Assembly: GCA_017408585.1 (NCBI GenBank)
Contig: JAFQUJ010000016.1
Location: forward strand, 45,094 to 109,093
From: Clostridia bacterium
Lineage (GTDB): Bacteria > Bacillota > Clostridia > Oscillospirales > CAG-272
DNA: 64,000 bases
Reading direction: 5' to 3'
In this document: one piece after another, positions 1 to 64,000 of the stretch
Numbering within the stretch: position 1 is the stretch's first letter
How the letters are laid out: each line of letters opens with the position of its first letter
Made by a program: the position numbers and the translations under genes
The notes under the pieces: model-generated
What the model was told of the DNA's origin: nothing
The model's input: the letters and a program-made list of their open reading frames with translations, nothing else
Databases searched by the model: none

Positions 1-745
1 GCACAACAAATTTGATATAGCTTTGCGGTATTAGAGCTATCCGTTCCACCGATGACAAGCATTATATCTGTTTTTTGGCTTAGGTGCTGTGCTTCCGTCT
101 GCCTTTTTTCGGTAACACTACATATTGTATCAAAAATTTTTGCGTTTGTACAGTATTTTTTGAGAATTTCTTGACATTTTTTCCATTCTGATAGCTTTTG
201 AGTAGTTTGAGCGACCATTATTACCTCTTTTTCAAGGTAATTTTCTGCTTTTAGGTGCTCCTCAAGCTCGGTAGCAGATGCGAAAATATAGCCATTACCC
301 TCAATATAGCTCTTAATTGAGAGAACCTCGGGGTGATCCTTTTGTCCAATTAGGAAGATTGTTGTGTCTTGCCTTGAGTTTTCTTGCACGATTTTATGTA
401 TTTTCTTAACATACGGGCAAGCACTATCGACAATCTTAAAATTACTACACTCGTCGGCATACGCCTCGAGCGTCTTTTCTGTTTCCTTTTCAATTCCGTG
501 TGTCCTTGTAACAAGAGTTACATGTGTTCCTCTCTTTGCGCTTTCAAAAAGAGCCTCCAGCTCGTCCTTTGAGATAACGCGAACTCCTCGCTCCTCAAGG
601 TATTCTATATATTGCTCGTTATGTATCAGCTTTCCCAGTGTGCAAACGATATCGCTAGGAGCTTTTTTTGAGATTAATTCCTCAAGGGCATCAGTTGCTC
701 GTCTAACTCCAAAGCAAAAGCCTGCATGCTCGCTAACTATTATCA
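1..745 (-). CDS. ispH: IspH/LytB, 4-hydroxy-3-methylbut-2-enyl diphosphate reductase (N-terminal ~248 aa; gene runs off the window start)
   Basis: Absent from the ORF track because no stop lies in the window. My minus-strand translation from the ATG at 745-743 gives MIIVSEHAGFCFGVRRATDALEEL...DSACPYVKKIHKIV...VIGGTDSSNTAKL. GFCFGV, ACP and SSNT are IspH hallmarks. The ATG overlaps the cmk-fusion stop. Confidence 0.8.
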
Positions 746-2041
746 TTTACTCTCCTCCCACTCTTCACCTAGGGTGCAGAGCTTATCGAAGGCATACTCG
801 GAGATTTTCTTGTATTTTTCCTTTCCGCTAAGCTCGGGGAAGGCAAATTCCTCGGGTGGAATGTAGTCACCGATAATGATGGTGTTGCGATGGAAAAGCT
901 TTAGCTTGTTCTTTTTGTTTTTGATGTAGATTGGAACAATTCCAACGCCTGCACGAGATGCAAGCATACCTATACCGTCCTTAACCTCTGTTTCTCTTGG
1001 GTTTTGGTAGGGGCGTCTTGTTCCCTGTGGGAAAATTCCAACACACTCTCCGTTTTTAAGAAGCGAGAGTGTTGTTTTTATTGCGGAAACATCGCCATTT
1101 TTTCTATCGACGGGAAATGCGCCCATCGCCTTTACAAACCAATTTACTACGGGGACTTTAAATATTTCCTTTTTTGCCATGTAGCGAATTTGGTTTTTCA
1201 TTGCGATAACCATTACAACAACATCCATTAGGCTTGTGTGATTTGCGTAAACGATAAAGGGCTTATCAAAGATCTCCTTATCTCGATTTACGACCTTCAC
1301 GCGATAAAGCAGGGAAAAAAGCTTTCCAAAAAGGAATTTTATGGCTCTATAAAATCGATTGGGCTTTTTTTTAGTTTTTTTTTGAGTCTTTTCCTCGATG
1401 ATTTCAAGAACTCTTTCTACTGTTTGCTCCTCGTTTAAATCTGAGTTGTCAAGGAATATTGCGTCCTCGGCAGGAATTGCGGGAGCGACAGCTCTTGTTG
1501 AGTCATCGGTATCTCTTTTAATGATATCGGCAAGCACGCCTTCGTATGTGCATTCCTCACCCTTAGCGATTAGCTCCTTATATCTGCGCTCTGCTCTTGC
1601 CTCGGCAGATGCGACCATAAAGATTTTAACCTCGGCATCGGGAATGATTACTGTGCCAATGTCACGACCATCCATTATTACGCTATTTTCCCTTGCGATT
1701 TTTCTTTGAGTTTCCAAAAGGAAGGCTCTAACCTCGGGGATAGCTGAAACAGCTGATGCGTACATTGAGATTTCGCCCGTACGAATTAACGAGCTTACAT
1801 CCTCGCCATTCAGGATAACGCATTGTGTGCCATCCTTGAACACGAGGTCAAGCTTTATATCGTTTAGCATTGGTATGATTTTTTCGCTATCGTTTTTAGC
1901 GACGCCCGCTCTACAAACATAAAGTCCTATTGAGCGATAAAGCGCCCCTGTATCGACATAAACTATTCCAAGTCTTTTTGCGACTGCCTTTGCGACGGTG
2001 CTTTTTCCTGCACCGCTTGGGCCATCAAGTGCTATTCTCAT
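743..2041 (-). CDS. cmk: fusion protein: cytidylate kinase (N-terminal) + 1-acyl-sn-glycerol-3-phosphate acyltransferase-like domain (C-terminal)
   Basis: 432 aa ORF. The N-terminus MRIALDGPSGAGKSTVAK carries a Cmk P-loop. A Lys-rich linker (KTQKKTKKKP) follows, then an acyltransferase H(x)4D block NHTSLMDVVV and FPQGTR. Confidence 0.8.
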   Translation of the reverse strand: MRIALDGPSGAGKSTVAKAVAKRLGIVYVDTGALYRSIGLYVCRAGVAKNDSEKIIPMLNDIKLDLVFKDGTQCVILNGEDVSSLIRTGEISMYASAVSAIPEVRAFLLETQRKIARENSVIMDGRDIGTVIIPDAEVKIFMVASAEARAERRYKELIAKGEECTYEGVLADIIKRDTDDSTRAVAPAIPAEDAIFLDNSDLNEEQTVERVLEIIEEKTQKKTKKKPNRFYRAIKFLFGKLFSLLYRVKVVNRDKEIFDKPFIVYANHTSLMDVVVMVIAMKNQIRYMAKKEIFKVPVVNWFVKAMGAFPVDRKNGDVSAIKTTLSLLKNGECVGIFPQGTRRPYQNPRETEVKDGIGMLASRAGVGIVPIYIKNKKNKLKLFHRNTIIIGDYIPPEEFAFPELSGKEKYKKISEYAFDKLCTLGEEWEESK

Positions 2042-2050
2042 AATTAACTC

Positions 2051-3298
2051 CTAATCTCCCCATGCGCTATGCGTGCCTGCAAGTACGCCTGTGGAAAATG
2101 CAATTTGTAAATTATATCCGCCCGTGTAGGCGTGAGTATCGATCATTTCACCGGCAAAGTAAAGACCGCTTATGCGCTTTGCCTGCATGGTTGATGGATT
2201 GATTTCGCCAACATCTATTCCACCCGAGGTAATAATAGCCTCTCTTATAGGTCTAAAGCCTTTGATTTCAAAGGTAAGCTCCTTTAAGAGTGCTACGAGC
2301 ACCTTTCGTTGCTCCTTTGTGATTTCGTTTACCTTTGTGTTGGGTGGGATACCACTACGCCTTACGATATACGGAATGATTTTCGACGGGAGCAGAGCGC
2401 CAAGGGAATTTTGAAAATCCTTGTTCTTCTGCTTTGAAAAATCGCCAAGAATTCTCTTATCGAGCTCTTGTATATCGAGCGCCGGCTTGAAATCTATTTT
2501 TATGGTATATTTACCTGTCCTCATATTTCTCATATGTGAGGACGCTGACAAAACGAGAGGTCCGGATAATCCAAAGTGTGTAAAGAGCATTTCTCCAAGC
2601 TCCGAAAAGACGCATTTTCCGTTGTCATTATCGATAGCGGAAAGAGTCACATTTTTAAGCGAGAGTCCCATCAGCTCGCTTACATTTTCGGTGGTTTCAA
2701 GTGGGACAAGCGAGGGGGTGAGCTCCGTCACCTTAAGTCCAAGCGCCCTTGCGAATTTAAATCCATCTCCGTCGCTTCCCGTGGTTGGGTATGAGATGCC
2801 ACCTGTGGCGCAAATCACAGCATCTAGCTGATATTCTGCGAGCGAGGTTTTAACTCCGTACACCTTGCCATCCTTGACAAGTATCTCGGTTACCCTTTCG
2901 TTTTTAATTGTGCATCCTAACCGTAGCATTTCGCCCTTTAAGGCATTGACAATATCCTGCGCCTTATCACTGACAGGGAAAACTCGTCTGCCACGCTCCG
3001 TTTTTAGTGGAACGCCGAGCCCCTCGAAAAACGCGATTGTATCCTGTGTATTGAATGCACTAAACGATGCGTATAGGAATTTTGGATTTGCGATAATGTT
3101 TTTTAAAAGCTCTGCATTATCACAATTATTTGTGACATTGCATCTGCCCTTGCCTGTTATTGCAAGCTTGCGTCCAACGCTTTGATTCCTTTCAAACACG
3201 ATTACGCTAGCGCCATTATAGGAAGCATATATTGCAGACATCATGCCCGCCGGTCCTGCACCGATTATGCCGATTTTTCTCTGTTCATATCCGTCCAT
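2051..3298 (-). CDS. HI0933/YhiN-family NAD(P)/FAD-dependent oxidoreductase
   Basis: GIIGAGPAGMMSA dinucleotide-binding motif and a family-typical C-terminus (YFAGEMIDTHAYTGGYNLQ). I place the start at the internal ATG at 3298, preceded by AAAGGAGAAG, rather than at the ORF-track start 3334. Confidence 0.8.
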   Translation of the reverse strand: MDGYEQRKIGIIGAGPAGMMSAIYASYNGASVIVFERNQSVGRKLAITGKGRCNVTNNCDNAELLKNIIANPKFLYASFSAFNTQDTIAFFEGLGVPLKTERGRRVFPVSDKAQDIVNALKGEMLRLGCTIKNERVTEILVKDGKVYGVKTSLAEYQLDAVICATGGISYPTTGSDGDGFKFARALGLKVTELTPSLVPLETTENVSELMGLSLKNVTLSAIDNDNGKCVFSELGEMLFTHFGLSGPLVLSASSHMRNMRTGKYTIKIDFKPALDIQELDKRILGDFSKQKNKDFQNSLGALLPSKIIPYIVRRSGIPPNTKVNEITKEQRKVLVALLKELTFEIKGFRPIREAIITSGGIDVGEINPSTMQAKRISGLYFAGEMIDTHAYTGGYNLQIAFSTGVLAGTHSAWGD

Positions 3299-3324
3299 AT
3301 GCTTCTCCTTTCCGCATCCTTTAT

Positions 3325-3353
3325 ATTTTATCATAAATTTATTATAATGTCAA
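3325..3353 (-). promoter_or_regulatory. sigma70-like promoter for the HI0933-family gene
   Basis: Minus strand reads TTGACA (3353-3348), a 17 nt spacer, then TAAAAT (3330-3325). Confidence 0.5.
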
Positions 3354-3360
3354 GAGTATA

Positions 3361-3396
3361 TTATTAAAAGGTCACTACCGAGCTTAGTAGTGACCC
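3361..3396 (-). terminator. rho-independent terminator of the ABC-F gene
   Basis: 9 bp stem GGTCACTAC/GTAGTGACC (3370-3378 / 3387-3395) followed by a T-run on the minus strand. Confidence 0.6.
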
Positions 3397-3405
3397 TTGA
3401 TTTAA

Positions 3406-5004
3406 TTAAAGCAATCCCTTTTCTCTTTTGTATTCGATAAATTGCTCATATGTTCCGCTATAATCGATTATTCCGTCCTCACGGAGCTCAATTATTCTGT
3501 TTGCTACTGTATTTACAGTTTCATAGTCATGAGATGCCAAGATTATATTGCCCTTAAAATCTCTTAGACCATTATTTACAGCGGTGATGCTTTCGAGGTC
3601 GAGATGGTTTGTCGGTTGGTCAAGAAGCAGGAAGTTTGAGCCAAAGAGCATCATTCTTGAGAACATACACCTTTGCTTTTCACCACCCGAGAGGACATTT
3701 ACCTCCTTGAAGATGCTATCACCCGAGAATAGCATTCTGCCGAGGAAGCCACGAAGATATGTTTCTGTTTGGTCCTTAGAGTATCTACGCATCCAATCAA
3801 GTATGCTATCATGGCAATTATCGAAATATGGTGAGTTGTCACGAGGGAAATAGGATCTTGAAATGCTAATGCCCCATTTAAAAGAGCCACCATCTGCCTC
3901 AGACTCCTCCATTAGCACCTTGAATAGCTCTGTTACAGCCATTTCATTGCCAAGAAGTGCTATCTTATCGCCCTTTGCAACTGTGAAGGAAACATTCCTA
4001 AATAGCGACACACCCTCGAGCGTTTTGCTCAAATCCTTGACTGTTAGAATATCCTTGCCCGCCTCTCTGTCCATATCGAAGCCGATAAACGGATATCTTC
4101 TGCTTGATGCGGGAAGCTCCTCAATTGTGAGCTTATCAAGTAGCTTTCTTCTCGAGGTTGCCTGTCTTGATTTTGATTTATTTGCGCTAAAACGAGCGAT
4201 AAAGGCTTGAAGCTCCTTAATCTTTTCCTCGTTTTTCCTGTTTTGTTGCTTTATCATTCTTTGAATTAGCTGACTGGACTCGTACCAAAACTCGTAGTTG
4301 CCGACATACATCTTGATTGCGGTATAGTCGATATCAACAATGCTTGTGCAGACATCGTTTAAAAAGTGACGGTCATGGGATACGACCAAAACCGTTCCAA
4401 AATAGTCGCTTAAAAAGTCCTCAAGCCACATAACCGCGTCTATATCAAGACCGTTTGTAGGCTCGTCGAGCAGAATTATATCGGGGTTGCCAAAAAGCGC
4501 CTGTGCCAAAAGAACCTTAACCTTTTCGCTTTCCTTTAGGCTTGACATTTGCTCGTACAAGATTTCCTCGCTAAGTCCAAGTCCTTGAATGAGCTTTGAA
4601 ACCTCACTTTCAGCCTCCCAGCCGTTCATTTCGGCAAATTCCGCCTCAAGCTCCGATGCTTTTATTCCATCCTCGTCGGTGAAGTCAGCCTTTGAATAGA
4701 GCTCCTCCTTTTCCTTCATTATGGTATAAAGGCGCTCATTTCCTTGAATTACCGTATCAAGCACTGTGAAGCTATCGTAGGCAAAGTGGTTTTGCTTTAA
4801 AACGGACATTCTAACATCACTTGGAATGCTTACATCACCCTTTGTTGGCTCTAATTCGCCACACAGGATGCGCAAAAATGTACTTTTGCCTGCGCCATTT
4901 GCTCCGATTACTCCATAGCAGTTGCCGGGAGTGAATTTGAGGTTTACATCCTTAAATAGAATTTGACCGCCAAAGTTAAAGGTCATGTTATTTACTGTTA
5001 TCAT
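3406..5004 (-). CDS. ABC-F family ATPase (YbiT/YkpA-like, two ABC domains, no TM domain)
   Basis: 532 aa. Two Walker A motifs (GANGAGKST and a second-domain equivalent) and two signature motifs (LSGGEK). The N-terminal region aligns by eye with E. coli YbiT as I recall it. Confidence 0.85.
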   Translation of the reverse strand: MITVNNMTFNFGGQILFKDVNLKFTPGNCYGVIGANGAGKSTFLRILCGELEPTKGDVSIPSDVRMSVLKQNHFAYDSFTVLDTVIQGNERLYTIMKEKEELYSKADFTDEDGIKASELEAEFAEMNGWEAESEVSKLIQGLGLSEEILYEQMSSLKESEKVKVLLAQALFGNPDIILLDEPTNGLDIDAVMWLEDFLSDYFGTVLVVSHDRHFLNDVCTSIVDIDYTAIKMYVGNYEFWYESSQLIQRMIKQQNRKNEEKIKELQAFIARFSANKSKSRQATSRRKLLDKLTIEELPASSRRYPFIGFDMDREAGKDILTVKDLSKTLEGVSLFRNVSFTVAKGDKIALLGNEMAVTELFKVLMEESEADGGSFKWGISISRSYFPRDNSPYFDNCHDSILDWMRRYSKDQTETYLRGFLGRMLFSGDSIFKEVNVLSGGEKQRCMFSRMMLFGSNFLLLDQPTNHLDLESITAVNNGLRDFKGNIILASHDYETVNTVANRIIELREDGIIDYSGTYEQFIEYKREKGLL

Positions 5005-5005
5005 T

Positions 5006-7648
5006 TTATTCTCCTAGGGTTAATATTTTTTCGACAACTCGCTCACAATTTCGCTTGTCGTGATATTTAAAAAATTCTCTTATCCTGTCAAGATAGAGTG
5101 TGTCAATTTGGCAATCGTTCTCGATGCACTTTATTATGGCATTGATTGTGTCATCAAGAGTGTATGCGACATTGCCAAAGCCATTTTTCTCGTAATCAAA
5201 GTAGCCCTCGTTATATGTGTGAGCTCCCGAGAAAAAGTGCTCTCTGTCAAATTGAGCATAGATGATTGGCTTTTCAAGATAAGCGAAATCGAACACCGCC
5301 GAGGAATAGTCGGTGATAATCAGGCTACTTCTCTTGTAATGGTCATTATAGCTTGTCTCGCAGTCAAGGCGCACATATGGGGGTGTGTCGATAAAATCGC
5401 ACATTCCTTGCATATTGGGGTGTGGTACAAGGACCATTTTATAGCCATATTTTTGTAACGCATCGGCAATTCGGCTATCGTTTATTATTGCGTTCCAAAA
5501 CCTTATATACTCGCTGTCTTGGAGCTTATCACTACTTTTCCACTTGCCTGTTGCTATATCAATATTATCGACAAGATATCTGCGCCATGTGGGCATTATT
5601 GTAATGATTTTCTCGCCTTGGCTATCAAGACGGTCAAAGCGTGGAAGCCCCGTGAGCCAAAGCTCTCTTTCGGTATAATGGTAGGGGGGAGTGTTTAAAA
5701 TCGAGTCATATTCGGGCACAGCCGAGGTCACAAAGCCTCGTATATTTTTGTTGTATTTATTTAGCCATGCGCTAAGGTCGTCCTTAATAACTCCGTGTTG
5801 AAGGAACACGAAGGGCTTTTGCGTCAAGATATCCTTATAGGGTGCTCCATAATAATCAAATGGGTTTGTCACAAAGTCCTCTGCCTGCGATGAGATTATC
5901 ACGCTTGATGCAAGGTGAAGAAGCTTGTATTTTAGAGATGCGCGATTTACCACTCTGCCTTGCCTTTTAAGGCGTGAAAAATCCTTGCCCCCTCTTATTG
6001 CGAAATAATATTTTGCGCCCTTGAATTTGATTTTATTTAGGTAGTCAAAGAGCGCCTCTCCGTTATCGTCAGCTGAGCTCAGGCGATCACTTATCAGCCA
6101 AATCGGCTTTTTACAAAACGCCTTATAAAAACGGGCGAGCTTTCTTGCGATTACCGCCTTGCGCTCGGCAAAGCCGTTTGATTTCCAAAGCTCCTTTTCA
6201 AACACATATCGGTGCTTTTTGAGCGCTTTTTTTGTTTTCGGCTCAAAAATCAAGGCGCTTTCGTCATGAGTAAGAATTGCGTTTTTAAGCTCGGCAAAGG
6301 AGCTTACATATCCCTTTTCAAGCGGGAAATGCTTGCCAAATTGAACATTATTTGAAATTATTTCTATATCTCTTGTGCAAAGCGCGAAATAGGCGGTCAC
6401 CTTATGCGTGAAATGGTCGCTTGGGATTTCGTATTCAAGGCAGACGCTTGACACTATTTCCTTGCCTAAAAGGCTTGTTTTGGCTTCATATGTGGTTTGG
6501 AGTGCCTGTATGCGTGTTCCACCCACATAAAGCGCACCCTGTGTAATTTTTGGCACATTTACAGGAGCAAGGATGCGTGCGTAAATTTTAATTTTATCGT
6601 TTTCCTGCTCGATTATTTCAAGCACATATGGTAGGCTTGAGATGGCAAGCGAGGTTCTTGGGAGAAATATATCGTCATCTTGAAAATCGAACGCCTCGTT
6701 ATGCTTTTTTGCGATTAGATAATATTTTACGCTCTCGCTCAGACTTGCCGAGTCAAGAATTGTATTATCATCTAGGAGCGAAATTATTTTATAAAGCTCG
6801 CTCTCAAAGGCTGCCACTCCCTCGTCGGTTAAGCATTCGGGCTTTTTTTGCGCCCTTATCTTCCACGCAAGGTCATACATTATCGCATTTTGAATGAATT
6901 GTGGTATTTTTTTATGCCCTTCAAGTGCGTACTCTATTATTGATTTAAAATAGCCATTAAGATGGTCTAGATACCACGAGCTTTTTTGTGGGGCGGTGGC
7001 GATAAGCGACGCCTCGCGCTTACGGTAGTTATAACGCGCCTCATTTACAATTCCGAGGCGTGGTGTGTCGATTAAAACTCGCAAAAGTGCCTCGGCGTCC
7101 TCTGAGGTTGCGAGGCTCTTAAAGGTGATTTGTCTTGCGATTTCGCTCTTTATCACGCTTGCTGTGATATGAATTTGGAACACGGGCTCTTTTTCTAAAT
7201 CTATCACTCTATTTTCGCCATTAAACTTATCGTTTAGAGGGTGTGCGCCCTCTCTTGCGCCAAAGAAAAATATAGGATAGGACACTACGCTTGTTTTCTC
7301 GTAATTTTTCTCAAAGAATGCGATTATATCGGTGTAGGTGTTTGGGCTTATAGTATCGTCGGGGTCGAGAAATGCAGTATATTTGCCCTCAACATGAGTT
7401 AGAGCCTCGTTTCTTGCGCTTGAAACTCCACCATTTTCCTTTTCGATATAGGTGATGCACTCGGGGTATTTGCCTTGATACTCTCTTATTATCTCGGCGC
7501 TATTATCACTTGAGCCATCGTTTACTATGATTAGCTGAATGCTCTCCTTGCCGATGGTTTGAGCAATAACGCTCTCTATCGCCTCGCCAATATACAAGGC
7601 GGAATTATATACGGGCATTATTACGGAAATTAGATATTTATGTTGCAT
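5006..7648 (-). CDS. bifunctional GT2 glycosyltransferase / CDP-glycerol glycerophosphotransferase (TagF/TagB-like)
   Basis: The N-terminus ISVIMPVYNSALYIGEAIESVIAQT...NDGSSD...DPDD is GT2-like. The C-terminal ~400 aa look TagF-like. Start chosen at MQHKYL (ATG 7648), which follows AAGGAGG. Confidence 0.8.
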   Translation of the reverse strand: MQHKYLISVIMPVYNSALYIGEAIESVIAQTIGKESIQLIIVNDGSSDNSAEIIREYQGKYPECITYIEKENGGVSSARNEALTHVEGKYTAFLDPDDTISPNTYTDIIAFFEKNYEKTSVVSYPIFFFGAREGAHPLNDKFNGENRVIDLEKEPVFQIHITASVIKSEIARQITFKSLATSEDAEALLRVLIDTPRLGIVNEARYNYRKREASLIATAPQKSSWYLDHLNGYFKSIIEYALEGHKKIPQFIQNAIMYDLAWKIRAQKKPECLTDEGVAAFESELYKIISLLDDNTILDSASLSESVKYYLIAKKHNEAFDFQDDDIFLPRTSLAISSLPYVLEIIEQENDKIKIYARILAPVNVPKITQGALYVGGTRIQALQTTYEAKTSLLGKEIVSSVCLEYEIPSDHFTHKVTAYFALCTRDIEIISNNVQFGKHFPLEKGYVSSFAELKNAILTHDESALIFEPKTKKALKKHRYVFEKELWKSNGFAERKAVIARKLARFYKAFCKKPIWLISDRLSSADDNGEALFDYLNKIKFKGAKYYFAIRGGKDFSRLKRQGRVVNRASLKYKLLHLASSVIISSQAEDFVTNPFDYYGAPYKDILTQKPFVFLQHGVIKDDLSAWLNKYNKNIRGFVTSAVPEYDSILNTPPYHYTERELWLTGLPRFDRLDSQGEKIITIMPTWRRYLVDNIDIATGKWKSSDKLQDSEYIRFWNAIINDSRIADALQKYGYKMVLVPHPNMQGMCDFIDTPPYVRLDCETSYNDHYKRSSLIITDYSSAVFDFAYLEKPIIYAQFDREHFFSGAHTYNEGYFDYEKNGFGNVAYTLDDTINAIIKCIENDCQIDTLYLDRIREFFKYHDKRNCERVVEKILTLGE

Positions 7649-7790
7649 ATAATCCTCCTTGATGTTTTTTAAGAAAAGTAAACAATAAAAATTTGAGAGG
7701 CTACTGTTCCTTTTCACTCTAAAATATTATTTTACCATATTTATTATTTATTGTCAAGTAAGAGAAAAAGCCGACAATGTCGGCTTTTGG

Positions 7791-8114
7791 TTATAGTAGG
7801 TATGTAATTATCAGCTCGACGACTAGGACTGTGCCACAAGCACTGGCAGCAACGGTGAGCAGGCTACGATTGAAATACGATAGCACAAGGGCTACTGCAA
7901 ATCCACAGATTGCCGAGGCAAGATATGAGGTTGAAGAAAAAATTCCGGGAATTGTCATAACGGACAAAACTGCGTATGGCACATAGTAAAGGAACGAGCG
8001 AATGAAGGTGTTCTTTATTTTCTTTCTTACGAGCACCATTGGAAGCATTCTTACAAGGTAGGTCACGCCCGCCATAACGAGTAGGTATAGTAAAAACTTA
8101 ACGGGCTCAACCAT
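7791..8114 (-). CDS. azlD: branched-chain amino acid transport protein AzlD
   Basis: 107 aa hydrophobic protein. Its start overlaps the end of the AzlC-like gene, the usual azlCD arrangement. Confidence 0.7.
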   Translation of the reverse strand: MVEPVKFLLYLLVMAGVTYLVRMLPMVLVRKKIKNTFIRSFLYYVPYAVLSVMTIPGIFSSTSYLASAICGFAVALVLSYFNRSLLTVAASACGTVLVVELIITYLL

Positions 8115-8838
8115 CTAGCTCTACCTCCTCTTCCTGTTCCGGTGGGAGTGGGAAAATGAGTGCGAAGAGCACGCTCGCCACTATTGTACATATGATTATT
8201 ACAAATCCACTTGAAATATTCTCCTTCAAAAATGGAACATATGAAAAGATACAGCTAAGGGCAATCGCAAAAAGCGAGCAAAGGAGCACGGGGCGTTCCT
8301 TTCTTGCGACAGGGGTAACGATTGCGACGAACATTGCGTAAATTGCAATTCCCAGAGCCGAGATTACAATTGCCGGCAAAATATTTCCTGCGACTGCGCC
8401 AAGGAGAGTGCCGAGTGTCCAGCCAACAAACGGGGTTAGGGTAATTCCATACATATAATTTCTGCCGACATCCATTCCCTTTGATGAGGAAACTGCGAAT
8501 ACCTCGTCTGTGTTGACAAAGGAAACGAGAAACTTATCGACAAGGCGCATGCTTTTGCCAAATTTTTGGGACAGGGACACGGACATGAGCGCATAGCGAA
8601 GATTGATTATTAGCTGAGTTGCGCCAAGCTCCAAGAGTGTACCACCACCAACTATAATGGGCACTCCCGCAAGCTGTCCTGCCGAGGTGACATTGAGCAT
8701 TGAGATAAGCACCGCTTGCCAAATATCAAGTCCTGAATTTACAGCGGTAATTCCAAACGCAAAGGCAACTGACAAGTATCCTAGGCAGATTGGAAATCCG
8801 TCCTTTATGCCTGCCATAAAGCTATTTTGCTCTCTCAT
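8107..8838 (-). CDS. azlC: AzlC family branched-chain amino acid permease component
   Basis: Polytopic membrane protein starting MREQNSFMAGIKDGFPICLGY (AzlC-like N-terminus). ATG at 8838 follows a G-rich RBS. Confidence 0.7.
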   Translation of the reverse strand: MREQNSFMAGIKDGFPICLGYLSVAFAFGITAVNSGLDIWQAVLISMLNVTSAGQLAGVPIIVGGGTLLELGATQLIINLRYALMSVSLSQKFGKSMRLVDKFLVSFVNTDEVFAVSSSKGMDVGRNYMYGITLTPFVGWTLGTLLGAVAGNILPAIVISALGIAIYAMFVAIVTPVARKERPVLLCSLFAIALSCIFSYVPFLKENISSGFVIIICTIVASVLFALIFPLPPEQEEEVELDG

Positions 8839-8910
8839 ATTATCCCCCCCTTTTTCGTTTTCGTTAGATATATTAGCACAAAGCAATCTTTAATTCAAGA
8901 TAAAAAAGAA

Positions 8911-8935
8911 AAAAACCGAGAAATTCTCGGTTTTT
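8911..8935. terminator. bidirectional hairpin terminator downstream of cysK
   Basis: AAAAACCGAGA-aat-TCTCGGTTTTT. Confidence 0.6.
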
Positions 8936-8944
8936 AGCCTTATT

Positions 8945-9871
8945 TTAAATAAAATCCGGAGTGCTAAGATATCTCTCTCCGCTATCGGTTAGGAGTGCGA
9001 CAATCGTTTTTCCCTCGTTTTCGGGGCGAGAGGCGAATTTAACCATAGCGCAAAGAGCTGCGCCTGCTGAGATGCCGACTAAAATTCCCTCGGTGGCAAC
9101 CAGCTCCTTAGCGTATTTATACGCCTCGCCATCATCTACTGTGATGATTTCGTCATAAATTTCTCGATTTAGGTTTTGGGGCACGAAATTAGCGCCTATT
9201 CCTTGGATTTTGTGCGACCCTGTGTAGCCCTTTGACAAAAGCGGAGATGCGCTCGGCTCTACTGCGATTATCTGTACGCTTGGGTTTTTGCTTTTCAAAA
9301 ATTCGCCCACTCCACTAAGTGTTCCACCTGTTCCCACGCAAGCAACAAATGCGTCTATTTTTCCGTCGGTATCAATCCAAATTTCAGGGCCTGTGGTTGT
9401 TTTATGAGCCTCGGGGTTGGCGGGATTATCAAATTGCGAGGGGATAAAGGAGTTTGGAATTTCCCCTAAGAGAGCGATTGCCTTATCTATTGCGCCCTTC
9501 ATTCCTAGTGCGCCCTCGGTCAAGACAAGCTCTGCGCCATAGGCTCTCATAAGATTTCGTCTTTCAAGTGACATTGAGTCGGGCATTACAATAATGCACC
9601 TATATCCCCTTGCTTTTGCAATCATAGCAAGGGCTATACCTGTATTACCCGAGGTTGGCTCAATTATAGTGCCACCTGTGGTTAATTTTCCGCTTTTTTC
9701 CGCCTCATTTATCATTGATAGAGCTACTCTATCCTTTGCCGAGCCTGCGGGATTAAACATCTCTAATTTGACAAGCAAGCGAGCGTTTATGCTGTTTGCC
9801 TTAACAAAGCTTGAAAGCTCGACAAGCGGTGTGTTACCTATAAGGTCTGTTATCGAATTATAGATTTTCAT
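8945..9871 (-). CDS. cysK: cysteine synthase A (O-acetylserine sulfhydrylase)
   Basis: 308 aa. IGNTPLVEL, the PLP-lysine context NPAGSAKDR, and GTGGT. Confidence 0.9.
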   Translation of the reverse strand: MKIYNSITDLIGNTPLVELSSFVKANSINARLLVKLEMFNPAGSAKDRVALSMINEAEKSGKLTTGGTIIEPTSGNTGIALAMIAKARGYRCIIVMPDSMSLERRNLMRAYGAELVLTEGALGMKGAIDKAIALLGEIPNSFIPSQFDNPANPEAHKTTTGPEIWIDTDGKIDAFVACVGTGGTLSGVGEFLKSKNPSVQIIAVEPSASPLLSKGYTGSHKIQGIGANFVPQNLNREIYDEIITVDDGEAYKYAKELVATEGILVGISAGAALCAMVKFASRPENEGKTIVALLTDSGERYLSTPDFI

Positions 9872-10862
9872 TATTCTTCTCCAAAATTGATTTTAAAACA
9901 GGATAAATTTTTTCCGCCATTCTCATAAATCCGAGGTCGGTCGGGTGACAGCCCTCTACTGTGCAAATTGAGCGATCTGTGTCGCCAAAATAGGTTTCTC
10001 CATCTATAAAATACACATTTTTATCACCTTTTGCAAGGGCGTTTTCGTAGGTGCGCTTTACGATTTCTCGACGGATTGTATTTTCCTCGACATCGCCATC
10101 AAAATCGGGCTTTGTCATCATAACGATTGGCAATGTCGGATTTGCCTCGCGTATGATTTTGAAAAACGGCTCGTGAGTTGCCTCAAGATACTCGGGCGTG
10201 GGGGCGTTATGGTCGTAATCCATTACAAAAATGCTCATATCAAGCTTTTTTATATAGTTTGCCATGGCTTCCTCGCCTCTTGCGTTACCCGACACACCGA
10301 GGTTGATATAATCGCTGTCAAGCCACCGTGTAACGAGGGCTGTGTAGCATTTTCCAACAGTTGAAGCGCATCCGCCCTCAGTAATTGACGAGCCATAAAA
10401 GACGATTGGCTTCGTATAGGTGTATGGATCTGCGCTCTCTATTGTCGCATCGTCCTCAATTTCGATATCAATATCAAGCACGGGCTCATTTCTTGGGAGC
10501 ATTAGTGTTATATTTGACATTTTATCGCTCTTTTTTACAATGCCCTCAAATTCAAGTATCCCATAATTGCTAGCATTTATAATAGCAATGCGTGTTTTTT
10601 CCTCGAAAACATCAATTCCGCAAGAGCCACTAAGAGGGATTGCCCAGTCGGGATTGTTGCTTTCCACCTTTACCTTGATTTTGATCTCTTTACTATCGGT
10701 TTTAAAGCGCACTCTGACACCTGCGCCTGAGAAAATACGCACCCCTGTGTATTCATTTACGGTTTTTGCGACATCGTCATCCATTCTAACAAGGCGATTA
10801 TTTTTGTTTATAAATGCTCCGTGAATGGTTATGGGAGTTTCCTTAAAATTATATAATTTCAT
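9858..10862 (-). CDS. SGNH/GDSL-type hydrolase with N-terminal beta-sandwich-like domain (paralog 1)
   Basis: Block I FYGSSITEGG, block III GVSGNARG and block V CHPTDLGF. Its stop overlaps the cysK start by 14 nt. Confidence 0.75.
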   Translation of the reverse strand: MKLYNFKETPITIHGAFINKNNRLVRMDDDVAKTVNEYTGVRIFSGAGVRVRFKTDSKEIKIKVKVESNNPDWAIPLSGSCGIDVFEEKTRIAIINASNYGILEFEGIVKKSDKMSNITLMLPRNEPVLDIDIEIEDDATIESADPYTYTKPIVFYGSSITEGGCASTVGKCYTALVTRWLDSDYINLGVSGNARGEEAMANYIKKLDMSIFVMDYDHNAPTPEYLEATHEPFFKIIREANPTLPIVMMTKPDFDGDVEENTIRREIVKRTYENALAKGDKNVYFIDGETYFGDTDRSICTVEGCHPTDLGFMRMAEKIYPVLKSILEKNNENL

Positions 10863-10873
10863 TTTGGGCCTCT

Positions 10874-11665
10874 TTAATAGATATCTTTTCTAATTCCGTT
10901 TGATATAAATTCATCGTTGCGAACAAGTCCTTGTCCAAATCCGGCAGGACGCATATATTTCCACGAAGCATCAATATCGGCGCTTATTTGTCCTATATCT
11001 GCTCTTAGGTTTTTTAGTATTTGTCCGTCGGGAGATACTATCATGGTGTTGCCACCACGCTCGGTTGTTCCCATTGAGAACGACGCTCTTGCGATATAGG
11101 CATTTGTACGAAATGCGAGAAGCTTATTTTGCGCCTCTATTATATCTGTGCGCTCTCCTCTTTGATATCCCGGTATCACTATGATATCGGGCTTTTGATT
11201 TGCGATATATTCAATTTGCTCATTAAAATAAACATCATAGCAGGTCATAAATGCAAATTTTATACCATCAAGTGTGCATATGCAATCGCCATTTCCGTGC
11301 TTGACGCCTAGCTTGAGCTCTGATGGGGGCAAATGTATTTTGTCATAGATGAAGGCTACCTCGCCATTTTTATCGAAAAGATATGTGCTGTTTTTGATGT
11401 CGCCATTTCTTCTTTCTATTACATTTACGCATACATATGCGCCCTTTTCTTTTGCTTGCCTCGAAGCCTCTTGAAGCATAATCTGCGCGCGAGGGAGAGC
11501 CAAAAGCTCGCTCTCAACATCGGAAATCCCGCCTGCGTTCGAGTATTCGGGAAGGACAATTAAATCCCCCTCTGCTTTCTCTAACTCATCAAGAAGGAAT
11601 TGCGCTATTTTTTCGTCGGGGCGCTCTCCTATATTATAAGGAGGCTGTATTACTGTAATTTTCAT
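10874..11665 (-). CDS. carbon-nitrogen hydrolase (nitrilase superfamily)
   Basis: 263 aa with a candidate E-K-C triad (VLPEY, DKIHLP, MTCYD). ATGA start/stop overlap with the upstream SGNH gene. Confidence 0.75.
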   Translation of the reverse strand: MKITVIQPPYNIGERPDEKIAQFLLDELEKAEGDLIVLPEYSNAGGISDVESELLALPRAQIMLQEASRQAKEKGAYVCVNVIERRNGDIKNSTYLFDKNGEVAFIYDKIHLPPSELKLGVKHGNGDCICTLDGIKFAFMTCYDVYFNEQIEYIANQKPDIIVIPGYQRGERTDIIEAQNKLLAFRTNAYIARASFSMGTTERGGNTMIVSPDGQILKNLRADIGQISADIDASWKYMRPAGFGQGLVRNDEFISNGIRKDIY

Positions 11666-12714
11666 TTTAACACCGCCTTTAGTATTGGTAAAAGTGCCTT
11701 TGCCATTGAGAAAAAGCCGAGATCGGTGGGGTGACAGTTATCGACCGTTCCGTTATCTTTACAGATCCTCATAAGTGATTTTCCATTGATAAAATAGACA
11801 TTCTTATCACCTTTTGCAAGGGCGTTTTTATAGGTTGTCCTTATGATTTTCAATCGCTTTTTCTCGTCGGGCGTCAAGGTGTATTTGGGCCTTGACATTA
11901 TAATTATAGGAAGCTCCTTATGGCGCTCACGAATAGCGTTGAACATTTTCTCGTGCGTTGCCATCAGGTGCTCGACGCTTGGAGAGTTATGGTCATAGTC
12001 ATAGACGAAGGCTGACATATCAAGCGAGCTTATATAGCTTGCCATTTCGTCCTCTGCCATTGCGTTGCCCGAAAAGCCTAGATTTATGTAATTGACGCTC
12101 AACTCTCGTGAAAGGATTGCTTGATAAGACGAGCCCGGGCGCGAGGCACAGCCACCCTGTGTTATAGACGAGCCATAAAAGACGATTGGCTTTTCGATTT
12201 TATATGGCGTTGAAGCGCTAAGCGTCGATGCGTCGCTAATACCCACATAAAGCTCGATTACATCGCTATATAGAGGAAAATTAATTACTATTTCGCGCTC
12301 TTTTTTCGTGCCTAGCTCGATTACGCCCTCATAGCCGTCTATTATGTCGAATGGAGGCACAAGGGTGTTGACATATTGTTCTTTCTCGTCCCTTACATAG
12401 AGGTCAAAGCCACACGAGCCTGCAAGGGCGAAGTGTGACATTTTTCCAATATTTGCCATTTGAGCGTGAATTGCGATATACGGGCTATTGGTTTTAAAGC
12501 ATACTCTTCCACCTGCTGTGTTTGAGTGTAGCCAATACACGCCATCGCTTACGCTTTTTGCGACACTCTCGGGCATTCTTCTGAATTTTCCGTTTTCGTG
12601 GAATATTCCGTAAATTTTAAATGGCTCTTGCCTTACATTATAGAATTTTATATCGCTTTTAGAAATTTTGGTTTCTATTTTGAAATTCTTGTCGATTTGA
12701 GAAATATCGCTCAT
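11662..12714 (-). CDS. SGNH/GDSL-type hydrolase with N-terminal beta-sandwich-like domain (paralog 2)
   Basis: FYGSSITQGG, GFSGNAMA, CHPTDLGF. Clearly paralogous to 9858..10862; for example both contain YENALAKGDKNVYFI/YKNALAKGDKNVYFI. Confidence 0.75.
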   Translation of the reverse strand: MSDISQIDKNFKIETKISKSDIKFYNVRQEPFKIYGIFHENGKFRRMPESVAKSVSDGVYWLHSNTAGGRVCFKTNSPYIAIHAQMANIGKMSHFALAGSCGFDLYVRDEKEQYVNTLVPPFDIIDGYEGVIELGTKKEREIVINFPLYSDVIELYVGISDASTLSASTPYKIEKPIVFYGSSITQGGCASRPGSSYQAILSRELSVNYINLGFSGNAMAEDEMASYISSLDMSAFVYDYDHNSPSVEHLMATHEKMFNAIRERHKELPIIIMSRPKYTLTPDEKKRLKIIRTTYKNALAKGDKNVYFINGKSLMRICKDNGTVDNCHPTDLGFFSMAKALLPILKAVLK

Positions 12715-12785
12715 AAAAGCACCTCTTTATTACTAATATAATTATTATATTACAATTTTCAATGCTTTTCAAGGGCTTGAAAACG

Positions 12786-12812
12786 AAAAACGCACCACAT
12801 GGTGCGTTTTTT
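12786..12812 (-). terminator. rho-independent terminator
   Basis: AAAAACGCACC-acat-GGTGCGTTTTT, directly downstream of the 12815 stop. Confidence 0.6.
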
Positions 12813-12814
12813 AA

Positions 12815-13531
12815 TTATTTTTGCTCTTCTTTATTATCGATGCTCTCTTTTTTATCAAGCTTTGGGCGCTTTGAAAAACCAAAAATCGAGTAAAATGCCG
12901 AGCACACCATACTAATTACAACATATATTGGATAATATTCAAAATAGTAATATGATGCTTTCTTAGAGCCATACACGCTTATAAAGTTCATGTAGTCAAC
13001 CAAAAGGTGCACTAGTGGAATTACAGCAAGAATTAATGCAGAAATAATTACATAAATTAGTGGAAGAATTACACTATACTCTCCGTTTACGGTAATCTCA
13101 ATATCGTCTGCCTTTTCTGGAGAAATGTGGAATTTATAGCCACCAAGTGTCCAAACATATGTAAATGCAGAGGTGATTGCGTACATAATAGAAAGCATAG
13201 GAATCATAAATGCTTCTACCACATATAAATAGAAAATTATCGGCCAAGAAATTATGTAGATTACTGTTTGAGGAGCGTGTCTTACATCCTTTCCCTCACT
13301 ATTAACAAGTCCATGAAGAGCCTTTAACGGATCTGTTATAATTTTGTGGAAATACGCCATGCAGAAATACACACCTGCACAAACAAGACTGCAAGCAATC
13401 ATGGGAAGCATAGCTATTGCTGTTAAAATTGACAGCGCCTTATTCATTGCCTTATACTTTTTAAGCTTGAATGCCTCTCTCATTAGCTTTCTCATACTGT
13501 CGATAAGATCGATGTTTAATAAATTATTCAT
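12815..13531 (-). CDS. hypothetical polytopic membrane protein
   Basis: 238 aa with several hydrophobic segments and a Lys/Glu-rich tail. I recognise no family motif. Confidence 0.5.
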   Translation of the reverse strand: MNNLLNIDLIDSMRKLMREAFKLKKYKAMNKALSILTAIAMLPMIACSLVCAGVYFCMAYFHKIITDPLKALHGLVNSEGKDVRHAPQTVIYIISWPIIFYLYVVEAFMIPMLSIMYAITSAFTYVWTLGGYKFHISPEKADDIEITVNGEYSVILPLIYVIISALILAVIPLVHLLVDYMNFISVYGSKKASYYYFEYYPIYVVISMVCSAFYSIFGFSKRPKLDKKESIDNKEEQK

Positions 13532-13682
13532 ATTTTCGCCTTTCTAATTATTTTTAGGTGAAATAATTATAGTACAAATATTTACTAATGTCAAGAGGTT
13601 TCAGTAAAAATGTTTACTATAATTTTAAGTAAATAAATTTACTTGTTATAATCAATATATAAAGGATTGGGAGGTGTTCATT

Positions 13683-13889
13683 ATGTATTCGTATGTAAAG
13701 CGAATTCGAGATCTAAGAGAGGATCATGACAAAACTCAAGAGGAAATTGCTGACATTTTGGGAACATCTCAAACTATGTACGCAAGATACGAAAGAGGCG
13801 CTAATGAGTTGCCTATTCGCCATCTTATCGCGCTATGCAAGTATTATAATGTTTCAGCCGATTATATTTTAGGGCTTAGCAACAAATAA
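13683..13889 (+). CDS. XRE-family helix-turn-helix transcriptional regulator
   Basis: MYSYVKRIRDLREDHDKTQEEIADILGTSQTMYARYERG is a Cro/CI-type HTH. ATG at 13683 follows GGGAGG. Confidence 0.8.
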   Translation: MYSYVKRIRDLREDHDKTQEEIADILGTSQTMYARYERGANELPIRHLIALCKYYNVSADYILGLSNK

Positions 13890-13933
13890 TGTCGTTTTAT
13901 CTGCACGAAATTTTATTTTTTTCAAAAAAGGGC

Positions 13934-13962
13934 TTGACAGGTCAAATTTTGTGTGATATAAT
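13934..13962 (+). promoter_or_regulatory. consensus sigma70 promoter for the tRNA pair
   Basis: TTGACA (13934-13939), 17 nt spacer, TGaTATAAT (extended -10, TATAAT at 13957-13962). Confidence 0.7.
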
Positions 13963-13977
13963 CATAACGCTTGATAA

Positions 13978-14066
13978 GCCGATGTGGCGGAATTGGTAGA
14001 CGCCACGGACTTAAAATCCGTTGGGAAGAAATTCCCGTACCGGTTCGAGTCCGGTTATCGGCACCA
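13978..14066 (+). tRNA. tRNA-Leu (anticodon UAA), long variable arm, encoded CCA
   Basis: GCCGATG...CATCGGCACCA acceptor, anticodon loop CTTAAAA, long variable arm, GGTTCGAGTCC T-arm. Confidence 0.9.
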
Positions 14067-14073
14067 TTAATAT

Positions 14074-14151
<78 letters not shown>

Positions 14152-14186
14152 TGTTATGCATCCAATTTGGATGCCAACCCAAAAAA

Positions 14187-14217
14187 CCCAGATGTCGTAA
14201 GGCTTCTGGGCTTTTTT
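14187..14217 (+). terminator. terminator after the tRNA pair
   Basis: CCCAGA...TCTGGG stem followed by CTTTTTT. Confidence 0.5.
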
Positions 14218-14410
14218 ATACCCATTTTTTACAGTGCAATTTTGGTAGATGCCAAACGCCAAAAACGCCGTGTGGATGGGATCTGAACTTAAATAAACGA
14301 CTTTTCAGGGGAGCTTTTGCGATTCTTTTGTTCGCAAAAATTCTTTTTTCATTGTTTTATTTGTAAACTATTTGTGTTCAAATAATAATTCGGGATAATT
14401 ACAAAATGCC

Positions 14411-14439
14411 TTGATTTATTCATAAAAAAGTGATATAAT
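14411..14439 (+). promoter_or_regulatory. sigma70-like promoter upstream of the structured leader/sRNA
   Basis: TTGATT (14411-14416), 17 nt spacer, TGaTATAAT (TATAAT at 14434-14439). Confidence 0.6.
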
Positions 14440-14445
14440 AATAAT

Positions 14446-14652
14446 GCTAAACCAACTTAATATGCTAAAAAGAGCTTTTTTGTTTCCAAGGGGGGTACTA
14501 TACCCTTTTTTCGGCTTTCTACATATGGATTTGATAAAAATGCAAATCCCGCTTGTAGAAAGCAGATTAGCTCTGTCGTATTCAAGTTGGTTTAGCGACT
14601 TGGGGTTTGCGTTTTTTGTGCGTTGGCTCTGGTCAGCGCACTTTTTGATTTT
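14446..14652 (+). ncRNA. unclassified structured RNA: either a cis-regulatory leader of the lipoprotein gene or an independent sRNA
   Basis: Perfect 13 bp long-range helix 14446-14458/14584-14596. Perfect 10 bp helix 14514-14523/14554-14563 enclosing a 7 bp hairpin 14527-14533/14543-14549. 6 bp helix 14471-14476/14569-14574. Terminator-like 10 bp hairpin 14618-14641 followed by TTTTTGATTTT. Confidence 0.5.
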
Positions 14653-14658
14653 GGGGGT

Positions 14659-15513
14659 ATGACTGTGAAAAAATCTATATGGATAGCGTTAATACTGATG
14701 CTTGTTTGCATATTCTCTTTTTTTGCTTGTGATCAGGGGGATACACCGCCTAACAATGATGGAAATAATGATAACAATAATTCTACAGAATGCCAACATA
14801 CTTTTGGGAATTGGAATACCGTAAAACAAGCCACCTGCAAAGAAGAAGGCTCGCTTATTCGTACTTGTAGTAAATGCTACAAAACAGAGGAGTCTACCAT
14901 TTCCAAGACCGATACACATATATGGGCTCAAGCAACATGTTCTTCACCAAAGAAGTGTCAATTGTGTGGCACAATAGAGGGGGAGCCTCTTGAACATGAT
15001 TGGGGAAATCCAACTTGTACGACACCAAGATCTTGTTTGGTTTGTTGGACTGTTGATGAAAAATCTGAAGCATTAGGACATACGTTTGTAAATGGCGAAT
15101 GTCAGATTTGCGGGGATCAATCCGAAGATTATTTAGCAGATTATGACAAATATTTAATGGCGGCACATCTTTACCAAGCTGTAATAGATTCTGCAAAATT
15201 CCCGTCAAGTGTTCGCATTGAAAGAGCATATTATATAAATGATTTGGGAAAAGGATTTCCTGCCGTTAGATTAGAATGTGCGGCGGCAAATTCTATGGGT
15301 GGTTATGGTATTCTTTACGGAGTGGTAATACAGTATCCTTCGCAAGGTTATGAAGACAATCCTTATGCAGATCATGTTTATGTATACGAAGATTTATATT
15401 GTTTTGAATGCAGCATATATGATAGTTGCCCAGTGCTTAATTATAATGGATATGAGAAGCTCGATATAGAACGTATTATAACGGTTCATAATGAAGATAT
15501 CAACTTTGATTAA
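14659..15513 (+). CDS. putative lipoprotein with three Cys-rich (H-x-F/W...ATC...C-x2-C) repeats
   Basis: MTVKKSIWIALILMLVCIFSFFAC is a signal peptide with a lipobox Cys. ATG at 14659 follows GGGGGT. The rest is repeated Cys modules and a C-terminal globular part. Confidence 0.7.
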   Translation: MTVKKSIWIALILMLVCIFSFFACDQGDTPPNNDGNNDNNNSTECQHTFGNWNTVKQATCKEEGSLIRTCSKCYKTEESTISKTDTHIWAQATCSSPKKCQLCGTIEGEPLEHDWGNPTCTTPRSCLVCWTVDEKSEALGHTFVNGECQICGDQSEDYLADYDKYLMAAHLYQAVIDSAKFPSSVRIERAYYINDLGKGFPAVRLECAAANSMGGYGILYGVVIQYPSQGYEDNPYADHVYVYEDLYCFECSIYDSCPVLNYNGYEKLDIERIITVHNEDINFD

Positions 15514-15653
15514 ATTTAAAATAATCGATTTAAAGCAACGGTGGTTTGCATCTATTAAGGATGCACATGAAACGGACACCAAAATTCAAAAGCCCTTGAT
15601 TTTATTGACTTTTTGAGGGTGGCATCTATTAAGGCGGTACAACACAAGATAAA

Positions 15654-15685
15654 CAAAAAACGAACCGCTTTGGTTCGTTTTTTGT
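15654..15685 (+). terminator. rho-independent terminator
   Basis: AAAAAACGAACC-gcttt-GGTTCGTTTTTT. Confidence 0.65.
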
Positions 15686-15689
15686 TTAT

Positions 15690-15866
15690 CAGCTAAATTT
15701 GCACGAGTGCAAGATAAATTGAGTATATCTCAGCTAAATTCCTAACGGAGCTAGATTGGCTTTGCCAGCCATGGTGAGCAAATTTAATTTAGCTGTGTAA
15801 CAATTTCGCTAATGCGAAGATTTATCGTAGCATTAATTTCGCTATCACGGAGTGATAATTTAGCTA
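15690..15866. repeat. cluster of AGCTAAATT direct/inverted repeats and short palindromes (candidate structured RNA or protein-binding array)
   Basis: AGCTAAATT at 15691 and 15732, with the variant AGATAAATT at 15712. Inverted copies AATTTAGCT at 15786-15794 and 15857-15865. Small hairpins lie between them (TTGCA-cgag-TGCAA, TTCGC-taat-GCGAA, TATCAC-gga-GTGATA, GGCT-ttgcc-AGCC). Confidence 0.5.
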
Positions 15867-15932
15867 TTTACTTAAACTTTGTTGTGTAATATAATTAGGT
15901 TCAAATTACAAACAATATGCTCAACCAAACGC

Positions 15933-15958
15933 AAAGGACACCATTCGGTGTCCTTTTT
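15933..15958 (+). terminator. orphan rho-independent terminator (no CDS upstream of it)
   Basis: AAAGGACACC-attc-GGTGTCCTTT followed by TT. Confidence 0.6.
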
Positions 15959-16069
15959 ACTTTGGTTATGAGAGTGAATTGTATTCACGACTTTCTTGGT
16001 TATTATAGTATTGATTTTGACAAGCTTTTATGATAAAATATATATAAGAAGACTTAGCGAGGTGATTTT

Positions 16070-18085
16070 ATGAAAAAAAGCTTAAAAGTTGGAATTGTCG
16101 CAATGATTATTTCTCTTATTGTGACTCTGGGGCTATGGGCGTTTGGTCTATTTGTTCTTGGCGACATAATTGGCGATCAGTTGGGCGGTGTTATATTTGC
16201 GATTTTGTTCTTTGCTGTTCTCTTTTTAATGATTGTTGATTTAATTATTGGTAGCATAATAGATAGAAAATATGCGAACAAAAGCGTTGGGACAATACAT
16301 CAGCTTATTCGTGAGCGACAGGAGCGCATAAACGAGGATCTTGAAAAATCAACAAGAAAAATCCACGCCATAGCGACGCTATGCAAGGTATTTATTTTCG
16401 TTTTGACGCTTTTGTGTCATGCTCTTGCCTTATTTATTGGCGCTATGGGTCCGGAGCCTAGCATTCTTATGGCGTTTATAATTCCTGTGAATTTGAGCAT
16501 ATATGCAAAAATTGCGGTTTCATATTTTAGCTTTGAGCTTCCCGACACATATGTAACTGACGACGAATTTCCTCTTATATATGGGCTTGCTAACAAGGCT
16601 ATGAAGGAGCTTGGACTCAAGGGACGCCTTTACATCTTTCCAACAAATGATTTTGACGCATCAATTGCACAAATTAACGGTGGGTACATAATTAACCTTG
16701 GCACAAGCCTTGCAAGAGCCTCCTACGAGGACGAGCTTTATAGCATATTTTTGCACGAATTCGCACACATGTCGCAATCTACTCCAAAATCTGTTGGCTA
16801 TCACTTTATTAATCTTATCGAGGGTGAAAACGAGGGCTTTGGATTTTTCAATGTGATTTGGAGCATCTTCTTTGTCGGCTTTATGAAGCTATTCTATTTC
16901 GAGCATAATTTTTATAGAGCTCTTGCCTCTGTTCAAATTGAAGCCATGGCTGACTCTATTGTTTTAAGCAAGGGTGATGCGATAGCATATGCTAACGCCT
17001 TAGCAAAGGCATCAATACACAATAGGTTTGACAGAGTTTTCTCCGAGTTCTCCTCCGGCATTTTAAACGAGGGTGATACTATTCGTGAGGATATCGCGAC
17101 GCTATTTTATAACCAATATGCCGACACCTTTGTAAAGGTCAAGGACAAGTGGCTTGTCGAGCTTGAGGTGGAGCTTCAGCCAAGGAATGCCTCTCACCCA
17201 ATTTACAGGCTTAGACGAGATGCTCTTGGCGTTAGTGCTGACGAGGTAAATCCGAGCTTGCCCGATATCTCCTATGCTCTTGCTCTCGAGGCTGACAGGC
17301 TTTTAAGGTGGGCTGACAGCTTAACCCTTGAGCACTTCAAGAATGACTACGAGCAGATACACAAAATACATTATCTTGACCCTCTCAACATTGTAAACGC
17401 TTGGGAGGCAAACGAGCGAGCTTGCACAATTGAAGAAAGCGTCGAGATAATTCACGCACTAAGAATGCTTAACAGAAAAAGCGATGCAGAGGAGCTTTGT
17501 GACAGAATAATTGCTGAAGCGCCAAATCCAAACGCTTGCGCTCACGCTACATTTTACAAGGCGTACAGGCTTTTATCGAGAGGCGACAACTCCGGAATCG
17601 ACATTCTTTATGGACTTTGTGACACAAATCAAAACTATGCAGAGGAAGCTCTTAACCTAATTGGTGAATACTGCTGTGCAAAGGGCTTGCAGGAGCGTCT
17701 TGACGAATATCGCACAAGAGCGGTTGAAATTATTCAGCGAACGGTTGACGAGCAAGAGTTTTCGACGCTTAGCTACAAGGACAATTTAATTCATGACGAT
17801 ATGCCACAAGAGCTTATTGACAGCCATATAAGCTACATTCTTGGCGTCGGTGAAAATCGTATAAAAGAAATACATCTTGTAAAAAAGGTGACTAGCAAGG
17901 GAGATTCGACAAGTATATTCCTAGTAGATTTTCTGCCGAATACTGATTACGAGGCGGTAAATCGAATTATGAACAAGATATTCATTCATTTAGATGCATG
18001 CGAGGAGCAATATTCTCTGTTCCTTTTAGATGCGCATTACAGAAGCGTTTTACAAAAGCTAAACACCTGTGTTTACAAGGCTTAG
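16070..18085 (+). CDS. membrane-anchored putative zinc metalloprotease (HExxH) with helical-repeat C-terminal domain
   Basis: 671 aa. N-terminal TM segments, an FLHEFAHM (HExxH) motif, and an alpha-helical, TPR-like C-terminal half. Exact family not recognised. Confidence 0.5.
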   Translation: MKKSLKVGIVAMIISLIVTLGLWAFGLFVLGDIIGDQLGGVIFAILFFAVLFLMIVDLIIGSIIDRKYANKSVGTIHQLIRERQERINEDLEKSTRKIHAIATLCKVFIFVLTLLCHALALFIGAMGPEPSILMAFIIPVNLSIYAKIAVSYFSFELPDTYVTDDEFPLIYGLANKAMKELGLKGRLYIFPTNDFDASIAQINGGYIINLGTSLARASYEDELYSIFLHEFAHMSQSTPKSVGYHFINLIEGENEGFGFFNVIWSIFFVGFMKLFYFEHNFYRALASVQIEAMADSIVLSKGDAIAYANALAKASIHNRFDRVFSEFSSGILNEGDTIREDIATLFYNQYADTFVKVKDKWLVELEVELQPRNASHPIYRLRRDALGVSADEVNPSLPDISYALALEADRLLRWADSLTLEHFKNDYEQIHKIHYLDPLNIVNAWEANERACTIEESVEIIHALRMLNRKSDAEELCDRIIAEAPNPNACAHATFYKAYRLLSRGDNSGIDILYGLCDTNQNYAEEALNLIGEYCCAKGLQERLDEYRTRAVEIIQRTVDEQEFSTLSYKDNLIHDDMPQELIDSHISYILGVGENRIKEIHLVKKVTSKGDSTSIFLVDFLPNTDYEAVNRIMNKIFIHLDACEEQYSLFLLDAHYRSVLQKLNTCVYKA

Positions 18086-18097
18086 CGAGGTGATTTT

Positions 18098-18418
18098 ATG
18101 AAGGTTATTACAGGTCGCAGACCGATTTTTGCCACTAGCTCGATAGTTGCTTCGGGGCTAGCGATTTTGGGCATTATTATTGGCTTTCTTTTGATGACTG
18201 TTTTCTCTGTCGATGGCAATTGGGGCTACATTATTTTAGGAGTTTTGGTTATAGCCGGTGGCATCATAGCCGGGGCTGTTGGAATTGTTCTCTCTATTAT
18301 TGCGCTTATGCGCAAGGAGTCAAAGCGTGTTGCAATAACAGCTATGATTTTATGTATTCCGTTTGTTATTCTTGGAATAGCGTTGCTTATATCTAATTTG
18401 ATGCGAGGCGGGCTATGA
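18098..18418 (+). CDS. small hypothetical membrane protein (3 TM)
   Basis: 106 aa, Gly/Ile-rich TM helices, RBS GAGGTG. Confidence 0.5.
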   Translation: MKVITGRRPIFATSSIVASGLAILGIIIGFLLMTVFSVDGNWGYIILGVLVIAGGIIAGAVGIVLSIIALMRKESKRVAITAMILCIPFVILGIALLISNLMRGGL

Positions 18419-18807
18419 AAATTTTAAGAATTTTGAAGCTGGCACTTTTGTCGCCTTGCATTATTTTACAGATAATTCCCTACGGAATTGTCATAAGCGT
18501 TGCCAATGTCGCAAGCTACCATTCTTATTTTGATCTCTCAGCTTGGGAGAGTGGAGTGATTGGCCCATTTTATTGCGCAATTTTATCAATCGCCGTTTTT
18601 GGCATGAGCATAGGCTCGTTCTTCTTCAAGCACGCAAGCAAGGGGTACATTTTTGCTATTGAGATTTTGTGCTGGCTATGCGCAATATTCTCTCTTTTTC
18701 CAATATTTGTTGACTCCTATACCTTTATCGGTGCGTTGATTTCCGCCCTTTTGGTTTCTGTTGCAGAGATAAGCCATTTAGAGTACAAGTCATTATCGAA
18801 AAAATAG
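18415..18807 (+). CDS. small hypothetical membrane protein (4 TM)
   Basis: 130 aa. ATGA overlap with the upstream gene. Confidence 0.5.
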   Translation: MKILRILKLALLSPCIILQIIPYGIVISVANVASYHSYFDLSAWESGVIGPFYCAILSIAVFGMSIGSFFFKHASKGYIFAIEILCWLCAIFSLFPIFVDSYTFIGALISALLVSVAEISHLEYKSLSKK

Positions 18808-18811
18808 TCTT

Positions 18812-18838
18812 AAAAGCTCCCTTCCGGGAGCTTTTTTT
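18812..18838 (+). terminator. rho-independent terminator
   Basis: AAAAGCTCCC-ttcc-GGGAGCTTTTTTT. Confidence 0.65.
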
Positions 18839-18908
18839 GTTAAAGGTATTGCTTTATTTTAACAATTATGTTAAACTATTTTTATATAAAAATATTAGGA
18901 GATCTTTT

Positions 18909-21900
18909 ATGCAAAACAAGTTTAGAAAGGTAAGTAAATATATTTTAGCGCTCGACGAGAGCGCAAGGTATTTAAACCAATGCTCAATTGATAATGTTGA
19001 AATTTACAGCTGTGATTACAAATCGGGTCAACAGCTTCCCTCTCTTGAGCTGTTTAAGCCATTTGGAAAGGATGAATTTTGGGGCGAGGGCTGGGACACT
19101 CACGCTTGGTTCCATTTTAAGATAAATGTGCCGGAGCACATGAAGGCTGATGACCTTGCTCTTCAGCTACTTATTAAGACTGATTATTGCGATGGCTGGG
19201 ACCCAAACAATCCTCAATTTTTAATCTACATTGATGGTGTTCTCCGTCAAGGAATGGATATCAACCATCAATATATTGAGCTTGACAAGGACGCTCCAAA
19301 CGATATTTATCTTTACGCCTACACAGGTGCAAGGGTTGAAAGGTCCAGACTATTTCTTACTCTAAGAAATGTTAGACGCGAGGTTGAAGCGCTTTGGTAT
19401 GACCTTCGTGTGCCCTTCGAGGTGCTTGAGCTTCTCGACGACAAAACACATGAATACGCATCAATTCTCCATTATCTTTACGAGGCTGTATCTATGCTTG
19501 ATATGTATGATATCGGCTCGGCTGAGTTTATGGAATCGGTCAAGCGTGCGCGTCAATATATGGCCAACGAGTTTTACGGTAGCTACTGCAAGACTCAGCC
19601 TGAAACTGTAATTTGTATCGGTCACACGCACATTGACTGCGCATGGGTTTGGACTCTTAAGCAGACTCGTGAAAAGGTTCAAAGATCCTTCTGCACTGTG
19701 CTTGACCTTATGAAAAAGTATCCCGAATACAAGTTTATGTCCTCACAGGCGCATCTTTACAGAGATTTGAAGGAGGAAGCGCCCGAGAAGTTCGAGGAGA
19801 TTAAGAAAAGAATCGCCGAGGGCCGTTGGGAGTGCGAGGGCGCTATGTGGGTTGAGGCTGACTGTAACCTCTCCTCCGGTGAGAGCCTTGTAAGGCAGGT
19901 GCTTTATGGTAAGCGCTTCTTTAAGAATGAGTTTGGCGTTGAGAGTCGCGTGCTTTGGTTACCCGATGTATTTGGCTACTCTGCTGCGCTCCCTCAAATT
20001 CTTAAAAAGAGTGGCGTTGATTGGTTTGTTACCTCTAAAATCAGCTGGAACGACACTAATACTATGCCCTATGACACATTTGCTTGGCATGGCATTGACG
20101 GCACAGCGATAAATACACATTTCTTGACTGCCCAAAACTACAAGGGTGGTTGGCAAAGAGGCTGTGACTATAATGGTTGCACCTATCCCAACATGATAAA
20201 GGGCGCAAGATACAGATATCAGCAAAAGCTTCTTACAAGCGAGGCAATTGACACCTTTGGCTTTGGTGATGGTGGTGGCGGACCTACTATTGAGTATCTT
20301 GAATATTACAGGCGTCAGGAAAAGGGTATTCCCGGTATTCCTAACGCAAAAATGGAGTTTGCAGGCGACTTCTTAAGGCGTCTTGAGGGTGCAATTGAGG
20401 GAAATAAAAATCTTCCTAAGTGGAAGGGTGAGCTTTATCTTGAATTCCACCGTGGCACATACACCTCTGTTGCAAAGAACAAGAGAAACAATCGTAAGAG
20501 CGAGTTTATGTATCTCGATGCTGAGATGCTTGGAACGCTTGGAAAGGAGCTTCTTGGCAAGGAATTTGGCAAGAGCGAGCTTCATCGTGGTTGGGAAATG
20601 ATTTTGTCAAATCAATTCCACGATATTATTCCCGGCTCGTCAATTGACGAGGTTTACGACCAAAGCGACAAGGATTACGCATGGCTTCAAGCTATTGCCG
20701 ATGAGCAAATCAACTCTGTACGAGAGGAAATTGCATCTAAGGTTGACGCTCGCGAGGGCTATGTTGTATTCAATCCTCACTCATTCGAGGGCGATGGTGT
20801 GGTTAAAATTGATGGCAAGAGCGCTCTTGTTTCGGGCATTGCTCCTAAGGGCTATTCGTGCGTTAAGAGCTACAAGGCTACAAATTCCATTATCGTTACA
20901 TTTGGTTGCGTTGAAACCAATGTATTGAAGGTTAAATTTGACCAAAGCTGGAATATTATCTCAATTTACGACAAGCTAAACGAGCGCGAGCTACTCAAGG
21001 CAGGCGGGCTTGGAAATGCGCTACGAGCTTATGAGGACTACCCTGACAGCTATGATTGTTGGGAGTGGCAGGCGTACGAAACAGACAAATACAAGGTTAT
21101 AAGCGAGGTTAGCTCCGTTGACATTATTGACGATGGTGCAAGGCTTGGAATTAAGATTGTGCGTCCGTTTATGAAATCTACCATCACTCAAACGATTTGG
21201 TTCTATGATGACCTTCTACAAATCGATTTTGATAACGATATTGATTGGCATCAAAATAGCATTATGCTAAAAACTGCGTTTGATGTTGATATTCACACAG
21301 ACAAGGCAACCTATGACATTCAGTTTGGAAGCATTGAGCGTCCTACTCACATGAACACAAGCTGGGATGCAGCGAAATTCGAGGTTTGCGCACACAAGTG
21401 GGCAGATATCTCCGAGGGTGGCTATGGTGTCAGCCTTATTAACGATTGCAAATATGGTCACGACATTCACGATAGCGTAATTATTCTATCTCTTATCAAG
21501 TGTGGTATTCACCCATCTAAGAGAAGCGACCATGGCAGACACATCTTTACATATTCTCTTTGTCCTCACGCAAATGCGTTTGCCGGCTGTGACACAATTA
21601 AGAAATCGTATTACATTAACTATCCTATGGTTGCGCTTAAAGCAACCGGTAATGGAAGCGTGCCTAGCTCCTACTCTCTTATCAAGCTTAGCGCTGATAA
21701 TGTAATTTGTGAAACCATAAAAGAGGCAGAGGATACCCTAGATACCGTAATTCGTCTTTACGAGTGTCGCAACATTCGCTCAAGGGTTCAAGTAGAGATT
21801 GGCTTCGAGGCATCAAAATGCTATGCCTGTGACCTTCTTGAAAACGAGCTTTACGAGCTTGAGGTTGTAGATGGCAAGGTTAGCCTTGACATTAAGGGCT

Positions 21901-21932
21901 TTGAAATCGTTACTCTTAAATTTAAAAAATAA
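18909..21932 (+). CDS. GH38 alpha-mannosidase
   Basis: About 1007 aa. IGHTHIDCAWVWT, WLPDVFGYS, EFHRGTYTS and QFHDIIPGSSI are typical GH38 blocks. ATG at 18909 follows AGGAGA. Confidence 0.85.
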   Translation: MQNKFRKVSKYILALDESARYLNQCSIDNVEIYSCDYKSGQQLPSLELFKPFGKDEFWGEGWDTHAWFHFKINVPEHMKADDLALQLLIKTDYCDGWDPNNPQFLIYIDGVLRQGMDINHQYIELDKDAPNDIYLYAYTGARVERSRLFLTLRNVRREVEALWYDLRVPFEVLELLDDKTHEYASILHYLYEAVSMLDMYDIGSAEFMESVKRARQYMANEFYGSYCKTQPETVICIGHTHIDCAWVWTLKQTREKVQRSFCTVLDLMKKYPEYKFMSSQAHLYRDLKEEAPEKFEEIKKRIAEGRWECEGAMWVEADCNLSSGESLVRQVLYGKRFFKNEFGVESRVLWLPDVFGYSAALPQILKKSGVDWFVTSKISWNDTNTMPYDTFAWHGIDGTAINTHFLTAQNYKGGWQRGCDYNGCTYPNMIKGARYRYQQKLLTSEAIDTFGFGDGGGGPTIEYLEYYRRQEKGIPGIPNAKMEFAGDFLRRLEGAIEGNKNLPKWKGELYLEFHRGTYTSVAKNKRNNRKSEFMYLDAEMLGTLGKELLGKEFGKSELHRGWEMILSNQFHDIIPGSSIDEVYDQSDKDYAWLQAIADEQINSVREEIASKVDAREGYVVFNPHSFEGDGVVKIDGKSALVSGIAPKGYSCVKSYKATNSIIVTFGCVETNVLKVKFDQSWNIISIYDKLNERELLKAGGLGNALRAYEDYPDSYDCWEWQAYETDKYKVISEVSSVDIIDDGARLGIKIVRPFMKSTITQTIWFYDDLLQIDFDNDIDWHQNSIMLKTAFDVDIHTDKATYDIQFGSIERPTHMNTSWDAAKFEVCAHKWADISEGGYGVSLINDCKYGHDIHDSVIILSLIKCGIHPSKRSDHGRHIFTYSLCPHANAFAGCDTIKKSYYINYPMVALKATGNGSVPSSYSLIKLSADNVICETIKEAEDTLDTVIRLYECRNIRSRVQVEIGFEASKCYACDLLENELYELEVVDGKVSLDIKGFEIVTLKFKK

Positions 21933-22052
21933 GCTATACGCGCAAATGGTTAAAATTTAGTTAAAGTTTTGTAAAAGCTATTGACAAGTCATTCTTATAG
22001 TGATACAATATCATACAGTTCAAATTTAAACTGTTCAAGGAGAAACTATAAC

Positions 22053-22484
22053 ATGATGACGCCATATGAGCATCTAAGAGTTGTTCAAGTAGCTTACAAC
22101 AAGGCAACTGAGACTGTTTGCAAAAAATACAAGCTTAAGCACACAGAGTTTGACATTCTTATATATTTAAGCCAATTTCCTGACAAGGCTACTGCTACCG
22201 ATATTGTAAAAAAGATGGATTTATCGAAATCTCTTGTTTCAATTTCGCTCAGACGCCTAGAGGAGCTTGGATATGTAGAGGGAGAATTTCTTGGCACTAA
22301 CCATCGTACAATTTATTTGCACTTAACCGATCGTGCAAGTGAGGTTATTGACGATGGAAATAACGCAAGAGCGAAATTTATCACCTCTATGCTTGATGGG
22401 CTTGACGAGGACGAGGTTAAAATTCTTGTTGAGCTTCTTACAAAAATCAAGAAAAATATGATGTCATACATAAAAACTATATAA
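22053..22484 (+). CDS. MarR-family transcriptional regulator
   Basis: 143 aa with a winged-helix region (TEFDILIYL...ATDIVKKMDLSKSLVSISLRRLEELGYV). ATG at 22053 follows AAGGAGA. Confidence 0.75.
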   Translation: MMTPYEHLRVVQVAYNKATETVCKKYKLKHTEFDILIYLSQFPDKATATDIVKKMDLSKSLVSISLRRLEELGYVEGEFLGTNHRTIYLHLTDRASEVIDDGNNARAKFITSMLDGLDEDEVKILVELLTKIKKNMMSYIKTI

Positions 22485-22499
22485 CTGCTCGAGGTAACT

Positions 22500-23321
22500 A
22501 TGGATACTAATACTCAAACACATGATCAGCCAAAAAAGGCTCACTTGCCGAGAAATAAAAAGCTTTTTTGGATGTTCTACATTCTTTCAATTATCACTCT
22601 TGTCCTAGGTATAGCTCTGCTTCCACTTTGGGCCGGCACGGGCGTAATTTGGGAGAGCCTTGGAAACGATTTCTTTAGCATGATTTTGTTCTGCATCATT
22701 CTCGTTTATATTTTAGGATTTTTGATAAAGCAAATCATAAAGGAAAAAAAGGTTGCAGTTAAAATTCTTACAGTATTCGAGGCAGGCTTCTTCTTCGCTA
22801 TTGCGATTGGCTGTATTATGGAGCAATTCGACCTTGTAAGCGTTGTTGGTCCATGCACTATTGCAGGTGCGGCGCTTTGGTCAAGAGGCTTTGTTTACAT
22901 TGTTAAGGCTTATCTTTGCAAGCATGATGAGAGCGACAAATATCCCCTTTGGATGCTTGTTGTTTCGGTTGGACTTGTAACGCTCGGCTCTATTATGATG
23001 ACTCAGGAGATATTCTCTGTTGGTCATATTGTTTGGGCTGTGTCTGTTATTTTGATTTTCATTGCAATTATGTTCTTCTTCCTTGGAATTATAAGCAAGC
23101 CAAAGATTGACAAGGCTATGAAGCAATATAAGCGCGAGCAAAGAAGGCTTAAAAAGCAAGAAAAGATAACAGCAAGACAGGAAAAAAGAACCTTGAAGGC
23201 GGAGGCCAGGGTTAAGCGCATTGAGGAAGAAGAAAATTCTACTCCTGCTCTTCCCGTTCCCACGACAACAGAGTCAGCACCCGAGGCTAGCTCTGATACT
23301 AGCGCTGATAGTAACAATTAA
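22500..23321 (+). CDS. hypothetical membrane protein with Lys/Arg/Glu-rich C-terminal tail
   Basis: 273 aa, about 6 TM segments, charged low-complexity tail. Probably co-transcribed with the MarR gene. Confidence 0.5.
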   Translation: MDTNTQTHDQPKKAHLPRNKKLFWMFYILSIITLVLGIALLPLWAGTGVIWESLGNDFFSMILFCIILVYILGFLIKQIIKEKKVAVKILTVFEAGFFFAIAIGCIMEQFDLVSVVGPCTIAGAALWSRGFVYIVKAYLCKHDESDKYPLWMLVVSVGLVTLGSIMMTQEIFSVGHIVWAVSVILIFIAIMFFFLGIISKPKIDKAMKQYKREQRRLKKQEKITARQEKRTLKAEARVKRIEEEENSTPALPVPTTTESAPEASSDTSADSNN

Positions 23322-23325
23322 AGCA

Positions 23326-23353
23326 CAAAATCCCGACACATGTCGGGATTTTT
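23326..23353. terminator. bidirectional terminator
   Basis: AAAATCCCGACA-cat-GTCGGGATTTTTT, between convergent genes. Confidence 0.65.
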
Positions 23354-23368
23354 TGTTTTAATTGGGCT

Positions 23369-24325
23369 TTATTTTTTGTAGCAAAGGCACGCGCCATAAC
23401 AGGCGAAGGTGTTAAATTTATAGCAGTCCTTGCATGTGGGGCTGACGGGGGTATGGACTCGCACAGAGTCGAGCCACATAAAGAAATAGTTCTTCAAGTC
23501 CGCTATGCTTTCAAAGTCTGTTATGCTTACCTTTAAATCGTCGTAGCAACCAAAGCAACGAGTTGCGCTAAGGTCGGAATAGATGTCAATAATCGGTGAG
23601 CAAACCGAGGCTCTGCCCATAAGTAGCGCCTTCTCTGTTGGCGATAGGGCTGGGAGAGTGTCGATAAATGATAGCTCTGCCTCGGTGTAAACGCACTCGG
23701 GAATAATATTACAATCGGGACATGGGGCAATTCCGTTTTCCTTTAAAATTTTGTAAAAATTCAGAAGGGTGGGCTTCATTCTATTGAAGTAGGCTATTGC
23801 GCCCTCGCTTTTATCTTGGGGGATTGAAACGCTAAATCGAGCCCTTTTAAAGTTATATTTTTTTGCAATTTCGACAAACTCGTCAAAGCTTTGATTTTCC
23901 TTATAAATGTTTATACCGAGGGTGATTTGGTTTTTCATTTGCCTTTCGATTAAAAGAGCGATATTTTGGTCGATTTTTTCAAGCGTTGGCTTTCCTATAT
24001 CCTCGCTTGAATTTAGGTTGATAAGGATTGAGAGCTTACGGCTTGTAAGGCTATCTATGTGCTTATCAATCAGAGCGCCATTTGTGAAAAGATTTATACG
24101 GAAAAATCGTGGGTCTTGCGACAAAATGTCAAGGACTGTGTCGATATTTTTATAAATTAGTGGCTCTCCACCAATTAATCCCACCTCGCCATCCGGGGCG
24201 ATAAAATCAAGGACTCGGTTTAGGTCGTCCATGCTAAAATCAGCGCTTTGCGATTCGGTGAAATCGTGGGCGAAGCAATATGGGCATCTAAGATTACATT
24301 TACCTAAAAGAACTATATTTGCCAT
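23369..24325 (-). CDS. radical SAM protein with Cys-rich SPASM-like C-terminal domain
   Basis: N-terminal CNLRCPYCF (CxxxCxxC). C-terminal Cys clusters CPDCNIIPEC, CSPI...RCFGC and CKDCYKFNTFACYGACLC. Confidence 0.7.
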   Translation of the reverse strand: MANIVLLGKCNLRCPYCFAHDFTESQSADFSMDDLNRVLDFIAPDGEVGLIGGEPLIYKNIDTVLDILSQDPRFFRINLFTNGALIDKHIDSLTSRKLSILINLNSSEDIGKPTLEKIDQNIALLIERQMKNQITLGINIYKENQSFDEFVEIAKKYNFKRARFSVSIPQDKSEGAIAYFNRMKPTLLNFYKILKENGIAPCPDCNIIPECVYTEAELSFIDTLPALSPTEKALLMGRASVCSPIIDIYSDLSATRCFGCYDDLKVSITDFESIADLKNYFFMWLDSVRVHTPVSPTCKDCYKFNTFACYGACLCYKK

Positions 24326-24443
24326 TTGTTTTCTCCTTTAAATGATAAGTATATTTTAGCATATATAAAAATCGGTTTCAAGTGACTATTGATTTTTCAA
24401 GGAAAATATGTTAAAATATTTATATACTTTATGGAGGTGCGCT

Positions 24444-25322
24444 ATGAAATACGCAATTGAAAATGAATTTTTAAGGGCTGAAATCTCCGAGCTTGGTGCG
24501 GAGCTTGTTTCGCTTAAGCTAAAGGAAGACGGATGTGAATATATTTGGCAGGGTGATGAAAGGTATTGGACCGGTCATTCGCCTATTATGTTTCCTATTT
24601 GTGGAAGATTAATTGATGGTAAATATACATACAGGGGCAACACCTATGAGCTTGGCTGTCATGGCTTTGCAAGGCATAGCGCTTTTGCGCTCACGGGGGC
24701 AAAGGCTGATGAGATTACATTGAGCCTTAAATCAAGCGAGGAAACTAAAAGGGTGTATCCTTTTGACTTTGTGCTTAGCATTACCTTTTCTCTTGTTGGC
24801 AAGGCTCTAAATGTAAAATACAAGGTTGTAAATACAGATAACAAGGAGCTAATTTTCACAATTGGCGCGCACCCCGCATTCAATGTTCCACTTTCTAGCG
24901 GTGAGAGCTTTGAGGACTATTATGTAGAGTTTGACAGGAGCTGTGATGCAACTGTGCTTTCAATGTCGGAGCGTTGCTTCTGTGATGGAAATGACAAATT
25001 ATACTCACAGGGTGGCACTAAACGCATTCCACTTGACCATTCTCTGTTTAACATTGATGCGATTTTCCTTTATAATACCGCAAAGAAGGCTACTCTTGCC
25101 TCCAACAAATCAAAGAAAAGTGTAACACTTACATTTGACCAATTTAAATATCTTGGTCTATGGCACAAGCCAAAGAGCGATGCGCCATACATTTGCATTG
25201 AGCCTTGGTGTGGTTGTCCTGACTTCGAGGGAGAGATTGGAGATCTTACTAGCAAGCCAGAGATGATTCGTCTTCCTGTTGGATATTCTTATGCTAATAA
25301 GTATAAAATTGAAATAAAATAA
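24444..25322 (+). CDS. aldose 1-epimerase (galactose mutarotase-like) family protein
   Basis: 292 aa. LacX/YihR-like blocks (FPICGRL, GFARH, GAHPAFN, EPWCG). ATG at 24444 follows GGAGGTG. Confidence 0.7.
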   Translation: MKYAIENEFLRAEISELGAELVSLKLKEDGCEYIWQGDERYWTGHSPIMFPICGRLIDGKYTYRGNTYELGCHGFARHSAFALTGAKADEITLSLKSSEETKRVYPFDFVLSITFSLVGKALNVKYKVVNTDNKELIFTIGAHPAFNVPLSSGESFEDYYVEFDRSCDATVLSMSERCFCDGNDKLYSQGGTKRIPLDHSLFNIDAIFLYNTAKKATLASNKSKKSVTLTFDQFKYLGLWHKPKSDAPYICIEPWCGCPDFEGEIGDLTSKPEMIRLPVGYSYANKYKIEIK

Positions 25323-25410
25323 TTATACAACATCTACACCCATCCACCATCTATGGTGGTCCTTCCCCTCCGTTCAAAGAGGAGACTTTAATGTGTGTCA
25401 AAGACAAAAG

Positions 25411-25441
25411 AAAAACACCTTGAAAAATCAAGGTGTTTTTT
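25411..25441. terminator. bidirectional terminator (copy 1 of a thrice-repeated terminator sequence)
   Basis: AAAAACACCTTGA-aaaa-TCAAGGTGTTTTT. Near-identical copies at 27501-27529 and 29585-29616. Confidence 0.7.
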
Positions 25442-25451
25442 GTGTTTTTAA

Positions 25452-27344
25452 TTATTCCTCGTCATTTGTAGGAACGAGTGCATCAAGAGTTGTTGGAGCA
25501 AGAACCTTTTCAGCCTGCTCATAGGTTACTGTATAGAGGCTTGCGTCCTCGTAGTCAAGAGTTGATACCTTGCATGAGGTTGTTGTGTCCTGAATGAACT
25601 GAACCTCTTCGCCTTCAACATAAGCATACGCTGTGATTACAAGCTCCAGCTGTGTAAGCTCTGTTGTGGTAAAGCCACTAATTGAGAACTTGAAGTTATT
25701 ATACTCTACGCTCTCTTGCTCTATCATGATAGCGCCCTTCTTGCCTTCTGCCAAATTAACGCTTCCGTCTGCTTTCAAGAAGCGATTGCTTGCTAGGTGG
25801 GTTGGGTTTAGCATCAAGATACCGAAGGTGATATCCTTTTCGTTATGGAGATTATATAGGTCAAAGTTGTCCTTATTTACTGTCCAACCGCCTGCAATTG
25901 AGCCTGAGCCATCAATTGAGTATCCACCTGTGGTGCTGAAGATTGGATCAAGGTCTATTTTTTCGTTTGCTTGGTTACAGTTTTCTACTTGACAGAAGAT
26001 TTCGTGCAAGCCTGCGCTTGTAAAGCCCTCTGTGTAGGTTATTATATGCTTTACATTATGATCGTCTGCTACCTTTGCGATAAAGCCCTTACACTGAACG
26101 CCCTCTGCCTCGTTGTAGTTCTTGCAGTAGTTATCCTTTGTGCAATCGTAGTTTTCAAACTCGTGCTCGAGCATTGAGTTTGGTGTTTCAATGGCGCTTA
26201 GCTCCTTACCGCAGAAGCAGTTTGTTGTTACCTTTTCAAGTGAGTAACAGGTTGCTGGGACAAGATCTGCGAGTCTTGGATCTTCGAGGTGCTTTGCAAG
26301 ATCAGCTTCAGACGCACAGAATACGGCTGTTCTTGTGTTTGAATAGCTTTCAAAATCCGAGCTTGACTTATCGTTTGCGTTTGCAAAAATAATTTTTTGT
26401 GTGCTTCCCCAATATCCTGTGGAAATTGTAGTCATGTCGCCCAAAAATACGATTGTATTTTTAGGTCCGTTCTGGAAGAAATACTGATTTGGCATAGCTG
26501 TGAGTTTATCGCCAAATACTAATACATCGTTTAGATTCTTACATTCTCTACATACGCTATTGTTTGAAATGCTCGTAAGGTTTGCAGGGAAATAGTAAAT
26601 TTCCGGTTTTTCCGGAACATTCTCATATGTAAAGGTTTCGTTTACAAAATACATATTAACGCAATCATCAAAGCTTGCATTTCTTGATCCGCCGCCACCA
26701 CTTGACCATGTTTCAAGCGACTCCGAAAGGTGTACCGCACCTAAGTTCGTACATCCTGAAAAGTGAGCAACATCGTATAGCGAGGTAAAGCAGTCGGGCA
26801 TTGAGAATGCTTTAAGATTTTTACAGCCATAGAACATATATGACGGGAAGACTCTCATCGTATTGTTTTCACTAAACTTAAGTGTACACTCCTCAAGTCC
26901 TGTTGCATTTTGGAAAATGGCATTTGAAAGACTTGATATAGTATCTGGGAAGGTTATCCACTTCAATGTTGTACCGTTGCTTCCTGCATACTTTGCAACA
27001 TGAGTGATTCCGGTAGGGATATCGAAGCCCTTTATGTCTGCATAAGTATAAAGATTGCCAGCCTCCTCGGTTTTGCCAAGCTTGCTGTTGATATAGTCAA
27101 AATCCATATAAGACTCAAAAGTAGTATTATAGTTTCCTGAGCCTACGGTCGAGGTATCCTTAAACACATAGCTTACAGGACACTTAAAGCCGTCATAGAA
27201 TTCAACAATTTCGCTATCAATACATTGATATTTGGTTCTTACAGGTGCGTCGGTGTAGGTTGTAACCTCTGCACTAACAGAGATTGCAAGCACAGCGCAA
27301 AGTGCAATTACCATTACAAGAGTTAAAAGCAATTTCTTTTTCAT
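25452..27344 (-). CDS. secreted BspA-type leucine-rich-repeat protein, paralog 1 (signal peptide + LRR + Cys-rich module + conserved C-terminal domain)
   Basis: 630 aa. Signal peptide MKKKLLLTLVMVIALCAVLAISVSAE. LRR_5-like repeats (FQNATGLEECTL, FYGCKNLKAF, FSGCTNLGAV). The C-terminal ~190 aa are nearly identical to paralog 2. Confidence 0.75.
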   Translation of the reverse strand: MKKKLLLTLVMVIALCAVLAISVSAEVTTYTDAPVRTKYQCIDSEIVEFYDGFKCPVSYVFKDTSTVGSGNYNTTFESYMDFDYINSKLGKTEEAGNLYTYADIKGFDIPTGITHVAKYAGSNGTTLKWITFPDTISSLSNAIFQNATGLEECTLKFSENNTMRVFPSYMFYGCKNLKAFSMPDCFTSLYDVAHFSGCTNLGAVHLSESLETWSSGGGGSRNASFDDCVNMYFVNETFTYENVPEKPEIYYFPANLTSISNNSVCRECKNLNDVLVFGDKLTAMPNQYFFQNGPKNTIVFLGDMTTISTGYWGSTQKIIFANANDKSSSDFESYSNTRTAVFCASEADLAKHLEDPRLADLVPATCYSLEKVTTNCFCGKELSAIETPNSMLEHEFENYDCTKDNYCKNYNEAEGVQCKGFIAKVADDHNVKHIITYTEGFTSAGLHEIFCQVENCNQANEKIDLDPIFSTTGGYSIDGSGSIAGGWTVNKDNFDLYNLHNEKDITFGILMLNPTHLASNRFLKADGSVNLAEGKKGAIMIEQESVEYNNFKFSISGFTTTELTQLELVITAYAYVEGEEVQFIQDTTTSCKVSTLDYEDASLYTVTYEQAEKVLAPTTLDALVPTNDEE

Positions 27345-27358
27345 ATTTTTCTCCTTGT

Positions 27359-27380
27359 GGGGTCGAGTGGCTCGACACCC
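27359..27380 (-). promoter_or_regulatory. 5'UTR stem-loop abutting the Shine-Dalgarno of LRR gene 1
   Basis: mRNA sense: GGGUGUCGAG-ccac-UCGACCCC, then acAAGGAGAaaaauAUG. Conserved at 29447-29468. An analogous hairpin sits at 63741-63757. Confidence 0.45.
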
Positions 27381-27405
27381 ATTATATAAATATTATTGTA
27401 GCTAT

Positions 27406-27435
27406 ATTATATATCATCAAGCATTAATATGTCAA
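27406..27435 (-). promoter_or_regulatory. sigma70-like promoter of LRR gene 1
   Basis: Minus strand: TTGACA (27435-27430), 18 nt spacer, TATAAT (27411-27406). Confidence 0.6.
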
Positions 27436-27437
27436 GT

Positions 27438-27494
27438 CATTTTGCACAAAAATAAAGCCCCCCCCCCCGATTTTTGTGCAAAATGCACAAAATT
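27438..27494 (-). promoter_or_regulatory. upstream control module: 16 bp perfect inverted repeat around a G11 tract, plus a second TGTGCA/TGCACA palindrome
   Basis: + strand: CATTTTGCACAAAAAT (27438-27453), aaag, C11 (27458-27468), g, ATTTTTGTGCAAAATG (27470-27485), then CACAAAATT. TTTGTGCA-aaa-TGCACAAA forms a second palindrome. Confidence 0.6.
27458..27468. repeat. homopolymeric tract, C11 on + strand (G11 in gene orientation)
   Basis: Counted directly: 3 C at 27458-27460 plus 8 C at 27461-27468. Confidence 0.95.
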
Positions 27495-27498
27495 AAAC

Positions 27499-27530
27499 AA
27501 AAAAACACCTTGTAATCAAGGTGTTTTTTG
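27499..27530 (-). terminator. terminator of LRR gene 2 (copy 2 of the repeated terminator)
   Basis: ACACCTTG-taat-CAAGGTGT flanked by A and T runs. Confidence 0.7.
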
Positions 27531-27539
27531 TGTTTTTAA

Positions 27540-29432
27540 TTATTCCTCGTCATTTGTAGGAACGAGTGCGTCAAGAGTTGTTGGAGCAAGAACCTTTTCT
27601 GCTTGCTCGTAGGATACTGTGTAGAGGCTTGCGTCCTCGTAGTCAAGAGTTGATACCTTGCATGAGGTTGTTGTGTCTTGAATGAACTGAACCTCTTGTC
27701 CTTCAACATACGCATACGCTGTAATTACAAGCTCCAGCTGTGTAAGCTCTGTTGTAGTAAAGCCACTAATTGAGAACTTGAAGTTATTATACTCTACGCT
27801 CTCTTGCTCTATCATAATAGCGCCCTTCTTGCCTTCTGCCAAATTAACGCTTCCGTCTGCCTTCAAGAAGCGATTGCTTGCTAGGTGGGTTGGGTTTACC
27901 ATCAAAATACCGAAGGTAATATCCTTTTCGTTATGGAGATTATATAGGTCAAAGTTATCCTTATTTACTGTCCAACCGCCTGCAATTGAGCCTGAGCCAT
28001 CAATTGAGTAGCCACCTGTGGTGCTAAAGATTGGATCAAGGTCTATTGATGCGTCAAGCTGTGTGCAGTTTTCGTTTTGGCAGAATATCTTATGCAAGCC
28101 CATGCTTGTAAAGCCACTCACATAGGTCACTGTATTCTTTTCGATATGACTAAGTGCCTCGGCCTCGAGTGAAGCTCCACAATGTGCGTAATTCTTGCAC
28201 TCATTTCCCTTGGTGCAATCAAAATTTTCCTCATACTCGTGATCAAGCATTGTGTTTGGTGTTTCGCCCTCGCTAATCACAGTATTGCAGAAGCAACGGG
28301 TTACGCCCTTTTCGTTTGAGTAGCATGTAGCAGGCTCAATAGTTGAATGTTTAGGGCTTGCCATGTGCTTTGAAAGGTCGCTTTCGGAAGCGCAGAATAC
28401 GGCTGTTCTTGAATTGGTGTAACTTGCAAAATCCGCACTTGATTTGTCGTTAGCGTTTGCAAAAATTATTTTTGAAGTTTTCCAGTTGGTTGTATTTATC
28501 TCGGTCATATCTCCAAGGAATACAACCGTGCTTGTAACATTCTTGAAAAGATAGCTACCGCTTGCGGAGGTGATCTGTGTTCCGAACACCAAAACGCTGT
28601 TCAAGGAAGTGGCACTTTCAAAGGTGTTTGTGTGAATGGTGTGAAGACTTTCGGGGAAGTAGTAAATATCGGGTTTTGCAGGGGCTGTATCACTTGTAGT
28701 AAATGGTTCGCTTACAAAATATACCTTGCTGAGGTTTTGAAAGACTGCGTATCTGTTCGAGCCTGTCTTTTCAAGTATTTGAATGTTTTTCGATAGATAA
28801 ACGGGACCCAAGCTCGAGCAATCTTTAAAGAAGTTACCCTCACCTGTTATCGTGGTAATGCAGTCGGGAATGCTAAGCGCCTTTAATTTTGAGCAACCAG
28901 CGAACATCCAACCGGAAAGGGTTGTAAATTCGGTATCGGCTTCCGTATGCTCAAAAACAACCTCTTCAAGAACTGCTGAGTTTTGAAAACCGGTACTACC
29001 AATGGATGTAACGGTGTGGGGGAATGTGATTTTCTTAACCGAGCTCAAGGAGTGGGCAAATTGATCTCCAAGGGTAGTAATTCCCTCCGGAATATCAAGC
29101 TCAACAATGTTGTCAATTGTGTAATTCTTTCCCTTTTCCGTAAGGAATGAAAAGTCAAGCACTTTCTTAAGTCCAGCATTTCCGTAGGAGCCCTTATCAA
29201 CGGTTGCTTGGTCCTTGAAAATATAATGGCTTGGGCAAACAAATCCGTCATCAAACACAACATAGTCGTCAGTTGAGTTGACAAAGGTTGATTTTGCGGG
29301 CGCGTCGGGGTAGGTTGTAACCTCTAAAGCCTCGCCATCAACCGTTGTAATCGTTTTTGCACTTACGCAAAGAGCGAAAATCGAGCAAAGTACAATTACC
29401 ATTACAAGAGTTAAAAGTAATTTCTTTTTCAT
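27540..29432 (-). CDS. secreted BspA-type leucine-rich-repeat protein, paralog 2
   Basis: Start placed at MKKKLLLTLVMVIVLCSIFALCVSAK (ATG 29432, after AAGGAGA), giving 630 aa like paralog 1. The ORF-track upstream extension to 29507 would cover the conserved promoter/UTR. Confidence 0.75.
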   Translation of the reverse strand: MKKKLLLTLVMVIVLCSIFALCVSAKTITTVDGEALEVTTYPDAPAKSTFVNSTDDYVVFDDGFVCPSHYIFKDQATVDKGSYGNAGLKKVLDFSFLTEKGKNYTIDNIVELDIPEGITTLGDQFAHSLSSVKKITFPHTVTSIGSTGFQNSAVLEEVVFEHTEADTEFTTLSGWMFAGCSKLKALSIPDCITTITGEGNFFKDCSSLGPVYLSKNIQILEKTGSNRYAVFQNLSKVYFVSEPFTTSDTAPAKPDIYYFPESLHTIHTNTFESATSLNSVLVFGTQITSASGSYLFKNVTSTVVFLGDMTEINTTNWKTSKIIFANANDKSSADFASYTNSRTAVFCASESDLSKHMASPKHSTIEPATCYSNEKGVTRCFCNTVISEGETPNTMLDHEYEENFDCTKGNECKNYAHCGASLEAEALSHIEKNTVTYVSGFTSMGLHKIFCQNENCTQLDASIDLDPIFSTTGGYSIDGSGSIAGGWTVNKDNFDLYNLHNEKDITFGILMVNPTHLASNRFLKADGSVNLAEGKKGAIMIEQESVEYNNFKFSISGFTTTELTQLELVITAYAYVEGQEVQFIQDTTTSCKVSTLDYEDASLYTVSYEQAEKVLAPTTLDALVPTNDEE

Positions 29433-29492
29433 ATTTTTCTCCTTGTGGGGTCGAGTGGCTCGACGCCCATTATAAAATATTACTGTAGTTAT

Positions 29493-29521
29493 ATTATATA
29501 TTACCAAGCATTATATGTCAA
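29493..29521 (-). promoter_or_regulatory. sigma70-like promoter of LRR gene 2
   Basis: Minus strand: TTGACA (29521-29516), 17 nt spacer, TATAAT (29498-29493). Confidence 0.6.
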
Positions 29522-29544
29522 GTCATTTTGCACAAAAAATAAAG

Positions 29545-29554
29545 CCCCCCCCCC
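29545..29554. repeat. homopolymeric tract, C10 on + strand (G10 in gene orientation)
   Basis: Counted directly. Flanked by CATTTTGCACAAAAAAT and ATTTTTGTACAAAATGCACAAAATT. Confidence 0.95.
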
Positions 29555-29584
29555 GATTTTTGTACAAAATGCACAAAATTAAAC

Positions 29585-29616
29585 AAAAAGCACCTTGAAA
29601 AATCAAGGTGCTTTTG
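29585..29616 (-). terminator. terminator of the 119 aa gene (copy 3 of the repeated terminator)
   Basis: AGCACCTTGA-aaaa-TCAAGGTGCT followed by TTT. Confidence 0.65.
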
Positions 29617-29630
29617 TTATTAAGCTACAA

Positions 29631-29990
29631 TTACCATTCCTCACGCCAAGGCTTTGTGATATCCTCTTTAATTTCCGGATATCCGGCGTCCATTGCGATA
29701 TCCTCGATTATATAGCAAAGCTCCTCGCCCAGCTCGCTTTCAAGCATACAATAATCGGCATTTCTATTGATTTTATTGATAGCGAAAATGAGCTTTTTCA
29801 TTTGCTTTAAAATCTTCTCCTCGTTACCATTTTTGATTTTATTTACCGCCTTCATATATTTGATAACGAGCTTTCTTAACATCATTACATGACGAGAGCA
29901 AAATCCGCAATCATCGTCGGCATTTCTTGCCTCGATTAGTGGATCTACTATTTCATTGTCTATTCTTTTCTTATACTGCTTTATATCCAT
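29631..29990 (-). CDS. hypothetical cytoplasmic protein
   Basis: 119 aa, helical and charged. No motif recognised. Confidence 0.45.
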   Translation of the reverse strand: MDIKQYKKRIDNEIVDPLIEARNADDDCGFCSRHVMMLRKLVIKYMKAVNKIKNGNEEKILKQMKKLIFAINKINRNADYCMLESELGEELCYIIEDIAMDAGYPEIKEDITKPWREEW

Positions 29991-30001
29991 TTTTTCTCCT
30001 G

Positions 30002-31828
30002 TTATTTGCCTGCCAAAAGTGATAGGGTGATTGCCAAAATCAGCACTCCGACATCGGCAATTACAGCGCCGAGCATTGGAACAAGTCCAAGCGCGGTAAG
30101 AGCCAGCATTGACGCCTTAATAGCAAGTGAAATTATTATATTCAAGACTGCTATTCGCTTAGTACGCTTAGCAATTTTAATTACGCGAGCGACCTTTTCT
30201 ATATCGTCATCCATAATTACCACATCGCTACATTCAATCGCGCTATCAGAGCCAAGCGCTCCCATAGCGATACCGACATCAGCTCTTGCGAGCGAGGGTG
30301 TGTCGTTTATTCCATCGCCACAGTATGCGACCATTCCCTTTGAATTTGAAATAAGAAGCTCTAATACTTCCAGCTTTTGCTCCGGGTCAAGTGAATGATA
30401 ATATTCCTGTGCGCCTGTTGAGCGTGCAATTGCCTTAACCTTGGATTCCTTATCTCCGCTGATTATTATTTTATTTAATATTCCGAGCTTTGTTAGCTTT
30501 TCAAACGCGATTTTGGCGTTTGCTTTAACCTCATCACCCAAGCTAATTGAGCCTATATATCTGCCATTTAGTGATACTAAAATATTTCCATGGGCGTCCT
30601 CGGGTGCTCCTACAAATGCACGATTTCCCGCCTTGATGTGTCCGAATTTCGAGTCACATTCTATTCCAAAGCCGACGCTTTCGCTATGGTTTTTGCCCTC
30701 ATCATCTATTACGATATTGAGCTTTGATGCTTCGGAAAGTATAGCTAGCGCAATTGGATGAGTTGACTTTTGCTCTGCAATACAGACATATTTTAGAAGC
30801 TCTGTTTTATCAACTCCGGAAATCGGTTCGATTTTAGTTACATGAAGGGTGCTTTTTGTCAGCGTGCCTGTTTTATCAAAAGCGATTGATTTGATTTTAC
30901 ACAGCTTATCAATAACTGATGAGCCCTTGACCAAAGCTCCCTTTTTTGATGCATATGCAATTCCACAAAAATATGAGAGTGGCACAGAAATTACTATTGC
31001 ACAGGGGCAAGAAACAGCGAGCATTGAGAACGCCTTATATGCCCATGACATAAAGCTATAATTATCAAACAAGGGTGGAATTATAGCTACTAAAAGTGCC
31101 AAAATTATTACGATTGGGGTATAGAATTTTGAAAAAACGCTTATGAACTTTTCGCTTTTTGTCTTTCTTTCAAGTGCGTTTTCGGCAATATCTACAATTC
31201 TTTGTGCAGCGCTTGCGCCAAGGGGTCTTTTTACCCTTATCTTGAGGGGTGTGTTGCAGTTTAGGTATCCTGCGAGCACCTCGCTACCCTCTCTTACCTC
31301 GATTGGAAGGCTTTCTCCTGTGATAACAGAGGTATCTACGCTTCCCACGCTATTTACCACATCACCATCAAGTGGAATACGCTCTCCCGAGAAGACCTCG
31401 ATTATAGTGCCGACCTCGACGCTTGATGCGTTTACTATTGTACCCTCGACAAGCCTTGCCTTATCGGGACGAATGCTCGCGAGTGTTTCAAGTGAGCGAC
31501 GAGAGCTATCGGTTGCGACATCCTCGAAAATTTCGCCTGTTGTGTATAATGCCAATACCAGCACCGCCTCGAAGAACTCGCCTATTATCATAGCGCCGAG
31601 CGAGGCGACGGTCATTAAAAGCTTTTCGTCAATTTTGCCCTTCTTGAAAAGTGCTTTCAGTGCGTGGAAAATGATTGAATGCGAAATTATTCCGTATGCT
31701 ACTATATTACAAATGAGTGACATGAGCGACTCATCAAAATGAGCTAGCACGGTTGCCTCTATGAGCAATAAAATTGACAGAAGGATTTTGATTAGTCCTA
31801 TTTTATGCTCTGCAAAAATTTTTTTCAT
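30002..31828 (-). CDS. heavy-metal translocating P1B-type ATPase (Cd/Zn/Co-type), lacking an N-terminal HMA domain
   Basis: 608 aa. TM CPC motif (SCPCAIVISVP), phosphorylation site DKTGTLT, and GDGINDTP. No GMxCxxC domain. Confidence 0.85.
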   Translation of the reverse strand: MKKIFAEHKIGLIKILLSILLLIEATVLAHFDESLMSLICNIVAYGIISHSIIFHALKALFKKGKIDEKLLMTVASLGAMIIGEFFEAVLVLALYTTGEIFEDVATDSSRRSLETLASIRPDKARLVEGTIVNASSVEVGTIIEVFSGERIPLDGDVVNSVGSVDTSVITGESLPIEVREGSEVLAGYLNCNTPLKIRVKRPLGASAAQRIVDIAENALERKTKSEKFISVFSKFYTPIVIILALLVAIIPPLFDNYSFMSWAYKAFSMLAVSCPCAIVISVPLSYFCGIAYASKKGALVKGSSVIDKLCKIKSIAFDKTGTLTKSTLHVTKIEPISGVDKTELLKYVCIAEQKSTHPIALAILSEASKLNIVIDDEGKNHSESVGFGIECDSKFGHIKAGNRAFVGAPEDAHGNILVSLNGRYIGSISLGDEVKANAKIAFEKLTKLGILNKIIISGDKESKVKAIARSTGAQEYYHSLDPEQKLEVLELLISNSKGMVAYCGDGINDTPSLARADVGIAMGALGSDSAIECSDVVIMDDDIEKVARVIKIAKRTKRIAVLNIIISLAIKASMLALTALGLVPMLGAVIADVGVLILAITLSLLAGK

Positions 31829-31829
31829 T

Positions 31830-32153
31830 TTACTCTACTATGTGCTCCATTCCGCAGTCGATGATTGTTCTAACATGCTCATCTGCGAGTGAGTATATCA
31901 TTGTTTTGCCTTGTCTTTTTGACTTTACAAGTCCGCTTGTTTTAAGAACTCTTAGCTGATGAGATACAGCTGATTGAGTTATGTCGAGAAATGCTGAAAT
32001 TTCGCCTACATTCATTTCGCTTTGAGTGAGTGCGCAAAGAATTCTTACTCTTGTGCCGTCACCGAACACCTTATAGAGATCGGCGAGAGCATCGAAGAGC
32101 TCATTATTTCTCAAAATGGCGTCCTTGATTTTGATTACATTTTCGTTTTGCAT
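31830..32153 (-). CDS. ArsR/SmtB-family metalloregulator
   Basis: 107 aa. HTH LCALTQSEMNVGEISAFLDITQSAVSHQLRVLK. Adjacent to and upstream of the ATPase gene. Confidence 0.85.
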   Translation of the reverse strand: MQNENVIKIKDAILRNNELFDALADLYKVFGDGTRVRILCALTQSEMNVGEISAFLDITQSAVSHQLRVLKTSGLVKSKRQGKTMIYSLADEHVRTIIDCGMEHIVE

Positions 32154-32167
32154 TTTTATGCTCCTTT

Positions 32168-32187
32168 ATATGAATAATTGTTCATAT
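32168..32187. promoter_or_regulatory. candidate ArsR/SmtB operator (imperfect 20 bp palindrome)
   Basis: ATATGAATAATTGTTCATAT has 2 mismatches to perfect dyad symmetry and a TGAA..TTCA core like 12-2-12 operators. It lies just upstream of the arsR-like start. Confidence 0.45.
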
Positions 32188-32308
32188 ATTCATTATATAC
32201 TTGATTTTTTTATTTGTCAATAGATTTTTAAAAAAGTATTGAGATTTTTTTACTATTATGATAAAATTAATTTAATGTACTAAATAATATATTTTAGGAG
32301 ATTTTAAT

Positions 32309-34444
32309 ATGCTTAAAAGATCAAAATGGATTTCGTATCCTGTTAATATGGGCTTTGAATGTCCTGTTATTTTCAAAAGCTTCAAGACTGAAAAGGAAAT
32401 CAAGAGGGCCACTCTTACAATAAGCGCGCGTGGTTGCTATTATGCTACTCTTAACGGGGAAAGAATCGGCAATTTTATTTTTGCGCCGGGTGCTACATCT
32501 CTTAAACGAGTTCAGGTGCAAAGCTACGATGTGACCAATATGCTTGGTTTTGACAATACAATCGAGGTAACTCTTTCAAAGGGTTGGTTTCAGGGTAGAA
32601 TTGACTGGAGAGGCTCTAATGACTATCCAAACGATTACGAGGCGGTTATTGCGGAGCTTTCTGTTACATATAAGGACGGCTCTTGCGAGTCTATTGTAAC
32701 TGACGAGAGCTGGAGTGCTAGACGAAGCGCTGTTCGTTTTAGCGATTTTTATGATGGTGAGCATTATGATGCTACATTTATTGACGAAAGCATAGTTGGC
32801 GTCAAGGTGCAAAATTATGACAATGGTATTTTAGTTCCTCAACAGGGTGAATTTGTTGTTGAGCACGAAAGAATTCGTCCCATTAACATTTTCAAGACAC
32901 CTAAGGGCGAGCTTGTTATTGACTTTGGTCAAAATCTTACGGGATATTTTGAGATTTTTGTCAACGCCAAGAGTGGTGAGCGTGTTTCCTTCTCCTTTGC
33001 GGAGGTACTTGATGTCGAGGGCAATTTCTACACAGAAAACTATCGCTCGGCAAAGGCGGAATTCCTTTACACCTGTTGCGATGGTGAGCAATCGTACAAG
33101 CCAAAACTTGCGTTTTGGGGCTATCGCTACATAAGAGTAAACGAGTTTCCTTGCGAGGTAACGCTTGATAGCGTTGTAGCAATCGTTGTTCATTCCGATA
33201 TTAAGAGAACGGGATATCTTGAATCGTCAAGTCCGCTTCTTAACAAGCTGTTCAAAAATATTATTTGGGGTCAAAAGGGCAACTTCCTTGACATTCCAAC
33301 CGACTGTCCTCAAAGAGATGAGCGAGAGGGGTGGACCGGTGATGCGCAGGTATTTTGCAGAACCGCATCATACAACTATGATGTTGAAAAATTCTTTGAG
33401 AAGTGGCTGACTGATCTTAAAATCGACCAAGGTGATGATGGCGGTGTACCAAGCATCGTTCCTCAATATTGGGGCGACGGCTGGAGTGGCTGTGGCTGGG
33501 GTGATGCAAGCACGATTTGCCCTTGGCAAATATATTTAACCTATGGTAACAAGGATATTCTCAGAAAGCAATACAGCTCTATGTGCAAGTGGCTTAAATA
33601 TATTGCATTAAAATCAAAGAACAGATACCTTTGGACAGGCTGTGAGCATTTTGCAGACTGGCTGGGTCTTGATGCGCCCGCGGGTAGCTACAAGGGCTCA
33701 TCAAATGATGATTTTCTTGCATCGGCATATTATCTGTACTCTACATCATTGGTAATAAAGGCGGGCAAGGTGCTTGGAAGAAGCGTGCAAAAATATGAGG
33801 CGCTTTATGAGAGAATTCTTAAGGCAATAAGGAAAAAATTCAAAAAATACAAAACACAGACAGAGTGTGTTATCGCGCTTCACTTTGGGATTGCTCCCGA
33901 TAAGGAAAAAACCGCTAAGCAACTCGCTGATATGATTATCGCAAAAGGCACAAGGCTTCAAACAGGCTTCCTAGGCACTCCGTATTTGCTACACGCTCTA
34001 TCGGATAACGGATATAGTGAGCTTGCGTATGACCTTCTTCTTCAAGAGGCGTTCCCATCGTGGCTCTACTCTGTTAAGCAGGGTGCGACAACAATTTGGG
34101 AACACTGGGACGGAGTAAACGAAAAGGGTGAGTTTTGGTCTAAGGATATGAACTCGTTCAACCATTACGCTTATGGTGCTGTGGCTGACTGGGTTTATGG
34201 TGTATCGTGTGGCATCAAGACGGTTGACGAATTTCCCGGCTTTGAGAGAATTGTTATTGCTCCTATTCCTACTGACAAGCTAGATTTTATGAGCGCGCAA
34301 ATTCAAACAAGGCGTGGTCTTGTATCGTCTAAGTGGTTCCACGAGGGTGGCACGATAAGATACGAAATAACAACTCCATCAAGGACTACAATTATCATTG
34401 ATGGAAAAGAATATAATGTAGAAAAAGGAAGCTATATTTTTTAA
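32309..34444 (+). CDS. GH78 alpha-L-rhamnosidase
   Basis: 711 aa. DIPTDCPQRDEREGWTGDAQVF and the WEHWDG block are typical of GH78 catalytic (alpha/alpha)6 domains. Confidence 0.8.
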   Translation: MLKRSKWISYPVNMGFECPVIFKSFKTEKEIKRATLTISARGCYYATLNGERIGNFIFAPGATSLKRVQVQSYDVTNMLGFDNTIEVTLSKGWFQGRIDWRGSNDYPNDYEAVIAELSVTYKDGSCESIVTDESWSARRSAVRFSDFYDGEHYDATFIDESIVGVKVQNYDNGILVPQQGEFVVEHERIRPINIFKTPKGELVIDFGQNLTGYFEIFVNAKSGERVSFSFAEVLDVEGNFYTENYRSAKAEFLYTCCDGEQSYKPKLAFWGYRYIRVNEFPCEVTLDSVVAIVVHSDIKRTGYLESSSPLLNKLFKNIIWGQKGNFLDIPTDCPQRDEREGWTGDAQVFCRTASYNYDVEKFFEKWLTDLKIDQGDDGGVPSIVPQYWGDGWSGCGWGDASTICPWQIYLTYGNKDILRKQYSSMCKWLKYIALKSKNRYLWTGCEHFADWLGLDAPAGSYKGSSNDDFLASAYYLYSTSLVIKAGKVLGRSVQKYEALYERILKAIRKKFKKYKTQTECVIALHFGIAPDKEKTAKQLADMIIAKGTRLQTGFLGTPYLLHALSDNGYSELAYDLLLQEAFPSWLYSVKQGATTIWEHWDGVNEKGEFWSKDMNSFNHYAYGAVADWVYGVSCGIKTVDEFPGFERIVIAPIPTDKLDFMSAQIQTRRGLVSSKWFHEGGTIRYEITTPSRTTIIIDGKEYNVEKGSYIF

Positions 34445-35502
34445 TGAAAAGAGCTTTAATTGCGATAAGCGGTGGCGTTGACTCCTCTGCTTGCGCGTAT
34501 TTAATGAAAAACGCAGGATATGAGTGCGTTGGCGTTACGATGAAGCTACATTCAAGTAGCGACTCAATAAATGATGGCTGTGTTACAACACAGGATATAG
34601 AGGACGCCAAAAGGGTGTGCGAAACGCTCGAAATTCCCTACCATGTGGTTGATTTTTCGGGCGATTTTGAGAGGCTTGTGATTGAGAGCTTTGTCCGTGC
34701 ATACGAGCTTGGCGCAACTCCAAATCCTTGCATTGAATGTAACTATCACCTTAAATTTAACAAGCTCTTTGAGCATGGTCGTTCCCTTGGCTATGACTAT
34801 ATTGCCACAGGACACTATGCGAGAATTGAGTATGACGAAAAATATGGGCGCAAGGTGTTAAAGGTGGGGCTTGATGCCTCAAAGGACCAGAGCTATGTTT
34901 TATATCGTCTTTCAAAAGAGCAAATTGAGCATACGCTCTTCCCTCTTGGCTCGCTTTCAAAGAGCGAGGTAAGGGAGATTGCGAGGCTTGCATCGCTTGA
35001 TACGAGCACAAAAAAGGAAAGTCAGGACATTTGCTTTATTCCTGACGGAGATTATGCCACATTTATCGAAAAATACACTAAAAAACGATACACCCCCGGC
35101 AATTTTGTCACGCTTGACGGTAAAATTCTAGGTCAGCACAGGGGTATTATTAGATACACGATAGGTCAAGGAAAGGGGCTCGGCTTAGCTCTGCCTCATC
35201 GTATGTATGTGTGTGAAAAGCGCCTTGACACAAACGAGGTTGTTATAGGCGATAACGAGGATTTGTTCTCGCGTGAGCTTTGGGCTGATAGCGTTTGTCT
35301 TAGTGCGATTGACACAATTGATGCACCGATTAGAGTGCAGGCTAAGGTTAGGTACAAGCATATAGCGCAAAATGCTACTGCAACCCTTGAAAATGGACTT
35401 TTACACATTGTGTTTGACGAGCCTCAAAGGGCGATTTGCAAGGGACAGGCTGTCGTTATTTATGATGGTGAGGTTGTCCTTGGTGGTGGCTCGATAATCT
35501 AA
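34444..35502 (+). CDS. mnmA: tRNA 2-thiouridine(34) synthase MnmA
   Basis: MKRALIAISGGVDSS PP-loop, CIECN, ATGHYAR, KDQSY. Confidence 0.9.
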   Translation: MKRALIAISGGVDSSACAYLMKNAGYECVGVTMKLHSSSDSINDGCVTTQDIEDAKRVCETLEIPYHVVDFSGDFERLVIESFVRAYELGATPNPCIECNYHLKFNKLFEHGRSLGYDYIATGHYARIEYDEKYGRKVLKVGLDASKDQSYVLYRLSKEQIEHTLFPLGSLSKSEVREIARLASLDTSTKKESQDICFIPDGDYATFIEKYTKKRYTPGNFVTLDGKILGQHRGIIRYTIGQGKGLGLALPHRMYVCEKRLDTNEVVIGDNEDLFSRELWADSVCLSAIDTIDAPIRVQAKVRYKHIAQNATATLENGLLHIVFDEPQRAICKGQAVVIYDGEVVLGGGSII

Positions 35503-35531
35503 CAAAAAAAGCCGACCTGTGTCGGCTTTGA

Positions 35532-35816
35532 TTATGCTCTTGCTATACAGCTACCACAGGGTGTGTAGCCTCTTTCAATTATAAATTCGATGTCGGTTGT
35601 GGTTTCTTTTGAGCTCTCGTCCATGTTTATGGCGTAGGTACAAAATTGAGTGTGATATTTTTTAGTGCTTGTGTTCAAGACAAACTCGTATCCGTCTGGC
35701 TCGCTTGAGCTTTCAAGTGGTATTTCGGTTTTGTTTTCAAGCTCTGTGCTATTATCACATGAAGCAAAGGTGAAAACGCATACAAGTGCGAGCAAAAGTG
35801 CTACAATTCTTCTCAT
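35532..35816 (-). CDS. small putative lipoprotein with C-terminal Cys/His cluster
   Basis: MRRIVALLLALVCVFTFASC (lipobox). C-terminal KYHTQFC...GYTPCGSC. Confidence 0.55.
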   Translation of the reverse strand: MRRIVALLLALVCVFTFASCDNSTELENKTEIPLESSSEPDGYEFVLNTSTKKYHTQFCTYAINMDESSKETTTDIEFIIERGYTPCGSCIARA

Positions 35817-35876
35817 AAATCCCCCTTAATCGACAAATTTAACTATATTTTACCACATAACAAAAGGAATTTCAAT

Positions 35877-36083
35877 ATGGAAAAGCAAAAGCTTGAAAGA
35901 ATTAATTTTTTGGCAAGGAAGGCACGCGAGGAAGGTCTTACCGACGAGGAAAAGGCTGAGCAAGCTCTGTTAAGGGCGGAGTATGTGGCTGGATTTCGCG
36001 CTTCTCTTCGTGGAACGCTTGACAACACATACATTCAAAATCCTGACGGAACTAAGGTGAAGGTTGAAAAGAAAAAACCTTAA
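35877..36083 (+). CDS. DUF896/YnzC-like small protein
   Basis: 68 aa. KLERINFLARKAREEGLTDEEKAEQALLRAEY is the typical DUF896 (UPF0291) N-terminus as I recall it. Confidence 0.65.
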   Translation: MEKQKLERINFLARKAREEGLTDEEKAEQALLRAEYVAGFRASLRGTLDNTYIQNPDGTKVKVEKKKP

Positions 36084-36110
36084 TTTTATCTTAAAAATTG
36101 ATTTTTAGCG

Positions 36111-36140
36111 CAAAAAAAGCTCCGATTTTCGGAGCTTTTT
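36111..36140. terminator. bidirectional terminator
   Basis: AAAAAAGCTCCGA-tttt-CGGAGCTTTTTT, between convergent genes. Confidence 0.65.
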
Positions 36141-36147
36141 TGTTGCT

Positions 36148-36810
36148 TTATTCGTCCTCGGGGACACCCTTTAGAGCCTCGAGCTGAGCCTTTATCATCA
36201 TGTCCTTGACCTTCATAAGACGGGTACGATTTCCTCTTTCATTTTCCTCCAGCTTCATGGCGATTACCTTGATTGCCCTTTCGTATTGAGGAATCATTAT
36301 ATATTCAAGAGCGTTTACTCTGCGCCTTGTTTTTTCGATTTCGTCGCATAGAAGAAGGGAGGTTTTTTCAAGCTCTGCCAGCCTTACCATGTCGCCTAGC
36401 ATTGAGCTTAGCTTGGATAAAGCGTCGTCGAGCTCTCCTGTGGTGAAGGCATAGCCATAGTTTGCGCCGTTTTCGCTTGACGCATCAAAATGAAATTCGG
36501 GAACGGTGACGCTCATTATATTTCTATAACTGATTTTCAGCTCGCCCTCAGTCCTTGGAAGCATTAGCGCCTCCTGCATCATTTTCTTATCAGTTAGAGC
36601 GCTTGCACTTTCAAAGCCTGTATTATAGGCACGAAATGCCTCGGCAACCTTGCGTCTTAGCTCCTTTGCCTGTTTTACTACCTCGAGGAATTGTCGCATC
36701 AGCTCATCACGCTTATCCTTTAAAAGCTTATGCCCTCTGCGTGCAACGCTTAGGCGTGATTTTAGCTTTTTTAGCTCCATTCTGGTGGGGTTTACCTTAA
36801 TCTCCGCCAT
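36148..36810 (-). CDS. ntpD: V-type ATPase subunit D
   Basis: 220 aa. The N-terminus VNPTRMELKKLKSRLSVARRGHKLLKDKRDEL is canonical for subunit D. Confidence 0.9.
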   Translation of the reverse strand: MAEIKVNPTRMELKKLKSRLSVARRGHKLLKDKRDELMRQFLEVVKQAKELRRKVAEAFRAYNTGFESASALTDKKMMQEALMLPRTEGELKISYRNIMSVTVPEFHFDASSENGANYGYAFTTGELDDALSKLSSMLGDMVRLAELEKTSLLLCDEIEKTRRRVNALEYIMIPQYERAIKVIAMKLEENERGNRTRLMKVKDMMIKAQLEALKGVPEDE

Positions 36811-36830
36811 AGGCTACTCCTTTCTAGTAG

Positions 36831-38204
36831 TTAACTTTCGCTCCAATACTTATCAAGAATTTTGGGCTTTATTCTCTTCATTTCGCTTCTTGGCAATATT
36901 TTAAGAAGCTCCCAGCCGATGTCAAGCGTTTGCTCGATTGTGCGGTTTTCGTAAAAGCCTTGATTTATATATTTTGCCTCAAATTCGTCGGCAAATCTTG
37001 CGTATAGTCTATCGAGTGGCGTTAGAGCGTCCTCGCCTAAAACGACCATTAGCTCCTTTGCCTCCTTGCCTCTTGCGTATGATGAGAACAACTGATTCAT
37101 AACGCCTGAGTGGTCCTCACGAGTCTTGCCCTCTCCTATTCCCTTATCCTTTAGACGAGAGAGTGATGGCAAAACATCAACAGGTGGCATATAGCCCTTT
37201 CTGTACATTTCGCGAGAGAGGATAATCTGTCCCTCGGTGATATAGCCTGTAAGGTCGGGGATCGGGTGAGTTTTATCGTCCTCGGGCATGGTTAGAATTG
37301 GAATCATTGTAACGCTACCCTCACTACCTGTCTTTCTTCCCGCTCTTTCGTACATTGTTGCAAGGTCGGTATAGAGATATCCGGGATAGCCTCGTCTGCC
37401 CGGCACTTCCTTTCTTGCGGCGGACACCTCACGAAGTGCCTCGGCGTAGTTTGTAATATCAGTCATGATTACAAGCACATGCATATTGCACTCAAATGCG
37501 AGATATTCTGCACAGGTGAGCGCCATACGGGGCGTTGTAATTCTTTCAATTGCAGGGTCTGATGCTAGATTTACGAACAGAACGGTTCTATCAATTGCAC
37601 CGGTCTTTTTGAAGTCGGAGATAAAGAAATCCGCCTCCTCGTAGGTAATACCTATTGCGGCAAATACCACCGCAAAGTTATCGTCACTACCCTTTACTCT
37701 TGCCTGTCTTGCGATTTGCGCGCCAAGGTTTGCGTGTGGCAAGCCTGAGCCTGAGAATATTGGGAGCTTTTGTCCACGAACGAGGGTGTTAAGTCCGTCG
37801 ATTGTAGAAACGCCTGTTTGAATAAATTCGTCGGGATAAATTCTTGCGGCGGGGTTCATTGGGTTGCCGTTGATATTTAGGCTCTTTTCGGGAAGAAGCC
37901 TTGCTCCGCCATCGATTACCTCGCCCATACCGTTAAATACTCTGCCGAGCATATCTCTTGATACGCCAAGCTCTACTCCATGGCCTAGGAAGCGAACCTT
38001 ACTGTTTGCCAGGTTAATTCCCGCGGAGCTTTCAAAGAGCTGAACAAGTACATTCGAGCCATTAACCTCGAGGACTCTGCAACGACGAATGCTACCGTCG
38101 GGGAGCTCAATTTCGCCGAGCTCGTCATACTTTACGCCCTCGACCTTCTTTACAAGCATAAGTGGACCTGCAACCTCTTCAATAGTTCTGTATTCCTTTA
38201 CCAT
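36831..38204 (-). CDS. ntpB: V-type ATPase subunit B
   Basis: 457 aa, typical B-subunit sequence ([12 protein letters not shown]..., SGSGLPHN-like). Confidence 0.9.
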
Positions 38205-39973
38205 TGTGCGCCCTCCTTATTTATCAGCTTGCCAATTTGCTCTACTATTTCGTTTGTAATCTCGGCATATATTTCCTCATACTTATCGGCAGGAGCGCTC
38301 TTTGCTCTTGCAATTTTTTCTCTTACGCTAAGAGAGGATATTTTTTCGATATCTGCGCCTGCCTCAATAGCCTTTTTTGCCTCTTCTCTAAACTTGAAAA
38401 TCAAGGCAAGAAATGCGTTTTGCTGTTTTAGTGGCGTGTATGCGTCATCGGGGTCGAAGGCATCCTGTTGGAGATAATCCTCTCTTATGGAGCGAGCAAC
38501 CTCGAGGGTTAATCTATCCTCAGCACCGAGAGCGTCCATACCAACGAGCTTTACGATTTCGTCGAGCTCATTTTCTGCTTGTAAAACTCTGCTCGCCTCA
38601 ACAACATACTCCTTCCAGCTTGGGCTGACATTGTTTATATACCAATCCTCTAATCTATCCTTGTAGAGTGAATATGAGCTGAGCCAGTTGATAGCCGGGA
38701 AGTGACGCCTGTATGCAAGCGACGAGTCAAGTCCCCAGAACACCTTTACAATACGAAGGGTTGCCTGTGAAACGGGCTCAGAGATATCTCCACCCTGTGG
38801 GGACACTGCGCCGATTGCGCTAAGAGCACCAAGACGGCCATCAGAGCCTATGCAAACAACCTTTCCTGCTCTTTCATAGAATTGAGCAAGACGAGAGGTA
38901 AGGTAGGCGGGATAGCCCTCCTCACCGGGCATTTCCTCAAGGCGTCCTGACATTTCACGAAGAGCCTCTGCCCAACGAGATGTTGAGTCGGCAATTACGG
39001 CTACGCTATATCCCATGTCACGATAGTATTCGGCTATTGTAATTCCTGTATAGATAGATGCCTCACGCGCAGCAACGGGCATATCCGAGGTGTTGGCGAT
39101 AAGAACGGTACGCTTCATAAGCGACTCGCCTGTTCTTGGGTCTGTAATCTCGGGGAATTCGTTTAGAACATCAGTCATTTCGTTTCCACGCTCGCCACAG
39201 CCGATATAAATAACTATGTCAACATCGCTCCATTTTGCGAGCTGATGCTGTACTACTGTTTTACCACTACCAAATGGTCCGGGAACGCACGCAGTTCCAC
39301 CCTTTGCGATTGGGAAAAGGGAGTCTATGTTTCTTTGTCCTGTTATCATTGGCTCAAGTGGTGGAAGCTTTGTCGCATATGGTCTTGCAACACGAACGGG
39401 CCATTTTTGCATAAGGGTTATTTTATGCGTTTTTCCATTATCGAGAGCGACCTCTCCGATTGGCTCATCAACTGTGTATTCGCCATCTGCGATTTTGGTG
39501 ATTTTTCCGCTCATTTTAGGCGGGAGCATTATTTTATGCTTGATTACCTCGTTTTCATCGACAACGCCCAAAATATCGCCACCTGTGACGATATCTCCTA
39601 CCTTGACGCTTGAAGTAAAGCCCCATTTTTTCTCTCTGTCAAGGGCGGGAATGTCTGCTCCCTTTAGAATATTAGCTCCCCACAGCTCCTTCATTTTGAT
39701 AAGGGGGCGCTGTATTCCGTCATATATGCTTGTTATAAGTCCAGGGCCTAGCTCAACGGACAAGGGTGCGTCAGTTGACACTACCTTGTCGGCTCTTCCT
39801 ATTCCTGCTGTTTCCTCATATACCTGAATTGATGCTCTATCGCCGTGCATTTCGATGATTTCGCCAATTAGCTTATCGTTTCCTACACGGACAACATCGA
39901 ACATATTTGCCTCACGCATACCATCAGCTATAACTAGAGGTCCTGAAACCTTAACGATTTTTCCTTCTGTCAT
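38198..39973 (-). CDS. ntpA: V-type ATPase catalytic subunit A
   Basis: 591 aa. Walker [10 protein letters not shown] and the non-homologous insert typical of A subunits. Confidence 0.9.
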
Positions 39974-39988
39974 ACCTTGTTATACCTC

Positions 39989-40306
39989 TTAATCCTTATA
40001 CAATATATCTGCGCCAATTGCTCTCACAACCGCGTCCTTTAATATTTCCTCTCCATAATCCGTGCCACTATCGTCGGGAATGGGGACTATTGACGGAACG
40101 GGTGAGGATGAGTATTTTTCTATTGTTTCCTTGATTTGCGCACAAAGTGATTGGGTGATAAATATTACCGCATAGCCGTTATGCGCCATTTTATCGATAC
40201 ATTCCGACGCCGTCTCTGCATTATCTGCCTCGAAAACGCCAAAGCCGAGCGCCATAAAGCCGAGCACACTACTGCGAGGTCCTACTGCTCCGATTTTATA
40301 TGTCAT
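39989..40306 (-). CDS. V-type ATPase subunit F
   Basis: 105 aa, in the operon position between C and A. KIGAVGPRSSVLGFMALG is F-like. Confidence 0.8.
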   Translation of the reverse strand: MTYKIGAVGPRSSVLGFMALGFGVFEADNAETASECIDKMAHNGYAVIFITQSLCAQIKETIEKYSSSPVPSIVPIPDDSGTDYGEEILKDAVVRAIGADILYKD

Positions 40307-41283
40307 ATGCGCACCCTCTCTCTTATTTTATCCTCGTCAAGCCCCATTGCGAGTCCTGCGATTATTATTCTTGCATTTTTTGCCTCGTAGAGCGTATTTA
40401 CAAGATAAGAGCACACAACCTCGACACCAAACGGAACATATTTTACCTCGTCGATAAGTGACATATATTTCATATCTAGCGCTCTTTCAAGCCTTGAAAA
40501 GCTATATTCGTTGCCAAGGGAGCGAATGGTATCTCTCAGCTCGCTTCCCTCGAGTGCGTCAATAAGGGAATATTCCTCGTCGCTTAGCACTCTTTCAAGT
40601 CTTTCGTAGGCAATTTCGCCACCATCAATAAACGCCATATTAAAAGTGCTTATTTTATCGGCGATTTCGGATTTTAAAATTCTTTGTAGAGTTGATATAT
40701 TTATGCTATCTATTCTTAATTTTATGAGCGCTTGTGCTAAATCACAGCCACAGAGTCTTGAATTTTCAAGCATATCGGCAAAGCACGCCTTATCGATTAT
40801 CAAATCGATCACTCTTGCGTCCCCTGTTCTTGAATACGCCTCGTACGCCTCATCTACTGCTCTTACCATATTGCTTGGCAAAACGCCTTCAAGGCGTCGA
40901 GCCTCGAGTGCCTCCTTTAGAGCCTTAGCATCTACTGTGCCAATTTCGTATAGCATTCCATCAACACTCATTTTACGAATAGAGCCTTTAATTAACACCT
41001 TTAAGTTACAGGCATCATATTCGTACAGTAAAAAGTCAAAATATTTCGGCTCGGGAGCGCCCTCTTTTACTAGCTCAAAGGCTTCCCTTACTCTTTTATC
41101 AAAATGATTTTCGAGCGCCTCTCTTTCGCTTTCGCCATCAAGGGTGACACCCGATATAGCGCACAAATCCAAAAGCGATTTCGCGTCAAGATAGCTCTTC
41201 ACTCTTGCGTAATATGTGGTTTGCCCCTCTCGCGCCTTTATTCTAGCGGAGATATACATATATTCCGTATCCTTGAGTGCCAT
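40303..41283 (-). CDS. ntpC: V-type ATPase subunit C (d-type)
   Basis: 326 aa. Operon position and helical-repeat character. Confidence 0.8.
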   Translation of the reverse strand: MALKDTEYMYISARIKAREGQTTYYARVKSYLDAKSLLDLCAISGVTLDGESEREALENHFDKRVREAFELVKEGAPEPKYFDFLLYEYDACNLKVLIKGSIRKMSVDGMLYEIGTVDAKALKEALEARRLEGVLPSNMVRAVDEAYEAYSRTGDARVIDLIIDKACFADMLENSRLCGCDLAQALIKLRIDSINISTLQRILKSEIADKISTFNMAFIDGGEIAYERLERVLSDEEYSLIDALEGSELRDTIRSLGNEYSFSRLERALDMKYMSLIDEVKYVPFGVEVVCSYLVNTLYEAKNARIIIAGLAMGLDEDKIRERVRI

Positions 41284-41310
41284 TCCTTTTTCCTTTCTTG
41301 CACATAAGTA

Positions 41311-41961
41311 TTAGAATAGTGCTTGAATTATTTTACCCTCGCATCTTGCCCTTGCTTCATTTACAAGCGCAGTAAGCGAGCAATTTATTTCTATATCGTT
41401 GCATTTAAGAATAAAGCCACCGTCAATATCGGCTGTTTGCTTAGACAAAACGAGCTTTATTGATTTATCAATTTTCTCCTTGACAGTGGTGAAGATTTTC
41501 CTTGCGTTACCATTTTCGGTGTCGCGAGAATTGAAAATCACCTCGTACTCAATGTCAAGCTCCGCCTCCTCCTCGCCATACAGCTCAAGGATATGCTCCT
41601 TTGAGGATTTCCTTTCGCCTATTGCATATGCAAGGGCGTTAGAAACAAGCTCTATATATTGATTTTTCGGCATTGAGAGGAGCTTTTCAAGCGACATTTT
41701 AAACGCTTTATCTATAAGAGCGGTTTTTGCCTCTAAAATGATATTTCTCGCCTCAAGCGAGCTAGAGGATTCGGCACGCATAAGAATTTCCTCTGAGACC
41801 CTTTCGGCTCTTGAAATATACACGAGCTCCATTCTCATAATTTCATCTACTGCCTCTGCCTTTAATCTTTCGATTTCGCTTGTGGTTTCGTCCTCACATT
41901 GCTTTGCCTTTTCTTGTGCATCGGATATGATTTTTTGAATTATTTTATCAAGTCCGTTCAT
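41311..41961 (-). CDS. ntpE: V-type ATPase subunit E
   Basis: 216 aa, with an N-terminal long charged helix and a C-terminal globular domain. Confidence 0.8.
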   Translation of the reverse strand: MNGLDKIIQKIISDAQEKAKQCEDETTSEIERLKAEAVDEIMRMELVYISRAERVSEEILMRAESSSSLEARNIILEAKTALIDKAFKMSLEKLLSMPKNQYIELVSNALAYAIGERKSSKEHILELYGEEEAELDIEYEVIFNSRDTENGNARKIFTTVKEKIDKSIKLVLSKQTADIDGGFILKCNDIEINCSLTALVNEARARCEGKIIQALF

Positions 41962-41974
41962 AAAGACTCCTTAA

Positions 41975-42469
41975 TTATGCGATTGCTGATACATCTACCA
42001 AGAAGATGGGAAGAAGTGAGATAAGAAGTGCGAAGATTGCGTAGGTTTCAACAAGAGCGGCTGACATGATTGCCTTTACTAACTCATTTGGGCGCTTTGC
42101 GATTAGGTTTACGCCAGCTGCTGCTACCTTGCCTTGAATTATAGCTGAAACAAGACCTACGATTGCGATTGGAAGTGATACCATTAGATAGAATGCGCCT
42201 TGACCTGTGGTAAGGGAAACTGCGCCACCGAGGAAGCCTGCCTTCCATAGAATTAGGAATGCGGTTACAAGTCCGTAAATGCCCTGTGTGCCGGGGAGTG
42301 CCTGTAAAAGCATTGCTTGACCGAATTTAGATGGGTCCTCTGCGAGCATTCCGCTTGCCGCCTTACCAACAATTCCAACGCCCTTTGCGCTTCCTATGCC
42401 TGATAGGATTGCTGCAAGAGCAACGCCGATTAGGGCGATGTTTGTTCCTGAAAAAATTTGCTGTAACAT
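41975..42469 (-). CDS. ntpK: V-type ATPase proteolipid subunit K (4 TM, duplicated hairpin)
   Basis: 164 aa. LPGTQGIYG, IQGKVAAAG and the ion-binding Glu in LVETYAI. Confidence 0.9.
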   Translation of the reverse strand: MLQQIFSGTNIALIGVALAAILSGIGSAKGVGIVGKAASGMLAEDPSKFGQAMLLQALPGTQGIYGLVTAFLILWKAGFLGGAVSLTTGQGAFYLMVSLPIAIVGLVSAIIQGKVAAAGVNLIAKRPNELVKAIMSAALVETYAIFALLISLLPIFLVDVSAIA

Positions 42470-42491
42470 AAAATTATCTCCTTTTTAATTA

Positions 42492-44459
42492 TCATATATC
42501 TTTTTTAGATTTAAATAGAACATATTTGCTTTTTGGTGCTACCAGCTCAAAGGGTGTTCCACCCTCCTCGTAGAATTTACCAAAAAATTCGATATACTGC
42601 AAGCGACTTGCGTGAACGAATGTGCCAAGAAGGTTGATTACCATATTTAGTGTGTGTCCTATGAGTAGAACTATTATTAAAAGTAGGTAGCCAACAATAT
42701 TTTCTCCACCGAGGCTTGCAATTATATTTACAACCTTTGCAATTACTGCCGAGGCAAGTCCCAGCGCAAGAATACGAGTGTAGGACAAAAGATCGGAGGC
42801 GTAGCTTGTTATGCTATACAGGCTACCCACGCCCTTGACGATTTTCATAAGAATATTCTTTTGTGCCCTACCCTGTGTGAGAATAAGCATGAGAACTCCT
42901 GTAAGAGCTGTTATTAGTCCCACCTTGGTATTAAGGAGTGCCAAAGCAATTCCGACAAATACGACAATCCAGCTTCCAACATCGAAGATGGCTGAGAAAA
43001 TTTGCCTTTGCTTTATCAAAATTACCATTTTGACAATCATTCCCGTTATCATATGAATTGCGCCAACCGCAACGGATAGAACGAGGAAGGTCATTGGATC
43101 TTGAATTGGGTCAAACCAAATTGCGACATTGGCGTCGATGCCGAGCACGGTGCTCGGAAAATCTCCTAAATATCCGCCGAGGATTGCTCCCCACACGGCG
43201 CATGAAATTCCGCATATTGCGAACATTTGGAAGAATTTCTTCATTGTTCCTCTTGGGTAGAGGAGCTTAATTGCCAAGAAGCAACCGAGAGCGAGTATAA
43301 TTCCATAGCCTACATCGGCGAACATAAGTCCAAATATAATCGTGTAGAATATACTCATTATAAATGTTGGGTCAAAGGTTTTGTATTTTGGTAGTGAATA
43401 TAGTGAAATTACAGGCTCAAAGGCTGATGCGAATGCGTTATTTTTGATAAGCACCGGTACATCGTCCTCGGGCGATGGGTCTTCAAGCTCGTATGCTGAG
43501 TCGAATTTTTTAAGAAGCCCCTGTACCCTTTCGCATGATGCGACAGGAGTCCAGCCGTTGATTATGCACACGCTACCTGCTATTGCTAGCTTTTTTCGTG
43601 CCTCAAGCTCGACAATTCTTGTCATTATTATATCGTGAGTTATCTCGAGCTGAGCCTCAAAGCCTACAAACGAGGCGATTTGTGCCTTTATTTTTTCTAT
43701 ATTTTCAAGATTTTCATTTGCCCTCTCCTCAAGTGCCAAAATAGCATCATCTATTGTGCCATCTATGCTCGGGAGATTGCTAGGTGAAAAGCCCTTAGAT
43801 AATAGAATTCTAAGTGCGTTTTCCGTATCGGATTTATGAGAAATCACGCTGACATATTGGGCGTGCTTATCCGCACCTACTCTTATCACCTCAGCAAGAG
43901 CGCTTTTTTCAAGCTCACGATTGATTTGAGCTATATTAGCCTTTTTGCCCAGTGTGCCAAGGGTAAGGTCGGTATAGGCTGTTCCTCTTACATTAAGCGG
44001 TACGCCATAGCCCTTCCACGCAAGAAGTCCGTGATATTCATCTCCTATTGCGATTTGCTCCGCTTTTTTATCGGAGAGCATTTTTGATAATCGAAGTATT
44101 TTATCAAGCTTTGAGAGCGCTACCTCGTATCTACCGGAATCGACAAACTCATCAAAATCAATCTCGCTTGGCGGTGAGAAGGGCTTTTTCTTTACCTTTA
44201 GGGTTATGTGCTCTCTGTACGCCTTCGTATCATAAGAGGCAAGAAGCTTCATTGCCTCTTTTATTTTTTGAAGAGTGCGATTGTATTCTGTGATTTGGGC
44301 ATCTAGCTCTGTCGGTCTTTCAAGGGTGACGCCATCAAGTCCATCACTCTCGGTCTGTCTTATATCGACGCACGAAAGCCACATAAGCCTTCGCACAAGA
44401 GCCTCCGCCTTACTCGCTTGACAAATTACCGTGAATTTCTTCATTTCGGTTACTGCCAT
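42492..44459 (-). CDS. ntpI: V-type ATPase subunit I (a-type stator/channel subunit)
   Basis: 655 aa. Soluble N-terminal half plus a polytopic C-terminal half with the conserved Arg region (SYTRILALGLA). Confidence 0.9.
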   Translation of the reverse strand: MAVTEMKKFTVICQASKAEALVRRLMWLSCVDIRQTESDGLDGVTLERPTELDAQITEYNRTLQKIKEAMKLLASYDTKAYREHITLKVKKKPFSPPSEIDFDEFVDSGRYEVALSKLDKILRLSKMLSDKKAEQIAIGDEYHGLLAWKGYGVPLNVRGTAYTDLTLGTLGKKANIAQINRELEKSALAEVIRVGADKHAQYVSVISHKSDTENALRILLSKGFSPSNLPSIDGTIDDAILALEERANENLENIEKIKAQIASFVGFEAQLEITHDIIMTRIVELEARKKLAIAGSVCIINGWTPVASCERVQGLLKKFDSAYELEDPSPEDDVPVLIKNNAFASAFEPVISLYSLPKYKTFDPTFIMSIFYTIIFGLMFADVGYGIILALGCFLAIKLLYPRGTMKKFFQMFAICGISCAVWGAILGGYLGDFPSTVLGIDANVAIWFDPIQDPMTFLVLSVAVGAIHMITGMIVKMVILIKQRQIFSAIFDVGSWIVVFVGIALALLNTKVGLITALTGVLMLILTQGRAQKNILMKIVKGVGSLYSITSYASDLLSYTRILALGLASAVIAKVVNIIASLGGENIVGYLLLIIVLLIGHTLNMVINLLGTFVHASRLQYIEFFGKFYEEGGTPFELVAPKSKYVLFKSKKDI

Positions 44460-44770
44460 AGCGATTTTATCTCCTCAATGATTATATTAACTGCCTCGTC
44501 CATGCCCTGCTCAGCGTGGGTGATAAGCTCCTGTGCCTCACCACGAGCGACACGGAGTCGATTTTCCGCAAGCTCGTTTGCTTGCCTTGTTGCGACCTCT
44601 ATTCTATCGTTATAAATTCTTTTGAAGCGCTCCTCGGCATCTAGCTTGGATTTTTCTATTTCTCTTACAGTTTGCTCGATGCGATATTTAGCCTCGGTCT
44701 TGGCGTTTATAATAAGCTGAGCGCCATTATCCTCTGCCTTCTTTATCTCTCTTAAAGCGTCGTTTGTCAC
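44450..44770 (-). CDS. V-type ATPase peripheral-stalk subunit (G/H-like; NtpF-equivalent)
   Basis: First gene of the operon. A single long charged helix. Probable GTG start at 44770, 6 nt after AAAGGAGG; the ORF-track ATG at 44797 lies upstream of that RBS. Confidence 0.7.
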   Translation of the reverse strand: MTNDALREIKKAEDNGAQLIINAKTEAKYRIEQTVREIEKSKLDAEERFKRIYNDRIEVATRQANELAENRLRVARGEAQELITHAEQGMDEAVNIIIEEIKSLWQ

Positions 44771-44996
44771 ACACAACACCTCCTTTATAATGCGCATTTT
44801 ATTAGCATTACATAAATTTTAGCATATTTAATGATTAATTTCAACATTTTTCCATAAATTACCTTTATACAATTATTAGTTTTTGTGGAAAAGCAAAATT
44901 TTTCGCTGTTTTCAAAAAATTTTTATATCTTGCTTGAATTAGCTTGCCCAATATGATAAAATAAATGTGTATCGCCATTTGAAGGGAGGATTTTTT

Positions 44997-47171
44997 ATGT
45001 ATCTTATTATTGCTGAGAAGCCGTCGCTTGCCAGAAATATTCTTGCGGGCATAGAAAGGGTTCAAAATGATGAAATGAAAAAGCATAATGGATATTACGA
45101 GGGTGGAAATTACATTGTCACCTGGGTTTTTGGTCATTTATTCTCCTTGGCGGATATTGAGGATTATTCTCCCTCCGAAAATACAAAATGGTCAATGGAC
45201 AACCTTCCTTGCTTTCCTAAGGAATTCAAGTTCAACTTAAGGCGTGGCGCTGACAAGAAGGTTGATGCAGGTGTCAAAAAGCAGTTTGACATTATCAAGT
45301 GGCTTTGCAACCGTCAAGATGTAACCGCAATTGTAAATGCAGGTGACGCTGATCGCGAGGGTGAAATTATTGTTCGTCTTTGCGTTTCTCATGCGTTAAA
45401 GGACACATCAAAGAGCTTTGTTCGTCTTTGGCTACCTGATCAAACGCCTCAAACCATATCTCAGGCGCTTTCTGAAATGAAGGACGAGAGTGAATATGAC
45501 TCTCTTGCGAGCGAGGGCTTGGCAAGAACATATATTGACTGGCTCTATGGAGTTAATTTAACCAGATTTGCAACTCTTAAAACAGGAAAGCTTTTACGAG
45601 TTGGTCGTGTTATTGTTCCTATTGTTAAGGCGATTTACGACAGAGATAGCGAAATAAAGCATTTTGTTCCTGAAAAATATTATGTTATGCATTCACACGA
45701 AAAGACAAATGATGAATTTGTCGATTTGACTGCTAAAAGAAAATTTAAAAAGGAAGAATATGAGCAGATTGTAGCGGAGTGTGCAAAATACAATGCTGAG
45801 AGGGCTATTGTTACCTCGGTAAAGAAAAAGCGCTCTACTTTAAATCCGCCCAAGCTATTCTCATTATCTAAGCTTCAAAGCTATCTTGGCAAGAAGTTTA
45901 AGCTGTCCATGGACGACACGCTGACAACCGTTCAAAAGCTATATGAGGACGGATATGTTACTTATCCTCGTACAAACTCTGAGTATCTTGCGACAGCTGA
46001 GCAGGGAAAGGTTAAGACTATTCTTCAAAATGTAGCAAAGCTAGGCTACCCTGTGTCGTTTAAATTCTCAAAAAGCATTTTTGATGACTCTAAAATCGAA
46101 TCTCACTCCGCGCTTACTCCGACATATAAAATTCCCGATCCCAGCAAGCTAAGCGATCGTGAAAAAATCGTTTACACTGCTATTTTGAGAAGATTTGTGG
46201 CGGTATTCTGCGCACAGGATTGTATTATTGAAAAGAGCGAGATAAAAATAAAGGTTGGCTCACTTGAGGAGTTTACTCTTTCGGGAACTGTTATAATCGA
46301 GCCGGGCTGGACAAAATTTGACGATTACACTCAAAAGGATAAAATTCTTCCAAGGCTTGAAAAGGGCGACGAGGTTGTTATTAGCTTCAAGCCAACCGAG
46401 AAGGAAACCACTCCGCCTAAGCACTACACTATTGAAACGCTCAACAACTATCTTAAAAATCCATTTAAAGAGGATAAGGCGAGCGCTGACGAGAATGACG
46501 ACGAGGATTATCTCGCTATTTTCGAGGGTCTTGAGCTTGGAACTGAGGCGACAAGAACGGGCATTATCGAAAATGCGTGCAAGAGTGCTTATATTTCTCT
46601 TAAAAAGGACTCATATTATATTTTGCCAGATGGTGAGTATCTTATTGAATCACTATCTCAGCTTGGAATTATAATGGACAAATACAAGACCTCTGAGCTG
46701 GGACAGGCGCTTAAAAAGGTATTTCGTGGTGAGATGACAATTGAGGAGAGCGTAGCTCTTGCCGAGGCAGAGATTGCAAAGGTATTTAACCTCTCTCGCG
46801 ACCTTACAATATCAATTGAAGAGGACACCAACATTGGCTTTTTTGGTGATGTTGTGGGACTTTGTCCTTTGTGCGACGGAAATGTTGTTCGCACTAAATT
46901 CGGCTATGGCTGTTCCAACTTCCGTGAGAATGGCTGTAAATTCTCCATATCTAAAACGATTTGCTCTCGCACGATTTCGGTAGCGAATGTTAAAATGCTT
47001 TTAGCGACGGGCAAAACGAGTAAAATCCAAGGCTTTGTATCTAAAAACGGCAAGAAATTTGATGCTGTTTTAAGGCTTGACGCAGATGGCAAGGTGGTAT
47101 TTGATTTTCCAAATCCAACACCACAATCACAGCCACAGGATGCGCCAAATGGTACAAGGGCGAAAAAATGA
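44997..47171 (+). CDS. topB: DNA topoisomerase III with C-terminal zinc-ribbon repeats
   Basis: MYLIIAEKPSLARNI Toprim start. Active-site region YEDGYVTYPRTNSEYL. C-terminal CPLCDG...C..FRENGCKF. ATG at 44997 follows AGGGAGGA. Confidence 0.85.
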   Translation: MYLIIAEKPSLARNILAGIERVQNDEMKKHNGYYEGGNYIVTWVFGHLFSLADIEDYSPSENTKWSMDNLPCFPKEFKFNLRRGADKKVDAGVKKQFDIIKWLCNRQDVTAIVNAGDADREGEIIVRLCVSHALKDTSKSFVRLWLPDQTPQTISQALSEMKDESEYDSLASEGLARTYIDWLYGVNLTRFATLKTGKLLRVGRVIVPIVKAIYDRDSEIKHFVPEKYYVMHSHEKTNDEFVDLTAKRKFKKEEYEQIVAECAKYNAERAIVTSVKKKRSTLNPPKLFSLSKLQSYLGKKFKLSMDDTLTTVQKLYEDGYVTYPRTNSEYLATAEQGKVKTILQNVAKLGYPVSFKFSKSIFDDSKIESHSALTPTYKIPDPSKLSDREKIVYTAILRRFVAVFCAQDCIIEKSEIKIKVGSLEEFTLSGTVIIEPGWTKFDDYTQKDKILPRLEKGDEVVISFKPTEKETTPPKHYTIETLNNYLKNPFKEDKASADENDDEDYLAIFEGLELGTEATRTGIIENACKSAYISLKKDSYYILPDGEYLIESLSQLGIIMDKYKTSELGQALKKVFRGEMTIEESVALAEAEIAKVFNLSRDLTISIEEDTNIGFFGDVVGLCPLCDGNVVRTKFGYGCSNFRENGCKFSISKTICSRTISVANVKMLLATGKTSKIQGFVSKNGKKFDAVLRLDADGKVVFDFPNPTPQSQPQDAPNGTRAKK

Positions 47172-47221
47172 TTTATGAGGGGCAGGGCTCTTAGCGCATC
47201 TGGGAGTGCTTGACTTAACAA

Positions 47222-47662
47222 ATGAATATAGTTATACGAGAGGCGAATTCTATCGACATAGAAAATATCGCCTATATTGAAGAGGAGTGCTTCTCTACTC
47301 CTTGGTCTGCGAAATCTCTTTTTGAGTCATTTTCGCACACACCATGGCACTTTTTTGTTGCAGAGTGTGACGGAAGGGTTGTTGGCTATGGTGGTGTATA
47401 TTTGATTCTTGACGAGGGGCAGATTTCAAATATTGCGGTTCTTCCTGCGTTTCGGGGGAAGCAAATCGGCTTTAAAATTTTAGACAGAATAATCACTCTC
47501 TGCAAAAACGAGGGCTGTGCAAAAATAACCCTGGAGCTTAGAAAATCAAACACTATCGCGCGCTCACTTTATGAAAAATGTGGGTTTGTTGCGGTTGGTG
47601 AGCGACCCAACTTTTATTCAAGCCCCTGCGAGAGTGCAATTTTAATGGACAAGAGCCTTTAG
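47222..47662 (+). CDS. rimI: ribosomal-protein-alanine N-acetyltransferase
   Basis: 146 aa GNAT protein (IAVLPAFRGKQIGFKIL), located immediately upstream of tsaD. Confidence 0.8.
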   Translation: MNIVIREANSIDIENIAYIEEECFSTPWSAKSLFESFSHTPWHFFVAECDGRVVGYGGVYLILDEGQISNIAVLPAFRGKQIGFKILDRIITLCKNEGCAKITLELRKSNTIARSLYEKCGFVAVGERPNFYSSPCESAILMDKSL

Positions 47663-47676
47663 GCTATGAGGAAATT

Positions 47677-48675
47677 ATGTATATTTTAGCTTTTGAATCG
47701 TCCTGTGACGAAACTGCGTGTGCCGTGTGCGAAATGAGTGACGAGGGACGCATAGTAAAATCGAATATTATCGCATCTCAGGTTGATACTCACGCGCTTT
47801 ACGGTGGTGTTGTGCCTGAAATTGCCAGCAGAGCGCATATTGAGGTTATTTCCAAAATCACCTACGAGGCGCTTGACACAGCGGGCGTTACGCTTGACCA
47901 AATTGACGCTATTGCGGTAACGAATGGCCCCGGGCTTATAGGCGCTTTACTCGTTGCTGTTAATTTTGCGAAATCTCTTGCGTTTGCAAACAACATTCCG
48001 CTTGTTCCCGTGGACCATATTAAAGGTCATATTGCAGGAAATTATATCACTCACCAAGAGCTCAAGCCACCATTTCTTGCGCTTGTTGTTTCGGGTGGCC
48101 ACACATCTTTTTTTGATGTAAAATCATACACAGAGCTTGACGAAATCGGTTCTACGCTTGACGATGCGGCAGGTGAATGCTTTGACAAGATTGGCAGAGT
48201 TATGGGACTTCCATACCCCGGTGGCTATGCTATGGATATGCTGGCAAGGAAGGGTGACAAGAATGCAATCAAGTTCCCTTCTCCATCAATCAATGACACC
48301 TTGAATTTATCATTTAGCGGTCTTAAAACAGCAGTTATCAACTACATAAACACCGCAAGACAGCGTGGCGAGGAGCTTTGCGAGGCTGATATTGCGTCAT
48401 CTTTTACCAAAACGGTGGTTGAGGCTATCAGCTCAAAGATTGGGCTTGCGCTTGCAAAAACAGGCTATGACAAGGTTGTTATTGCAGGTGGCGTTAGCGC
48501 CAACTCTCATCTGAGAGAGAGAATTTTAGAGGAATGTAAGAAATTTGGCGCTGAATTTTATGCGCCCGACCTTAAGCTATGTGGCGACAATGCAGTTATG
48601 ATTGGCGCACAGGGCTATTATGAATTTTTAGCAGGGGCGCGTGCCGACGAGTCCTTAAATGCTTATCCCAGCTGA
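47677..48675 (+). CDS. tsaD: tRNA N6-adenosine threonylcarbamoyltransferase
   Basis: ILAFESSCDETACAV, VSGGHT, GGVSANS. Confidence 0.9.
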   Translation: MYILAFESSCDETACAVCEMSDEGRIVKSNIIASQVDTHALYGGVVPEIASRAHIEVISKITYEALDTAGVTLDQIDAIAVTNGPGLIGALLVAVNFAKSLAFANNIPLVPVDHIKGHIAGNYITHQELKPPFLALVVSGGHTSFFDVKSYTELDEIGSTLDDAAGECFDKIGRVMGLPYPGGYAMDMLARKGDKNAIKFPSPSINDTLNLSFSGLKTAVINYINTARQRGEELCEADIASSFTKTVVEAISSKIGLALAKTGYDKVVIAGGVSANSHLRERILEECKKFGAEFYAPDLKLCGDNAVMIGAQGYYEFLAGARADESLNAYPS

Positions 48676-48704
48676 TTAATTTGATTTTAGACGGAGGAAG
48701 GAAT

Positions 48705-49631
48705 ATGAAAATCCAAATAAAATATTCGGGGAAAATCTTAAATTTGCCCGCCTCTGTGGCTGATTTTGCTCCCGACGCTTCTCGTGAGGAGCTTGTTGTA
48801 ATAATAGGTCTTTTCTCGTGTGTTGAATATCACGATGCCTTTGAAAAATACATTGAGCTGTTTTCGGAAAAGCTTGGAATTGGTGTTGAGAGAATCAAGA
48901 AGGCGCTTCTCTTTTGGGCTGAAAAGGGTGTAATTTCAATTGATGGAATGATAGACGAGGTGTCTATTTCCAGTGCCTCGCAGACTGTACCGACTTATAC
49001 CGGCGCTCAAATTGCGAAATTTGTCGAGAAAAACGAGGACATTCGTTCTCTTTTCCTTGCTTGTCAAGCGATTATGGGAAAGGAATTCAATGCCCATGAC
49101 CATAACAACATAATCTATTTAAAGGACTATTATAGATTTACAAATGAATATATAATGCTATTCCTTGCCTGCTGTGTCGAGATTGGCAAAACGAATTGGG
49201 CTTACATTAGAAAGCTTGCAGGCTCGCTTTATGACGAGGGCATTGATACATACACAGAGCTTGAGGCGCATTTTGAGAACAGGCGCAACAAGGAATCGCT
49301 TGAATACAAGATAAGAGAGCTTTTTGGAATTGGAAAGCGTGAGCTATCCAAGAATGAAAAGGAAAAAATCGAGAGATGGCTTTCTCTCGAGCTTGAAATT
49401 GAGCTTATTAGGCTCGCTTACGGAATAACGGTTGACAAGACCGGCAAGCCATCGCTTGCATATTGTGCAAAAATTATTGAAAATTGGTTATCGTGTGGTG
49501 TAAGAAGTGCATCAGAAGCCGAGAAATTTGAGGCTGAAAAGGTAGGGCGCGCCAGTGGCTCTTCCTTTGATACAAACGATTTTTTTGAGGCTGCGCTTCG
49601 TCGCTCGTATAACAAGAAGGGAGAGAGCTAA
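48705..49631 (+). CDS. DnaD-domain replication initiation/restart protein (DnaB-like in the Bacillus sense)
   Basis: 308 aa. Sits upstream of and is coupled to a DnaI-like loader. Has a DnaD-like repeat region (YIMLFLACCVEIGKTNWAYIRKLAGSL...). ATG at 48705 follows GGAGGAAGG. Confidence 0.6.
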   Translation: MKIQIKYSGKILNLPASVADFAPDASREELVVIIGLFSCVEYHDAFEKYIELFSEKLGIGVERIKKALLFWAEKGVISIDGMIDEVSISSASQTVPTYTGAQIAKFVEKNEDIRSLFLACQAIMGKEFNAHDHNNIIYLKDYYRFTNEYIMLFLACCVEIGKTNWAYIRKLAGSLYDEGIDTYTELEAHFENRRNKESLEYKIRELFGIGKRELSKNEKEKIERWLSLELEIELIRLAYGITVDKTGKPSLAYCAKIIENWLSCGVRSASEAEKFEAEKVGRASGSSFDTNDFFEAALRRSYNKKGES

Positions 49632-50599
49632 TGGCATATAATAAGCATGTTGTTCTGGCTGTACAACGAGATTTTGAGGCTAAGCGCAGAGCTAGCGAGG
49701 CAAAGCGAGCTATGCGTCTTGAAGAGGTTTATGCTCTTTGCCCTAAGATAAGAGAGATTGATGAGGAGCTTCGCAAGGTTTCCTTTGAGATTGTTGGCGC
49801 TATTTCTCTTGGAAAAGAGGAATGCGCTTTGAAAATTGAGCAAATCAAGGAAAGAAATCTTGCTTTACAAAAAAAGCGTGCTGAGCTTCTTGTGTCGCTT
49901 GGCCTTGATGCGAGCTATACAGAGCTTGAATATGAGTGCGAGCTATGCAAGGACACGGGCTATGTTAGCGGTTTTCTTTGCAAATGCTACAAGGAGGCGC
50001 TATCTCTTAAGGGCTACGCTCATTCCGGACTTGCTAAGCTACTTGAAAAGCAGAGCTTTGAGAGCTTTTCGTTCGATTATTACAAGGGTGAGGACAGAAG
50101 AGTAATTGAGCAAAATTTTGAGGAGCTTTTATCATTCGCGAAGAATTTCGAGACTGACAAGCGCTCGTTCTTGCTTTATGGTCCAACAGGGCTTGGAAAA
50201 ACGCATTTATCATCGGCTGTGGCAAGATATTTGCTTGACAATGGCTATGATGTTGTTTATGAGAGCGCTCAAAATGTTTTCGCTGATTTTGAAAGGGATC
50301 GCTTTAGAGATCGCTTTGATGACGAGGTTGAGCTTGTAAGCGACAAGTATTTGGATTGTGATCTTTTGATTCTTGACGATTTGGGAACGGAGATGGTGAC
50401 GCAGTTCTCTGTTTCGTGCCTGTACAATATTATTAATACAAGGCTCAATCGTGGCTTGCCTATTATTGCAAGCACAAATCTACGCTCTGACGAAATTCGC
50501 AAAATTTATCATGACAGAATAACCAGCAGGCTCTTCGGCGAGTTTACAATTCAGCAATTTTCCGGTCAAGATATAAGGCGTCAAAAAATTATTAGATAA
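49631..50599 (+). CDS. dnaI: DnaI/DnaC-like helicase loader ATPase
   Basis: N-terminal Zn-like CELCKDTGY...CKCY. Walker A GPTGLGKTHL. Walker B LLILDDLG. Confidence 0.7.
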   Translation: MAYNKHVVLAVQRDFEAKRRASEAKRAMRLEEVYALCPKIREIDEELRKVSFEIVGAISLGKEECALKIEQIKERNLALQKKRAELLVSLGLDASYTELEYECELCKDTGYVSGFLCKCYKEALSLKGYAHSGLAKLLEKQSFESFSFDYYKGEDRRVIEQNFEELLSFAKNFETDKRSFLLYGPTGLGKTHLSSAVARYLLDNGYDVVYESAQNVFADFERDRFRDRFDDEVELVSDKYLDCDLLILDDLGTEMVTQFSVSCLYNIINTRLNRGLPIIASTNLRSDEIRKIYHDRITSRLFGEFTIQQFSGQDIRRQKIIR

Positions 50600-50614
50600 A
50601 ATTTCGAAAAACTA

Positions 50615-50643
50615 TTGACAAAGGTTAAATGCTATGTTATAAT
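50615..50643 (+). promoter_or_regulatory. consensus sigma70 promoter of rplJL
   Basis: TTGACA (50615-50620), 17 nt spacer, TATAAT (50638-50643). Confidence 0.7.
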
Positions 50644-50649
50644 CTTGTC

Positions 50650-50800
50650 GTTAATCCAAAGACAGCAGGTCACGGTAATTGCATTTATGCTCCCTGCCGA
50701 GGAAGAATTTAAATATGAATTTAAAATCTTTTTTCGGTGTGCATTTTTGCGATTTCGGGAAAAGATTTTTCTTTTTGCTGTAAAGGAAATAATACAGGAG
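50650..50800 (+). promoter_or_regulatory. ribosomal protein L10 leader (autoregulatory 5'UTR)
   Basis: About 160 nt of structured UTR between a consensus promoter and rplJ, the position and size expected for the Firmicute L10 leader. I did not verify the covariance-model structure. Confidence 0.5.
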
Positions 50801-50808
50801 GTTGTTTT

Positions 50809-51318
50809 ATGCCAAGTAATTCAGTTCTTGAACAAAAGAAGGCCGTTGTTGCTGAGCTCGTTGACAAAATCAGAAGAGCTACATCCGGTGTTCTAGTTCA
50901 ATACCAAGGTATCACAGTTGAAAACGATACCAAAATGCGTGCTGCTTTCCGTAAGGCTGGCGTTGACTACATGGTTATTAAGAATACTCTTATCGGCCGT
51001 GCTTGTGACGAGGTTGGTTATGGTGCTATGAAGGAAAAGCTTAACGGTATGACCGCTATTGCTATTAGCTACGATGACCCTATCGCTCCCGCCAAGATTG
51101 CTAAGGAATACGCAGACAAGGTTGAAACCTTTGAAATCAAGGGTGGATTCATCGATAATGGCGTTGTTGATGTTGACGCTGTTATGGCTCTTGCTGAAAT
51201 TCCTTCAAAGGAAATTCTTCTCGCAAGATTTTTGGGAAGCATTACAGGTCCTATCTCAGGATTTGCTCGTGCTATCCAAGCAGTTATCGACCAAAAGGGC
51301 GAGGCTGCTGCTGAATAA
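50809..51318 (+). CDS. rplJ: 50S ribosomal protein L10
   Basis: 169 aa. ATG at 50809 follows ACAGGAGG. KKAVVAELVDKIRRATSGVLVQYQGITVENDTKMR is typical L10. Confidence 0.9.
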   Translation: MPSNSVLEQKKAVVAELVDKIRRATSGVLVQYQGITVENDTKMRAAFRKAGVDYMVIKNTLIGRACDEVGYGAMKEKLNGMTAIAISYDDPIAPAKIAKEYADKVETFEIKGGFIDNGVVDVDAVMALAEIPSKEILLARFLGSITGPISGFARAIQAVIDQKGEAAAE

Positions 51319-51394
51319 GGTCTGTGTAACCTGTGCTTAGCACAAATCACAAACAAATTTAATTAAATTTATCTATTTATGGAGGATTATTAAA

Positions 51395-51778
51395 ATGGCT
51401 AACGAAAAAGTTACTCAAATTCTTGAAGAAATCAAATCTCTTACTCTCCTCGAGCTTGCTGACCTTGTAAAGGCAGTTGAAGAGGAATTCGGCGTATCTG
51501 CTGCTCCTGTTGCAGTTGCCGGTGCTGCTGTTGCTGCTGCTCCTGTTGAAGAAAAGACTGAGTTCGATGTTGTTCTCGTTGACGCTGGCGCAAGCAAGCT
51601 CAATGTTATCAAGGTTGTTCGTGAGATCACAGGTCTTGGTCTTAAGGAAGCTAAGGAGCTTGTTGACGGTCTTGCTGCTAACGGTCCTAAGGTTGTTAAG
51701 GAAGCAGTTTCTAAGGAAACAGCTGAGGGCTATGTTAAGCAACTCACAGAGGCTGGCGCTAAGGCTGAGCTTAAGTAA
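51395..51778 (+). CDS. rplL: 50S ribosomal protein L7/L12
   Basis: 127 aa. Ala-rich hinge, then [24 protein letters not shown]. Confidence 0.95.
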
Positions 51779-51799
51779 TTTGGCTTAATAAAACTATCC

Positions 51800-51830
51800 T
51801 AAAAAAGCTCCGACATATGTCGGAGCTTTT
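51800..51830. terminator. bidirectional terminator
   Basis: AAAAAAGCTCCGACA-tat-GTCGGAGCTTTTT. Confidence 0.7.
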
Positions 51831-51833
51831 TAT

Positions 51834-52688
51834 TTATTCTATTGTGATTAAAATTATCTCGGGGCGATTATTTACTCTTAGTGGGCAAAGGCTATTGCCT
51901 ATTCCTCGGCTGATTACCATGTTTGTTTTGCCCTCGGTGTGCAAGCCCTCGCTATATTTGGGGAAAAAGCCTTGATTTGGTGCGATAAGTCCACCGACAA
52001 AGGGGATTTGCGCCTGTCCTCCATGTGCGTGTCCTGTCAAGGCGAGGTCAATTTCTGCGTCAACATATGACATAAATGTTTCGGGGCGATGGCAAAGAAC
52101 GATTGTATAGCCCTCGATATTCTCTACAAGTGGTAAAAGCTTGCCCGACACAACTGCGCTTGCCATTTCGGTGCTATCCTTTTGTAGAACGAACATTGGG
52201 TCCTCTATTCCTATTATGGTAAATATCTCACCGTTTTGCTCATGGGTCGTTTTTTGGTCACAAAGAATGGTAACTCCAAGCTCGGCAAGGGCGGTTTTTA
52301 GTTGCTCGTACTCTTCTTTTATTCTGCTTTCGTGGTTGCCCGGCACATAGTAGCACGGGGCAATCCGGGCTAGCTCTCGAACGAAGTCAATCGAACGCTT
52401 TACCTTGGTGTGGCGTGAGTCAATAAGGTCGCCTGTGATGGCGATTATATCGGGGGCGCTTTCTCTTACAAGTGCGATTAGCTCCTCATTATCATTTTGG
52501 AATTTTGCGTTATGAAAATCCGATATGTGTGCGATTTTAAGCCCTGATGTGTTCGATTTTATGGAAATTCTGGTGAGCACGGGGGCTTTATTCGACCAAA
52601 TTATCCACACAATAAGCGCTAGTAGCAACACTGTCAAGCAAGATAGTATTACTGTCGCTGTAACATGGTTTTTTAAAAAATCAAGCAT
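51834..52688 (-). CDS. membrane-anchored metallophosphoesterase (calcineurin-like, YkuE-type)
   Basis: N-terminal TM segment. Motifs ISDFH, GDLID, GNHE and GHAHGGQ. Confidence 0.8.
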   Translation of the reverse strand: MLDFLKNHVTATVILSCLTVLLLALIVWIIWSNKAPVLTRISIKSNTSGLKIAHISDFHNAKFQNDNEELIALVRESAPDIIAITGDLIDSRHTKVKRSIDFVRELARIAPCYYVPGNHESRIKEEYEQLKTALAELGVTILCDQKTTHEQNGEIFTIIGIEDPMFVLQKDSTEMASAVVSGKLLPLVENIEGYTIVLCHRPETFMSYVDAEIDLALTGHAHGGQAQIPFVGGLIAPNQGFFPKYSEGLHTEGKTNMVISRGIGNSLCPLRVNNRPEIILITIE

Positions 52689-52822
52689 TTTTTGCTCCTT
52701 GTGGGTATTCTTCTTTTTTTCTTTGTACTTTTTCTTTAAGAGAAGAAAAAGCTACCAAAAAGAAACTATATGAAAAATCCATCTTTAATTTATTTTACCA
52801 CACATTACCCAAATTTACAAGT

Positions 52823-52887
52823 AAGGAGCAGGAAATTCCTGCTCCTTATTCTTTTTTACTATTCAGACACAGAACCGTCTTCTGTCT
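52823..52887 (-). repeat. island repeat, type A copy 3 (core GACGGTTCTGTGTCT + GAAtAGTAAAAAAGAATAAGG + hairpin)
   Basis: Shares the core and AGTAAAAAAGAATAAGG with copies at 54611 and 56561. The hairpin here is AAGGAGCAGG-aattt-CCTGCTCCTT. Confidence 0.8.
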
Positions 52888-53320
52888 GCTTCCTTTGCTT
52901 AATACATAAAGCTACAGATGATAATATCAATATCACTCCTAACACAGACACAAAAAACAAAAATATCAACGCACTTCCGAAGTTTATTGTTTGTAATCCA
53001 TATAGTCTTATGGCAAAATTTGAAAAATAAAAATCCAAAACGAATGTAATAATCGGAGTCAATACAAATTGAACGCATGCGATTAAAAACAAATTAAATT
53101 TTCTCGACATAGAAAAGCACCAAAAAATTATCAAAAGCATAAATCCAGATGCAAGTATAATTGCTAAAATAACAAAGAAAGCACCCAACTTCATTCCATT
53201 CAATTCAACGCCTATTACCGCAATCATTAAGCATATGAAAAAAGCTACCGACTCTGCAAAAGAAATAACAATCGCAAAGGCTATATTTTTTAGTGCATCT
53301 AATATCTTATTATTTATCAT
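52859..53320 (-). CDS. small polytopic membrane protein, candidate immunity protein
   Basis: 153 aa, about 4 TM. Its ATG overlaps (ATGA) the stop of the Ntox44-like frame upstream. Confidence 0.55.
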   Translation of the reverse strand: MINNKILDALKNIAFAIVISFAESVAFFICLMIAVIGVELNGMKLGAFFVILAIILASGFMLLIIFWCFSMSRKFNLFLIACVQFVLTPIITFVLDFYFSNFAIRLYGLQTINFGSALIFLFFVSVLGVILILSSVALCIKQRKQTEDGSVSE

Positions 53321-53608
53321 TTGATACCTCCGTTTCGTATTTCATACAAAACAATTCCCAAAGCTATGCATCTAGAATCTCGTGGCTCATCAAAGAAAGT
53401 AGTCCAATAGCTCCATTTGCTAGTTCTAGATCGTATTTGTATTGCTCCACCCGCTAAAAATAATGTATGTGCAGGAAATAATTCGCGTCCCACATATCCA
53501 TAATGAATATTTCCCGGATCATCAAATCTTAAAGGAACACCATGAAGCCCAGCAAGGACAAAACTGTAATTATCACTAAAAATACAAAAAAATATAACAT
53601 TTTTTCAT
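53317..53608 (-). pseudogene. frameshifted small secreted toxin gene, polymorphic-toxin type 44 (Ntox44)-like
   Basis: RBS AAGGAG plus ATG (53608) gives MKKCYIFLYF-stop. After a T7 run (A7 at 53586-53592 on the + strand) the +1 frame reads FCIFSDNYSFVLAGLHGVPLRFDDPGNIHYGYVGRELFPAHTLFLAGGAIQ...DEPRDSRCIALGIVLYEIRNGGIK. The span is 292 nt, i.e. 3n+1. Confidence 0.6.
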
Positions 53609-53649
53609 TTTCACTCCTTAATAAAGTTTATATCCTGCTTTTGCAGCTC

Positions 53650-53685
53650 TGTCAAGACAAGCTTACTTTGGAGACACAGAACCAC
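53650..53685 (-). repeat. island repeat, type B copy 2 (core + CCAAAGTAAGCTTGTCTTGACA)
   Basis: Minus strand: GGTTCTGTGTCTCCAAAGTAAGCTTGTCTTGACA. The TTGACA, a 17 nt spacer and TATAAA form a promoter-like element facing the Ntox44-like gene. Confidence 0.8.
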
Positions 53686-54400
53686 ATCCTATATCCTTTA
53701 AAATTTTTAAAAATTTATTTCTTAATTTTTTATATTGAAAAATATACAAACCATCTTTTTGTGTGCCCATAAAAGCAACTTTTTTTGAAGTTATTATACC
53801 GACTGGAAAATGGTAATATTTGTATCCTTGTGCAACATTTTCATTTACATAATTCACAAATGAGGAAGAAACTTGATCAGCAATAATAATATTAATAGTC
53901 TTAATTACTGCATAAATTCTTTCGCTTTCATAATAATTTTTCAAAACATCAAAAATCATTTGTTTTATTTTATAACTCGAAAACTCCTCTTCCTCGCCAA
54001 ACTTCATTATTGTTACACATTCAGCCTCAAAAGGAAATCTTTTACTTTTGATGTAAAATTCAATACGATGATTTGCTTGAATAGACAAATATCCGTTAGA
54101 CAACAAGTTACTTCTTATTTTTTCATAAAAATTCTCATAACTATCAAACAAATGTTCTATTTTTTGAGCATGTGTTTTAGGGCGCTTTAAATCCATTTTG
54201 AAAATAGAAATAAACATGACCATTATGGATATTATAGCACTTAAAAGCAAACATATAGTTATTGTTTGATATATTTCATCAGTCAGTTTAGAAAACACAT
54301 ATTTCCCAAAAAGCGCAAATACAAACAACGAGCACAATAATGTCCATGTGGAAATTATTAAGAACTTTACGACTATATTTTTGTTATCTCTCAAAAGCAT
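53663..54400 (-). CDS. hypothetical membrane protein (2 N-terminal TM + cytoplasmic domain), candidate immunity protein
   Basis: 245 aa. Its start is overlapped by the end of an upstream start-less ORF fragment. Confidence 0.5.
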   Translation of the reverse strand: MLLRDNKNIVVKFLIISTWTLLCSLFVFALFGKYVFSKLTDEIYQTITICLLLSAIISIMVMFISIFKMDLKRPKTHAQKIEHLFDSYENFYEKIRSNLLSNGYLSIQANHRIEFYIKSKRFPFEAECVTIMKFGEEEEFSSYKIKQMIFDVLKNYYESERIYAVIKTINIIIADQVSSSFVNYVNENVAQGYKYYHFPVGIITSKKVAFMGTQKDGLYIFQYKKLRNKFLKILKDIGCGSVSPK

Positions 54401-54560
54401 TCCCCTTTCTATGAAAAATCTGAATAGTTTCTTTTTGGTTAGAATTGCTTATTACATCAATCGAAGAAACCGCCATCATTTGTACCGATATTTGACCTAT
54501 ATTTGCAGTTGCATGTTCTCCTAAAAGTGATTGTATGAGTGTTTGAGGAACCTCGCTACA
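54384..54560 (-). pseudogene. start-less ORF fragment, candidate orphan toxin C-terminal remnant
   Basis: Open frame bounded by an upstream TAA: CSEVPQTLIQSLLGEHATANIGQISVQMMAVSSIDVISNSNQKETIQIFHRKGNAFER. It overlaps the next gene's ATG by 17 nt. No family recognised. Confidence 0.35.
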
Positions 54561-54610
54561 TTAAAATAAACGCTACGATTCTTGTTCAGTGTATATATTT
54601 AGTTTTGAAT

Positions 54611-54683
54611 AGGGGGGAGTTTCCTACCCCTTATTCTTTTTTACTGTTCAGACACAGAACCGTCCCATGTCTCCTCCATGTCA
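54611..54683 (-). repeat. island repeat, type A copy 2
   Basis: Minus strand: TGACATGGAGGAGACATGGGACGGTTCTGTGTCTGAACAGTAAAAAAGAATAAGGGGTAGGAAACTCCCCCCT. Confidence 0.8.
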
Positions 54684-55172
54684 CTTTTCTTCAATACACT
54701 CAATTTTTTCTTTTAATTTTAAATAATCTCTATATAAAATTTTAAATTTAATTTGTTTCGAATTGTCCAATTTGATTTCAAACAATCCGCCTAATTGTTG
54801 TTTATAAAAATATATAAAAGGAATGTTATACCATTTGCATACATAATACCTTGCAAAAATCACCTGAGAATATTCATATTCTTTTTGAAAAATTACAAAT
54901 GTTTTTTCTTTTAAGATTAATATGTTTTTATTATTTGAATTTGCAATAAAACAAAGCAACATTGAAATTCCCATTATCAAAATACATAGAATATACAAAA
55001 TCACAATTATCTTATATATTAAAGGATTTTGATTATGAAATAAAGAAATGATAAGAAGCAGTGTGTTTATATAAAAAATCAAACTTGGTAAAATGGTGCA
55101 CATAACTATGCCTTCAAACAAATTTATTTTTATTTTTCTCATTATGTTTACCCTTCTAAAATGCGTTTTCAA
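54681..55172 (-). CDS. hypothetical membrane protein, candidate immunity protein
   Basis: 163 aa, 2-3 TM. Follows the glycine-zipper-like fragment. Confidence 0.5.
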   Translation of the reverse strand: MKTHFRRVNIMRKIKINLFEGIVMCTILPSLIFYINTLLLIISLFHNQNPLIYKIIVILYILCILIMGISMLLCFIANSNNKNILILKEKTFVIFQKEYEYSQVIFARYYVCKWYNIPFIYFYKQQLGGLFEIKLDNSKQIKFKILYRDYLKLKEKIECIEEK

Positions 55173-55180
55173 AAAATTTG

Positions 55181-55333
55181 TTAGGAATAAAACTTATCGT
55201 GAAATATAGCCGAGTCAATTGCGTATTGTGCCAAGCCCATTCCTGCTCCCACAGCAATAGAACCAACTAAACCAATGCCCGTATAAGGCAATGCTGTTGA
55301 AGCAACTGCAAACAACCCATCAATTCCCGCCTG
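55181..55333 (-). pseudogene. start-less fragment encoding a Gly-zipper-like hydrophobic C-terminal peptide (candidate membrane-active toxin remnant)
   Basis: My translation: QAGIDGLFAVASTALPYTGIGLVGSIAVGAGMGLAQYAIDSAIFHDKFYS-stop. No ATG or RBS. It begins next to the stop of the upstream gene. Confidence 0.4.
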
Positions 55334-55343
55334 TCTGTTCTGT

Positions 55344-55739
55344 CTAAAATTTTCCTCTACCTATGGCATCGTCATAGACCAATCTTAAAAGAGTAAGCAC
55401 AGAAAATACTATAAAAGCATAGTGCCAAAAAGTAAACCTTAAGAATACAAATTCATTTATTAATAAAATACAAATCGTTAGACACCCTAACAAAATATGA
55501 ATGTATGACAAATAAGCAATGCATCTGTATTTTCTATCATAATATTCCTTGAAAATTGGTATCCAAAAAAAGCGTTCAACAGCCGACCAGTTTGTTTTGT
55601 AATGCTTTTTCGCTCTTTTCCAACTTTTTCCATGTCCATATTTTCTTGGATAAGCAATTGCGACAAAAACGCCTCTTGCATGCCAATCCGTTATCGCAAA
55701 TGATAATATAACAAGAGAAATCACACCTAAAATATACAT
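55344..55739 (-). CDS. hypothetical membrane protein, candidate immunity protein
   Basis: 131 aa, 3-4 TM. Its ATG sits immediately after the TAA of a 29-codon fragment. Confidence 0.5.
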   Translation of the reverse strand: MYILGVISLVILSFAITDWHARGVFVAIAYPRKYGHGKSWKRAKKHYKTNWSAVERFFWIPIFKEYYDRKYRCIAYLSYIHILLGCLTICILLINEFVFLRFTFWHYAFIVFSVLTLLRLVYDDAIGRGKF

Positions 55740-55829
55740 TTAATCCCCCCCGTATTTAACAACAGATTTTACTGCTTTAGTCCAAATAGAATTAGAGCCC
55801 GCCTCTATCCACTCTAACGCTTGTCCGTT
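55740..55829 (-). pseudogene. 29-codon start-less fragment (candidate toxin C-terminal tip)
   Basis: NGQALEWIEAGSNSIWTKAVKSVVKYGGD-stop, abutting the next ATG (GATTAAATG). Confidence 0.3.
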
Positions 55830-55849
55830 TTAAATTCAAGTGAAACAAC

Positions 55850-55920
55850 GAATCTTCTCCATGTCAAGACAAGCTTACTTTGGAGACACAGAACCGTCCC
55901 TTGTCACCTGTCCTGTCTTC
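55850..55920 (-). repeat. island repeat, type B copy 1
   Basis: Minus strand: GGGACGGTTCTGTGTCTCCAAAGTAAGCTTGTCTTGACATGGAGAAGATTC. Confidence 0.8.
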
Positions 55921-56244
55921 TCAAAATTTAAATATATGTACATTCTCACCTTTTTTTATCACTTTTTCGTACTCTTTTGGCGATATAATATGAGCTGAAT
56001 TATTCTTAAATAAAATGTAGTTTGTAATAATAGACTCAATAGTTTCTTCTATATCAAACTTATCAACATCATGATAATGAATATCATCAATATAAACATC
56101 AAAAAAACCAAAGTTAAAAACTATTTTAATAAAGTGATTCATTGAATTATCAATAATCAAATCATTTTCATTTAACACAATCTTATAACTCAGCAATTTT
56201 TTTGAAATTACCTCATAAAGTTGTTTTAACGATTCACATCTCAT
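55921..56244 (-). CDS. small cytoplasmic protein, candidate immunity protein of the RHS-derived fragment
   Basis: 107 aa, acidic, no TM. RBS GGAGGTG, 16 nt after the stop of the upstream fragment. Confidence 0.5.
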   Translation of the reverse strand: MRCESLKQLYEVISKKLLSYKIVLNENDLIIDNSMNHFIKIVFNFGFFDVYIDDIHYHDVDKFDIEETIESIITNYILFKNNSAHIISPKEYEKVIKKGENVHIFKF

Positions 56245-56260
56245 AACATCACCTCCATAA

Positions 56261-56576
56261 TTAGAAGAAATAACCTAAACCAGACGAAATAAATCCATTA
56301 ACAATACCAGGAGTGAAGAATCTATGTAGAGCCCTTAGGGAATTAGATTTACCAAAATGATAATGTAATCCATTTAGTTCTTTTCCACTCAGAGTAAGCG
56401 GCAACTGCAACTCCATTATCGCTCATTACTATAATTATATCACCTTGAAGATTCTTTGTAAAGTAATAATACTCAAATTGTTCTTCCGTTGGCAGATTTG
56501 GATTTTCTTTGCTTCCGTCACGATATGCCATTCCAATGGGAGCGCCTGATTCGTCATAGAAATAAGGGGTAGTTTC
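56261..56576 (-). pseudogene. RHS/YD-repeat protein 3' fragment with an internal frameshift (orphan toxin C-terminus)
   Basis: Open frame from a TAG at the repeat-A hairpin: ETTPYFYDESGAPIGMAYRDGS...EYYYFTKNLQGDIIIVMSDNGVAVAAYSEW, which is the YD-repeat pattern. It stops at 56349. The +1 frame after an A4 run continues KELNGLHYHFGKSNSLRALHRFFTPGIVNGFISSGLGYFF-stop at 56261. Confidence 0.6.
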
Positions 56577-56627
56577 CTACCCCTTATTCTTTTTTTACTG
56601 TTCAGACACAGAACCGTCTTCTGTCTG
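56561..56627 (-). repeat. island repeat, type A copy 1
   Basis: Minus strand: CAGACAGAAGACGGTTCTGTGTCTGAACAGTAAAAAAAGAATAAGGGGTAGGAAACTACCCCTTATT, with an 11 bp perfect hairpin (56561-56571 / 56578-56588). Confidence 0.8.
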
Positions 56628-56643
56628 TTTACTCTGTGTGTTC

Positions 56644-57096
56644 TTAAAACCGTGCGCCGTCGGGAGTTGGATATGTGTTTATCCAACCACAAAGATCAGT
56701 TATACCAAGTTCATTACACAAAGCCTCATACTCTTCTATTGTTAAAGAATCATATACATCTTTCGTTTCCGTATTGATTATACAGTATTTTGCCTTTTCG
56801 ATGTCCATTTTTAATATTTCTTCCTGTCTTGCATCACTGGCTAACTCAAAACGCCTTGCACACACATATTTATCATTATAAGCAAAACAAACAACATAAT
56901 TATCTATTACTTTGGAATAAGCATTACCTTTTTCATTCTTGATTCCTATTCCAATGGAATTACTGTTTGCTCTAACAATATAATAGTCATTTGGCAACTC
57001 GTATTCCCAATCAGACAGTCCTGGACTAACACAAGAAAAAAGCGAAAAGCATATTATTGCTATAATTATCAAACACAGTATATTTGTTTTTTTCAT
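56644..57096 (-). CDS. putative lipoprotein (DUF3997-like by recollection)
   Basis: MKKTNILCLIIIAIICFSLFSC has a lipobox. Start taken at the second ATG (57096), after GGTGA. Confidence 0.55.
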   Translation of the reverse strand: MKKTNILCLIIIAIICFSLFSCVSPGLSDWEYELPNDYYIVRANSNSIGIGIKNEKGNAYSKVIDNYVVCFAYNDKYVCARRFELASDARQEEILKMDIEKAKYCIINTETKDVYDSLTIEEYEALCNELGITDLCGWINTYPTPDGARF

Positions 57097-57243
57097 GGCA
57101 ATTTCACCCATAATTCTACATACAATTTCCCATATTACAAAATATCCAAACGATACAATGGATAATTTTGGTATTCTTTAATTTATTTTATCACATATTA
57201 TGTCAATTTACAAGTAATTAGAAAATTTTCGTTTAAGTACAAT

Positions 57244-57277
57244 AAAAAAGCAAGAATTGTGACAATTCTTGCTTTTT
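57244..57277 (-). terminator. terminator of tyrS
   Basis: AAAAAGCAAGAATTG-tgac-AATTCTTGCTTTTT. Confidence 0.7.
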
Positions 57278-57287
57278 GTCTTTTATT

Positions 57288-58511
57288 TTAGAGTGTTACC
57301 TTTTTATATGCCTTTTTGCCACGGCGCAAAACGAGTCCGTCGCCGATTTGCTCCTTGGTGTAGGTTGCCTTTGCGCTTGTTACCTTTTCACCGTTTACTG
57401 TTACTCCGCCTTGCTCAACTGCGCGTCTTGCCTCGCTTCTTGAAGGAACGAGCTCTGCTCTTACGAGCATTGCGAGAATGTCAACGCATCCGTCTCTGAA
57501 ATCCTCGTCGAGAAGTGCTACGCTAGGCATATTTTCGCTATCGCCCGCTGAGAAGATTGCTCTTGCGCTTGCCTGTGCCTTTTCAGCCTCCTCCTCGCCA
57601 TGAACGAGCTTTGTTAGCTCATATGCGAGAATTTCCTTTGCACGATTGAGCTGTGAGCCCTCCCACTTATCCATTGCGTCGATTTCTTCAAGTGGTAGGA
57701 AGGTGAGCATTCTTATACATTTAAGAACATCGGCATCTCCCACATTTCTCCAATATTGATAGAAGTCAAAGGGTGATGTTTTATTTGGGTCAAGCCATAC
57801 TGCGCCCGATTGGGTTTTACCCATTTTCTTGCCCTCGGAGTTGAGGAGCAATGTGATTGTCATTGCGTGCGCGTCCTTACCGAGCTTTCGTCTTATAAGC
57901 TCTGTACCACCGAGCATATTACTCCATTGGTCATCGCCACCAAACTGCATATTACAGCCATAGGTTCTAAATAGCTCCAAGAAGTCATAGCTTTGCATAA
58001 TCATGTAGTTGAATTCAAGGAAGGAGAGTCCTCTTTCCATTCTTTGCTTATAGCACTCAGCTGTGAGCATTCTATTTACGCTAAAGCAAGCGCCAACCTC
58101 GCGAAGAAGCTCTACATAATTTAGGTTAAGTAGCCAATCGGCGTTATTAACCATCATTGCCTTGCCCTCTCCAAACTCGATGAAGCGTGACATTTGCTTT
58201 TTAAAGCACTCGCAGTTATGGTCGATTGTTTCCTTAGTCATCATTGAACGCATATCCGTTCTGCCTGATGGGTCGCCTATATATGCAGTTCCGCCACCGA
58301 TAAGTGCGATTGGCTTATTGCCTGCCATTTGAAGTCTTTTCATTAAGCAAAGCGCCATGAAGTGTCCAACATGAAGGCTATCTGCAGTTGGGTCAAAGCC
58401 GATATAGAATACAGCCTTGCCATTATTTACCATTTCTCTGATTTCTTCCTCGTTTGTAACCTGAGCGATAAGCCCACGAGCAACGAGCTCTTCATAAATT
58501 TGCATTTTCAA
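57288..58511 (-). CDS. tyrS: tyrosine--tRNA ligase
   Basis: 407 aa. HVGH (HIGH motif), KMGKT (KMSKS motif) and a C-terminal S4 domain. Confidence 0.95.
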
Positions 58512-58531
58512 TTCCTCTTTTAATGATTTTT

Positions 58532-58565
58532 TATGTTCTATGATATTTTAACAAATATATATTAT
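58532..58565 (-). promoter_or_regulatory. sigma70-like promoter directly upstream of tyrS
   Basis: Minus strand in the 67 bp gap reads TTGACA, aaataatatatatttgt (17 nt), TAAAAT. This leaves only ~35 nt of 5'UTR. Coordinates are approximate. Confidence 0.5.
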
Positions 58566-58578
58566 TTTGTCAAGTGTT

Positions 58579-59016
58579 TTATTTTAGGGCGAGCATTTTA
58601 TTTCTAAATTCAATATCGTGAGTTATCTCCTTGCCAAACCATTTGGGAATTTCAAGTGAGATTGCGTCCGCTTCGCTTTCGAATTCGATTTCGCACACGA
58701 CAAGCCCGTCATGCTTGCCCTTATATATATCAAGCTCGATTATGTGGCTTTTATACGGAATACAGTATCTCGTTTTTTCTATTATTCTGCCCTCGCTACG
58801 ATTTACGCCATCAAGGTATTCTTCTTTTGTGATTTCCCACTCGTTTTCCTCTCTTATCATAGCGCCCTCGCCCTTTTCGGTACGATAGTAGCGATTGCCT
58901 CTTTTACGCACGCGTATCTCGGGATTTATGCTGATATAGGCTTGGGTGATTTCGTCAAATTCCAGCCCTTCAAGGCTTGGAATTTCGCCAACTAAAAACT
59001 TTCTTTCTATTTCCAT
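58579..59016 (-). CDS. CYTH-domain protein (triphosphate tunnel metalloenzyme)
   Basis: 145 aa. N-terminal MEIERKFLV (ExExK signature). Confidence 0.8.
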   Translation of the reverse strand: MEIERKFLVGEIPSLEGLEFDEITQAYISINPEIRVRKRGNRYYRTEKGEGAMIREENEWEITKEEYLDGVNRSEGRIIEKTRYCIPYKSHIIELDIYKGKHDGLVVCEIEFESEADAISLEIPKWFGKEITHDIEFRNKMLALK

Positions 59017-59126
59017 TTTGCATCTCCTTTTTGGCTTTCTTATATATTATCATATTTTTAGGCTTTTTTGTTGATTTTTAAAAAAATGTGTAGTAAAATT
59101 TAATTATCAAGCACAAAGGAGCATTT

Positions 59127-60116
59127 ATGATTACTTTAAATTCGATTTTTTCATCTAATATGATTTTGCAGGCAAACCGCCCTGTCAGATTTTTTGGCGA
59201 GGGCAAGGGAGAGGTGGCAATTACCCTTGACGGAGTGCGAAAAACAGCCACATCACGCGACAAATGGCTAATTGAGTTCGACGCCTTCGGGTATGGTGGG
59301 CCTTACGATATTACGGTGGAGCTTGACGGGGTATTCAGCGTTTTGCGTAATGTATATTTTGGCGATGTAATTTTACTTGGTGGTCAGTCGAATATGCAGT
59401 TTAAGCTTTGGCAGTCAAGCGAGCCTAAGGAAAATTACAGGGGCAACAAGAATGTGCGTCTGTTTACTGTTGACAGAATGGAAATGAGCGAGGAGCACTT
59501 TTCAAGTCGTGATGGTTGGGTTGAGCTTACTCTCGAGAATGCGCCTCATTTTAGTGCTATCGGCTATTATGTGGCACAGGGCTTGGCTACTGACGACAGA
59601 AAAATCGGTCTTATTGCCTGCTATCAGGGTGCTTCGGTTATCCAAAGCTGGATGCCAAGAGAGGTTGCGCTCGTGCCTGAGTTTGAGATTGAAAATCGCT
59701 TTGCAGACCACGAATGGTATCCCGTTTGGAACGATGATGCAGTGCTTTGGGAGCATATGGTTAAGAGGATTTTGCCATTTTCCCTATCGAGCGTTTTATG
59801 GTATCAGGGTGAGAGTAACGCAAGCAAGAGCGAGGCTGACATTTATCTTGACATGCTAAAAGCTATGATTTCATCTTGGAGAGAGGGTTTTGAGCACGAG
59901 GAGCTAAGGTTTATTGTTATTCAGCTAGCTGACCATCTTGACCGTGCAGGCTATGCGTGGTGGAAAATTCAAGAGGAGCAATTGAGGGCGCAAAACGAAA
60001 TTCCGTTTGTAAGAAGCGTCATTTGTCGTGATGTGTGCGATAACATTGACATTCATCCCAAGGAAAAGGATATTCTAGGCGACAGGATTTGCGAGGCGTT
60101 AAGAAATTTTAAGTAA
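59127..60116 (+). CDS. sialate O-acetylesterase-like carbohydrate esterase (SASA/DUF303)
   Basis: 329 aa. GGQSNM nucleophile block and WYQGESN block. Confidence 0.75.
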   Translation: MITLNSIFSSNMILQANRPVRFFGEGKGEVAITLDGVRKTATSRDKWLIEFDAFGYGGPYDITVELDGVFSVLRNVYFGDVILLGGQSNMQFKLWQSSEPKENYRGNKNVRLFTVDRMEMSEEHFSSRDGWVELTLENAPHFSAIGYYVAQGLATDDRKIGLIACYQGASVIQSWMPREVALVPEFEIENRFADHEWYPVWNDDAVLWEHMVKRILPFSLSSVLWYQGESNASKSEADIYLDMLKAMISSWREGFEHEELRFIVIQLADHLDRAGYAWWKIQEEQLRAQNEIPFVRSVICRDVCDNIDIHPKEKDILGDRICEALRNFK

Positions 60117-60220
60117 TTATAAAAAATATATTAAAAAGTATAAAAAGGTATTGCAAAATTGGGATTTTTTTGCTATACTATAATCGATTAAAAATTTTTT
60201 TAAGAAAGAGGTATTTCAAA

Positions 60221-62023
60221 ATGAAATTTGAAAACAAGGCTCTTACCGACAGCAAGCTAATACTTGACTGGATCGAGGAAATGGCTAATTTAACACAGCC
60301 TGACAAAATTGTTTGGATTGATGGCTCTGAGGAGCAAACTCAAGCTCTTCGTGAGGAGGCTCTTGCCAGTGGCGAGCTTATTAAGCTCAATCAAGAGGTT
60401 CTTCCTAACTGCTATCTTCACAGAACAGCTGTAAACGATGTTGCTCGTGTAGAGGGTAGAACATTTATTTGTACAAGAACTAAGGAGGATGCCGGCAATA
60501 TCAACAACTGGATGGATCCTGTTGAGTGCTATGAGAAGCTCGGCAAGCTTTACAAGGGCTCAATGAAGGGTCGCACTATGTATGTTATCCCTTATGCTAT
60601 GGGTCAGGTTGGTTCTGATTTTGCAAAGTATGGTATTGAGCTTACAGACTCAATTTATGTTGTACTTAATATGCTCATTATGACAAGAGCCGGCGCAAAT
60701 GTTGCTGAGGCTATGGGCGATGGCGAGGGCTTTATTAAGGGTCTTCACGCTCGTGCTGACATTGACGAGGAAAATCGTTATATCTGCCACTTCCCAGAGG
60801 ATAACACCATTTGGTCTATCAACTCCGGTTATGGTGGAAATGTTCTTCTTGGAAAGAAGTGCTTCGCTCTTCGTATTGCTTCTTACCTTGGTAGAAAAGA
60901 GGGTTGGATGGCTGAGCATATGCTTATTCTCGGCGTTCAATATCCTAATGGTGAAACAAAGTACATTAGCGCTGCGTTCCCATCTGCTTGCGGTAAGACT
61001 AACCTTGCTATGCTTATTCCACCGGAATATTATTCAAAGAAGGGCTACAAGGTTTGGTGCGTAGGTGACGATATTGCTTGGCTAAGAGTTGGCAAGGACG
61101 GCAGACTATGGGCTATCAACCCCGAAAACGGATTCTTCGGTGTTGCTCCCGGTACAAACGAAAAGTCCAATCCTAATGCTCTCCACACAACTATGAGAGA
61201 TACAATCTTCACAAATGTTGGTCTTAACACTGATACAATGACAGTTTGGTGGGAGGGTCTTGACGATAACGCTCCTGAGCATTGCATCAACTGGAAGGGC
61301 GAGGTTTGGGACAGAACCAAGTACAACAAGGCTGACAAGGTTAACACAAGCGCTGCTCATCCTAACTCAAGATTTACTGCTATGGCTAAGAACTGCCCTT
61401 GCATTTCATCTGAGTTTGACAATCCGGCAGGCGTTCCAATTTCTGCTATCGTATTCGGTGGTCGTCGCGCAAAGACTGCTCCACTTGTATATCAATCATT
61501 CAACTGGCAACACGGTGCGTTTGTAGGCTCTATTATGGCATCTGAGACTACTGCAGCTGCTGCAGGCGCTGTTGGTGTTGTTCGTCGTGACCCAATGGCT
61601 ATGCGTCCATTCGTTGGCTACAACATGGGTGACTACTTCCAGCATTGGCTTGATATGGGACACAAGATTCCTAACGCTCCAAAGATTTTCCATGTTAACT
61701 GGTTTAGAACAGATGACGAGGGTCACTTCATTTGGCCGGGATTTGGTGATAATATGAGAGTTCTTGACTGGATTCTCGCTCGTTGCGAGGATAAGGTTGA
61801 TGCTCGCGAGACTGCTATCGGTTATATTCCTTATGCTGAGGATATCAACATTGAGGGTCTTGACATTGATGTTGCTACAATCGAGGGTCTTCTCAGCGTT
61901 GACAAGGCTTCGTGGCTTGAGGATGTTGAAAACATCAAGGCGTTCTACGCTCAGGTTGGCGACAGAGTTCCTCAAACTATGTATGATGAGCTCTCTGCTC
62001 TCGAGGCTAGACTTTCAAAGTAA
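60221..62023 (+). CDS. pck: phosphoenolpyruvate carboxykinase (GTP)
   Basis: 600 aa. FPSACGKTN kinase-1a P-loop, GDDIAW, NWFR. ATG at 60221 follows AAGAGG. Confidence 0.9.
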   Translation: MKFENKALTDSKLILDWIEEMANLTQPDKIVWIDGSEEQTQALREEALASGELIKLNQEVLPNCYLHRTAVNDVARVEGRTFICTRTKEDAGNINNWMDPVECYEKLGKLYKGSMKGRTMYVIPYAMGQVGSDFAKYGIELTDSIYVVLNMLIMTRAGANVAEAMGDGEGFIKGLHARADIDEENRYICHFPEDNTIWSINSGYGGNVLLGKKCFALRIASYLGRKEGWMAEHMLILGVQYPNGETKYISAAFPSACGKTNLAMLIPPEYYSKKGYKVWCVGDDIAWLRVGKDGRLWAINPENGFFGVAPGTNEKSNPNALHTTMRDTIFTNVGLNTDTMTVWWEGLDDNAPEHCINWKGEVWDRTKYNKADKVNTSAAHPNSRFTAMAKNCPCISSEFDNPAGVPISAIVFGGRRAKTAPLVYQSFNWQHGAFVGSIMASETTAAAAGAVGVVRRDPMAMRPFVGYNMGDYFQHWLDMGHKIPNAPKIFHVNWFRTDDEGHFIWPGFGDNMRVLDWILARCEDKVDARETAIGYIPYAEDINIEGLDIDVATIEGLLSVDKASWLEDVENIKAFYAQVGDRVPQTMYDELSALEARLSK

Positions 62024-62036
62024 TTTGAATTAATTT

Positions 62037-62066
62037 AAAATCACCGCTTGAAAAAGCGGTGATTTT
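62037..62066 (+). terminator. terminator of pck
   Basis: AAAATCACCGCTT-gaaa-AAGCGGTGATTTT. Confidence 0.7.
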
Positions 62067-62080
62067 CATCTATAAGTTAA

Positions 62081-62110
62081 AATGGGACAAGAAATCTCGT
62101 CCCATTTTGT
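62081..62110 (-). terminator. terminator of LRR gene 3
   Basis: AAAATGGGACaagaaatctcGTCCCATTTT. Confidence 0.6.
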
Positions 62111-62117
62111 TATTAAA

Positions 62118-63728
62118 TTATACTATTTCAAGCGTACCATTGATTGTTTTAAGGGTTGTTATTCCTTTTTTCTTTGCTACATTATAAAGCGTAACAACCT
62201 CAAGGTTAACTCCGCCTACCGACTTTTCTTGATAGTAGGTTGAATCCTTTTCCGCTTGAACGAAGGTATAGCCCTCGTCATTCTTTACATAAAGCGCCAT
62301 TGCAAGATTTAGGCTTTGAGCATTTTCAGAGCTGAAGTTTTCAATTGCTATATTTACGATTGCATATTGAGTATCAACCTCAATTTGAATTCCCTTTCCG
62401 TCAACTACGCCTGCTTCTGTAAAGATGGTTTCGCCGATTGAGTCAGTATTAATAATTATAAGTCCAATTGATACAATTGCGTCAGGAGCGAATTCTTGAT
62501 ATTTTCCAAGCTCGATTTTATTGATTTTAAAGCCTGCGCTAAGACCGCCTGTGCCATCCTCTCTTGTGGAATATCCAATTGCTTCAAATAGCGCCGGGGT
62601 TTTGTACTCGCCCTCTTTATCAATAAGCTCTGTTCCAAGTATGCATCCTGCCTCGTTATTACAGGTTATCTTCTTTGTGCCCTGTGCGGTAAAGCCATCA
62701 GGGAATGTCCATTCTACTGTTACAGAGTGTGTCTTGCCTTCCTCTGATACTCCGCATTTTGAACAGGTAGCTCCTGTTGTACACATATGGTCATCCTCTG
62801 CGATTTCGTGTTTACCGTAAAATTCGCAGAAGGTCATAATGGTTGCCTCCCACAAAGCATTATTTGCATTCTTGTTGTTTCCACCCTGCCATATGGTTGT
62901 ATAAGAATTAATTTGATCTTCAGTGTAAACGCCTTCGGTTTTAGGAACTAGCCAAACCACGCTAAATGCCGAGGTGTTTTTGTTCCAGGTCAAGCGTGGG
63001 TCGCTTGCGTCTTCTGGGGTTATTCCCTCGTGTATATACACAACACTCTTTATATTTGAGTTGGAATTCAAGTTTTGTAAAGCAGTATTTCTAATCGTTC
63101 CTGTTGCACCCTCGTGGAATACGACCTTTTCCATGCTTGAGCAGAAGAAGTTACCTGTAAGAAGGTTGTTTTTTCCGTAGAAGTGAACCTCTTTAAGAGA
63201 TGTGCATCCACTAAGGAAGCCACCCTTAGATTGAGGCTCATATGCTCTTGCAAAGAAGCTTAGCTTTTCAAGCGCGCTCCAGCCTGCTAAGTTTCCTTGG
63301 CTACCTGCACCATCTCCGAGAACAGGTATATGGAATTCAAGCTCGGTTATTTGTGTATGCAGGCTTGTTGTCTTTGTGTCCTTGTCGGAAAGAGCATACA
63401 CGGATAGCGTTCCATTCCAGCCTGTTGAAAGTCTAACATAGCTATATTCCGCAAACTTATACACGGTGCCGTTTGAGTGTGTGAGCTCAATTGCGGGAAT
63501 TACAATTTTGGTAACGGAGGTATCGTGAAGGTAGATATACTTAAGCCTACAGTTTCCTCCTGTTTCCCATGGATTTTGAATTTCAAGCTCGTATGCGATG
63601 TCGGCGCTATCTGCCTCTACTTGCTCACCGTTGTGATTTACATATACAGCCTCAGCTGATACTGAAATTGCGAGCATACAAGCAATAGCGACTACTAATA
63701 ATGTCAACATTAAAAGTCTTTTTTTCAT
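62118..63728 (-). CDS. secreted BspA-type leucine-rich-repeat protein, paralog 3 (diverged)
   Basis: 536 aa. Signal peptide MKKRLLMLTLLVVAIACMLAISVSAE. LRR-like blocks (GCTSLKEVHF...), a Cys module (CTTGATCSKCG) and a C-terminal domain distantly similar to paralogs 1 and 2. Confidence 0.7.
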   Translation of the reverse strand: MKKRLLMLTLLVVAIACMLAISVSAEAVYVNHNGEQVEADSADIAYELEIQNPWETGGNCRLKYIYLHDTSVTKIVIPAIELTHSNGTVYKFAEYSYVRLSTGWNGTLSVYALSDKDTKTTSLHTQITELEFHIPVLGDGAGSQGNLAGWSALEKLSFFARAYEPQSKGGFLSGCTSLKEVHFYGKNNLLTGNFFCSSMEKVVFHEGATGTIRNTALQNLNSNSNIKSVVYIHEGITPEDASDPRLTWNKNTSAFSVVWLVPKTEGVYTEDQINSYTTIWQGGNNKNANNALWEATIMTFCEFYGKHEIAEDDHMCTTGATCSKCGVSEEGKTHSVTVEWTFPDGFTAQGTKKITCNNEAGCILGTELIDKEGEYKTPALFEAIGYSTREDGTGGLSAGFKINKIELGKYQEFAPDAIVSIGLIIINTDSIGETIFTEAGVVDGKGIQIEVDTQYAIVNIAIENFSSENAQSLNLAMALYVKNDEGYTFVQAEKDSTYYQEKSVGGVNLEVVTLYNVAKKKGITTLKTINGTLEIV

Positions 63729-63915
63729 AATTCTTCTCCTTGCAGGTAGCCCCTGCGGGCATAAAATTTTTCACATCAAATTATACCATAAAAGCAAACA
63801 CGCAAGTGTTTGTTAGCATCAAGGATGCGTTTTTCAAGCATATTGCGAAGAAAAACCTTTTAGCCGTCAATAAAATTACTGCAACAAGCTTGCCTTGTTG
63901 GTATAAAGTAATTTT

Positions 63916-63945
63916 ATTATACCATATATCGCATTTATTTGTCAA
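63916..63945 (-). promoter_or_regulatory. sigma70-like distal promoter of LRR gene 3
   Basis: Minus strand: TTGACA (63945-63940), 18 nt spacer, TGgTATAAT (TATAAT at 63921-63916). A second TGgTATAAT at 63788-63780 could be a proximal promoter. Confidence 0.5.
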
Positions 63946-63964
63946 TATGCACAATAAACAAATA

Positions 63965-63974
63965 CCCCCCCCCC
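63965..63974. repeat. homopolymeric tract, C10 on + strand (G10 in gene orientation)
   Basis: Counted directly. Flanked by ATATGCACAATAAACAAATA and GTTTTTTGTATATTTTGCACAAAAAT. The window ends at 64000. Confidence 0.95.
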
Positions 63975-64000
63975 GTTTTTTGTATATTTTGCACAAAAAT

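Follow-up and report, generated by a model that had tools for sequence, protein, structure and literature searches.

A portable unit of promoter, structured RNA and intrinsic terminator precedes unrelated genes in gut Clostridia and their phages

Upstream of a lipoprotein gene, the window analysed here (the whole 64,000-nt stretch of DNA from a Clostridia bacterium) carries one copy of a portable cassette, at 14403-14652, in which a promoter, a multi-helix RNA domain and an intrinsic terminator follow one another. The structured RNA is real, and it represents an undescribed family that is absent from Rfam 15. Found on chromosomes, transposon-like elements and phages of gut and rumen Clostridia, the same unit, from the -35 hexamer through the T-run of the terminator, recurs before no fewer than 15 genes that are unrelated to one another, and it probably gates the expression of genes that encode mostly surface or envelope proteins. 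As to how it does so, we tentatively favour, with a little less than even confidence, an attenuator acting in cis, with RNA polymerase passing its terminator when helped by a trans-acting factor.

Table 1. Features of the cassette copy in the window
Feature	Position	Strand	Remarks
Promoter	14411..14439	+	-35 TTGATT 14411-14416, 17-nt spacer, extended -10 TGaTATAAT 14431-14439; sigma-A type
72-aa ORF, spurious	14444..14662	+	translation of RNA element
P1 5' arm	14446..14464	+	begins at predicted transcription start; outer 13 nt 14446-14458 = left inverted-repeat arm, perfect 13-bp core with 14584-14596; extended to 19 bp with 14577-14596
J1/2 junction, A-rich, CUAAAA	14465..14470	+	A run retained in all copies (alignments A3, A4)
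P2 5' strand	14471..14481	+	14471-14476 and 14479-14481, partner 14564-14574; pairs 14471-14476 / 14569-14574 and 14479-14481 / 14564-14566
P3 hairpin GGGGGGUAC-UAU-ACCCUUUUUU	14488..14510	+	14488-14497 / 14501-14510
P4 + P4b	14514..14563	+	P4 14514-14523 / 14554-14563; P4b 14527-14533 / 14543-14549
P4b loop AUAAAAAUG, 9 nt	14534-14542	+	
P2 3' strand	14564..14574	+	
P1 3' arm	14577..14596	+	single bulged C14583; outer 13 nt 14584-14596 = right inverted-repeat arm
Linker GACUUGGGGUUUGCGUUUUUU, single-stranded	14597..14617	+	alignments A3, A4
Intrinsic terminator	14618..14652	+	14618-14627 / 14632-14641, loop UCUG, then UUUUUGAUUUU
RBS GGGGG 14653-14657 + lipoprotein gene, 284 aa, ATG 14659	14653..15513	+	lipobox FFAC, CxxC repeats

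Every feature listed by an earlier, sequence-only reading of this DNA (promoter, helices, terminator, RBS and ATG) was found where it had been placed (Table 1). A consensus scan of the promoter matched 10 of 12 positions plus the TG of the extended -10, and the two hexamers and their 17-nt spacing are kept in relatives as expected of a sigma-A promoter, from which transcription would start at about 14446. The minimum free energy of 14440-14660 was -77.8 kcal/mol, compared with -52.7±4.4 in 200 dinucleotide shuffles, none of which folded as well (z = -5.7), while the P1-closed domain alone reached z = -6.8 and divergent copies folded independently to the same architecture with z between -5.8 and -7.4. 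The terminator stem (14618-14641) has 10 bp, six of them G-C pairs, with a stability of -14.7 kcal/mol; it is followed by TTTTTGATTTT and positioned 7 nt before the RBS, and its G+C-rich stem and U tract, both kept in relatives, identify it by sequence as an intrinsic terminator. P3 is weak (-8.3 kcal/mol), was absent from the terminator-scan list, and looks terminator-like only in the common orientation because of its U run. An alternative hairpin at 14581-14604, which the terminator scan did flag, was discarded as not conserved (an A-C mismatch in type-2 copies, a bulge in L008). The linker, through its TTNTTT, may act as an RNA polymerase pause site. No second copy was found within the 64-kb window by BLAST or with the covariance model.

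The sequence-only reading had recognised no known RNA class, and the Rfam 15 scan agrees with it. At the gathering score, the whole window gave only two tRNAs and the L10 leader; region 14150-14800 gave only noise at E up to 10, the best hit reaching 22.9 bits where the gathering score is 43; and four homologous loci had no match at E up to 1. A literature search found no published description of the element, and a 16-mer of it did not occur in the first 200 supplementary files of Fremin and Bhatt 2021. The predicted 72-aa ORF, already suspected to be spurious, has no Pfam match, and 1-nt indels at many alignment columns break its frame. Type-2 copies read ATG-TAA at 14462, where the window ORF has its second in-frame ATG and where many called ORFs start, and the L050 copy is read in a different frame. 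As a minus-strand 42-aa ORF is also interrupted by frameshifts between copies, the coding hypothesis was rejected for both. At least 42 clusters of deposited proteins are gene-caller translations of the RNA element, and these "hypothetical protein" clusters in public databases should be re-annotated as such. An extended-P2 variant inferred from one of the proteins (P0037) turned out, on reading the DNA, to be a reading-frame artefact.

We then looked at where copies of the unit lie. The genes behind it encode BspA-LRR lipoproteins, VanZ, a LiaF-like protein, an ABC ATPase, a flavodoxin, a giant tyrosine-recombinase protein and phage lipoprotein morons, as well as further phage genes, DUF6897 and DUF6591; so heterogeneous a set suggests no single physiological signal, and the genes do not belong to one ligand-linked pathway as those of a riboswitch would. 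In front of no fewer than 12 unrelated downstream clusters, copies are 80-99.6% identical across about 250 nt, which corresponds to the definition of a putative mobile promoter, and copies before different genes are 97.6-99.6% identical, promoter included. Each fetched locus holds one copy. In every copy with downstream sequence the cassette is co-oriented with the gene that follows, whose RBS lies 4-45 nt past the T-run, and the same leader position holds for every true copy recovered by DNA pattern alone. Some copies adjoin TnpV or precede a tyrosine-recombinase-domain protein. On five phage contigs the cassette stands together with genes for a 53-aa membrane protein and a 112-aa lipoprotein on the strand opposite the head genes. 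Locus L019 has its upstream flank in common with L031 and its downstream flank in common with L017; flanks thus reassort around the cassette, which is also a recombination junction.

Contigs often break inside the element. One 708-bp contig (L040, 1.4x coverage) contains only the linker, the terminator and the lipoprotein gene, with unrelated GC-rich DNA joined exactly after the P1 3' arm, and this junction is either a chimera or a real rearrangement. Phage and plasmid BLAST with the element gave nothing useful. Viral scans with a 16-mer and an AT-rich 18-mer gave chance matches only, and the first viral pattern match (L007) fell by chance in GC-rich coding DNA; the divergent phage copies were retrieved with the 18-mer GTTTGCGTTTTTTGTGCG from the linker region.

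Homology between copies begins about 8 nt upstream of the -35 and ends at the terminator T-run. The promoter is conserved in all copies, with exactly 6 nt from the -10 to the G of GCYAAA (P1) in every one of them; in L008-L016 the -35 is TTGACA instead, with the spacing unchanged, and phage copies read TTGCAA-17-TGCTATAAT or TTGATA-17-TGGTATACT. In the 12 distinct close copies of alignment A3, no change occurs in the outer 13 bp of P1, and L050, a thirteenth close copy, has one C-to-A change in the 5' arm. No helix varies more than P2: L023 and L024 have a different sequence there that still pairs, with four pairs changed on both sides, and in the phage type its topology is another one. The lower stem of P4 exists in four sequences across lineages that are always complementary, whereas the top of the P4b stem and its loop are nearly invariant in all lineages. 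P3 draws weaker support from variation, with a G-C pair broken in two copies. The most conserved stretch of the family, TTCAAGTTGGTTTAGCGAC, comprises the P1 3' arm and the first linker bases and was used as a scan pattern; even the most divergent copies retain the linker part GUUUGCGUUUUUUG, and in copies with scores of no more than 58-90 bits the linker and terminator base still rank with the best-conserved parts. No full copy lacks the terminator; its variants have C-G in place of a U-A pair, a paired deletion or a UUCG loop.

The sequence-only reading had called for a covariation test, and compensatory changes across copies support the helices. Among the 12 close copies, 97.7% of cells were paired, and nine pairs were changed on both sides compared with 2.9±1.3 in shuffles (0/500 reached this number) and 0-3 in slid controls. 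With the phage lineage included (16 sequences), 29 pairs were changed on both sides compared with 11.1±2.3 in shuffles (0/500) and 2-9 in slid controls, and 97% of cells were paired. Much of the covariation comes from three divergent lineages, and the alignment (A4) was fitted to the model. These 29 pairs include seven in P1, changed in the phage lineage, seven in P4, and one in the terminator in addition to its paired deletion. At identities of 80% and below, compensatory changes have preserved the internal helices, and loops and linker have stayed fixed, which indicates selection on a folded transcript; a conserved folded domain with covariation, as a riboswitch sensor would have, is in fact present.

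The unit adjoins the Cys-repeat lipoprotein gene, as had been proposed, yet it is not peculiar to that gene, given the unrelated genes that it precedes elsewhere. Among the homologues of the lipoprotein are BspA-type LRR lipoproteins with the same cassette. The nearest orthologous locus (L002, 80% amino-acid identity, the only GTDB relative) is without 14478-14653, and the distant homologues L004-L006 have unrelated upstream regions; we thus rejected a leader specific to this lipoprotein family. L002 retains the promoter and the first ~35 nt of the element, and its deletion, which falls between TTTT microhomologies, joins the promoter directly to the RBS. The orphaned P1 arm has since drifted by three substitutions. 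Judging from this sequence, the RNA domain may have a negative and dispensable role.

The attenuator reading accommodates these data as follows. The strong sigma-A promoter would start transcription straight into a domain of ~150 nt, in which the 19-bp P1 helix closes a junction with the variable P2/P3 region and the conserved long P4/P4b hairpin, and the conserved U-rich linker and intrinsic terminator end a few bases before the RBS of the downstream gene. By default, most transcripts would presumably stop at the terminator in vivo, giving an RNA of ~205 nt, and the downstream gene would be expressed only when RNA polymerase reads through. What sets read-through would be a factor acting in trans, probably a protein, with the sequence-conserved parts (P1, linker, and the hairpin and loop of P4b) as its possible recognition sites, so that protein-dependent or processive antitermination, and not a ligand-driven helix swap, would be the mechanism. 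Copying and recombination of the cassette before unrelated genes would bring all of them under the same control.

A riboswitch or attenuator leader was what the sequence-only reading had proposed. The conserved structured non-coding leader with its promoter, multi-helix domain and terminator has held up; the riboswitch layout is incomplete because of the near-invariant 19-bp P1, the lack of a conserved antiterminator, the conserved linker and terminator and the heterogeneous genes. RNAalifold on truncated alignments gave only a weak G-U helix between linker and terminator loop that was not convincingly conserved, and P1 does not overlap the terminator, so that neither exclusive antiterminator/terminator pairing nor any other conserved partner for the terminator arms was found and the element is not a classical riboswitch. 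Moreover, P1 is too long and stable for ligand dependence. With terminator-based 5' leaders (riboswitches; the protein-dependent attenuators PyrR, TRAP and LicT/RAT; the processive antitermination RNAs HK022 put and the Bacillus eps-associated RNA), the cassette has in common the order of promoter, domain, terminator and RBS, covarying helices, and a natural deletion of domain and terminator that leaves a promoter-gene fusion, as in L002. Unlike them, it has no competing antiterminator, its 19-bp closing helix is conserved in sequence, its genes are heterogeneous, its expression platform is as conserved as the "aptamer", its promoter travels along and its copies are near-identical.

Some observations run against the attenuator. 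Near-identity of copies marks a DNA repeat that has spread recently, not regulatory paralogues that diverged long ago, the invariant outer 13 bp of P1 would fit a protein-recognised DNA inverted repeat equally well, and one copy (L120) has its interior inverted, with the conserved hairpin sequences kept on the now antisense strand. The sequence-only reading was confined to the RNA and gave no DNA-level reading; at that level the P1 arms are inverted repeats.

The main competing explanation, which we consider rather unlikely, is an invertible leader switch with the P1 arms as inverted repeats, that is, phase variation. A recombinase acting in trans would recognise the shared repeat GCTAAACCAACTT at many loci and flip the 125-bp interior between the arms, and the two orientations would give leaders with different fates, for example termination at P3 with its U-run or Rho dependence in one orientation, so that surface lipoproteins, envelope proteins and phage morons would be switched ON or OFF in subpopulations. 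The repeats are indeed there, 13 bp perfect and 19 bp imperfect, 125 bp apart; their arms are invariant in sequence within lineages and change symmetrically between them. In L120, a phage-borne copy on an IMG/VR contig, the model matches the interior (59 bits, model positions 1-152; a lineage sampled once) on the strand opposite to that of promoter, linker and terminator, which places P4' before P3' in the transcript with loops complemented, and two large serine recombinase genes end ~60 nt upstream. BspA-LRR lipoproteins and phage lipoprotein morons are typical of phase variation, other copies lie beside TnpV or before a tyrosine-recombinase-domain protein as noted above, and the length of P1 and the lack of an antiterminator suit a switch as well. 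The resemblance is to the cwpV and flgB invertible leader switches of Clostridioides difficile, reportedly the subject of work by Emerson et al. in 2009, Anjuwon-Foster and Tamayo in 2017 and Trzilova et al. in 2020: inverted repeats around a segment between a fixed promoter and a gene, surface proteins, and one copy inverted beside recombinase genes. Here, however, repeat and interior are common to many loci and phages, a strong terminator lies outside the repeats, the internal hairpins covary, and every other readable copy is in the common orientation. In the close lineages, no inverted isomer was found, and all interior-spanning ORF clusters (27/27 and 42/42) are in the common orientation, as read from assemblies, which report the majority orientation only; flipped copies were detectable in this search because their ORFs would still share flanks or interior with the query. 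The inverted junctions expected of a flipped segment are AACCAACTTGAATACGACAGAGC and GCTCTTTTTAGCATATTAAGTTGG, and the phage-type junction pattern gave 0 inverted compared with five common-orientation copies. In addition, the main terminator forms in both orientations, P3 is unconvincing as a terminator in L120 or the phage type, a partial scan of neighbouring ORFs noticed no recombinase gene near the window copy, and a DNA switch has no need of compensatory evolution in P2 and P4 or of strand-specific conservation of the P4b loop. Both mechanisms could in principle be combined into a two-layer portable switch of the chromosomes, transposons and phages of Christensenellales-like gut bacteria, a reading that we regard as rather doubtful. 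By analogy with Bacteroides Mpi, a recombinase acting in trans on the 13-bp repeats would flip many leaders at once as a "leader inverton" regulon, here with the segment downstream of the promoter; in the common orientation, folded RNA, linker and terminator would gate read-through via a dedicated factor.

Two further explanations are, in our view, improbable. A multi-copy trans-acting sRNA, which had been proposed as a stand-alone possibility, would act elsewhere as a ~205-nt terminated RNA, for example through its linker or the P4b loop, and leave leak-through to the genes. It would account for the strong promoter, the good terminator, the many copies and the conserved single-stranded linker beside the terminator, which resembles the layout of an sRNA seed or chaperone site; it fits poorly with a unit that, in every copy with downstream sequence, is co-oriented with a gene, has the RBS within 4-45 nt and no separate promoter in between, since a free-standing gene would have no such constraint and should be independent of position and orientation, and L002 keeps the promoter of the gene after loss of the RNA. 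The other explanation, a selfish or neutral dispersed repeat (MITE-like, a putative mobile promoter) in which hairpins are by-products of terminal and internal inverted repeats and promoter donation is the sole effect, gains from the 97.6-99.6% identity before unrelated genes, from the reassorting flanks (L019/L031/L017) and contig breaks inside the element, from the resemblance of P1 to 13-19-bp terminal inverted repeats and from the published definition of putative mobile promoters (PMC3575422). On the contrary, no target-site duplication was seen at either boundary, and homology continues past the arms, for ~40 nt on the left and ~55 nt on the right, with ~100 nt more in L022, L023 and L034; the P1 arms are thus not the ends of the element. 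All copies with downstream sequence lie directly before a start codon and point the same way as the gene. A MITE, which would end at its repeats with a duplication and insert in both orientations, was therefore rejected, and a mere promoter donor would have no use for an intervening terminator. The compensatory changes in internal helices, with loops and linker fixed, also speak against a neutral repeat.

The cassette was also compared with other mobile or repeated units. Putative mobile promoters are similar upstream regions (≥80% over ≥50 nt) before unrelated genes (Matus-Garcia, Nijveen and van Passel 2012; PMC3575422); they are common to genomes and mobile DNA and some carry RNA motifs, and Correia, ERIC and REPIN elements have been described as promoter carriers (PMC3575422). 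Compared with these, our unit is defined end to end (promoter, 150-nt domain, terminator, often RBS), has covariation support and occurs as phage morons. Neisseria Correia, pneumococcal BOX, ERIC and Bacillus cereus bcr1 elements are likewise 100-250-bp multi-copy intergenic sequences with terminal inverted repeats that can bring promoters with them and form long hairpins in transcripts; however, they insert either way at many intergenic sites, with target duplications, and end at their terminal repeats, whereas the cassette is fixed in position and orientation before start codons and its homology continues past the repeats. In phages, the cassette with its two genes is an autonomous unit like other morons, yet in classical morons the order is promoter, gene and terminator, while in this case the gene comes after a structured leader and a terminator, and chromosomal genes share the control unit. 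Integron attC sites are similar in size, imperfect palindrome, conserved outer boxes, variable self-complementary centre, extrahelical base and location between unrelated co-oriented genes, and AACCAAC/GTTGGTT match RYYYAAC/GTTRRRY at 6/7 each. We nonetheless rejected an attC reading: there are no arrays, with one copy per locus and in 64 kb, homology goes far beyond the boxes, and the cassette includes promoter and terminator.

In conclusion, these results add a new RNA family with strong covariation from Christensenellaceae and relatives, a gut lineage in which regulation has hardly been studied. A complete control unit reused before unrelated genes, on phages and on transposon-like elements, offers a testable case of regulon assembly by "mobile promoters". 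If the two-layer reading were true, a 250-bp copy-and-paste would recruit lipoproteins, envelope proteins and morons into one phase-variable or inducible programme. The surface lipoproteins (BspA-type LRR) and envelope proteins that make up most of the controlled set are exposed to host and phages, so that control of either kind, inducible or phase-variable, would bear on colonisation and phage resistance.

We confirmed the highly structured RNA that the sequence-only reading had described between a promoter and a terminator. The promoter, the perfect long-range helix P1, the inner helices, the terminator with its T-run and, directly after it, the RBS and ATG at 14659 that start the lipoprotein gene were all found as described. 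P1 in fact reaches 19 bp with one bulged C and encloses P2 as well as two hairpins, P3 and the long P4 with P4b. Folding of 14440-14660 gave z = -5.7, and folding of the P1-closed domain alone z = -6.8, with no shuffle equally good in either case. Neither the window nor four homologous loci had a matching family in Rfam 15, and no second copy was found in the 64-kb window, where the element is single-copy.

Features of the cassette and its neighbourhood (window coordinates)
Feature	Position	Strand	Description
Promoter	13594-13566		perfect consensus, opposite direction to the tRNA promoter
XRE/HTH_3 regulator	13674-13889		71 aa, upstream of cassette
tRNA promoter	13934-13962		perfect consensus TTGACA-17-TATAAT with TG; drives both tRNA genes
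tRNA-Leu(taa)	13978-14066		
tRNA-Met(cat)	14073-14150		
Terminator-like hairpin	~14172-14205		behind the tRNA pair
Cassette promoter	14411-14439	+	TTGATT-17-TGaTATAAT, consensus scan
P1 outer arms	14446-14458 with 14584-14596	+	13 bp perfect
Linker	between P1 3' arm and terminator	+	21 nt
Terminator	14618-14641	+	10-bp stem, T-run follows
Lipoprotein gene	14659-15513		repeated Cys-rich modules (H-x-W ... C-x2-C)
Terminator	15648-15690	-	19-bp hairpin, between lipoprotein gene and 671-aa gene at 16070
Terminator	15933-15956		10-bp palindrome, possibly bidirectional, same interval
Ribosomal protein L10 leader	50638-50781		RF00557, 52 bits (gathering score 44)
ORF	50737-51318		193 aa, preceded by the L10 leader

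The 72-aa ORF predicted across the element is spurious, as had been supposed: 1-nt indels between copies break its frame, and it has no Pfam match. Because gene callers sometimes translate the element, we used this ORF as a protein query, which returned 27 clusters sharing the translated core and differing at both ends, while a profile run against 1.84 billion representatives returned 42. Contigs of matching clusters, together with metagenome contigs scanned with the invariant 19-mer, provided about 35 loci. All of them share a homologous block of ~250 bp (80-99.6% identity), which begins shortly before the -35 and extends through the T-run of the terminator. Every copy with downstream sequence, among them every true copy retrieved solely by DNA pattern, has the same orientation as the gene behind it, whose RBS begins 4-45 nt past the T-run. 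In many copies the second in-frame ATG of the ORF (14462 in the window), at which many called ORFs start, is followed at once by TAA. At least 42 clusters of "hypothetical proteins" in public databases (P0027-P0083, 46-650 aa) have arisen by translating this RNA element, and in some the translation continues in frame into the true downstream gene because an upstream start codon was wrongly chosen.

The element is not a leader specific to the Cys-repeat lipoprotein gene. The only lipoprotein relative among GTDB species representatives (L002, a Christensenellaceae MAG, 80% aa identity) keeps the promoter and first ~35 transcribed bases with the RBS joined directly behind them; the deletion corresponds to window 14478-14653 and is bounded by TTTT microhomologies. 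The element is present in a 98% identical strain (L003), and the upstream regions of more distant lipoprotein homologues are unrelated to it. Moreover, the genes behind the cassette copies are mutually unrelated, encoding several BspA-LRR or Cys-rich lipoproteins, VanZ, a LiaF-like protein, a DrrA-like ABC ATPase, a flavodoxin-like protein, DUF6591 and DUF6897 proteins, a 243-aa protein without Pfam match and a ~1160-aa protein with a tyrosine-recombinase domain.

The lipoproteins form a paralogous family (the window gene, L022, L034, P0062, P0064, P0065), whose longer members add BspA-type LRR domains, and at least seven different paralogues are preceded by the cassette. The ~1160-aa protein, found behind the cassette in nine contigs (L008-L016; e.g. 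L008 1100-4074) with an NYN nuclease gene and TnpV/DUF6809 upstream, has an N-terminal SAM-like and a tyrosine-recombinase catalytic domain; the ~900 aa behind them have no known function. An HTH_3 gene unrelated to that of the window lies directly upstream of the cassette in four loci (L019, L031, L038, L050).

Scanning viral contigs with a conserved linker 18-mer revealed five far more divergent full-length copies (88-90 bits), all in phage head modules and adjoining a major head protein (PHROG 371). Each is a moron on the strand opposite to the surrounding module, with its own promoter (TTGCAA-17-TGCTATAAT), again a 6-nt gap to P1, and then domain, terminator, RBS, a 53-aa membrane protein and a 112-aa lipoprotein.

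RNAalifold on 12 distinct close copies recovered the proposed helices, with 97.7% of all cells paired and nine pairs in which both sides had changed; shuffles gave 2.9±1.3 (0/500) and slid controls 0-3. With the phage lineage added, double-changed pairs rose to 29 against 11.1±2.3 (0/500; slid controls 2-9), seven of them in P1 and seven in P4; three lineages supply most changes, and this alignment was fitted to the model. The lower stem of P4 has four unrelated sequences across lineages, complementary every time, and divergent copies folded alone reach the same architecture. Still more distant members would have further P1 changes (U-A to C-G, C-G to A-U), deduced from the codons of translations only. 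P2 and P3 are hypervariable, with a different topology in the phage type, while hardly any variation is seen in the outer P1 arms, in the P4b hairpin with its loop, in the linker GUUUGCGUUUUUUG and at the base of the terminator. Judged from these alignments, the RNA structure is under selection.

At the DNA level, the sequences on either side of the element are reassorted. L019 shares with L031 the upstream region (95.4% over 373 nt) and the element (99.6%) but not the downstream region, whereas with L017 it shares the element (98.0%) and the downstream VanZ region (99.8% over 584 nt) but not the upstream one. The element interior is also the end point of many contigs, at distances fitting repeat-induced assembly breaks. 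This makes the cassette a repeat that is both dispersed and recombining, and it qualifies as a putative mobile promoter as defined in the literature (PMC3575422). We rejected a MITE, given that homology goes past the inverted repeats, target duplication is absent and position and orientation are fixed, and an integron attC site, as there are no arrays. A block of TnpV, DUF6809, cassette and VanZ (L017, L018, L021, L010) varies in the chromosomal gene that precedes it, a GH38 mannosidase in L017 and a ribulose-phosphate epimerase in L018, which suggests a small mobile element carrying cassette and cargo. In the low-coverage contig L040 (1-708), the linker, the terminator and the lipoprotein follow unrelated GC-rich DNA, with the junction precisely behind the position of the P1 3' arm (...TCGTCG|GACTTGGGG); the contig is a chimera, or the repeat boundary has truly been rearranged.

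The constant order of promoter, domain folded from the predicted +1, conserved U-rich linker, strong terminator and RBS, together with the promoter-gene fusion by deletion in L002, argues that the terminator would gate expression and the domain would control the gate. The proposal of a riboswitch or attenuator leader holds for a real structured leader and fails for a classical riboswitch, as no conserved antiterminator was found. Since, in addition, P1 is too stable to open and linker and terminator are conserved in sequence, we favour a trans-acting factor that would recognise P1, P4b and linker and let the polymerase read through, by protein-dependent or processive antitermination and not by a metabolite-driven helix swap. 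Such a read-through attenuator, with its predicted start site, predicted termination and putative factor, is our leading but still tentative reading.

Inversion between the P1 arms has happened at least in one further viral contig, L120, making a cwpV-like phase-variable leader a serious alternative, if a rather unlikely one. There, promoter (TTGATA-17-TGGTATACT, 6 nt, then GCCAAAC...), linker and terminator lie on one strand, and the interior enclosed by P1 is a match to the model on the opposite strand (59 bits). Upstream, the genes of two large serine recombinases end ~60 nt from this copy. An invertible switch would also fit the invariance of the repeats, a gene set of surface proteins and the nearby recombination genes. 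However, the interior is flipped in none of the clusters (27 and 42) from the ORF searches, which would have detected a flipped close-lineage copy, and IMG/VR contains no flipped phage-type copy. The main terminator is located outside the repeats and forms whichever way the interior points, P3 is weak, and a DNA switch leaves internal covariation and strand-specific loop conservation unexplained. A trans-acting sRNA, which had been considered equally likely, is improbable given the fixed coupling of the element to a downstream RBS, and we give as little credence to a merely selfish repeat or promoter donor, since evolution preserves the structure and the terminator is placed before the gene.

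L120 (1-7670) has its serine recombinase genes in tandem and also holds an HTH_38 protein and a DUF6273/Listeria-Bacteroides-repeat protein, which with a weak bAvd-like match (26.5 bits, under the Pfam 40-bit cut-off) hints at a diversity-generating retroelement.

In conclusion, the element, to which DNA inversion may add a further layer, is one copy of a new family of portable promoter-leader-terminator cassettes that occurs in gut and rumen Clostridia, on their chromosomes and mobile elements and in their phages.

Follow-up and report, generated by a model that had tools for sequence, protein, structure and literature searches.

A tandem pair of BspA-type LRR genes with similar ends and divergent cores in a Clostridia bacterium, probably shaped by recombination between paralogs

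The Listeria internalin clusters inlGHE and inlC2DE are tandem Firmicute LRR surface genes in which recombination between neighbors gave rise to a chimeric gene and a changed copy number; they are not known to carry a homopolymer switch. The tpr family of T. pallidum combines conserved ends and central variable regions with intragenomic recombination. In gut commensals, most descriptions of phase variation to date concern DNA inversion. In T. pallidum, a variable poly-G tract upstream of each tpr gene (tprE/G/J, tprL, and others) modulates transcription, and a CRP-like regulator binds to promoter motifs (PMC7864442). The babA, babB, and babC genes of H. pylori are almost identical in their N- and C-terminal regions and have a divergent middle that is thought to determine binding; gene conversion between the loci yields chimeras and a gene content that varies among strains, and control by simple sequence repeats travels with the 5′ end (PMC4552749). 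At least 28 copies of BspA-type LRR genes are reported for Candidatus Mycoplasma girerdii, eight of which have repeat-length variants in metagenome reads (PMC5476646). The mammalian TLR1 and TLR6 are described in PMC2077338 as LRR paralogs in tandem that gene conversion keeps from diverging further.

The locus analyzed here lies in a 64,000-nt stretch of DNA (the window). A direct-repeat scan of the window identified repeats at a spacing of 2086-2088 nt over positions 25399-29615. They correspond to two 2,088-nt units arranged head to tail, each with a gene on the minus strand, with a distant paralog elsewhere in the window. The features are as follows.

25410-25441, bidirectional: terminator copy 1, between the convergent aldose-epimerase gene and gene A
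25411-25451: terminator and 3′UTR, 80.5% identity of A and B
25452-27344, minus strand: gene A, an ORF for a 630-aa, putatively secreted BspA-type LRR protein
25452-25965, minus strand: homogenized 3′ block of gene A, encoding the C-terminal beta-sandwich domain, residue 459 to the end
25966-27269, minus strand: divergent core of gene A, encoding the N-cap, A-type LRR head, middle region, and Cys-rich stalk
27270-27344: signal-peptide codons, 81.3% nucleotide identity of A and B
27358-27381, minus strand: 5′UTR hairpin of gene A, directly upstream of the RBS AAGGAG at 27350-27355
27500-27529: terminator copy 2, downstream of gene B
27540-29432, minus strand: gene B, a 630-aa ORF with the architecture of gene A and a B-type LRR head
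29586-29615: terminator copy 3, after the upstream 119-aa ORF (29631-29990), bounding the array
62118-63728, minus strand: gene C, a 536-aa distant paralog with the module order of A and B, 24-27% identical to both in tblastn

The identities of the two units were calculated from their global alignment and are quoted in gene A coordinates. The last 514 nt of the coding sequences (25452-25965 versus 27540-28053) differ at 23 positions, which corresponds to 95.5% identity, whereas the divergent cores differ in 614 of 1304 columns (52.9% identity), with values from 34% to 78% in 100-nt windows. A Fisher test that compares the 3′ block with the core gives p = 1e-80. Upstream of the coding sequence, the identity is 93.4% in the 5′UTR, 90% in the promoter, and 92.6% in the switch. 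The sequence-only reading, which had described tandem units of ~2.09 kb, a third terminator copy near 29585, ~20 differences over the 3′ ~515 nt, and a strongly diverged central core, is borne out by these measurements, and the identity along the unit is not uniform. Its description of the signal-peptide, UTR, and promoter regions as near-identical applies to the 5′UTR and promoter but not to the signal peptides, which share only 76% of their amino acids. Gene B begins with the ATG at 29432, which gives a product of 630 aa; an upstream TTG that would extend the ORF to 655 aa was rejected as the start.

Genes A and B encode putatively secreted BspA-type LRR proteins, as identified from the fold and from the Pfam profile LRR_5 (PF13306), which scores 56.8 bits for A and 54.4 bits for B against a gathering cut-off of 27.7. 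The AF2 model of the gene A protein has a pLDDT of 87.6, and its Foldseek matches in the PDB include 4fs7, 4gt6, 4fdw, 6mlx (TpLRR), and 4cp6 (PcpA) with E-values of 6e-5 to 6e-3; the matches to BspA/TpLRR-type structures have a probability of 1.0 but low TM-scores. The protein consists of a putative signal peptide, an N-cap and LRR head, a Cys-rich stalk, and a C-terminal beta-sandwich, and the homogenized 3′ block begins in a low-confidence linker of the model after the last cysteine. By inspection, the N terminus contains a Lys-rich stretch, a hydrophobic helix, and a VSA|E motif; residues 2-23 are helical in the AF2 model. An assignment as lipoproteins was rejected because inspection showed no lipobox before a Cys in the hydrophobic region. 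Searches of A and B against Pfam and NCBIfam gave no LPXTG, SLH, cell-wall-binding, or transmembrane anchor, and NCBIfam gave nothing significant, the adhesin HupY/LrrG being matched weakly below threshold (18 bits versus a cut-off of 1250). Both proteins are putative surface-displayed adhesins.

The C-terminal domain of gene C is not homogenized with those of A and B. An exhaustive HMMER search with the C-terminal domain retrieved 134 cluster representatives, which almost always carry the domain at their C terminus or close to it. When this domain alone was used in a word-indexed homolog search, only three fragments were returned, and an exact look-up of the gene B protein returned only the source contig.

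Terminator scanning, on both strands in the case of copy 1, identified hairpins with folding energies of −16.7 kcal/mol (z = −5.9) for copy 1 and −18.6 kcal/mol (z = −6.2) for copy 2; copy 3 folds with −20.3 kcal/mol (z = −7.8) and is 83% identical to copy 1. The 5′UTR hairpin of gene A (−14.4 kcal/mol, z = −3.7) is kept in gene B and in the loci L004 and L006. The intergenic modules have no match in Rfam. The 119-aa upstream ORF was considered as a regulator of the switch and rejected, its sole match being a sub-threshold one to Rgg_C (E = 0.003).

Upstream of the genes, the following promoter and switch elements are found.

27406-27435, minus strand: promoter of gene A, TTGACA and TATAAT with an 18-nt spacer, 12/12 consensus matches
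29493-29521, minus strand: promoter of gene B, TTGACA and TATAAT with a 17-nt spacer, 12/12 consensus matches
27443-27448, minus strand: promoter-proximal TGTGCA half-site of A, 7 nt upstream of the −35 hexamer, read from the sequence
27458-27468, minus strand: poly-G tract A, 11 G on the gene strand, ending 22 nt upstream of the −35 hexamer
29545-29554, minus strand: poly-G tract B, 10 G
63965-63974, minus strand: poly-G tract C, 10 G, with flanking motifs as in the A and B switches
27475-27489, no strand: distal palindrome of switch A, TGTGCAAAATGCACA
29561-29575, no strand: distal palindrome of switch B, TGTACAAAATGCACA, which differs from the A copy at one position

The order of elements in A and B is a TGTGCA-N3-TGCACA palindrome, a G tract of 10-11 nt, the promoter-proximal TGTGCA half-site, and the promoter, with the tracts ending 22-23 nt upstream of the consensus −35 hexamers. 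The distal palindrome is matched twice in the window, against 0.11 matches expected by chance. The architecture is conserved in 11 loci, in which the tract is composed of G or C on the coding strand and the position of the half-site is kept. Despite varied linker and tract lengths, the palindrome lies 39 nt from the −35 hexamer in five of the six architectures that differ in composition; this constancy, together with the use of either strand for the tract, lends indirect support to a possible effect of tract length on expression. Tract A is G11 in the window and L001, and in L002 and L003 it is G10; no other indel separates these two from the window over 5.5-7.5 kb, at an identity of 99.95-99.98%. 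Both this variation and the locus structure are known from a small sample of 4-5 short-read metagenome assemblies. Unlike in promoters of the porA or Mycoplasma vlp type, the G tract is not positioned between the −35 and −10 hexamers, the spacer of which is fixed at 17-18 nt, and if the tract is a switch, its position suggests the upstream-spacer type. Slippage of the tract would alter the spacing of the palindrome and half-site and might thereby switch each gene independently; independent switching of A and B is plausible. The A/B switch had 0 hits when JGI metagenomes were scanned for its exact pattern, and no description of such a promoter switch was found in the literature searched.

For the pair A and B, dS amounts to 0.17 in the C-terminal block. 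It is 2.45, and saturated, in the LRR core, whereas the Cys-rich and N-terminal regions have values of 1.8 and 1.9, respectively. Therefore, the cores are much older than the ends. A and B are probably a pair of old paralogs within a modular BspA-type LRR family, the ends of which have recombined between copies and the heads of which are kept by purifying selection. Gene conversion at the ends, one of the two causes put forward by the sequence-only reading, is favored by the dS contrast, by the 90-93% identity of the non-coding switch and promoter, and by discordant identity matrices. Which way individual conversion events ran, and when, is inferred. The dS of the C-terminal block exceeds the strain-level dS of 0.01-0.06 in the flanks, so the last exchange between A and B was probably not very recent, or was patchy. 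Three SNPs in gene B of L002 were considered as an A-to-B micro-conversion, but they are not A-like and thus provide no evidence of such conversion.

The genes belong to an uncultured Clostridia bacterium of the herbivore hindgut, and each is built as a stack of modules: terminator, switch, promoter, 5′UTR, and signal peptide; N-cap and LRR head; Cys-rich stalk; and C-terminal beta-sandwich with its terminator. The two heads probably represent distinct ancient LRR types, each maintained by purifying selection. The ends of A and B are probably alike because homologous recombination (gene conversion) among family members recently copied them from paralog to paralog; the cores have probably diverged too far for exchange between them. 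Recombination of this kind is also the likely source of chimeric genes and copy-number changes at the locus and of the movement of heads between loci, strains, and probably lineages. Each gene retains its own consensus promoter.

The domains of these proteins cluster discordantly, as seen from identity matrices and sliding pS profiles: C-terminal domains group by genome lineage, LRR cores by type across lineages (the provenance of the genomes is known for fetched loci and inferred for the others). The C-terminal groups are A, B, P0002, and P0021, with 97-99% identity; P0027, P0024, P0023, and P0036, with 90-95%; and P0026 and P0025, with 82%. By contrast, the LRR groups are A, P0004, P0005, P0008, P0010, and P0018; B and P0027; P0002, P0024, and P0026; and P0025 and P0023. 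The LRR part of A shares 41% of its amino acids with B but 83-88% with P0004, P0005, P0008, P0010, P0016, and P0018, and the LRR head of B is 96% identical to P0027. Similar ends recur in other members of the family: the 3′ ends of the two tandem genes of L006 are 95.3% identical, and in L056, 5-6 genes form an array whose intergenic modules are identical. The homogenization does not extend to every member, as the 3′ end of the upstream gene of L061 is only 79% identical.

It is conceivable, though rather unlikely, that import of a head cassette was the main cause of the mosaic, in that the framework was duplicated, a foreign LRR head from a different locus or species recombined into one copy, and the ends were never apart for long. 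The head of B has a dS of 0.16 to the L006 gene, which is in another lineage, as opposed to saturated values of 1.57 in the C-terminal domain and 1.66 in the adjacent ComM/Mg-chelatase gene; this between-lineage background relies on scaffold L055. Likewise, the type-3 head of L004 has a dS of 0.45-0.49 to L060 and L061 but at least 1.6 in the rest of the gene, and orthologous loci carry different heads, type 4 in L005 and type 3 in L061. However, dS between the A head and its closest relatives is 0.9-1.6, so that a recent import is not indicated. Furthermore, a dispersed paralog in L005 has the C-terminal block in common, with a dS of 0.07 to B, but not the 5′ block, which fits the conversion of ends better than a duplicated framework. 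Head import and end conversion are not mutually exclusive, and both involve recombination at framework homology.

The related strain L004, represented by short-read contigs, has one mosaic gene between the same flanking genes, which are at a dS of 0.01-0.06 to the window. The 5′ part of this gene is 99-100% identical to B, its head is of a third LRR type, its Cys-rich region is 98-99% identical to A, and its C-terminal part is closer to B. A single mosaic gene at the same locus shows copy-number change and the formation of chimeras, in agreement with the earlier suggestion that the direct repeats serve as substrates for copy-number change. There is very little probability that the A-B mosaic, or its variants in other contigs, are artefacts of metagenome assembly across repeats. 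The contigs of L002 and L003 break at repeats or poly-G tracts, and L055 joins gene B to a different downstream context. However, the A-B pair is identically assembled in at least two samples, among them L002, an independent assembly from another sample, and is therefore not an assembly artefact. The L004 chimera is present on two contigs, and its junction between core and Cys-rich region falls on a short motif, ATCYS, to the left of which no long sequence is held in common with A, which makes an assembly collapse at k = 141 unlikely; the interpretation of the single L004 gene as a collapsed assembly was rejected on these grounds.

Genes in other species match the A-type core at 83-88% amino-acid identity, and dN/dS in these comparisons is 0.06-0.11. 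For the B-type core, a gene in MAG GCA_017466455 is 96% identical and dN/dS is 0.15, the value against L006; within the species, the comparison with L055 gives 0.12. In the type 3 core, dN/dS is 0.15-0.20. All of these values are averages, in which positive selection at a few sites of the ligand-binding face would not show. Since the core types are conserved in other genomes with low dN/dS, they are old conserved types rather than fast-evolving copies. The other cause named by the sequence-only reading, diversifying selection on the LRR core, is not supported in view of this conservation (83-96% amino-acid identity, dN/dS 0.06-0.15), and the elevated dN/dS looked for in the core is not seen, the range among related core types being 0.06-0.20. 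A recent tandem duplication followed by rapid diversifying selection on the core, with ends that have not yet diverged, would at first sight predict the layout of conserved ends and a divergent middle, and the Foldseek matches to BspA-type adhesin-like structures make the LRR heads plausible ligand-binding surfaces. Nevertheless, such a history is highly improbable, because the synonymous sites of the core are saturated, those of the ends are not, each core is closer to those of other genomes than to its neighbor, and dN/dS within the core types is low. It is just as improbable that no recombination occurred and that the ends are conserved only by stronger purifying selection on the C-terminal domain, signal peptide, and regulatory DNA, as the low dN/dS of the C-terminal block (0.09 between A and B) and the conserved motifs of the promoter and switch might suggest, because a 15-fold reduction in dS is not an effect of purifying selection at the protein level, the C-terminal domain is the fastest-diverging part between lineages (17-57% amino-acid identity, compared with the range given above for the A-type core), and its polymorphic sites show a patchy pattern of sharing across A, B, and the genes of L004 and L005.

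Recombination of the ends of old paralogs may be part of a broader arrangement, which is proposed tentatively and with well under even confidence. In such a system of a framework plus heads, extending across a clade of uncultured hindgut Clostridia, genomes would draw on a shared pool of LRR heads exchanged at framework motifs, each genome would homogenize its own C-terminal module, and each gene would be gated by a promoter switch with a G:C spacer. The heads would be discrete types that are swapped between loci, strains, and even species. The switch would consist of a G:C homopolymer spacer of 9-12 nt in either orientation, with a fixed 39 nt from the TGTGCA-N3-TGCACA operator to the −35 hexamer; given this fixed distance, slippage would toggle the contact between a putative regulator and RNA polymerase.

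A divergent middle between conserved ends need not mean rapid adaptive evolution of a binding domain; here, the heads are probably old, and the ends have probably been reset by recombination. Uncultured Clostridia of the animal hindgut appear to possess a modular LRR repertoire in which copy number varies among strains, chimeric genes occur, and the promoter tract is prone to slippage. Homogenized blocks of ~0.5-0.8 kb break metagenome contigs and may mis-join them, which matters for strain-resolved analyses. The join to the Mg-chelatase gene in L055 could be a mis-assembly through the shared C-terminal repeat. No description of the A/B family was found in the literature searched for gut commensals or for this family.

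The Listeria internalins differ from the A and B proteins in belonging to another LRR class and in having LPXTG or GW anchors. The similarity to mammalian TLR1 and TLR6, which are eukaryotic innate-immune receptors, is limited to an evolutionary analogy. Candidatus M. girerdii also has a multi-copy family of BspA-type LRR surface proteins; however, its switch is mostly a dinucleotide repeat causing frameshifts, as opposed to the upstream homopolymer of A and B, and tandem mosaics with homogenized ends and head exchange are not described for it in PMC5476646. Like tpr, the genes reported here form a paralogous surface-protein family with poly-G tracts of variable length upstream of the genes. 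By contrast, Tpr proteins have a porin-like fold instead of an LRR fold, and the tpr poly-G tract is immediately upstream of the transcription start site, whereas that of A and B, flanked by TGTGCA-type half-sites, ends 22-23 nt upstream of the −35 hexamer. With the bab genes, A and B have in common the near-identical ends, divergent middle, chimeras, variable gene content, and a repeat tract at the 5′ end. However, the Bab proteins are Gram-negative outer-membrane beta-barrel adhesins encoded at dispersed loci, whereas A and B are Clostridia LRR_5 proteins encoded in direct tandem with their own terminators. The CT repeats of bab are positioned inside the coding sequence, where they cause frameshifts, whereas the homopolymer of A and B is upstream of the −35 hexamer and would therefore act on transcription. 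Systems of this kind have been described before, in H. pylori bab and T. pallidum tpr; what is new is a member in uncultured hindgut Clostridia.

The tandem genes A and B, for putatively secreted BspA-type LRR proteins, occupy positions 25405–29630 of the window, where a repeat search delimits two head-to-tail units of 2,088 nt each on the minus strand. In gene orientation, each unit has an intrinsic terminator and then a palindrome of 15 nt (TGTGCA-N3-TGCACA), which is followed by a poly-G tract, another TGTGCA half-site, a perfect promoter of the sigma-70 type (TTGACA and TATAAT, spaced by 17 or 18 nt), a 5'UTR that contains a hairpin and the RBS AAGGAG, and the gene. The palindrome, tract, and half-site are together called the switch.

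Features of the tandem array and of the distant paralog, gene C
25452–27344, minus strand: gene A, 630 codons
27458–27468: poly-G tract of gene A, G11
27540–29432, minus strand: gene B, 630 codons, with the real start at the ATG at 29432
29545–29554: poly-G tract of gene B, G10
29586–29615: third terminator copy, 3' of the upstream 119-aa ORF, bounding the array
62118–63728: gene C
63965–63974: switch upstream of gene C, G10 with TGTGCA motifs as in A and B

The 5'UTR hairpin, GGGYGTCGAG-CCA-CTCGACCCC, is conserved directly upstream of the RBS of both genes (27358–27381 for A, 29446–29469 for B). Its fold has an energy of -14.4 kcal/mol (z = -3.7), it is also present in the related strain L004 and the MAG L006, and its role could lie in mRNA stability or translational control.

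Global alignment of the units confirms the mosaic tandem duplication that had been read from the sequence alone; divergence by region was calculated according to Nei–Gojobori. The feature is real and well-defined, and the pair is assembled in the same way in a separate sample (L002, a near-identical strain). The 3' block and the core differ in identity with a Fisher p of 1e-80. The ends are alike as proposed in the 3' block; however, the sequence-only reading overstated the likeness of the signal-peptide region.

Comparison of A with B by region
Last 514 nt of the genes: 95.5% identity, 23 differences
Terminator and 3'UTR: 80.5% identity
Core, 1,304 nt: 52.9% identity, 34–78% in 100-nt windows
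Signal-peptide codons: 81% identity
5'UTR: 93% identity
Promoter: 90% identity
Switch: 93% identity
C-terminal block: dS 0.17, dN/dS 0.09
LRR core: dS 2.45, saturated, so that dN/dS is not meaningful
Cys-rich region: dS 1.8, saturated, so that dN/dS is not meaningful
N-terminal region: dS 1.9, saturated, so that dN/dS is not meaningful

These values show a recent ancestry that is common to the ends of A and B and not to their cores. In amino acids, the LRR core, or head, of A shares 41% identity with the core of B and 83–88% with those of six homologous proteins (P0004, P0005, P0008, P0010, P0016, and P0018), whose C-terminal domains share just 17–27% identity with that of A. B and P0027 have cores of 96% identity and C-terminal domains of 55% identity. 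A, B, P0002, and P0021, which carry four different LRR types, have C-terminal domains that are 97–99% identical. A second lineage (P0027, P0024, P0023, and P0036) combines C-terminal domains of 90–95% identity with four LRR types, and P0026 and P0025 form a third with the same discordance. The C-terminal modules therefore cluster by genome lineage and the heads by type. Gene conversion at the ends, proposed from the sequence, holds on the contrast in dS, the 90–93% identity of non-coding segments, and the discordant identity matrices. The alternative proposal, diversifying selection on the LRR core, is not supported by the regional averages of dN/dS within head types, which are low (0.06–0.20), as the sequence-only reading had itself specified for its refutation: 0.06–0.11 for the A-type head (against L008, L010, L007, and L056), 0.15 against L006 and 0.12 within the species against L055 for the B type, and 0.15–0.20 for type 3. 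Constraint at the protein level cannot explain the alike ends, because dS drops 15-fold and the identity of 90–93% extends to non-coding sequence.

Proteins A and B match Pfam LRR_5 (BspA type) far over threshold. The AlphaFold model of protein A has a pLDDT of 87.6, and the solved structures nearest to it are BspA-type LRR cell-surface proteins of gut bacteria, TpLRR, and PcpA. The head is followed by a Cys-rich segment, partly of low confidence in the model, and by a C-terminal beta-sandwich of about 170 aa, which was modelled separately with a pLDDT of 84.5 and has no significant match in the PDB. Among 1.84 billion representatives searched exhaustively with HMMER, only 134 clusters contain this domain, and their proteins, mostly of 500–1,280 aa, nearly always carry it at or close to the C-terminus. 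Profile searches with Pfam and NCBIfam found no known anchor motif in A or B. The homologs are confined to MAGs of uncultured Clostridia, Eubacteriales, and Oscillospiraceae, mostly from deer, sheep, and goats (colon or cecum).

Homogenised junction blocks are also present in tandem arrays of other genomes: in L006 (GCA_017466455), P0027 and its upstream neighbour match at 95.3% over their 3'-terminal 317 nt. Loci L056–L059 from another species (L056:1074–16305) have five or six LRR_5 genes in an array, in which the terminators and upstream modules are near-identical, the heads differ, and there is no poly-G tract; the A-type copy is frameshifted into ORFs of 350 and 200 aa. Homogenisation of the ends is not universal in the family: gene C has the module order of A and B and a C-terminal domain only 22% identical, and the upstream neighbour in L061 has a C-terminal domain of another type. 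Gene C is a distant paralog (24–27% identity). A water-deer cecum MAG (RGIG8547; L034:3200–5989) is syntenic with 57–63 kb of the window, with PEPCK 91% identical in amino acids, and has a 929-aa family member at the gene C position. In the Oscillospiraceae MAG SIG661 (L016:6001–7896), a family gene behind a poly-C10 switch is interrupted, leaving ORFs of 308 and 287 aa; therefore, it may be a pseudogene or frameshifted.

The expectation that the direct repeats permit copy-number change and chimeric genes is borne out by L004, whose flanking genes have a dS of 0.01–0.06 to the window. Only one gene lies there between the 119-aa ORF and the aldose-epimerase gene, and sliding identity identifies it as a mosaic. 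Its switch, promoter, signal peptide, and N-terminal region are 99–100% identical to B, and its head is of a third LRR type (83–86% amino-acid identity to P0024 and P0026). The Cys-rich region is 98–99% identical to A, the C-terminal block is nearer to B (dS 0.065) than to A (dS 0.18), and the terminator and downstream flank are those of A. Core and Cys-rich region meet at a short ATCYS motif, and the sequence to the left of this junction has no long identity to A; therefore, a collapsed assembly (k = 141) is an unlikely source of the gene. The mosaic protein is present on two contigs.

Exchange also extends between loci, since a dispersed paralog (P0021 in L005, next to GH31 and MFS-GH2 genes) has only a 3' block of about 620 nt in common (dS 0.07 to B), and the variable sites of this block are shared patchily among A, B, and the L004 and L005 genes. 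The orthologous locus in another lineage, L061, has a head of a different type. Some heads appear, from their divergence, to have passed recently between lineages. Between B and the L006 gene, pS is 0.04–0.14 across most of the head, and the 5' end, Cys-rich region, and C-terminal domain are saturated; the adjacent ComM/Mg-chelatase genes have a dS of 1.66, a housekeeping comparison that depends on the possibly mis-joined scaffold L055. The type-3 head has a dS of 0.45–0.49 to L060 and L061, as against at least 1.6 for the rest of the gene.

On L055 (5372–7036), a copy of gene B with 97% amino-acid identity is followed directly by the ComM/Mg-chelatase gene, a context that matches L006 and not gene A with the aldose-epimerase gene. 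The junction is either a real paralog rearrangement or a mis-join through the shared C-terminal repeat. Near its 3' end (L002:1940–2010), gene B of L002 has three C-to-A changes relative to the window copy, all nonsynonymous and none matching A or the L004 or L005 gene; an artefact of sequencing or assembly could account for them, or conversion from an unsampled paralog.

The G tracts of A and B end 22–23 nt upstream of the -35 hexamer and do not lie between -35 and -10. Besides gene C, family genes at nine other fetched loci, drawn from several MAG species, have this switch architecture upstream; at two of the nine (L005 and L016), the coding strand carries the tract as poly-C. Of six differently composed architectures in the A/B class, five place the palindrome 39 nt from -35 (6+11+22, 6+10+23, 10+10+19 twice, and 8+9+22) and the sixth places it at 40 nt. 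In L002 and the near-identical strain L003, the tract of gene A is G10, which gives 38 nt and is the sole indel across 5.5–7.5 kb of 99.95–99.98% identity. The conserved distance, the occurrence of the tract on either strand, and the G10/G11 difference suggest, rather than prove, that the tract is a spacer in double-stranded DNA, the length of which would set the phasing of a putative regulator to the promoter. The promoter of gene C lies about 240 nt upstream of its ATG, giving a long 5'UTR, and its distance of 35 nt belongs to a second class of 34–36 nt that includes L006, L012, L031, and L060. Two shorter C7 tracts of the window (8844–8850 and 55745–55751) have no TGTGCA context. The contigs of L002 and L003 both stop within a few nucleotides of the poly-G tract or switch repeat, consistent with repeats, or heterogeneity of tract length, breaking short-read assemblies.

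The A/B surface-protein family is probably phase-variable. The mechanism, concerted evolution with modular recombination in a surface-protein family, is a known one; what is new is a member in an uncultured group. No account of the family or of its switch turned up in literature searches on gut commensals or this family. In Candidatus Mycoplasma girerdii, metagenomes reveal variation in repeat length in BspA-like LRR families (PMC5476646). The switch recalls the tpr genes of T. pallidum, with their promoter poly-G and motif-binding regulator (PMC7864442). The closest match is provided by the bab paralogs of H. pylori, which are mosaic, form chimeras, and are linked to a repeat switch (PMC4552749).

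Follow-up and report, generated by a model that had tools for sequence, protein, structure and literature searches.

The question raised by this locus is whether a run of eleven G residues, located a short distance upstream of the -35 element of a gene for a leucine-rich repeat (LRR) protein, could act as a mutable switch of the promoter or is a fixed part of it. The window, that is the whole stretch of 64,000 nucleotides that was analysed (Clostridia bacterium, GCA_017408585.1, JAFQUJ010000016.1:45094-109093), has a G+C content of 41%. G/C runs of at least 10 nt were seen three times for 0.015 expected with independent bases, so that an 11-mer run is indeed as unexpected here as the earlier note on this DNA had stated. 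All three runs belong to one module type, which stands on the minus strand before three genes coding for secreted proteins, named A, B and C. Module A reads, in gene orientation (minus strand, 27494-27406), TTTTGTGCA-ttt-TGCACAAAAAT-c-G11-cttt-ATTTTTGTGCAAAATG-ac-TTGACA-18 nt-TATAAT, and the features of this locus are as follows.

27500-27529, minus strand: intrinsic terminator of the upstream gene B, a 13-pair stem and then a T-run
27474-27490, minus strand: upstream palindrome of module A, with half-site 1 TTGTGCA (27490-27484), ttt and half-site 2 TGCACAA (27480-27474)
27485-27470 and 27453-27438, minus strand: the 16-nt arms around the tract of module A, with perfect complementarity
27458-27468, minus strand: G11 tract of module A (C11 on the plus strand)
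27443-27449, minus strand: half-site 3 TTGTGCA of module A, 31 bp start-to-start from half-site 2 and ending 7 nt before the -35
27406-27435, minus strand: core promoter of gene A, with TTGACA (27435-27430), 18 nt and TATAAT (27411-27406)
27359-27380, minus strand: GC-rich leader stem-loop of gene A, GTCGAG-cca-CTCGAC, just 5' of the AAGGAG ribosome-binding site (by inspection only)
25452-27344, minus strand: gene A, coding for a 630-aa secreted BspA-type LRR protein

A promoter scan scored the gene A promoter 12/12 against the consensus, and the tract ends 22 nt before the -35; coordinates and scan thus agree with the placement of G11 upstream of a BspA-type LRR gene that the earlier note had given. 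The ATG of gene A is at 27344, after a leader of ~55 nt. On the other side, the T-run of the gene B terminator runs directly into module A, which this terminator shields from read-through. The arms of module A, folded as single-stranded DNA, reached -14.6 kcal/mol (z = -5.6), and none of 200 shuffled sequences folded equally well. Modules B and C and their genes have the following features.

29586-29615, minus strand: intrinsic terminator of a gene for a 119-aa protein, upstream of module B
29560-29576, minus strand: palindrome of module B, TTGTGCA-ttt-TGTACAA, with one mismatch in half-site 2
29545-29554, minus strand: G10 tract of module B
29529-29539, minus strand: T6 run of module B (29539-29534), overlapping half-site 3 TTGTGCA (29535-29529)
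29493-29521, minus strand: core promoter of gene B, TTGACA, 17 nt, TATAAT, a 12/12 match
27540-29432, minus strand: gene B, coding for a 630-aa secreted LRR_5 protein
63980-63996, minus strand: palindrome of module C, TTGTGCA-aaa-TATACAA, with a degenerate half-site 2
63965-63974, minus strand: G10 tract of module C
63916-63954, minus strand: half-site 3 and promoter of module C, with TTGTGCA (63954-63948), the -35 TTGACA (63945-63940), 18 nt, and TATGG-TATAAT with the -10 at 63921-63916
62118-63728, minus strand: gene C, coding for a 536-aa secreted protein

The promoters score 12/12 and are insulated by terminators. Protein A carries a Sec-type signal peptide, MKKKLLLTLVMVIALCAVLAISVSA, a variable N-terminal LRR half and a conserved C-terminal domain of ~170 aa, and it matches PDB 4gt6, a 'cell surface protein'. 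The Pfam family LRR_5 was found in protein A (E = 2.8e-15) and in protein B (E = 1.7e-14); the two are 59% identical overall and nearly identical in the last ~170 aa. Protein C showed no Pfam match, LRR_5 included. It has in common with A and B only the signal peptide and the C-terminal domain, the latter at ~24% identity. Conservation is thus much higher for the promoter cassette than for the proteins under its control. No family match was obtained for the conserved C-terminal ~170 aa, and the three proteins exhibited no LPXTG motif, C-terminal transmembrane helix or recognised wall-binding domain. Secretion of the family proteins A, B and C is supported by these predictions. What had been described as a surface LRR protein thus keeps its BspA-type LRR (in A and B) and its Sec signal, while its surface location is at most putative. 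The 671-aa ORF at 16070-18085, considered as a further member of the family, is unrelated.

The distribution of the module was investigated with the degenerate pattern ACAAAAAWC-G(6 or more)-N-TTGTGCA-N(0-8)-TTGACA, which matches the three modules of the window and nothing else there (0 expected). As the pattern demanded at least six G, the share of modules with a tract is biased upward in what follows. The pattern retrieved 24 further copies beyond the window, of which 22 are in seven species-representative MAGs (Oscillospiraceae, Eubacteriales, Clostridia bacterium), with up to six per genome, and 2 in metagenome contigs; at least eight uncultured Clostridia MAG species have the module, and two of the matching MAG records name roe-deer caecum or colon. 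A phage origin was rejected, with 0 matches in viral contigs and a chromosomal housekeeping context. Of the 27 copies, 25 came with enough downstream DNA, and every one of these 25 is located ~60-110 nt before an ORF starting with MKK(K/R)LL...(S/A)(V/A)SA. These ORFs are mostly of 536-677 aa, with one of 1,219 aa and one of 82 aa, apparently truncated. The module stands before a whole family of secreted LRR genes.

Alignment of the 33-34 distinct modules gave the consensus (terminator T-run) TTTTTGTGCA-WWW-TGCACAAAAAWC; G8-12; ATTTGTTTA-TTGTGCA-TA; TTGACA-17/18 nt-(TRTGn)TATAAT. From 5' to 3', the order is an upstream terminator, the palindrome TTGTGCA-N3-TGCACAA, the G8-12 tract, an AT-rich spacer, a third TTGTGCA and the -35 and -10 elements of a consensus promoter of the sigma-A type, followed by a short leader with a hairpin and then by the Sec signal peptide. 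Hairpins analogous to the one of gene A were noticed, by inspection only, in the leaders of other family genes. Half-sites 1 and 2 together span about -91 to -75 and the tract about -69 to -59; in the 34 distinct modules, G8-G12 is found 18-24 nt upstream of a 12/12 -35/-10 promoter, whose spacer is constant at 17-18 nt. The palindrome halves are 94-100% conserved (31 modules) with a central 3 nt that vary freely, and because of this pattern we liken the palindrome to a site for a dimeric DNA-binding protein. The same 7-nt half-site is present on both sides of the tract, again with 94-100% conservation, and the alignment thus upholds the view that the tract stands between a palindrome on its upstream side and a half-site nearer the promoter. 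A perfect inverted repeat encloses the tract solely in copies A and B from this species. Most of the remaining modules have imperfect arms there, and the upstream palindrome by itself is what gives them their lowest-energy fold. Conservation thus does not extend to a G tract sitting in a hairpin loop: the description of G11 as the loop of a perfect 16-nt repeat is correct at module A but is no conserved trait of the module.

The palindrome was found outside intact modules at only two sites in 463 kb of DNA. One, in L003, belongs to a module whose tract is interrupted, GGAGGGGGC; this module drives a gene for a CFI-box-CTERM protein, and its palindrome-to--35 total is still 28. The other, in L024, is a second palindrome ~200 nt upstream of a module. 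Chimeric modules with the loss of one gene (L031 and L034) indicate that modules recombine with each other. The gene behind the interrupted module was considered as a candidate regulator and discarded, its product being no transcription factor, and a motif scan of the window gave no half-site match at the MarR gene (21981-22484). The spacing of the palindrome is, we assume, unlike that of the Rex, CRP/FNR and PlcR boxes.

The most constrained property of the module is a distance measured across the tract. Counted from start to start, half-sites 2 and 3 are 31 bp apart in 28 of the 34 distinct modules (82%), and this distance is kept for G9, G10 or G11 and for a gap of 2, 3 or 7 nt, depending on the copy, between half-site 3 and the -35. 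Within the promoter class of the window, the tract and a T run give equal sums: G11+T5 in copy A, G10+T6 in copy B, and G9+T7 in copy B of SRR24653752. Within the main class, G10+18, G9+19 and G8+20 all make 28 nt from the palindrome to the -35. The six off-register modules have 30, 32 or 33 bp, i.e. they are 1-2 bp off; for five of them there is a relative whose flanks are identical or nearly so and whose G count alone is different, and the sixth (L022, G8) has an additional T in the spacer as well. Taking ~10.3 bp per turn, 31 bp corresponds to about three helical turns, and half-sites 1 and 2 are one turn apart, from which we infer that all three sites lie on one face of the helix. The conserved register and the compensating indels are indirect evidence that the 31-bp spacing has been selected and matters for fitness. 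Of the spacing between half-sites and promoter that the earlier note had expected to matter, the part held constant is thus that between half-sites 2 and 3; the distance from the tract to the -35 is not, since the half-site 3 gap varies (2, 3 or 7 nt).

Loci from other samples were obtained by exact-protein look-ups of neighbouring genes, and in this comparison across related genomes, which had been proposed as a check, all three tracts of the window differ by one G. Copy A is G11 in two samples, ERZ28019354 (the source strain of the window) and ERZ28653896, and G10 in two others, ERZ27256748 and ERZ28654059. Besides this indel, the contig of ERZ28654059 (L042) shows 0 mismatches over 6.2 kb, and that of ERZ27256748 (L027) shows 3 SNPs over 7.1 kb. 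For copy B, nine of the ten samples have G10; in the tenth, SRR24653752 (L036), G9 and a compensating T7 are the only two indels, in separate homopolymers with CTTTA between them, and a double sequencing error is unlikely for such a compensated pair. Copy C, with G10 in the window, has G9 in an ENA contig that comes from the same strain and agrees with the window to 99.99% over 7.2 kb, and its orthologue in L006 (92% identical) is also G9. The assemblies that differ in a tract are otherwise 98.7-100% identical.

In the regions aligned between strains, 3 of 3 G tracts varied versus 1 of 44 A/T runs of at least 6 nt (Fisher p = 2.5e-4), a comparison made on consensus sequences of short-read assemblies with shorter control runs (6-7 nt); the sole varying A/T run is the compensating T run of copy B. 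Consensus errors may contribute to one-base differences in G10-11 between short-read assemblies. Two contigs (L027, L042) stop at or inside a tract, a hint of length variation within a sample that repeats could equally account for. Judged from these consensus sequences, the tract appears as an indel hot spot between near-identical strains. What is found is thus a mutable tract of at least 8 nt by a promoter, with between-strain length differences above background in short-read consensus, which are two of the marks of a simple-repeat contingency locus.

The module is not a constant companion of the protein family. Over 230 LRR_5 homologues were obtained for protein A, every one from uncultured Clostridia. 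Six lineages were picked among them by protein similarity alone, at 35-56% identity, and a tract universal in the family is ruled out by the five that are without it. L060, found by protein homology alone, has a complete module with G12. The promoters of L052 and L058 are recognisably homologous and have no G tract, those of L049 and L063 are ordinary, and L055-57 exhibit a (CAGA)n array between promoter and ribosome-binding site. This array is itself variable: (CAGA)19 versus (CAGA)17 is the sole difference in 3 kb for a paralogue of another species. Given the tract-less promoters of the sister lineages L052 and L058, the tract is an addition that is dispensable for promoter function, and it would be, on sequence grounds, a clade-specific addition to an older promoter architecture.

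Several known systems were compared with this arrangement. At nadA of N. meningitidis, NadR operators flank a TAAA tract at ~-55 to -85, and the repeat number alters the operator spacing and with it the expression (PMC2791445). There too a repeat tract stands upstream of the core promoter with operator sites, putative in our case, on both sides, and the gene controlled codes for an adhesin-type protein, secreted or on the surface. The differences are a tetranucleotide repeat instead of a homopolymer, a single gene instead of a family-wide cassette, and a Gram-negative pathogen instead of uncultured gut Clostridia; moreover, the nadA regulators NadR (MarR family) and IHF have been identified, whereas the present module is known from sequence alone. 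The Bordetella genes fim2, fim3, fimX and fimN have a conserved 'fim box' and a C-stretch (PMC1891110). They likewise form a small family with a common promoter element that contains a G/C homopolymer, whose length sets the distance from the regulator region to the core promoter, as proposed here, and the fim genes switch independently. However, the C-stretch is placed between the activator site and the -10, within the core promoter region, and the fim promoters need the activator BvgA, whereas the tract described here is 18-22 nt upstream of an intact -35 (TTGACA), the -35/-10 spacer does not vary in length, and the core is near consensus. By analogy, nadA offers the closest known logic and fim the closest family-level analogue. 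The fim-like logic of the earlier note is thus more distant than nadA, and so are coding-region contingency loci.

The other systems are further away. The T tract upstream of the -35 of H. pylori sabA tunes transcription by helical phasing with a ~10-bp periodicity (PMC4081817), so that there, as may be the case here, a homopolymer upstream of the -35 shifts the angular alignment of upstream elements. The sabA tract is of T/A and adjoins the -35, and it involves UP-like A-boxes and RNA polymerase alpha with no known factor; ours consists of G and is 18-24 nt away from the -35, and the upstream elements are a palindrome, not A-boxes. The promoters of T. pallidum tpr genes and tp0126 have a poly-G of 7-12 nt whose length varies within isolates and affects reporter output (PMC7864442), which again places a poly-G in the promoters of paralogous genes whose products are putative surface proteins. 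That tract overlaps the -10/start site (tprL, tprE/G/J) or sits between -35 and -10 (tp0126), while the one described here is upstream of the -35 between operator-like sites. Ca. Mycoplasma girerdii has multi-copy BspA-like LRR genes with simple-repeat phase variation detected from metagenomic reads (PMC5476646). These are mostly dinucleotide repeats in or near genes, which cause frameshifts. The vlp family of Mycoplasma hyorhinis also has a conserved promoter and signal-peptide cassette with a homopolymer, and differs by a poly-A inside the -35/-10 spacer. The open-access literature yielded no paper on this module or on any promoter-repeat system in rumen or gut Clostridia, in agreement with the remark that the module was not known as a described element.

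Judged by the sequence, the tract probably serves these genes as a mutational switch or dial, and we lean towards a reading in which G8-12 is a slippage-prone spacer that sets the register of the operator-like sites and switches the genes of the family individually. A putative DNA-binding protein would bind co-operatively, along one helix face, to the palindrome and to the half-site nearest the promoter; alternatively, the contact might be with the alpha subunits of RNA polymerase. Slipped-strand mispairing that adds or drops one G would rotate the sites by ~34 degrees and shift them by 3.4 Angstrom, and the shifted register would alter the repression or the activation of an intrinsically strong promoter. 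Register 31 would then be the common state, with 30, 32 and 33 as alternative states, and every gene of the family would have its own heritable and reversible expression state. Because the core promoter is near-perfect, a repressor is slightly likelier than an activator. With a repressor, the majority of copies would be kept silent, and expression would come from the few that are off register (6/34). With such a near-consensus core, an upstream element at -60 might alter the output only modestly. We put forward tentatively, without counting on it, the larger possibility of a genome-wide contingency system in a clade of uncultured gut Clostridia, in which at least six secreted LRR or other genes per genome, each with the operator/G-tract/operator cassette, would be read in the 31-bp register by one regulator and turned ON and OFF independently and stochastically by slippage of single G residues, the sister species using other repeats such as (CAGA)n on paralogues.

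The most serious competitor of a slippage-prone spacer is a fixed spacer or recognition element in a conventionally regulated promoter, the one-base differences being assembly errors or mildly deleterious drift. It would account for the single register of 28/34 modules and for the compensating changes, as long-term selection for one spacing, and the copy with the interrupted tract fits it by keeping its total of 28; copy B, with G10 in 9/10 samples, is steadier than classic contingency loci, as expected from purifying selection. We nevertheless consider it unlikely, since an unstable G8-12 has been kept in more than 30 paralogues and at least eight species at 41% G+C although the tract-less sister promoters work, since all three tracts differ between otherwise near-identical assemblies in which ordinary homopolymers are stable, and since the compensated G9/T7 is improbable as a double sequencing error. 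The tract might also be a sequencing or assembly artefact, e.g. the poly-G of two-colour chemistry, and the several contigs that stop at or inside a tract (L027, L042) speak for it. This origin is hardly credible for a run that recurs at the same internal position, with unique flanks, in dozens of assemblies, which were produced independently by different assemblers and are held in ENA, NCBI, JGI and Logan.

Two further explanations keep the tract functional and change its role. A factor-independent rheostat of the sabA type, in which tract length would act through DNA geometry on the alignment of UP-like DNA with alpha and give a graded output with no dedicated regulator, has the H. pylori precedent (PMC4081817), and the 18-22 nt between tract and -35 are AT-rich and in the UP-element zone. 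We regard it as improbable: the highest conservation is in the three TTGTGCA/TGCACAA half-sites with a free centre, a signature of a dimeric protein and not of A-tract phasing, the tract is 18-22 nt off the -35 and does not adjoin it, and the conserved distance runs from half-site to half-site, not to the -35. The inverted repeat could also be the functional unit, either as a cruciform or RNA hairpin with a G loop or as the recombinase sites of an invertible or recombining element, and the perfect 16-nt arms of copy A (z = -5.6) and the recombination between modules (chimeric L031 and L034, with one gene lost) speak for it. Both forms are very improbable and were rejected. The arms are imperfect in most modules, where the palindrome alone is the favoured fold, and are perfect only in copies A and B of this species; the hairpin has no T-run after it, and an Rfam scan of 25000-30200 gave sub-threshold chance matches only. 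To our knowledge, a lone G10-12 run is incapable of forming an intramolecular G-quadruplex. Invertons have inverted repeats that flank a promoter segment of ~100-400 bp, with a site-specific recombinase usually encoded nearby, whereas the arms described here enclose just 16 nt without a promoter and have no recombinase gene next to them.

That adhesin-like genes can be switched by promoter repeats is textbook knowledge for a few Gram-negative pathogens and for mycoplasmas, and until now invertible DNA has been held mainly responsible for phase variation in commensal anaerobic Firmicutes. For the uncultured Clostridia, the dominant group in animal guts, such promoter repeats are, as far as we know, essentially undescribed. 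What appears to be new, by analogy, is the nadA/fim-like logic in another lineage and another gene family. If the slippage-prone spacer is real, commensal gut Clostridia would diversify their repertoire of secreted or surface LRR proteins by slippage, which would bear on colonisation, on immune or phage evasion and on strain-level heterogeneity in metagenomes; if the contingency system is also true, simple repeats would let commensal anaerobic Firmicutes vary their secretome or surface in a combinatorial manner. For metagenomics, assemblies may break, or consensus sequences differ, at these tracts for biological reasons. The near-consensus promoter, the three identical half-sites and the strict 31-bp register make the module well suited for tests of helical phasing over a mutable spacer.

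Concerning the surroundings, the chromosomal context comprises V-ATPase, topoisomerase and teichoic-acid synthesis genes as well as tRNAs, and the neighbours of the module loci include an ATPase, the 119-aa protein without assigned function, an epimerase and a radical-SAM enzyme.

The gene content of the A/B locus, which in the window holds genes A and B of the secreted-protein family, each behind its own promoter module, was found to differ among strains, with some of them carrying one LRR gene and not two. The variants were compared with window 27400-29600:

L031, 3350-3359: A/B locus variant in another assembly
L034, 3350-3359: A/B locus variant in another assembly
L028, 5437-5446: A/B locus variant in another assembly

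In L031 and L034 the module is chimeric, with a B-type upstream part joined to an A-type promoter and leader, as would be expected for a deletion through module-module recombination. L028 carries a different allele, of 665 aa. The alignment of proteins A and B showed near-identity over their last ~170 residues, against just ~45-50% identity in the LRR halves.

Window 25452-25960: C-terminal ~170 codons of gene A
Window 27540-28050: C-terminal ~170 codons of gene B

This domain is also found in protein C, at ~24% identity, and had no sequence match in Pfam, NCBIfam or PDB. A possible reading is an anchoring domain specific to the family, with gene conversion homogenising its copies.

The promoter cassette is not restricted to LRR genes, since the L003 copy, on a contig from another assembly, drives a gene (3191-4036) coding for a protein of 281 aa with a CFI-box-CTERM domain (NF041770) and devoid of a signal peptide.

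L003, about 4100-4180, minus strand: module with interrupted tract

This module is otherwise complete; its tract is broken (GGAGGGGGC) and the total spacing from palindrome to -35 is still 28 nt. This copy may represent a natural, 'locked' form of the cassette.

Repeat number also varied in two leaders of the family.

Window 63791-63926, minus strand: 136-nt leader unit of gene C (counterpart: L061, about 7090-7340)
L055, 9800-9875: (CAGA)n array
L057, 56-123: (CAGA)n array
L056, 3-50: (CAGA)n array

The window has a single copy of the 136-nt unit; the ENA contig of the same strain has two in tandem, and the gene C orthologue L006 has none. The unit's first bases are the -10 box TATGGTATAAT, which is thereby doubled, and the original gene C leader is separated from the module promoter by ~136 or ~272 nt. 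The (CAGA)n array belongs to a 56%-identical family member from a different species, whose promoter region contains no G tract, and lies after a TTGACA-17-GATAAT promoter and before the ribosome-binding site. The number of units was 19 in one sample versus 17 in another, the sole difference across 3.0 kb; another contig, from a third sample, begins within the array and retains at least 12 units.

Contig ends in independent assemblies fall at G tracts or at the CAGA array, either inside them or at most 3 nt away.

L027, position 1: contig end at window 29549
L042, end: contig end at window 27471
L056, start: contig end at the CAGA array

These ends are compatible with length heterogeneity within a sample; they would also be explained by low coverage of poly-G or by repeats breaking the assembly graph.

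Two other G runs were noted in the window.

8844-8850, minus strand: G7 run, upstream of an AzlC-family gene
55745-55751, minus strand: G7 run

Both lie exactly at the place expected of a Shine-Dalgarno sequence, 5-6 nt 5' of an ATG (aaaaaGGGGGGGataatATG and atacGGGGGGGattaaATG).

Most family leaders contain a short GC-rich hairpin, such as GTCGAG-cca-CTCGAC or GCGAG-ggcta-CTCGC, a few nt 5' of the AAGGAG ribosome-binding site.

Window 27359-27380: leader stem-loop
Window 29446-29467: leader stem-loop
L003, about 4050-4070: leader stem-loop, as at many other loci

This element had no match in Rfam; it may act in translation or, as a 5' hairpin, stabilise the mRNA.

L005, L015, L016, L019, L022 and L010: repeats and extra half-site, 20-60 nt 5' of the palindrome

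In the RGIG3858 and JAZNYH01 genomes, imperfect purine-rich repeats (GAGTGAAAAGTGAAGAGTGAAGAG...) and a fourth, additional TTGTGCA half-site precede the module, at the position occupied by a terminator in other genomes.

Follow-up and report, generated by a model that had tools for sequence, protein, structure and literature searches.

A G10 homopolymer between operator-like sites as a candidate slippage-prone spacer upstream of secreted LRR genes in Clostridia

An uninterrupted run of ten Gs lies at 29545-29554 on the minus strand (C10 on the plus strand) of the window, by which we mean the whole 64,000-nt stretch of DNA, from an uncultured gut Clostridia bacterium, that was analyzed. We argue, at somewhat better than even confidence, that this G10 is a slippage-prone spacer that would set the distance between a distal operator and the promoter of a secreted BspA-type LRR gene. 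The run ends 23 nt upstream of a promoter with a 12/12 match to consensus, between operator-like elements and past the terminator of the preceding gene. It belongs to a module that occurs three times in the window and recurs before LRR genes in related genomes. The case for a spacer is built on comparison of these copies.

The repeated module

Read in gene orientation from 29640 to 29430, copy 2 of the module starts at the intrinsic terminator of an upstream 119-aa gene (29615-29586, minus strand), which forms its 5' boundary. From there AATTTTGTGCATTTTGTACAAAAATC leads to G10 (29554-29545) and CTTTATTTTTTGTGCAAAATGAC leads on to TTGACA (29521-29516). Seventeen nt later comes TATAAT (29498-29493), followed by a hairpin, AAGGAG and the ATG at 29432. 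The initial annotation had placed a 17-nt-spaced TTGACA and TATAAT after the tract, and this sigma-70-type promoter (29493-29521, minus) does match at 12 of 12 positions. Counted from the predicted start of transcription, G10 spans about -59 to -68, and the unique sequences GTGCATTTTGTACAAAAATC and CTTTATTTTTTGTGCAAAATGAC anchor it on its two sides. On the plus strand the module reads CATTTTGCACAAAAAAT-AAAG-C10-G-ATTTTTGTACAAAATG-CACAAAATT (29524-29580). Its distal element is an operator-like palindrome, TTTTGTGCA-TTT-TGTACAAAA (29558-29578, minus), with one mismatch (GTAC for GCAC) and a centre 47 nt upstream of the -35 hexamer. A third half-site, TTTTGTGCAAAA (29526-29537, minus), abuts the promoter and lies 41 bp centre-to-centre from the distal palindrome. 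The tract therefore sits upstream of the -35, between a recurrent palindrome and a proximal half-site, to both of which a protein probably binds. The 5'-UTR element (29439-29468, minus) comprises the hairpin GGGCGTCGAG-CCA-CTCGACCCC (29468-29447) and the Shine-Dalgarno sequence AAGGAG, and is kept in copy 1 and in loci L002, L003, L004, L110 and L192.

Copy 1 (27406-27492, minus) has the same layout. Its palindrome at 27472-27492 is perfect, its tract is G11 (27458-27468), and after a proximal half-site the promoter follows with TTGACA at 27435-27430, an 18-nt spacer and TATAAT at 27411-27406. Every sequence statement that had been made from the letters alone holds here. The two architectures agree, the copy 2 tract is one nt shorter, GTAC replaces the GTGC of copy 1 (plus strand; GCAC in gene orientation), and copy 2 has one extra A (T6 against T5). 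The upstream regions, including UTR hairpin and Shine-Dalgarno, were called nearly identical and prove to be 92% identical over ~220 nt. It was also proposed that the neighbouring paralogs are in different length states. The lengths do differ, G11 against G10, but functional states are another matter since the operator-to-promoter spacing is the same and only the core spacer differs (18 nt in copy 1, 17 nt in copy 2). From tract start to -35 there are 33 nt in both copies, because the extra A/T exactly offsets the missing G (G11/T5 against G10/T6). These offsetting indels and the unequal core spacers had been overlooked, as had a third module at 63940-64000.

Module 3, of a second type, is cut by the end of the window (63916-63998, minus). 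It has a degenerate palindrome at 63978-63998 and G10 at 63965-63974. A half-site, TTGTGCA, abuts the TTGACA at 63945-63940, and an 18-nt spacer separates this from TGgTATAAT at 63921-63916. It must be added that a GC-rich hairpin, GGGYGTCGAG-YCW-CTCGACCC, immediately precedes the Shine-Dalgarno at 29447-29468 and 27359-27380 in the window and at L003, L110 and L192, and is kept in divergent family members. Type-2 genes have another hairpin that overlaps the Shine-Dalgarno (GCAGGGGCTNCCTGCAAGGAG).

The module is more than chance. Runs of G8 or longer, of which 0.33 would be expected in the window, are found at three tracts only, all in the same kind of module. All three are uninterrupted and in the range of ~8 nt or more at which homopolymers slip. 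The palindrome with at most 2 mismatches is expected 0.09 times in the window and observed 3 times, at the three modules only. Neither the remainder of the window nor ~190 kb of related loci contains an uninterrupted G/C run of 9 or more. Even runs of 8 or more occur just twice outside modules in 1.37 Mb of loci. Lowering the threshold to 7 adds just two G7 runs in the window, on the minus strand (8844-8850 and 55745-55751). Both are just before start codons and probably belong to ribosome-binding sites.

Poly-G runs can be Illumina artefacts, and the initial annotation spoke of a "switch module", a name that calls to mind an invertible promoter. We find it hardly credible that either explains the data. 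The tracts lie in the interior of long contigs, between unique flanks, and they are reproduced in independent assemblies made from different samples with different assemblers. What stands of the switch module is a repeated regulatory module with a long G run before paralogous secreted LRR genes. What falls is invertibility: the only inverted repeat encloses the 16-18 nt that hold the tract, none flanks the promoter, and there is no adjacent recombinase gene. The neighbours are genes for a P-type ATPase, an ArsR-family regulator, the 119-aa protein and an aldose epimerase. A phage or viral origin was likewise rejected. The G-run pattern has 0 matches in IMG/VR, a protein search of viral contigs gave no relatives, and the wider neighbours are housekeeping genes (PEPCK, TyrRS, topoisomerase), which speaks against it too.

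The operator-like palindrome

In gene orientation the half-sites run forward (TTTTGTGCA), reverse (TGCACAAAA), G run, forward (TTTTGTGCA). The first two make up the palindrome with its 3-nt centre. Half-sites 2 and 3 point towards each other, and this is why a 15-16 nt inverted repeat encloses the run. The initial annotation read these as arms on either side of the tract. One can take that further and propose that the inverted repeat, with the G run as its loop, is itself the functional unit, recognized as a hairpin or cruciform whose loop size is set by the run. Its arms agree at 16/16 positions in copy 1 and at 93% in copy 2, and the DNA fold reaches -9.9 kcal/mol (z = -3.5). However, the arms are copies of a motif that is found elsewhere as an N3-spaced palindrome without a long loop. 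Arm mismatches are uncompensated (GTAC in copy 2, and also in L080, L110 and L195), and the stem is A/T-rich with a loop of 16-18 nt. Placed ahead of the promoter and behind a strong terminator, the element probably escapes transcription, and it has no Rfam match. We regard a functional hairpin as very improbable. It is more economical to call the arms half-sites 2 and 3 of a widespread operator-like motif than a dedicated switch hairpin. A known cis-regulatory RNA was rejected on scores, the best Rfam hits being 22-29 bits against thresholds of 47-89.

The distribution of the palindrome was examined by a scan of one genome per species in which the G run was not required. Among the matches listed, at least 119 loci have the palindrome without a G run, nearly all of them in Clostridia MAGs, and the lineages include Acutalibacteraceae, Oscillospiraceae, Lachnospiraceae and Ruminococcus. 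These listed matches are intergenic and upstream of TTGACA/TATAAT promoters. The genes below them include yabE-like genes, the rpsJ operon, a tRNA cluster, glgB and phosphorylases. By its sequence and placement, TTTGTGCA-N3-TGCACAAA is a widespread operator-like motif upstream of strong promoters in Clostridia. The motif TGTGC-N5-GCACA resembles the CRP operator in form only. Compared with the CRP/FNR operators TGTGA-N6-TCACA (16-bp core) or TTGAT-N4-ATCAA it is 1 bp shorter and has C/G at position 5, and we reject a canonical CRP/FNR box. A search for the palindrome sequence in the searchable literature returned no description, only irrelevant matches. Nor could a gene for the cognate regulator be identified in the window.

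Spacing offers another line of reasoning. Distances from palindrome to -35 cluster weakly at ~28-31, 39-41, 50-52 and 61-63 nt, with a period of ~10.5-11 bp. Seven yabE-like orthologues all have the palindrome centre 28 nt from the -35, which inflates the signal; after they are collapsed the Rayleigh p is ~0.02-0.04, so that helical phasing of ~10.5-11 bp between palindrome and -35 is only a hint. In the modules the centre lies 42-49 nt from the -35, which falls between two more frequent classes, 39-41 and 50-52. The palindrome and the proximal site are 41-43 bp apart, centre-to-centre, in all modules. Unrelated promoters can also have paired sites. A search of JGI metagenomes with the pattern palindrome+N{12,36}+half-site gave 66 loci, which are such unrelated promoters with paired operator sites, and 0 of the 66 have a G run. 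The commonest spacing of the paired sites in unrelated promoters is 42-43 bp, with a second class at 52-53 bp.

Several metagenome families that carry the motif deserve mention. In a rumen family a perfect promoter, preceded by the palindrome, 21 nt and a half-site, drives a transcript of ~80 nt with two hairpins and a terminator but no ORF. This family is found at L135 (1209-1400) and at L124, L126, L128, L138, L147, L153, L164-L168, L173 and L181-L187. The members that were scanned had no match at the Rfam gathering threshold, and the family is a small RNA candidate. L135 has a low coding density under table 11. In several contigs of 11-14 kb (L131, L139, L149, L175, L180 and L189) the motif is within ~70 nt of a contig end. 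L189 has it at both ends, inverted (57-115+ and 12289-12347-). Such contigs are possible phages or small mobile elements, whether linear or circular. L131, L174 and L175 end in short G runs right after the proximal TTTTTGTGCAAA half-site, and these ends may be assembly breaks at G runs beside the motif in other organisms.

Tract length across loci and strains

Loci with the module were found through look-ups of homologous proteins, together with chance finds among the palindrome loci. There are 12 (window copies 1-3, L003, L110, L190, L195, L197, L080 and the strain variants L002, L004 and L191), plus L116. All except L116 precede LRR genes with a signal peptide. Type 1 includes window copy 1 (G11), window copy 2 (G10), L110 (G9), L080 (G11) and the three strain variants. 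Of these variants, L191 comes from another sample, is 99.91% identical over 13.9 kb with no gaps and has both G10 and G11. L002 is 97.1% identical and L004 ~97-98% identical; each has G10 before a single gene, which is chimeric in L004. In type 2 the proximal half-site abuts the -35, as in window copy 3 (G10). The others of this type are L003 (G10), L197 (G11, syntenic with L003) and L190 (G12). A contig related to module 3, L193, ends 112 nt short of the tract and yields no length.

Three loci fit neither type. In L195 the run is flipped, with C10 in gene orientation at 9903-9912, which implies that the tract acts as duplex DNA and not as RNA or a strand-specific structure. L196 has the same length and spacing as L195, but its run (~9860-9870, upstream of a gene at 10001) is interrupted, CCCCTCCCCC (C4TC5), and is possibly a locked derivative. 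In L116 (JAFQTO010000029.1, a Clostridia MAG, minus strand) a G14 at ~1021-1034 of the reverse complement precedes a lipoprotein gene of the solute-binding-protein-like kind. Here the run is immediately upstream of the palindrome, unlike the arrangement in the other modules. The link between G run and operator is therefore not restricted to LRR genes or to one arrangement. Two further family members, L192 and L194, have no tract.

Among homologous modules the run lengths are 9, 10, 11, 12 and 14, on either strand, with one interrupted copy. At the level of sequence, such features are typical of slippage-prone contingency tracts. Where the proteins are only 43-75% identical, there are still pure runs of 9-14, on either strand. 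In the type-2 promoters, whose flanks are near-identical, the anchors ACAAAAA and ATTTG are 12, 13, 13 and 14 nt apart, which means that the indels of 1-2 nt are concentrated at the run. In type 1 the picture is different in that the distance from tract start to -35 is 33 nt at all loci for G9, G10 and G11 alike. As for the G9 of L110, it may have arisen by a G-to-T substitution at the edge of the tract, with the register unchanged.

The scenario we propose is as follows. A dimeric regulator that is common in gut Clostridia would bind both the palindrome and the proximal site, which are about four helical turns apart (41-43 bp centre to centre). Slipped-strand mispairing at replication would add or remove one G. 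This would change both the distance and the rotational phase of the distal site relative to the proximal site and RNA polymerase, by ~34 degrees per nucleotide. Transcription of each paralog would then be raised or lowered independently of its neighbours, as an on/off switch or as a rheostat. The palindrome at ~-63 before tRNA, r-protein and yabE-like genes suggests that the regulator is an activator. Cooperative repression is equally compatible with the 12/12 promoter and, in type 2, with a proximal site that overlaps the -35. We count the constant 33 nt of type 1 and its offsetting G11/T5 and G10/T6 indels as a sign that spacing probably matters.

That same constancy can be turned around, since a fixed sum of 33 nt also reads as plain conservation of a fixed spacer. 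The run could then be a conserved rigid non-A/T G/C block, or the site of a protein that binds G/C runs, and it would not be a switch. Such a block would separate the distal operator from the UP-element zone and the proximal site, its length would be under selection, and the differences between loci would be slow drift. The strains fit this well. The question of whether the tracts are fixed had been raised from the start, and in the assembly consensus this locus has G10 in 4 of 4 strains from different samples (97-99.9% identical), while copy 1 has G11 in both of the 2 strains that carry it. The assembly consensus therefore has no length polymorphism at the strain level, and its tract lengths are stable over ~3% sequence divergence in the four strains. 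The constancy of the type-1 total at differing run lengths and the interrupted same-length version in L196 are in line with a fixed block as well. So is the presence of mutS and mutL on the contig of a related MAG, which also implies that slippage rates may be far below those of the classic phase variers deficient in mismatch repair.

Other observations run against a fixed block. A constraint on length alone should let the homopolymer decay by substitution, as it did in L196, yet pure runs survive between proteins as diverged as those above. The type-2 promoters differ exactly at the run despite their near-identical flanks. G/C runs this long are absent elsewhere in the related loci examined. 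We consider a fixed structural spacer possible but somewhat unlikely, and we favour a slippage-prone one. It must be noted that two facts weigh against the slippage-prone spacer as a switch. With a perfect consensus promoter ~23 nt downstream of the tract, help from upstream may be superfluous, and natural paired sites tolerate 41-43 bp, so that a change of 1 nt may act only mildly.

One can imagine a broader version of the slippage-prone spacer, in which a G/C homopolymer between two operator sites of a putative global regulator is a programmable spacer used lineage-wide by uncultured gut Clostridia. The palindrome of this regulator would be the one that is also upstream of rpsJ, tRNA and yabE-like promoters. 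Each member of a large BspA-type adhesin family would combine heritable stochastic length switching with physiological control by the regulator. We offer this as speculation, and on the sequence comparisons made here we judge it unlikely. If it were true, it would amount to a combinatorial system of surface variation in Gram-positive commensals.

Downstream genes and known systems

The product of the gene below copy 2 (paralog 2, 27540-29432, minus) is 630 aa long and combines a signal peptide with a BspA-type LRR domain (PF13306). Paralog 1 (25452-27344, minus) is also a 630-aa LRR_5 protein and is 59% identical to it. The two hardly differ in the signal peptide and in the last ~170 aa. Downstream of module 3 is a secreted protein of 536 aa (62118-63728, minus). 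It is a distant relative of both paralogs, with 27% identity in the C-terminal domain and a similar signal peptide. The family is secreted, occurs as tandem paralogs and has more than 200 homologues, as one would look for in surface or host-interaction genes. These secreted or surface LRR proteins are adhesin candidates.

Phase variation through repeats is known chiefly from pathogens, among them Neisseria, Haemophilus, Campylobacter, Helicobacter, Treponema and Mycoplasma. Invertible promoters dominate the literature on gut commensals, and to our knowledge DNA inversion alone has so far been documented for surface variation in Gram-positive commensals. The searchable literature gave no description of promoter poly-G tracts in gut Clostridia. 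A homopolymer spacer upstream of the promoter is a known concept; here it turns up in a group that has been little studied, linked to a widespread operator of which the searchable literature gave no description. If the tracts switch, uncultured anaerobic Firmicutes would have a second, inexpensive source of variation in their secreted or surface LRR proteins.

A close parallel is nadA of Neisseria meningitidis, where Metruccio et al. 2009 reportedly found that TAAA repeats, placed upstream of the -35, separate distal NadR/IHF elements from the core promoter. In both cases a simple repeat upstream of the -35 parts distal operators from a core promoter, that of an adhesin in nadA, and in nadA the repeat number alters spacing, output and the action of the regulator. 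The difference is that nadA has a tetranucleotide, a Gram-negative pathogen as host and a known regulator, whereas here there is a G/C homopolymer, with a putative regulator and a predicted dependence on length. Homopolymer switches of the spacer type are known from porA (poly-G, N. meningitidis) and vlp (poly-A, Mycoplasma hyorhinis). These share with our module a homopolymer upstream of a variable surface-protein family with conserved 5' expression cassettes, and control by slippage is a feature of porA and vlp (PMC7864442). In those genes the tract is between -35 and -10. Here the tract is upstream of the -35 and not between the hexamers; the spacers TATAATGCTTGGTAATA (17 nt, copy 2) and TATTAATGCTTGATGATA (18 nt, copy 1) have no repeat, and a porA/vlp-type switch of the -35/-10 spacer was rejected.

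Treponema pallidum offers another parallel. The promoters of tprE/G/J/F/I/L and tp0126 combine poly-G with sites for Tp0262, a CRP homologue. Single isolates contain a mixture of lengths from 7 to 11, and reporter output differs between G8 and G10 (PMC7864442). As here, poly-G (~7-12) is in the promoter region of surface-protein paralogs along with a CRP-type palindromic operator, and in T. pallidum length modulates transcription in concert with the regulator, with isolate heterogeneity and reporter effects both measured (PMC7864442). Unlike there, our operator is TGTGC-N5-GCACA and not TGTGA-N6-TCACA, the tract is at ~-59 to -68, and the evidence is a comparison of sequences. In sabA of Helicobacter pylori a T-tract beside the -35 is a rheostat (PMC4081817). 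That tract is directly adjacent to the -35 and has no known DNA-binding protein, whereas the G/C tracts here have operator-like sites on both sides and are 19-24 nt upstream of the -35. Phase variation of BspA-like proteins is known from Ca. Mycoplasma girerdii, which also has a BspA-type LRR multigene family, and the repeat-mediated variation was detected from metagenomic reads (PMC5476646). It differs in that CA dinucleotides inside the ORF give a translational on/off state, while our homopolymer is upstream of the promoter.

The tandem paralogs (25452-29432) have near-identical 5' cassettes (promoter, UTR and signal peptide) and C-terminal ~170 aa, with LRR middles that have diverged. Two strains have one chimeric LRR gene instead (L002, 3001-4893; L004, 3001-4998). 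Shared ends, diverged middles and single chimeric genes together point to recombination and copy-number variation between the paralogs, which would be a second route to surface variation.
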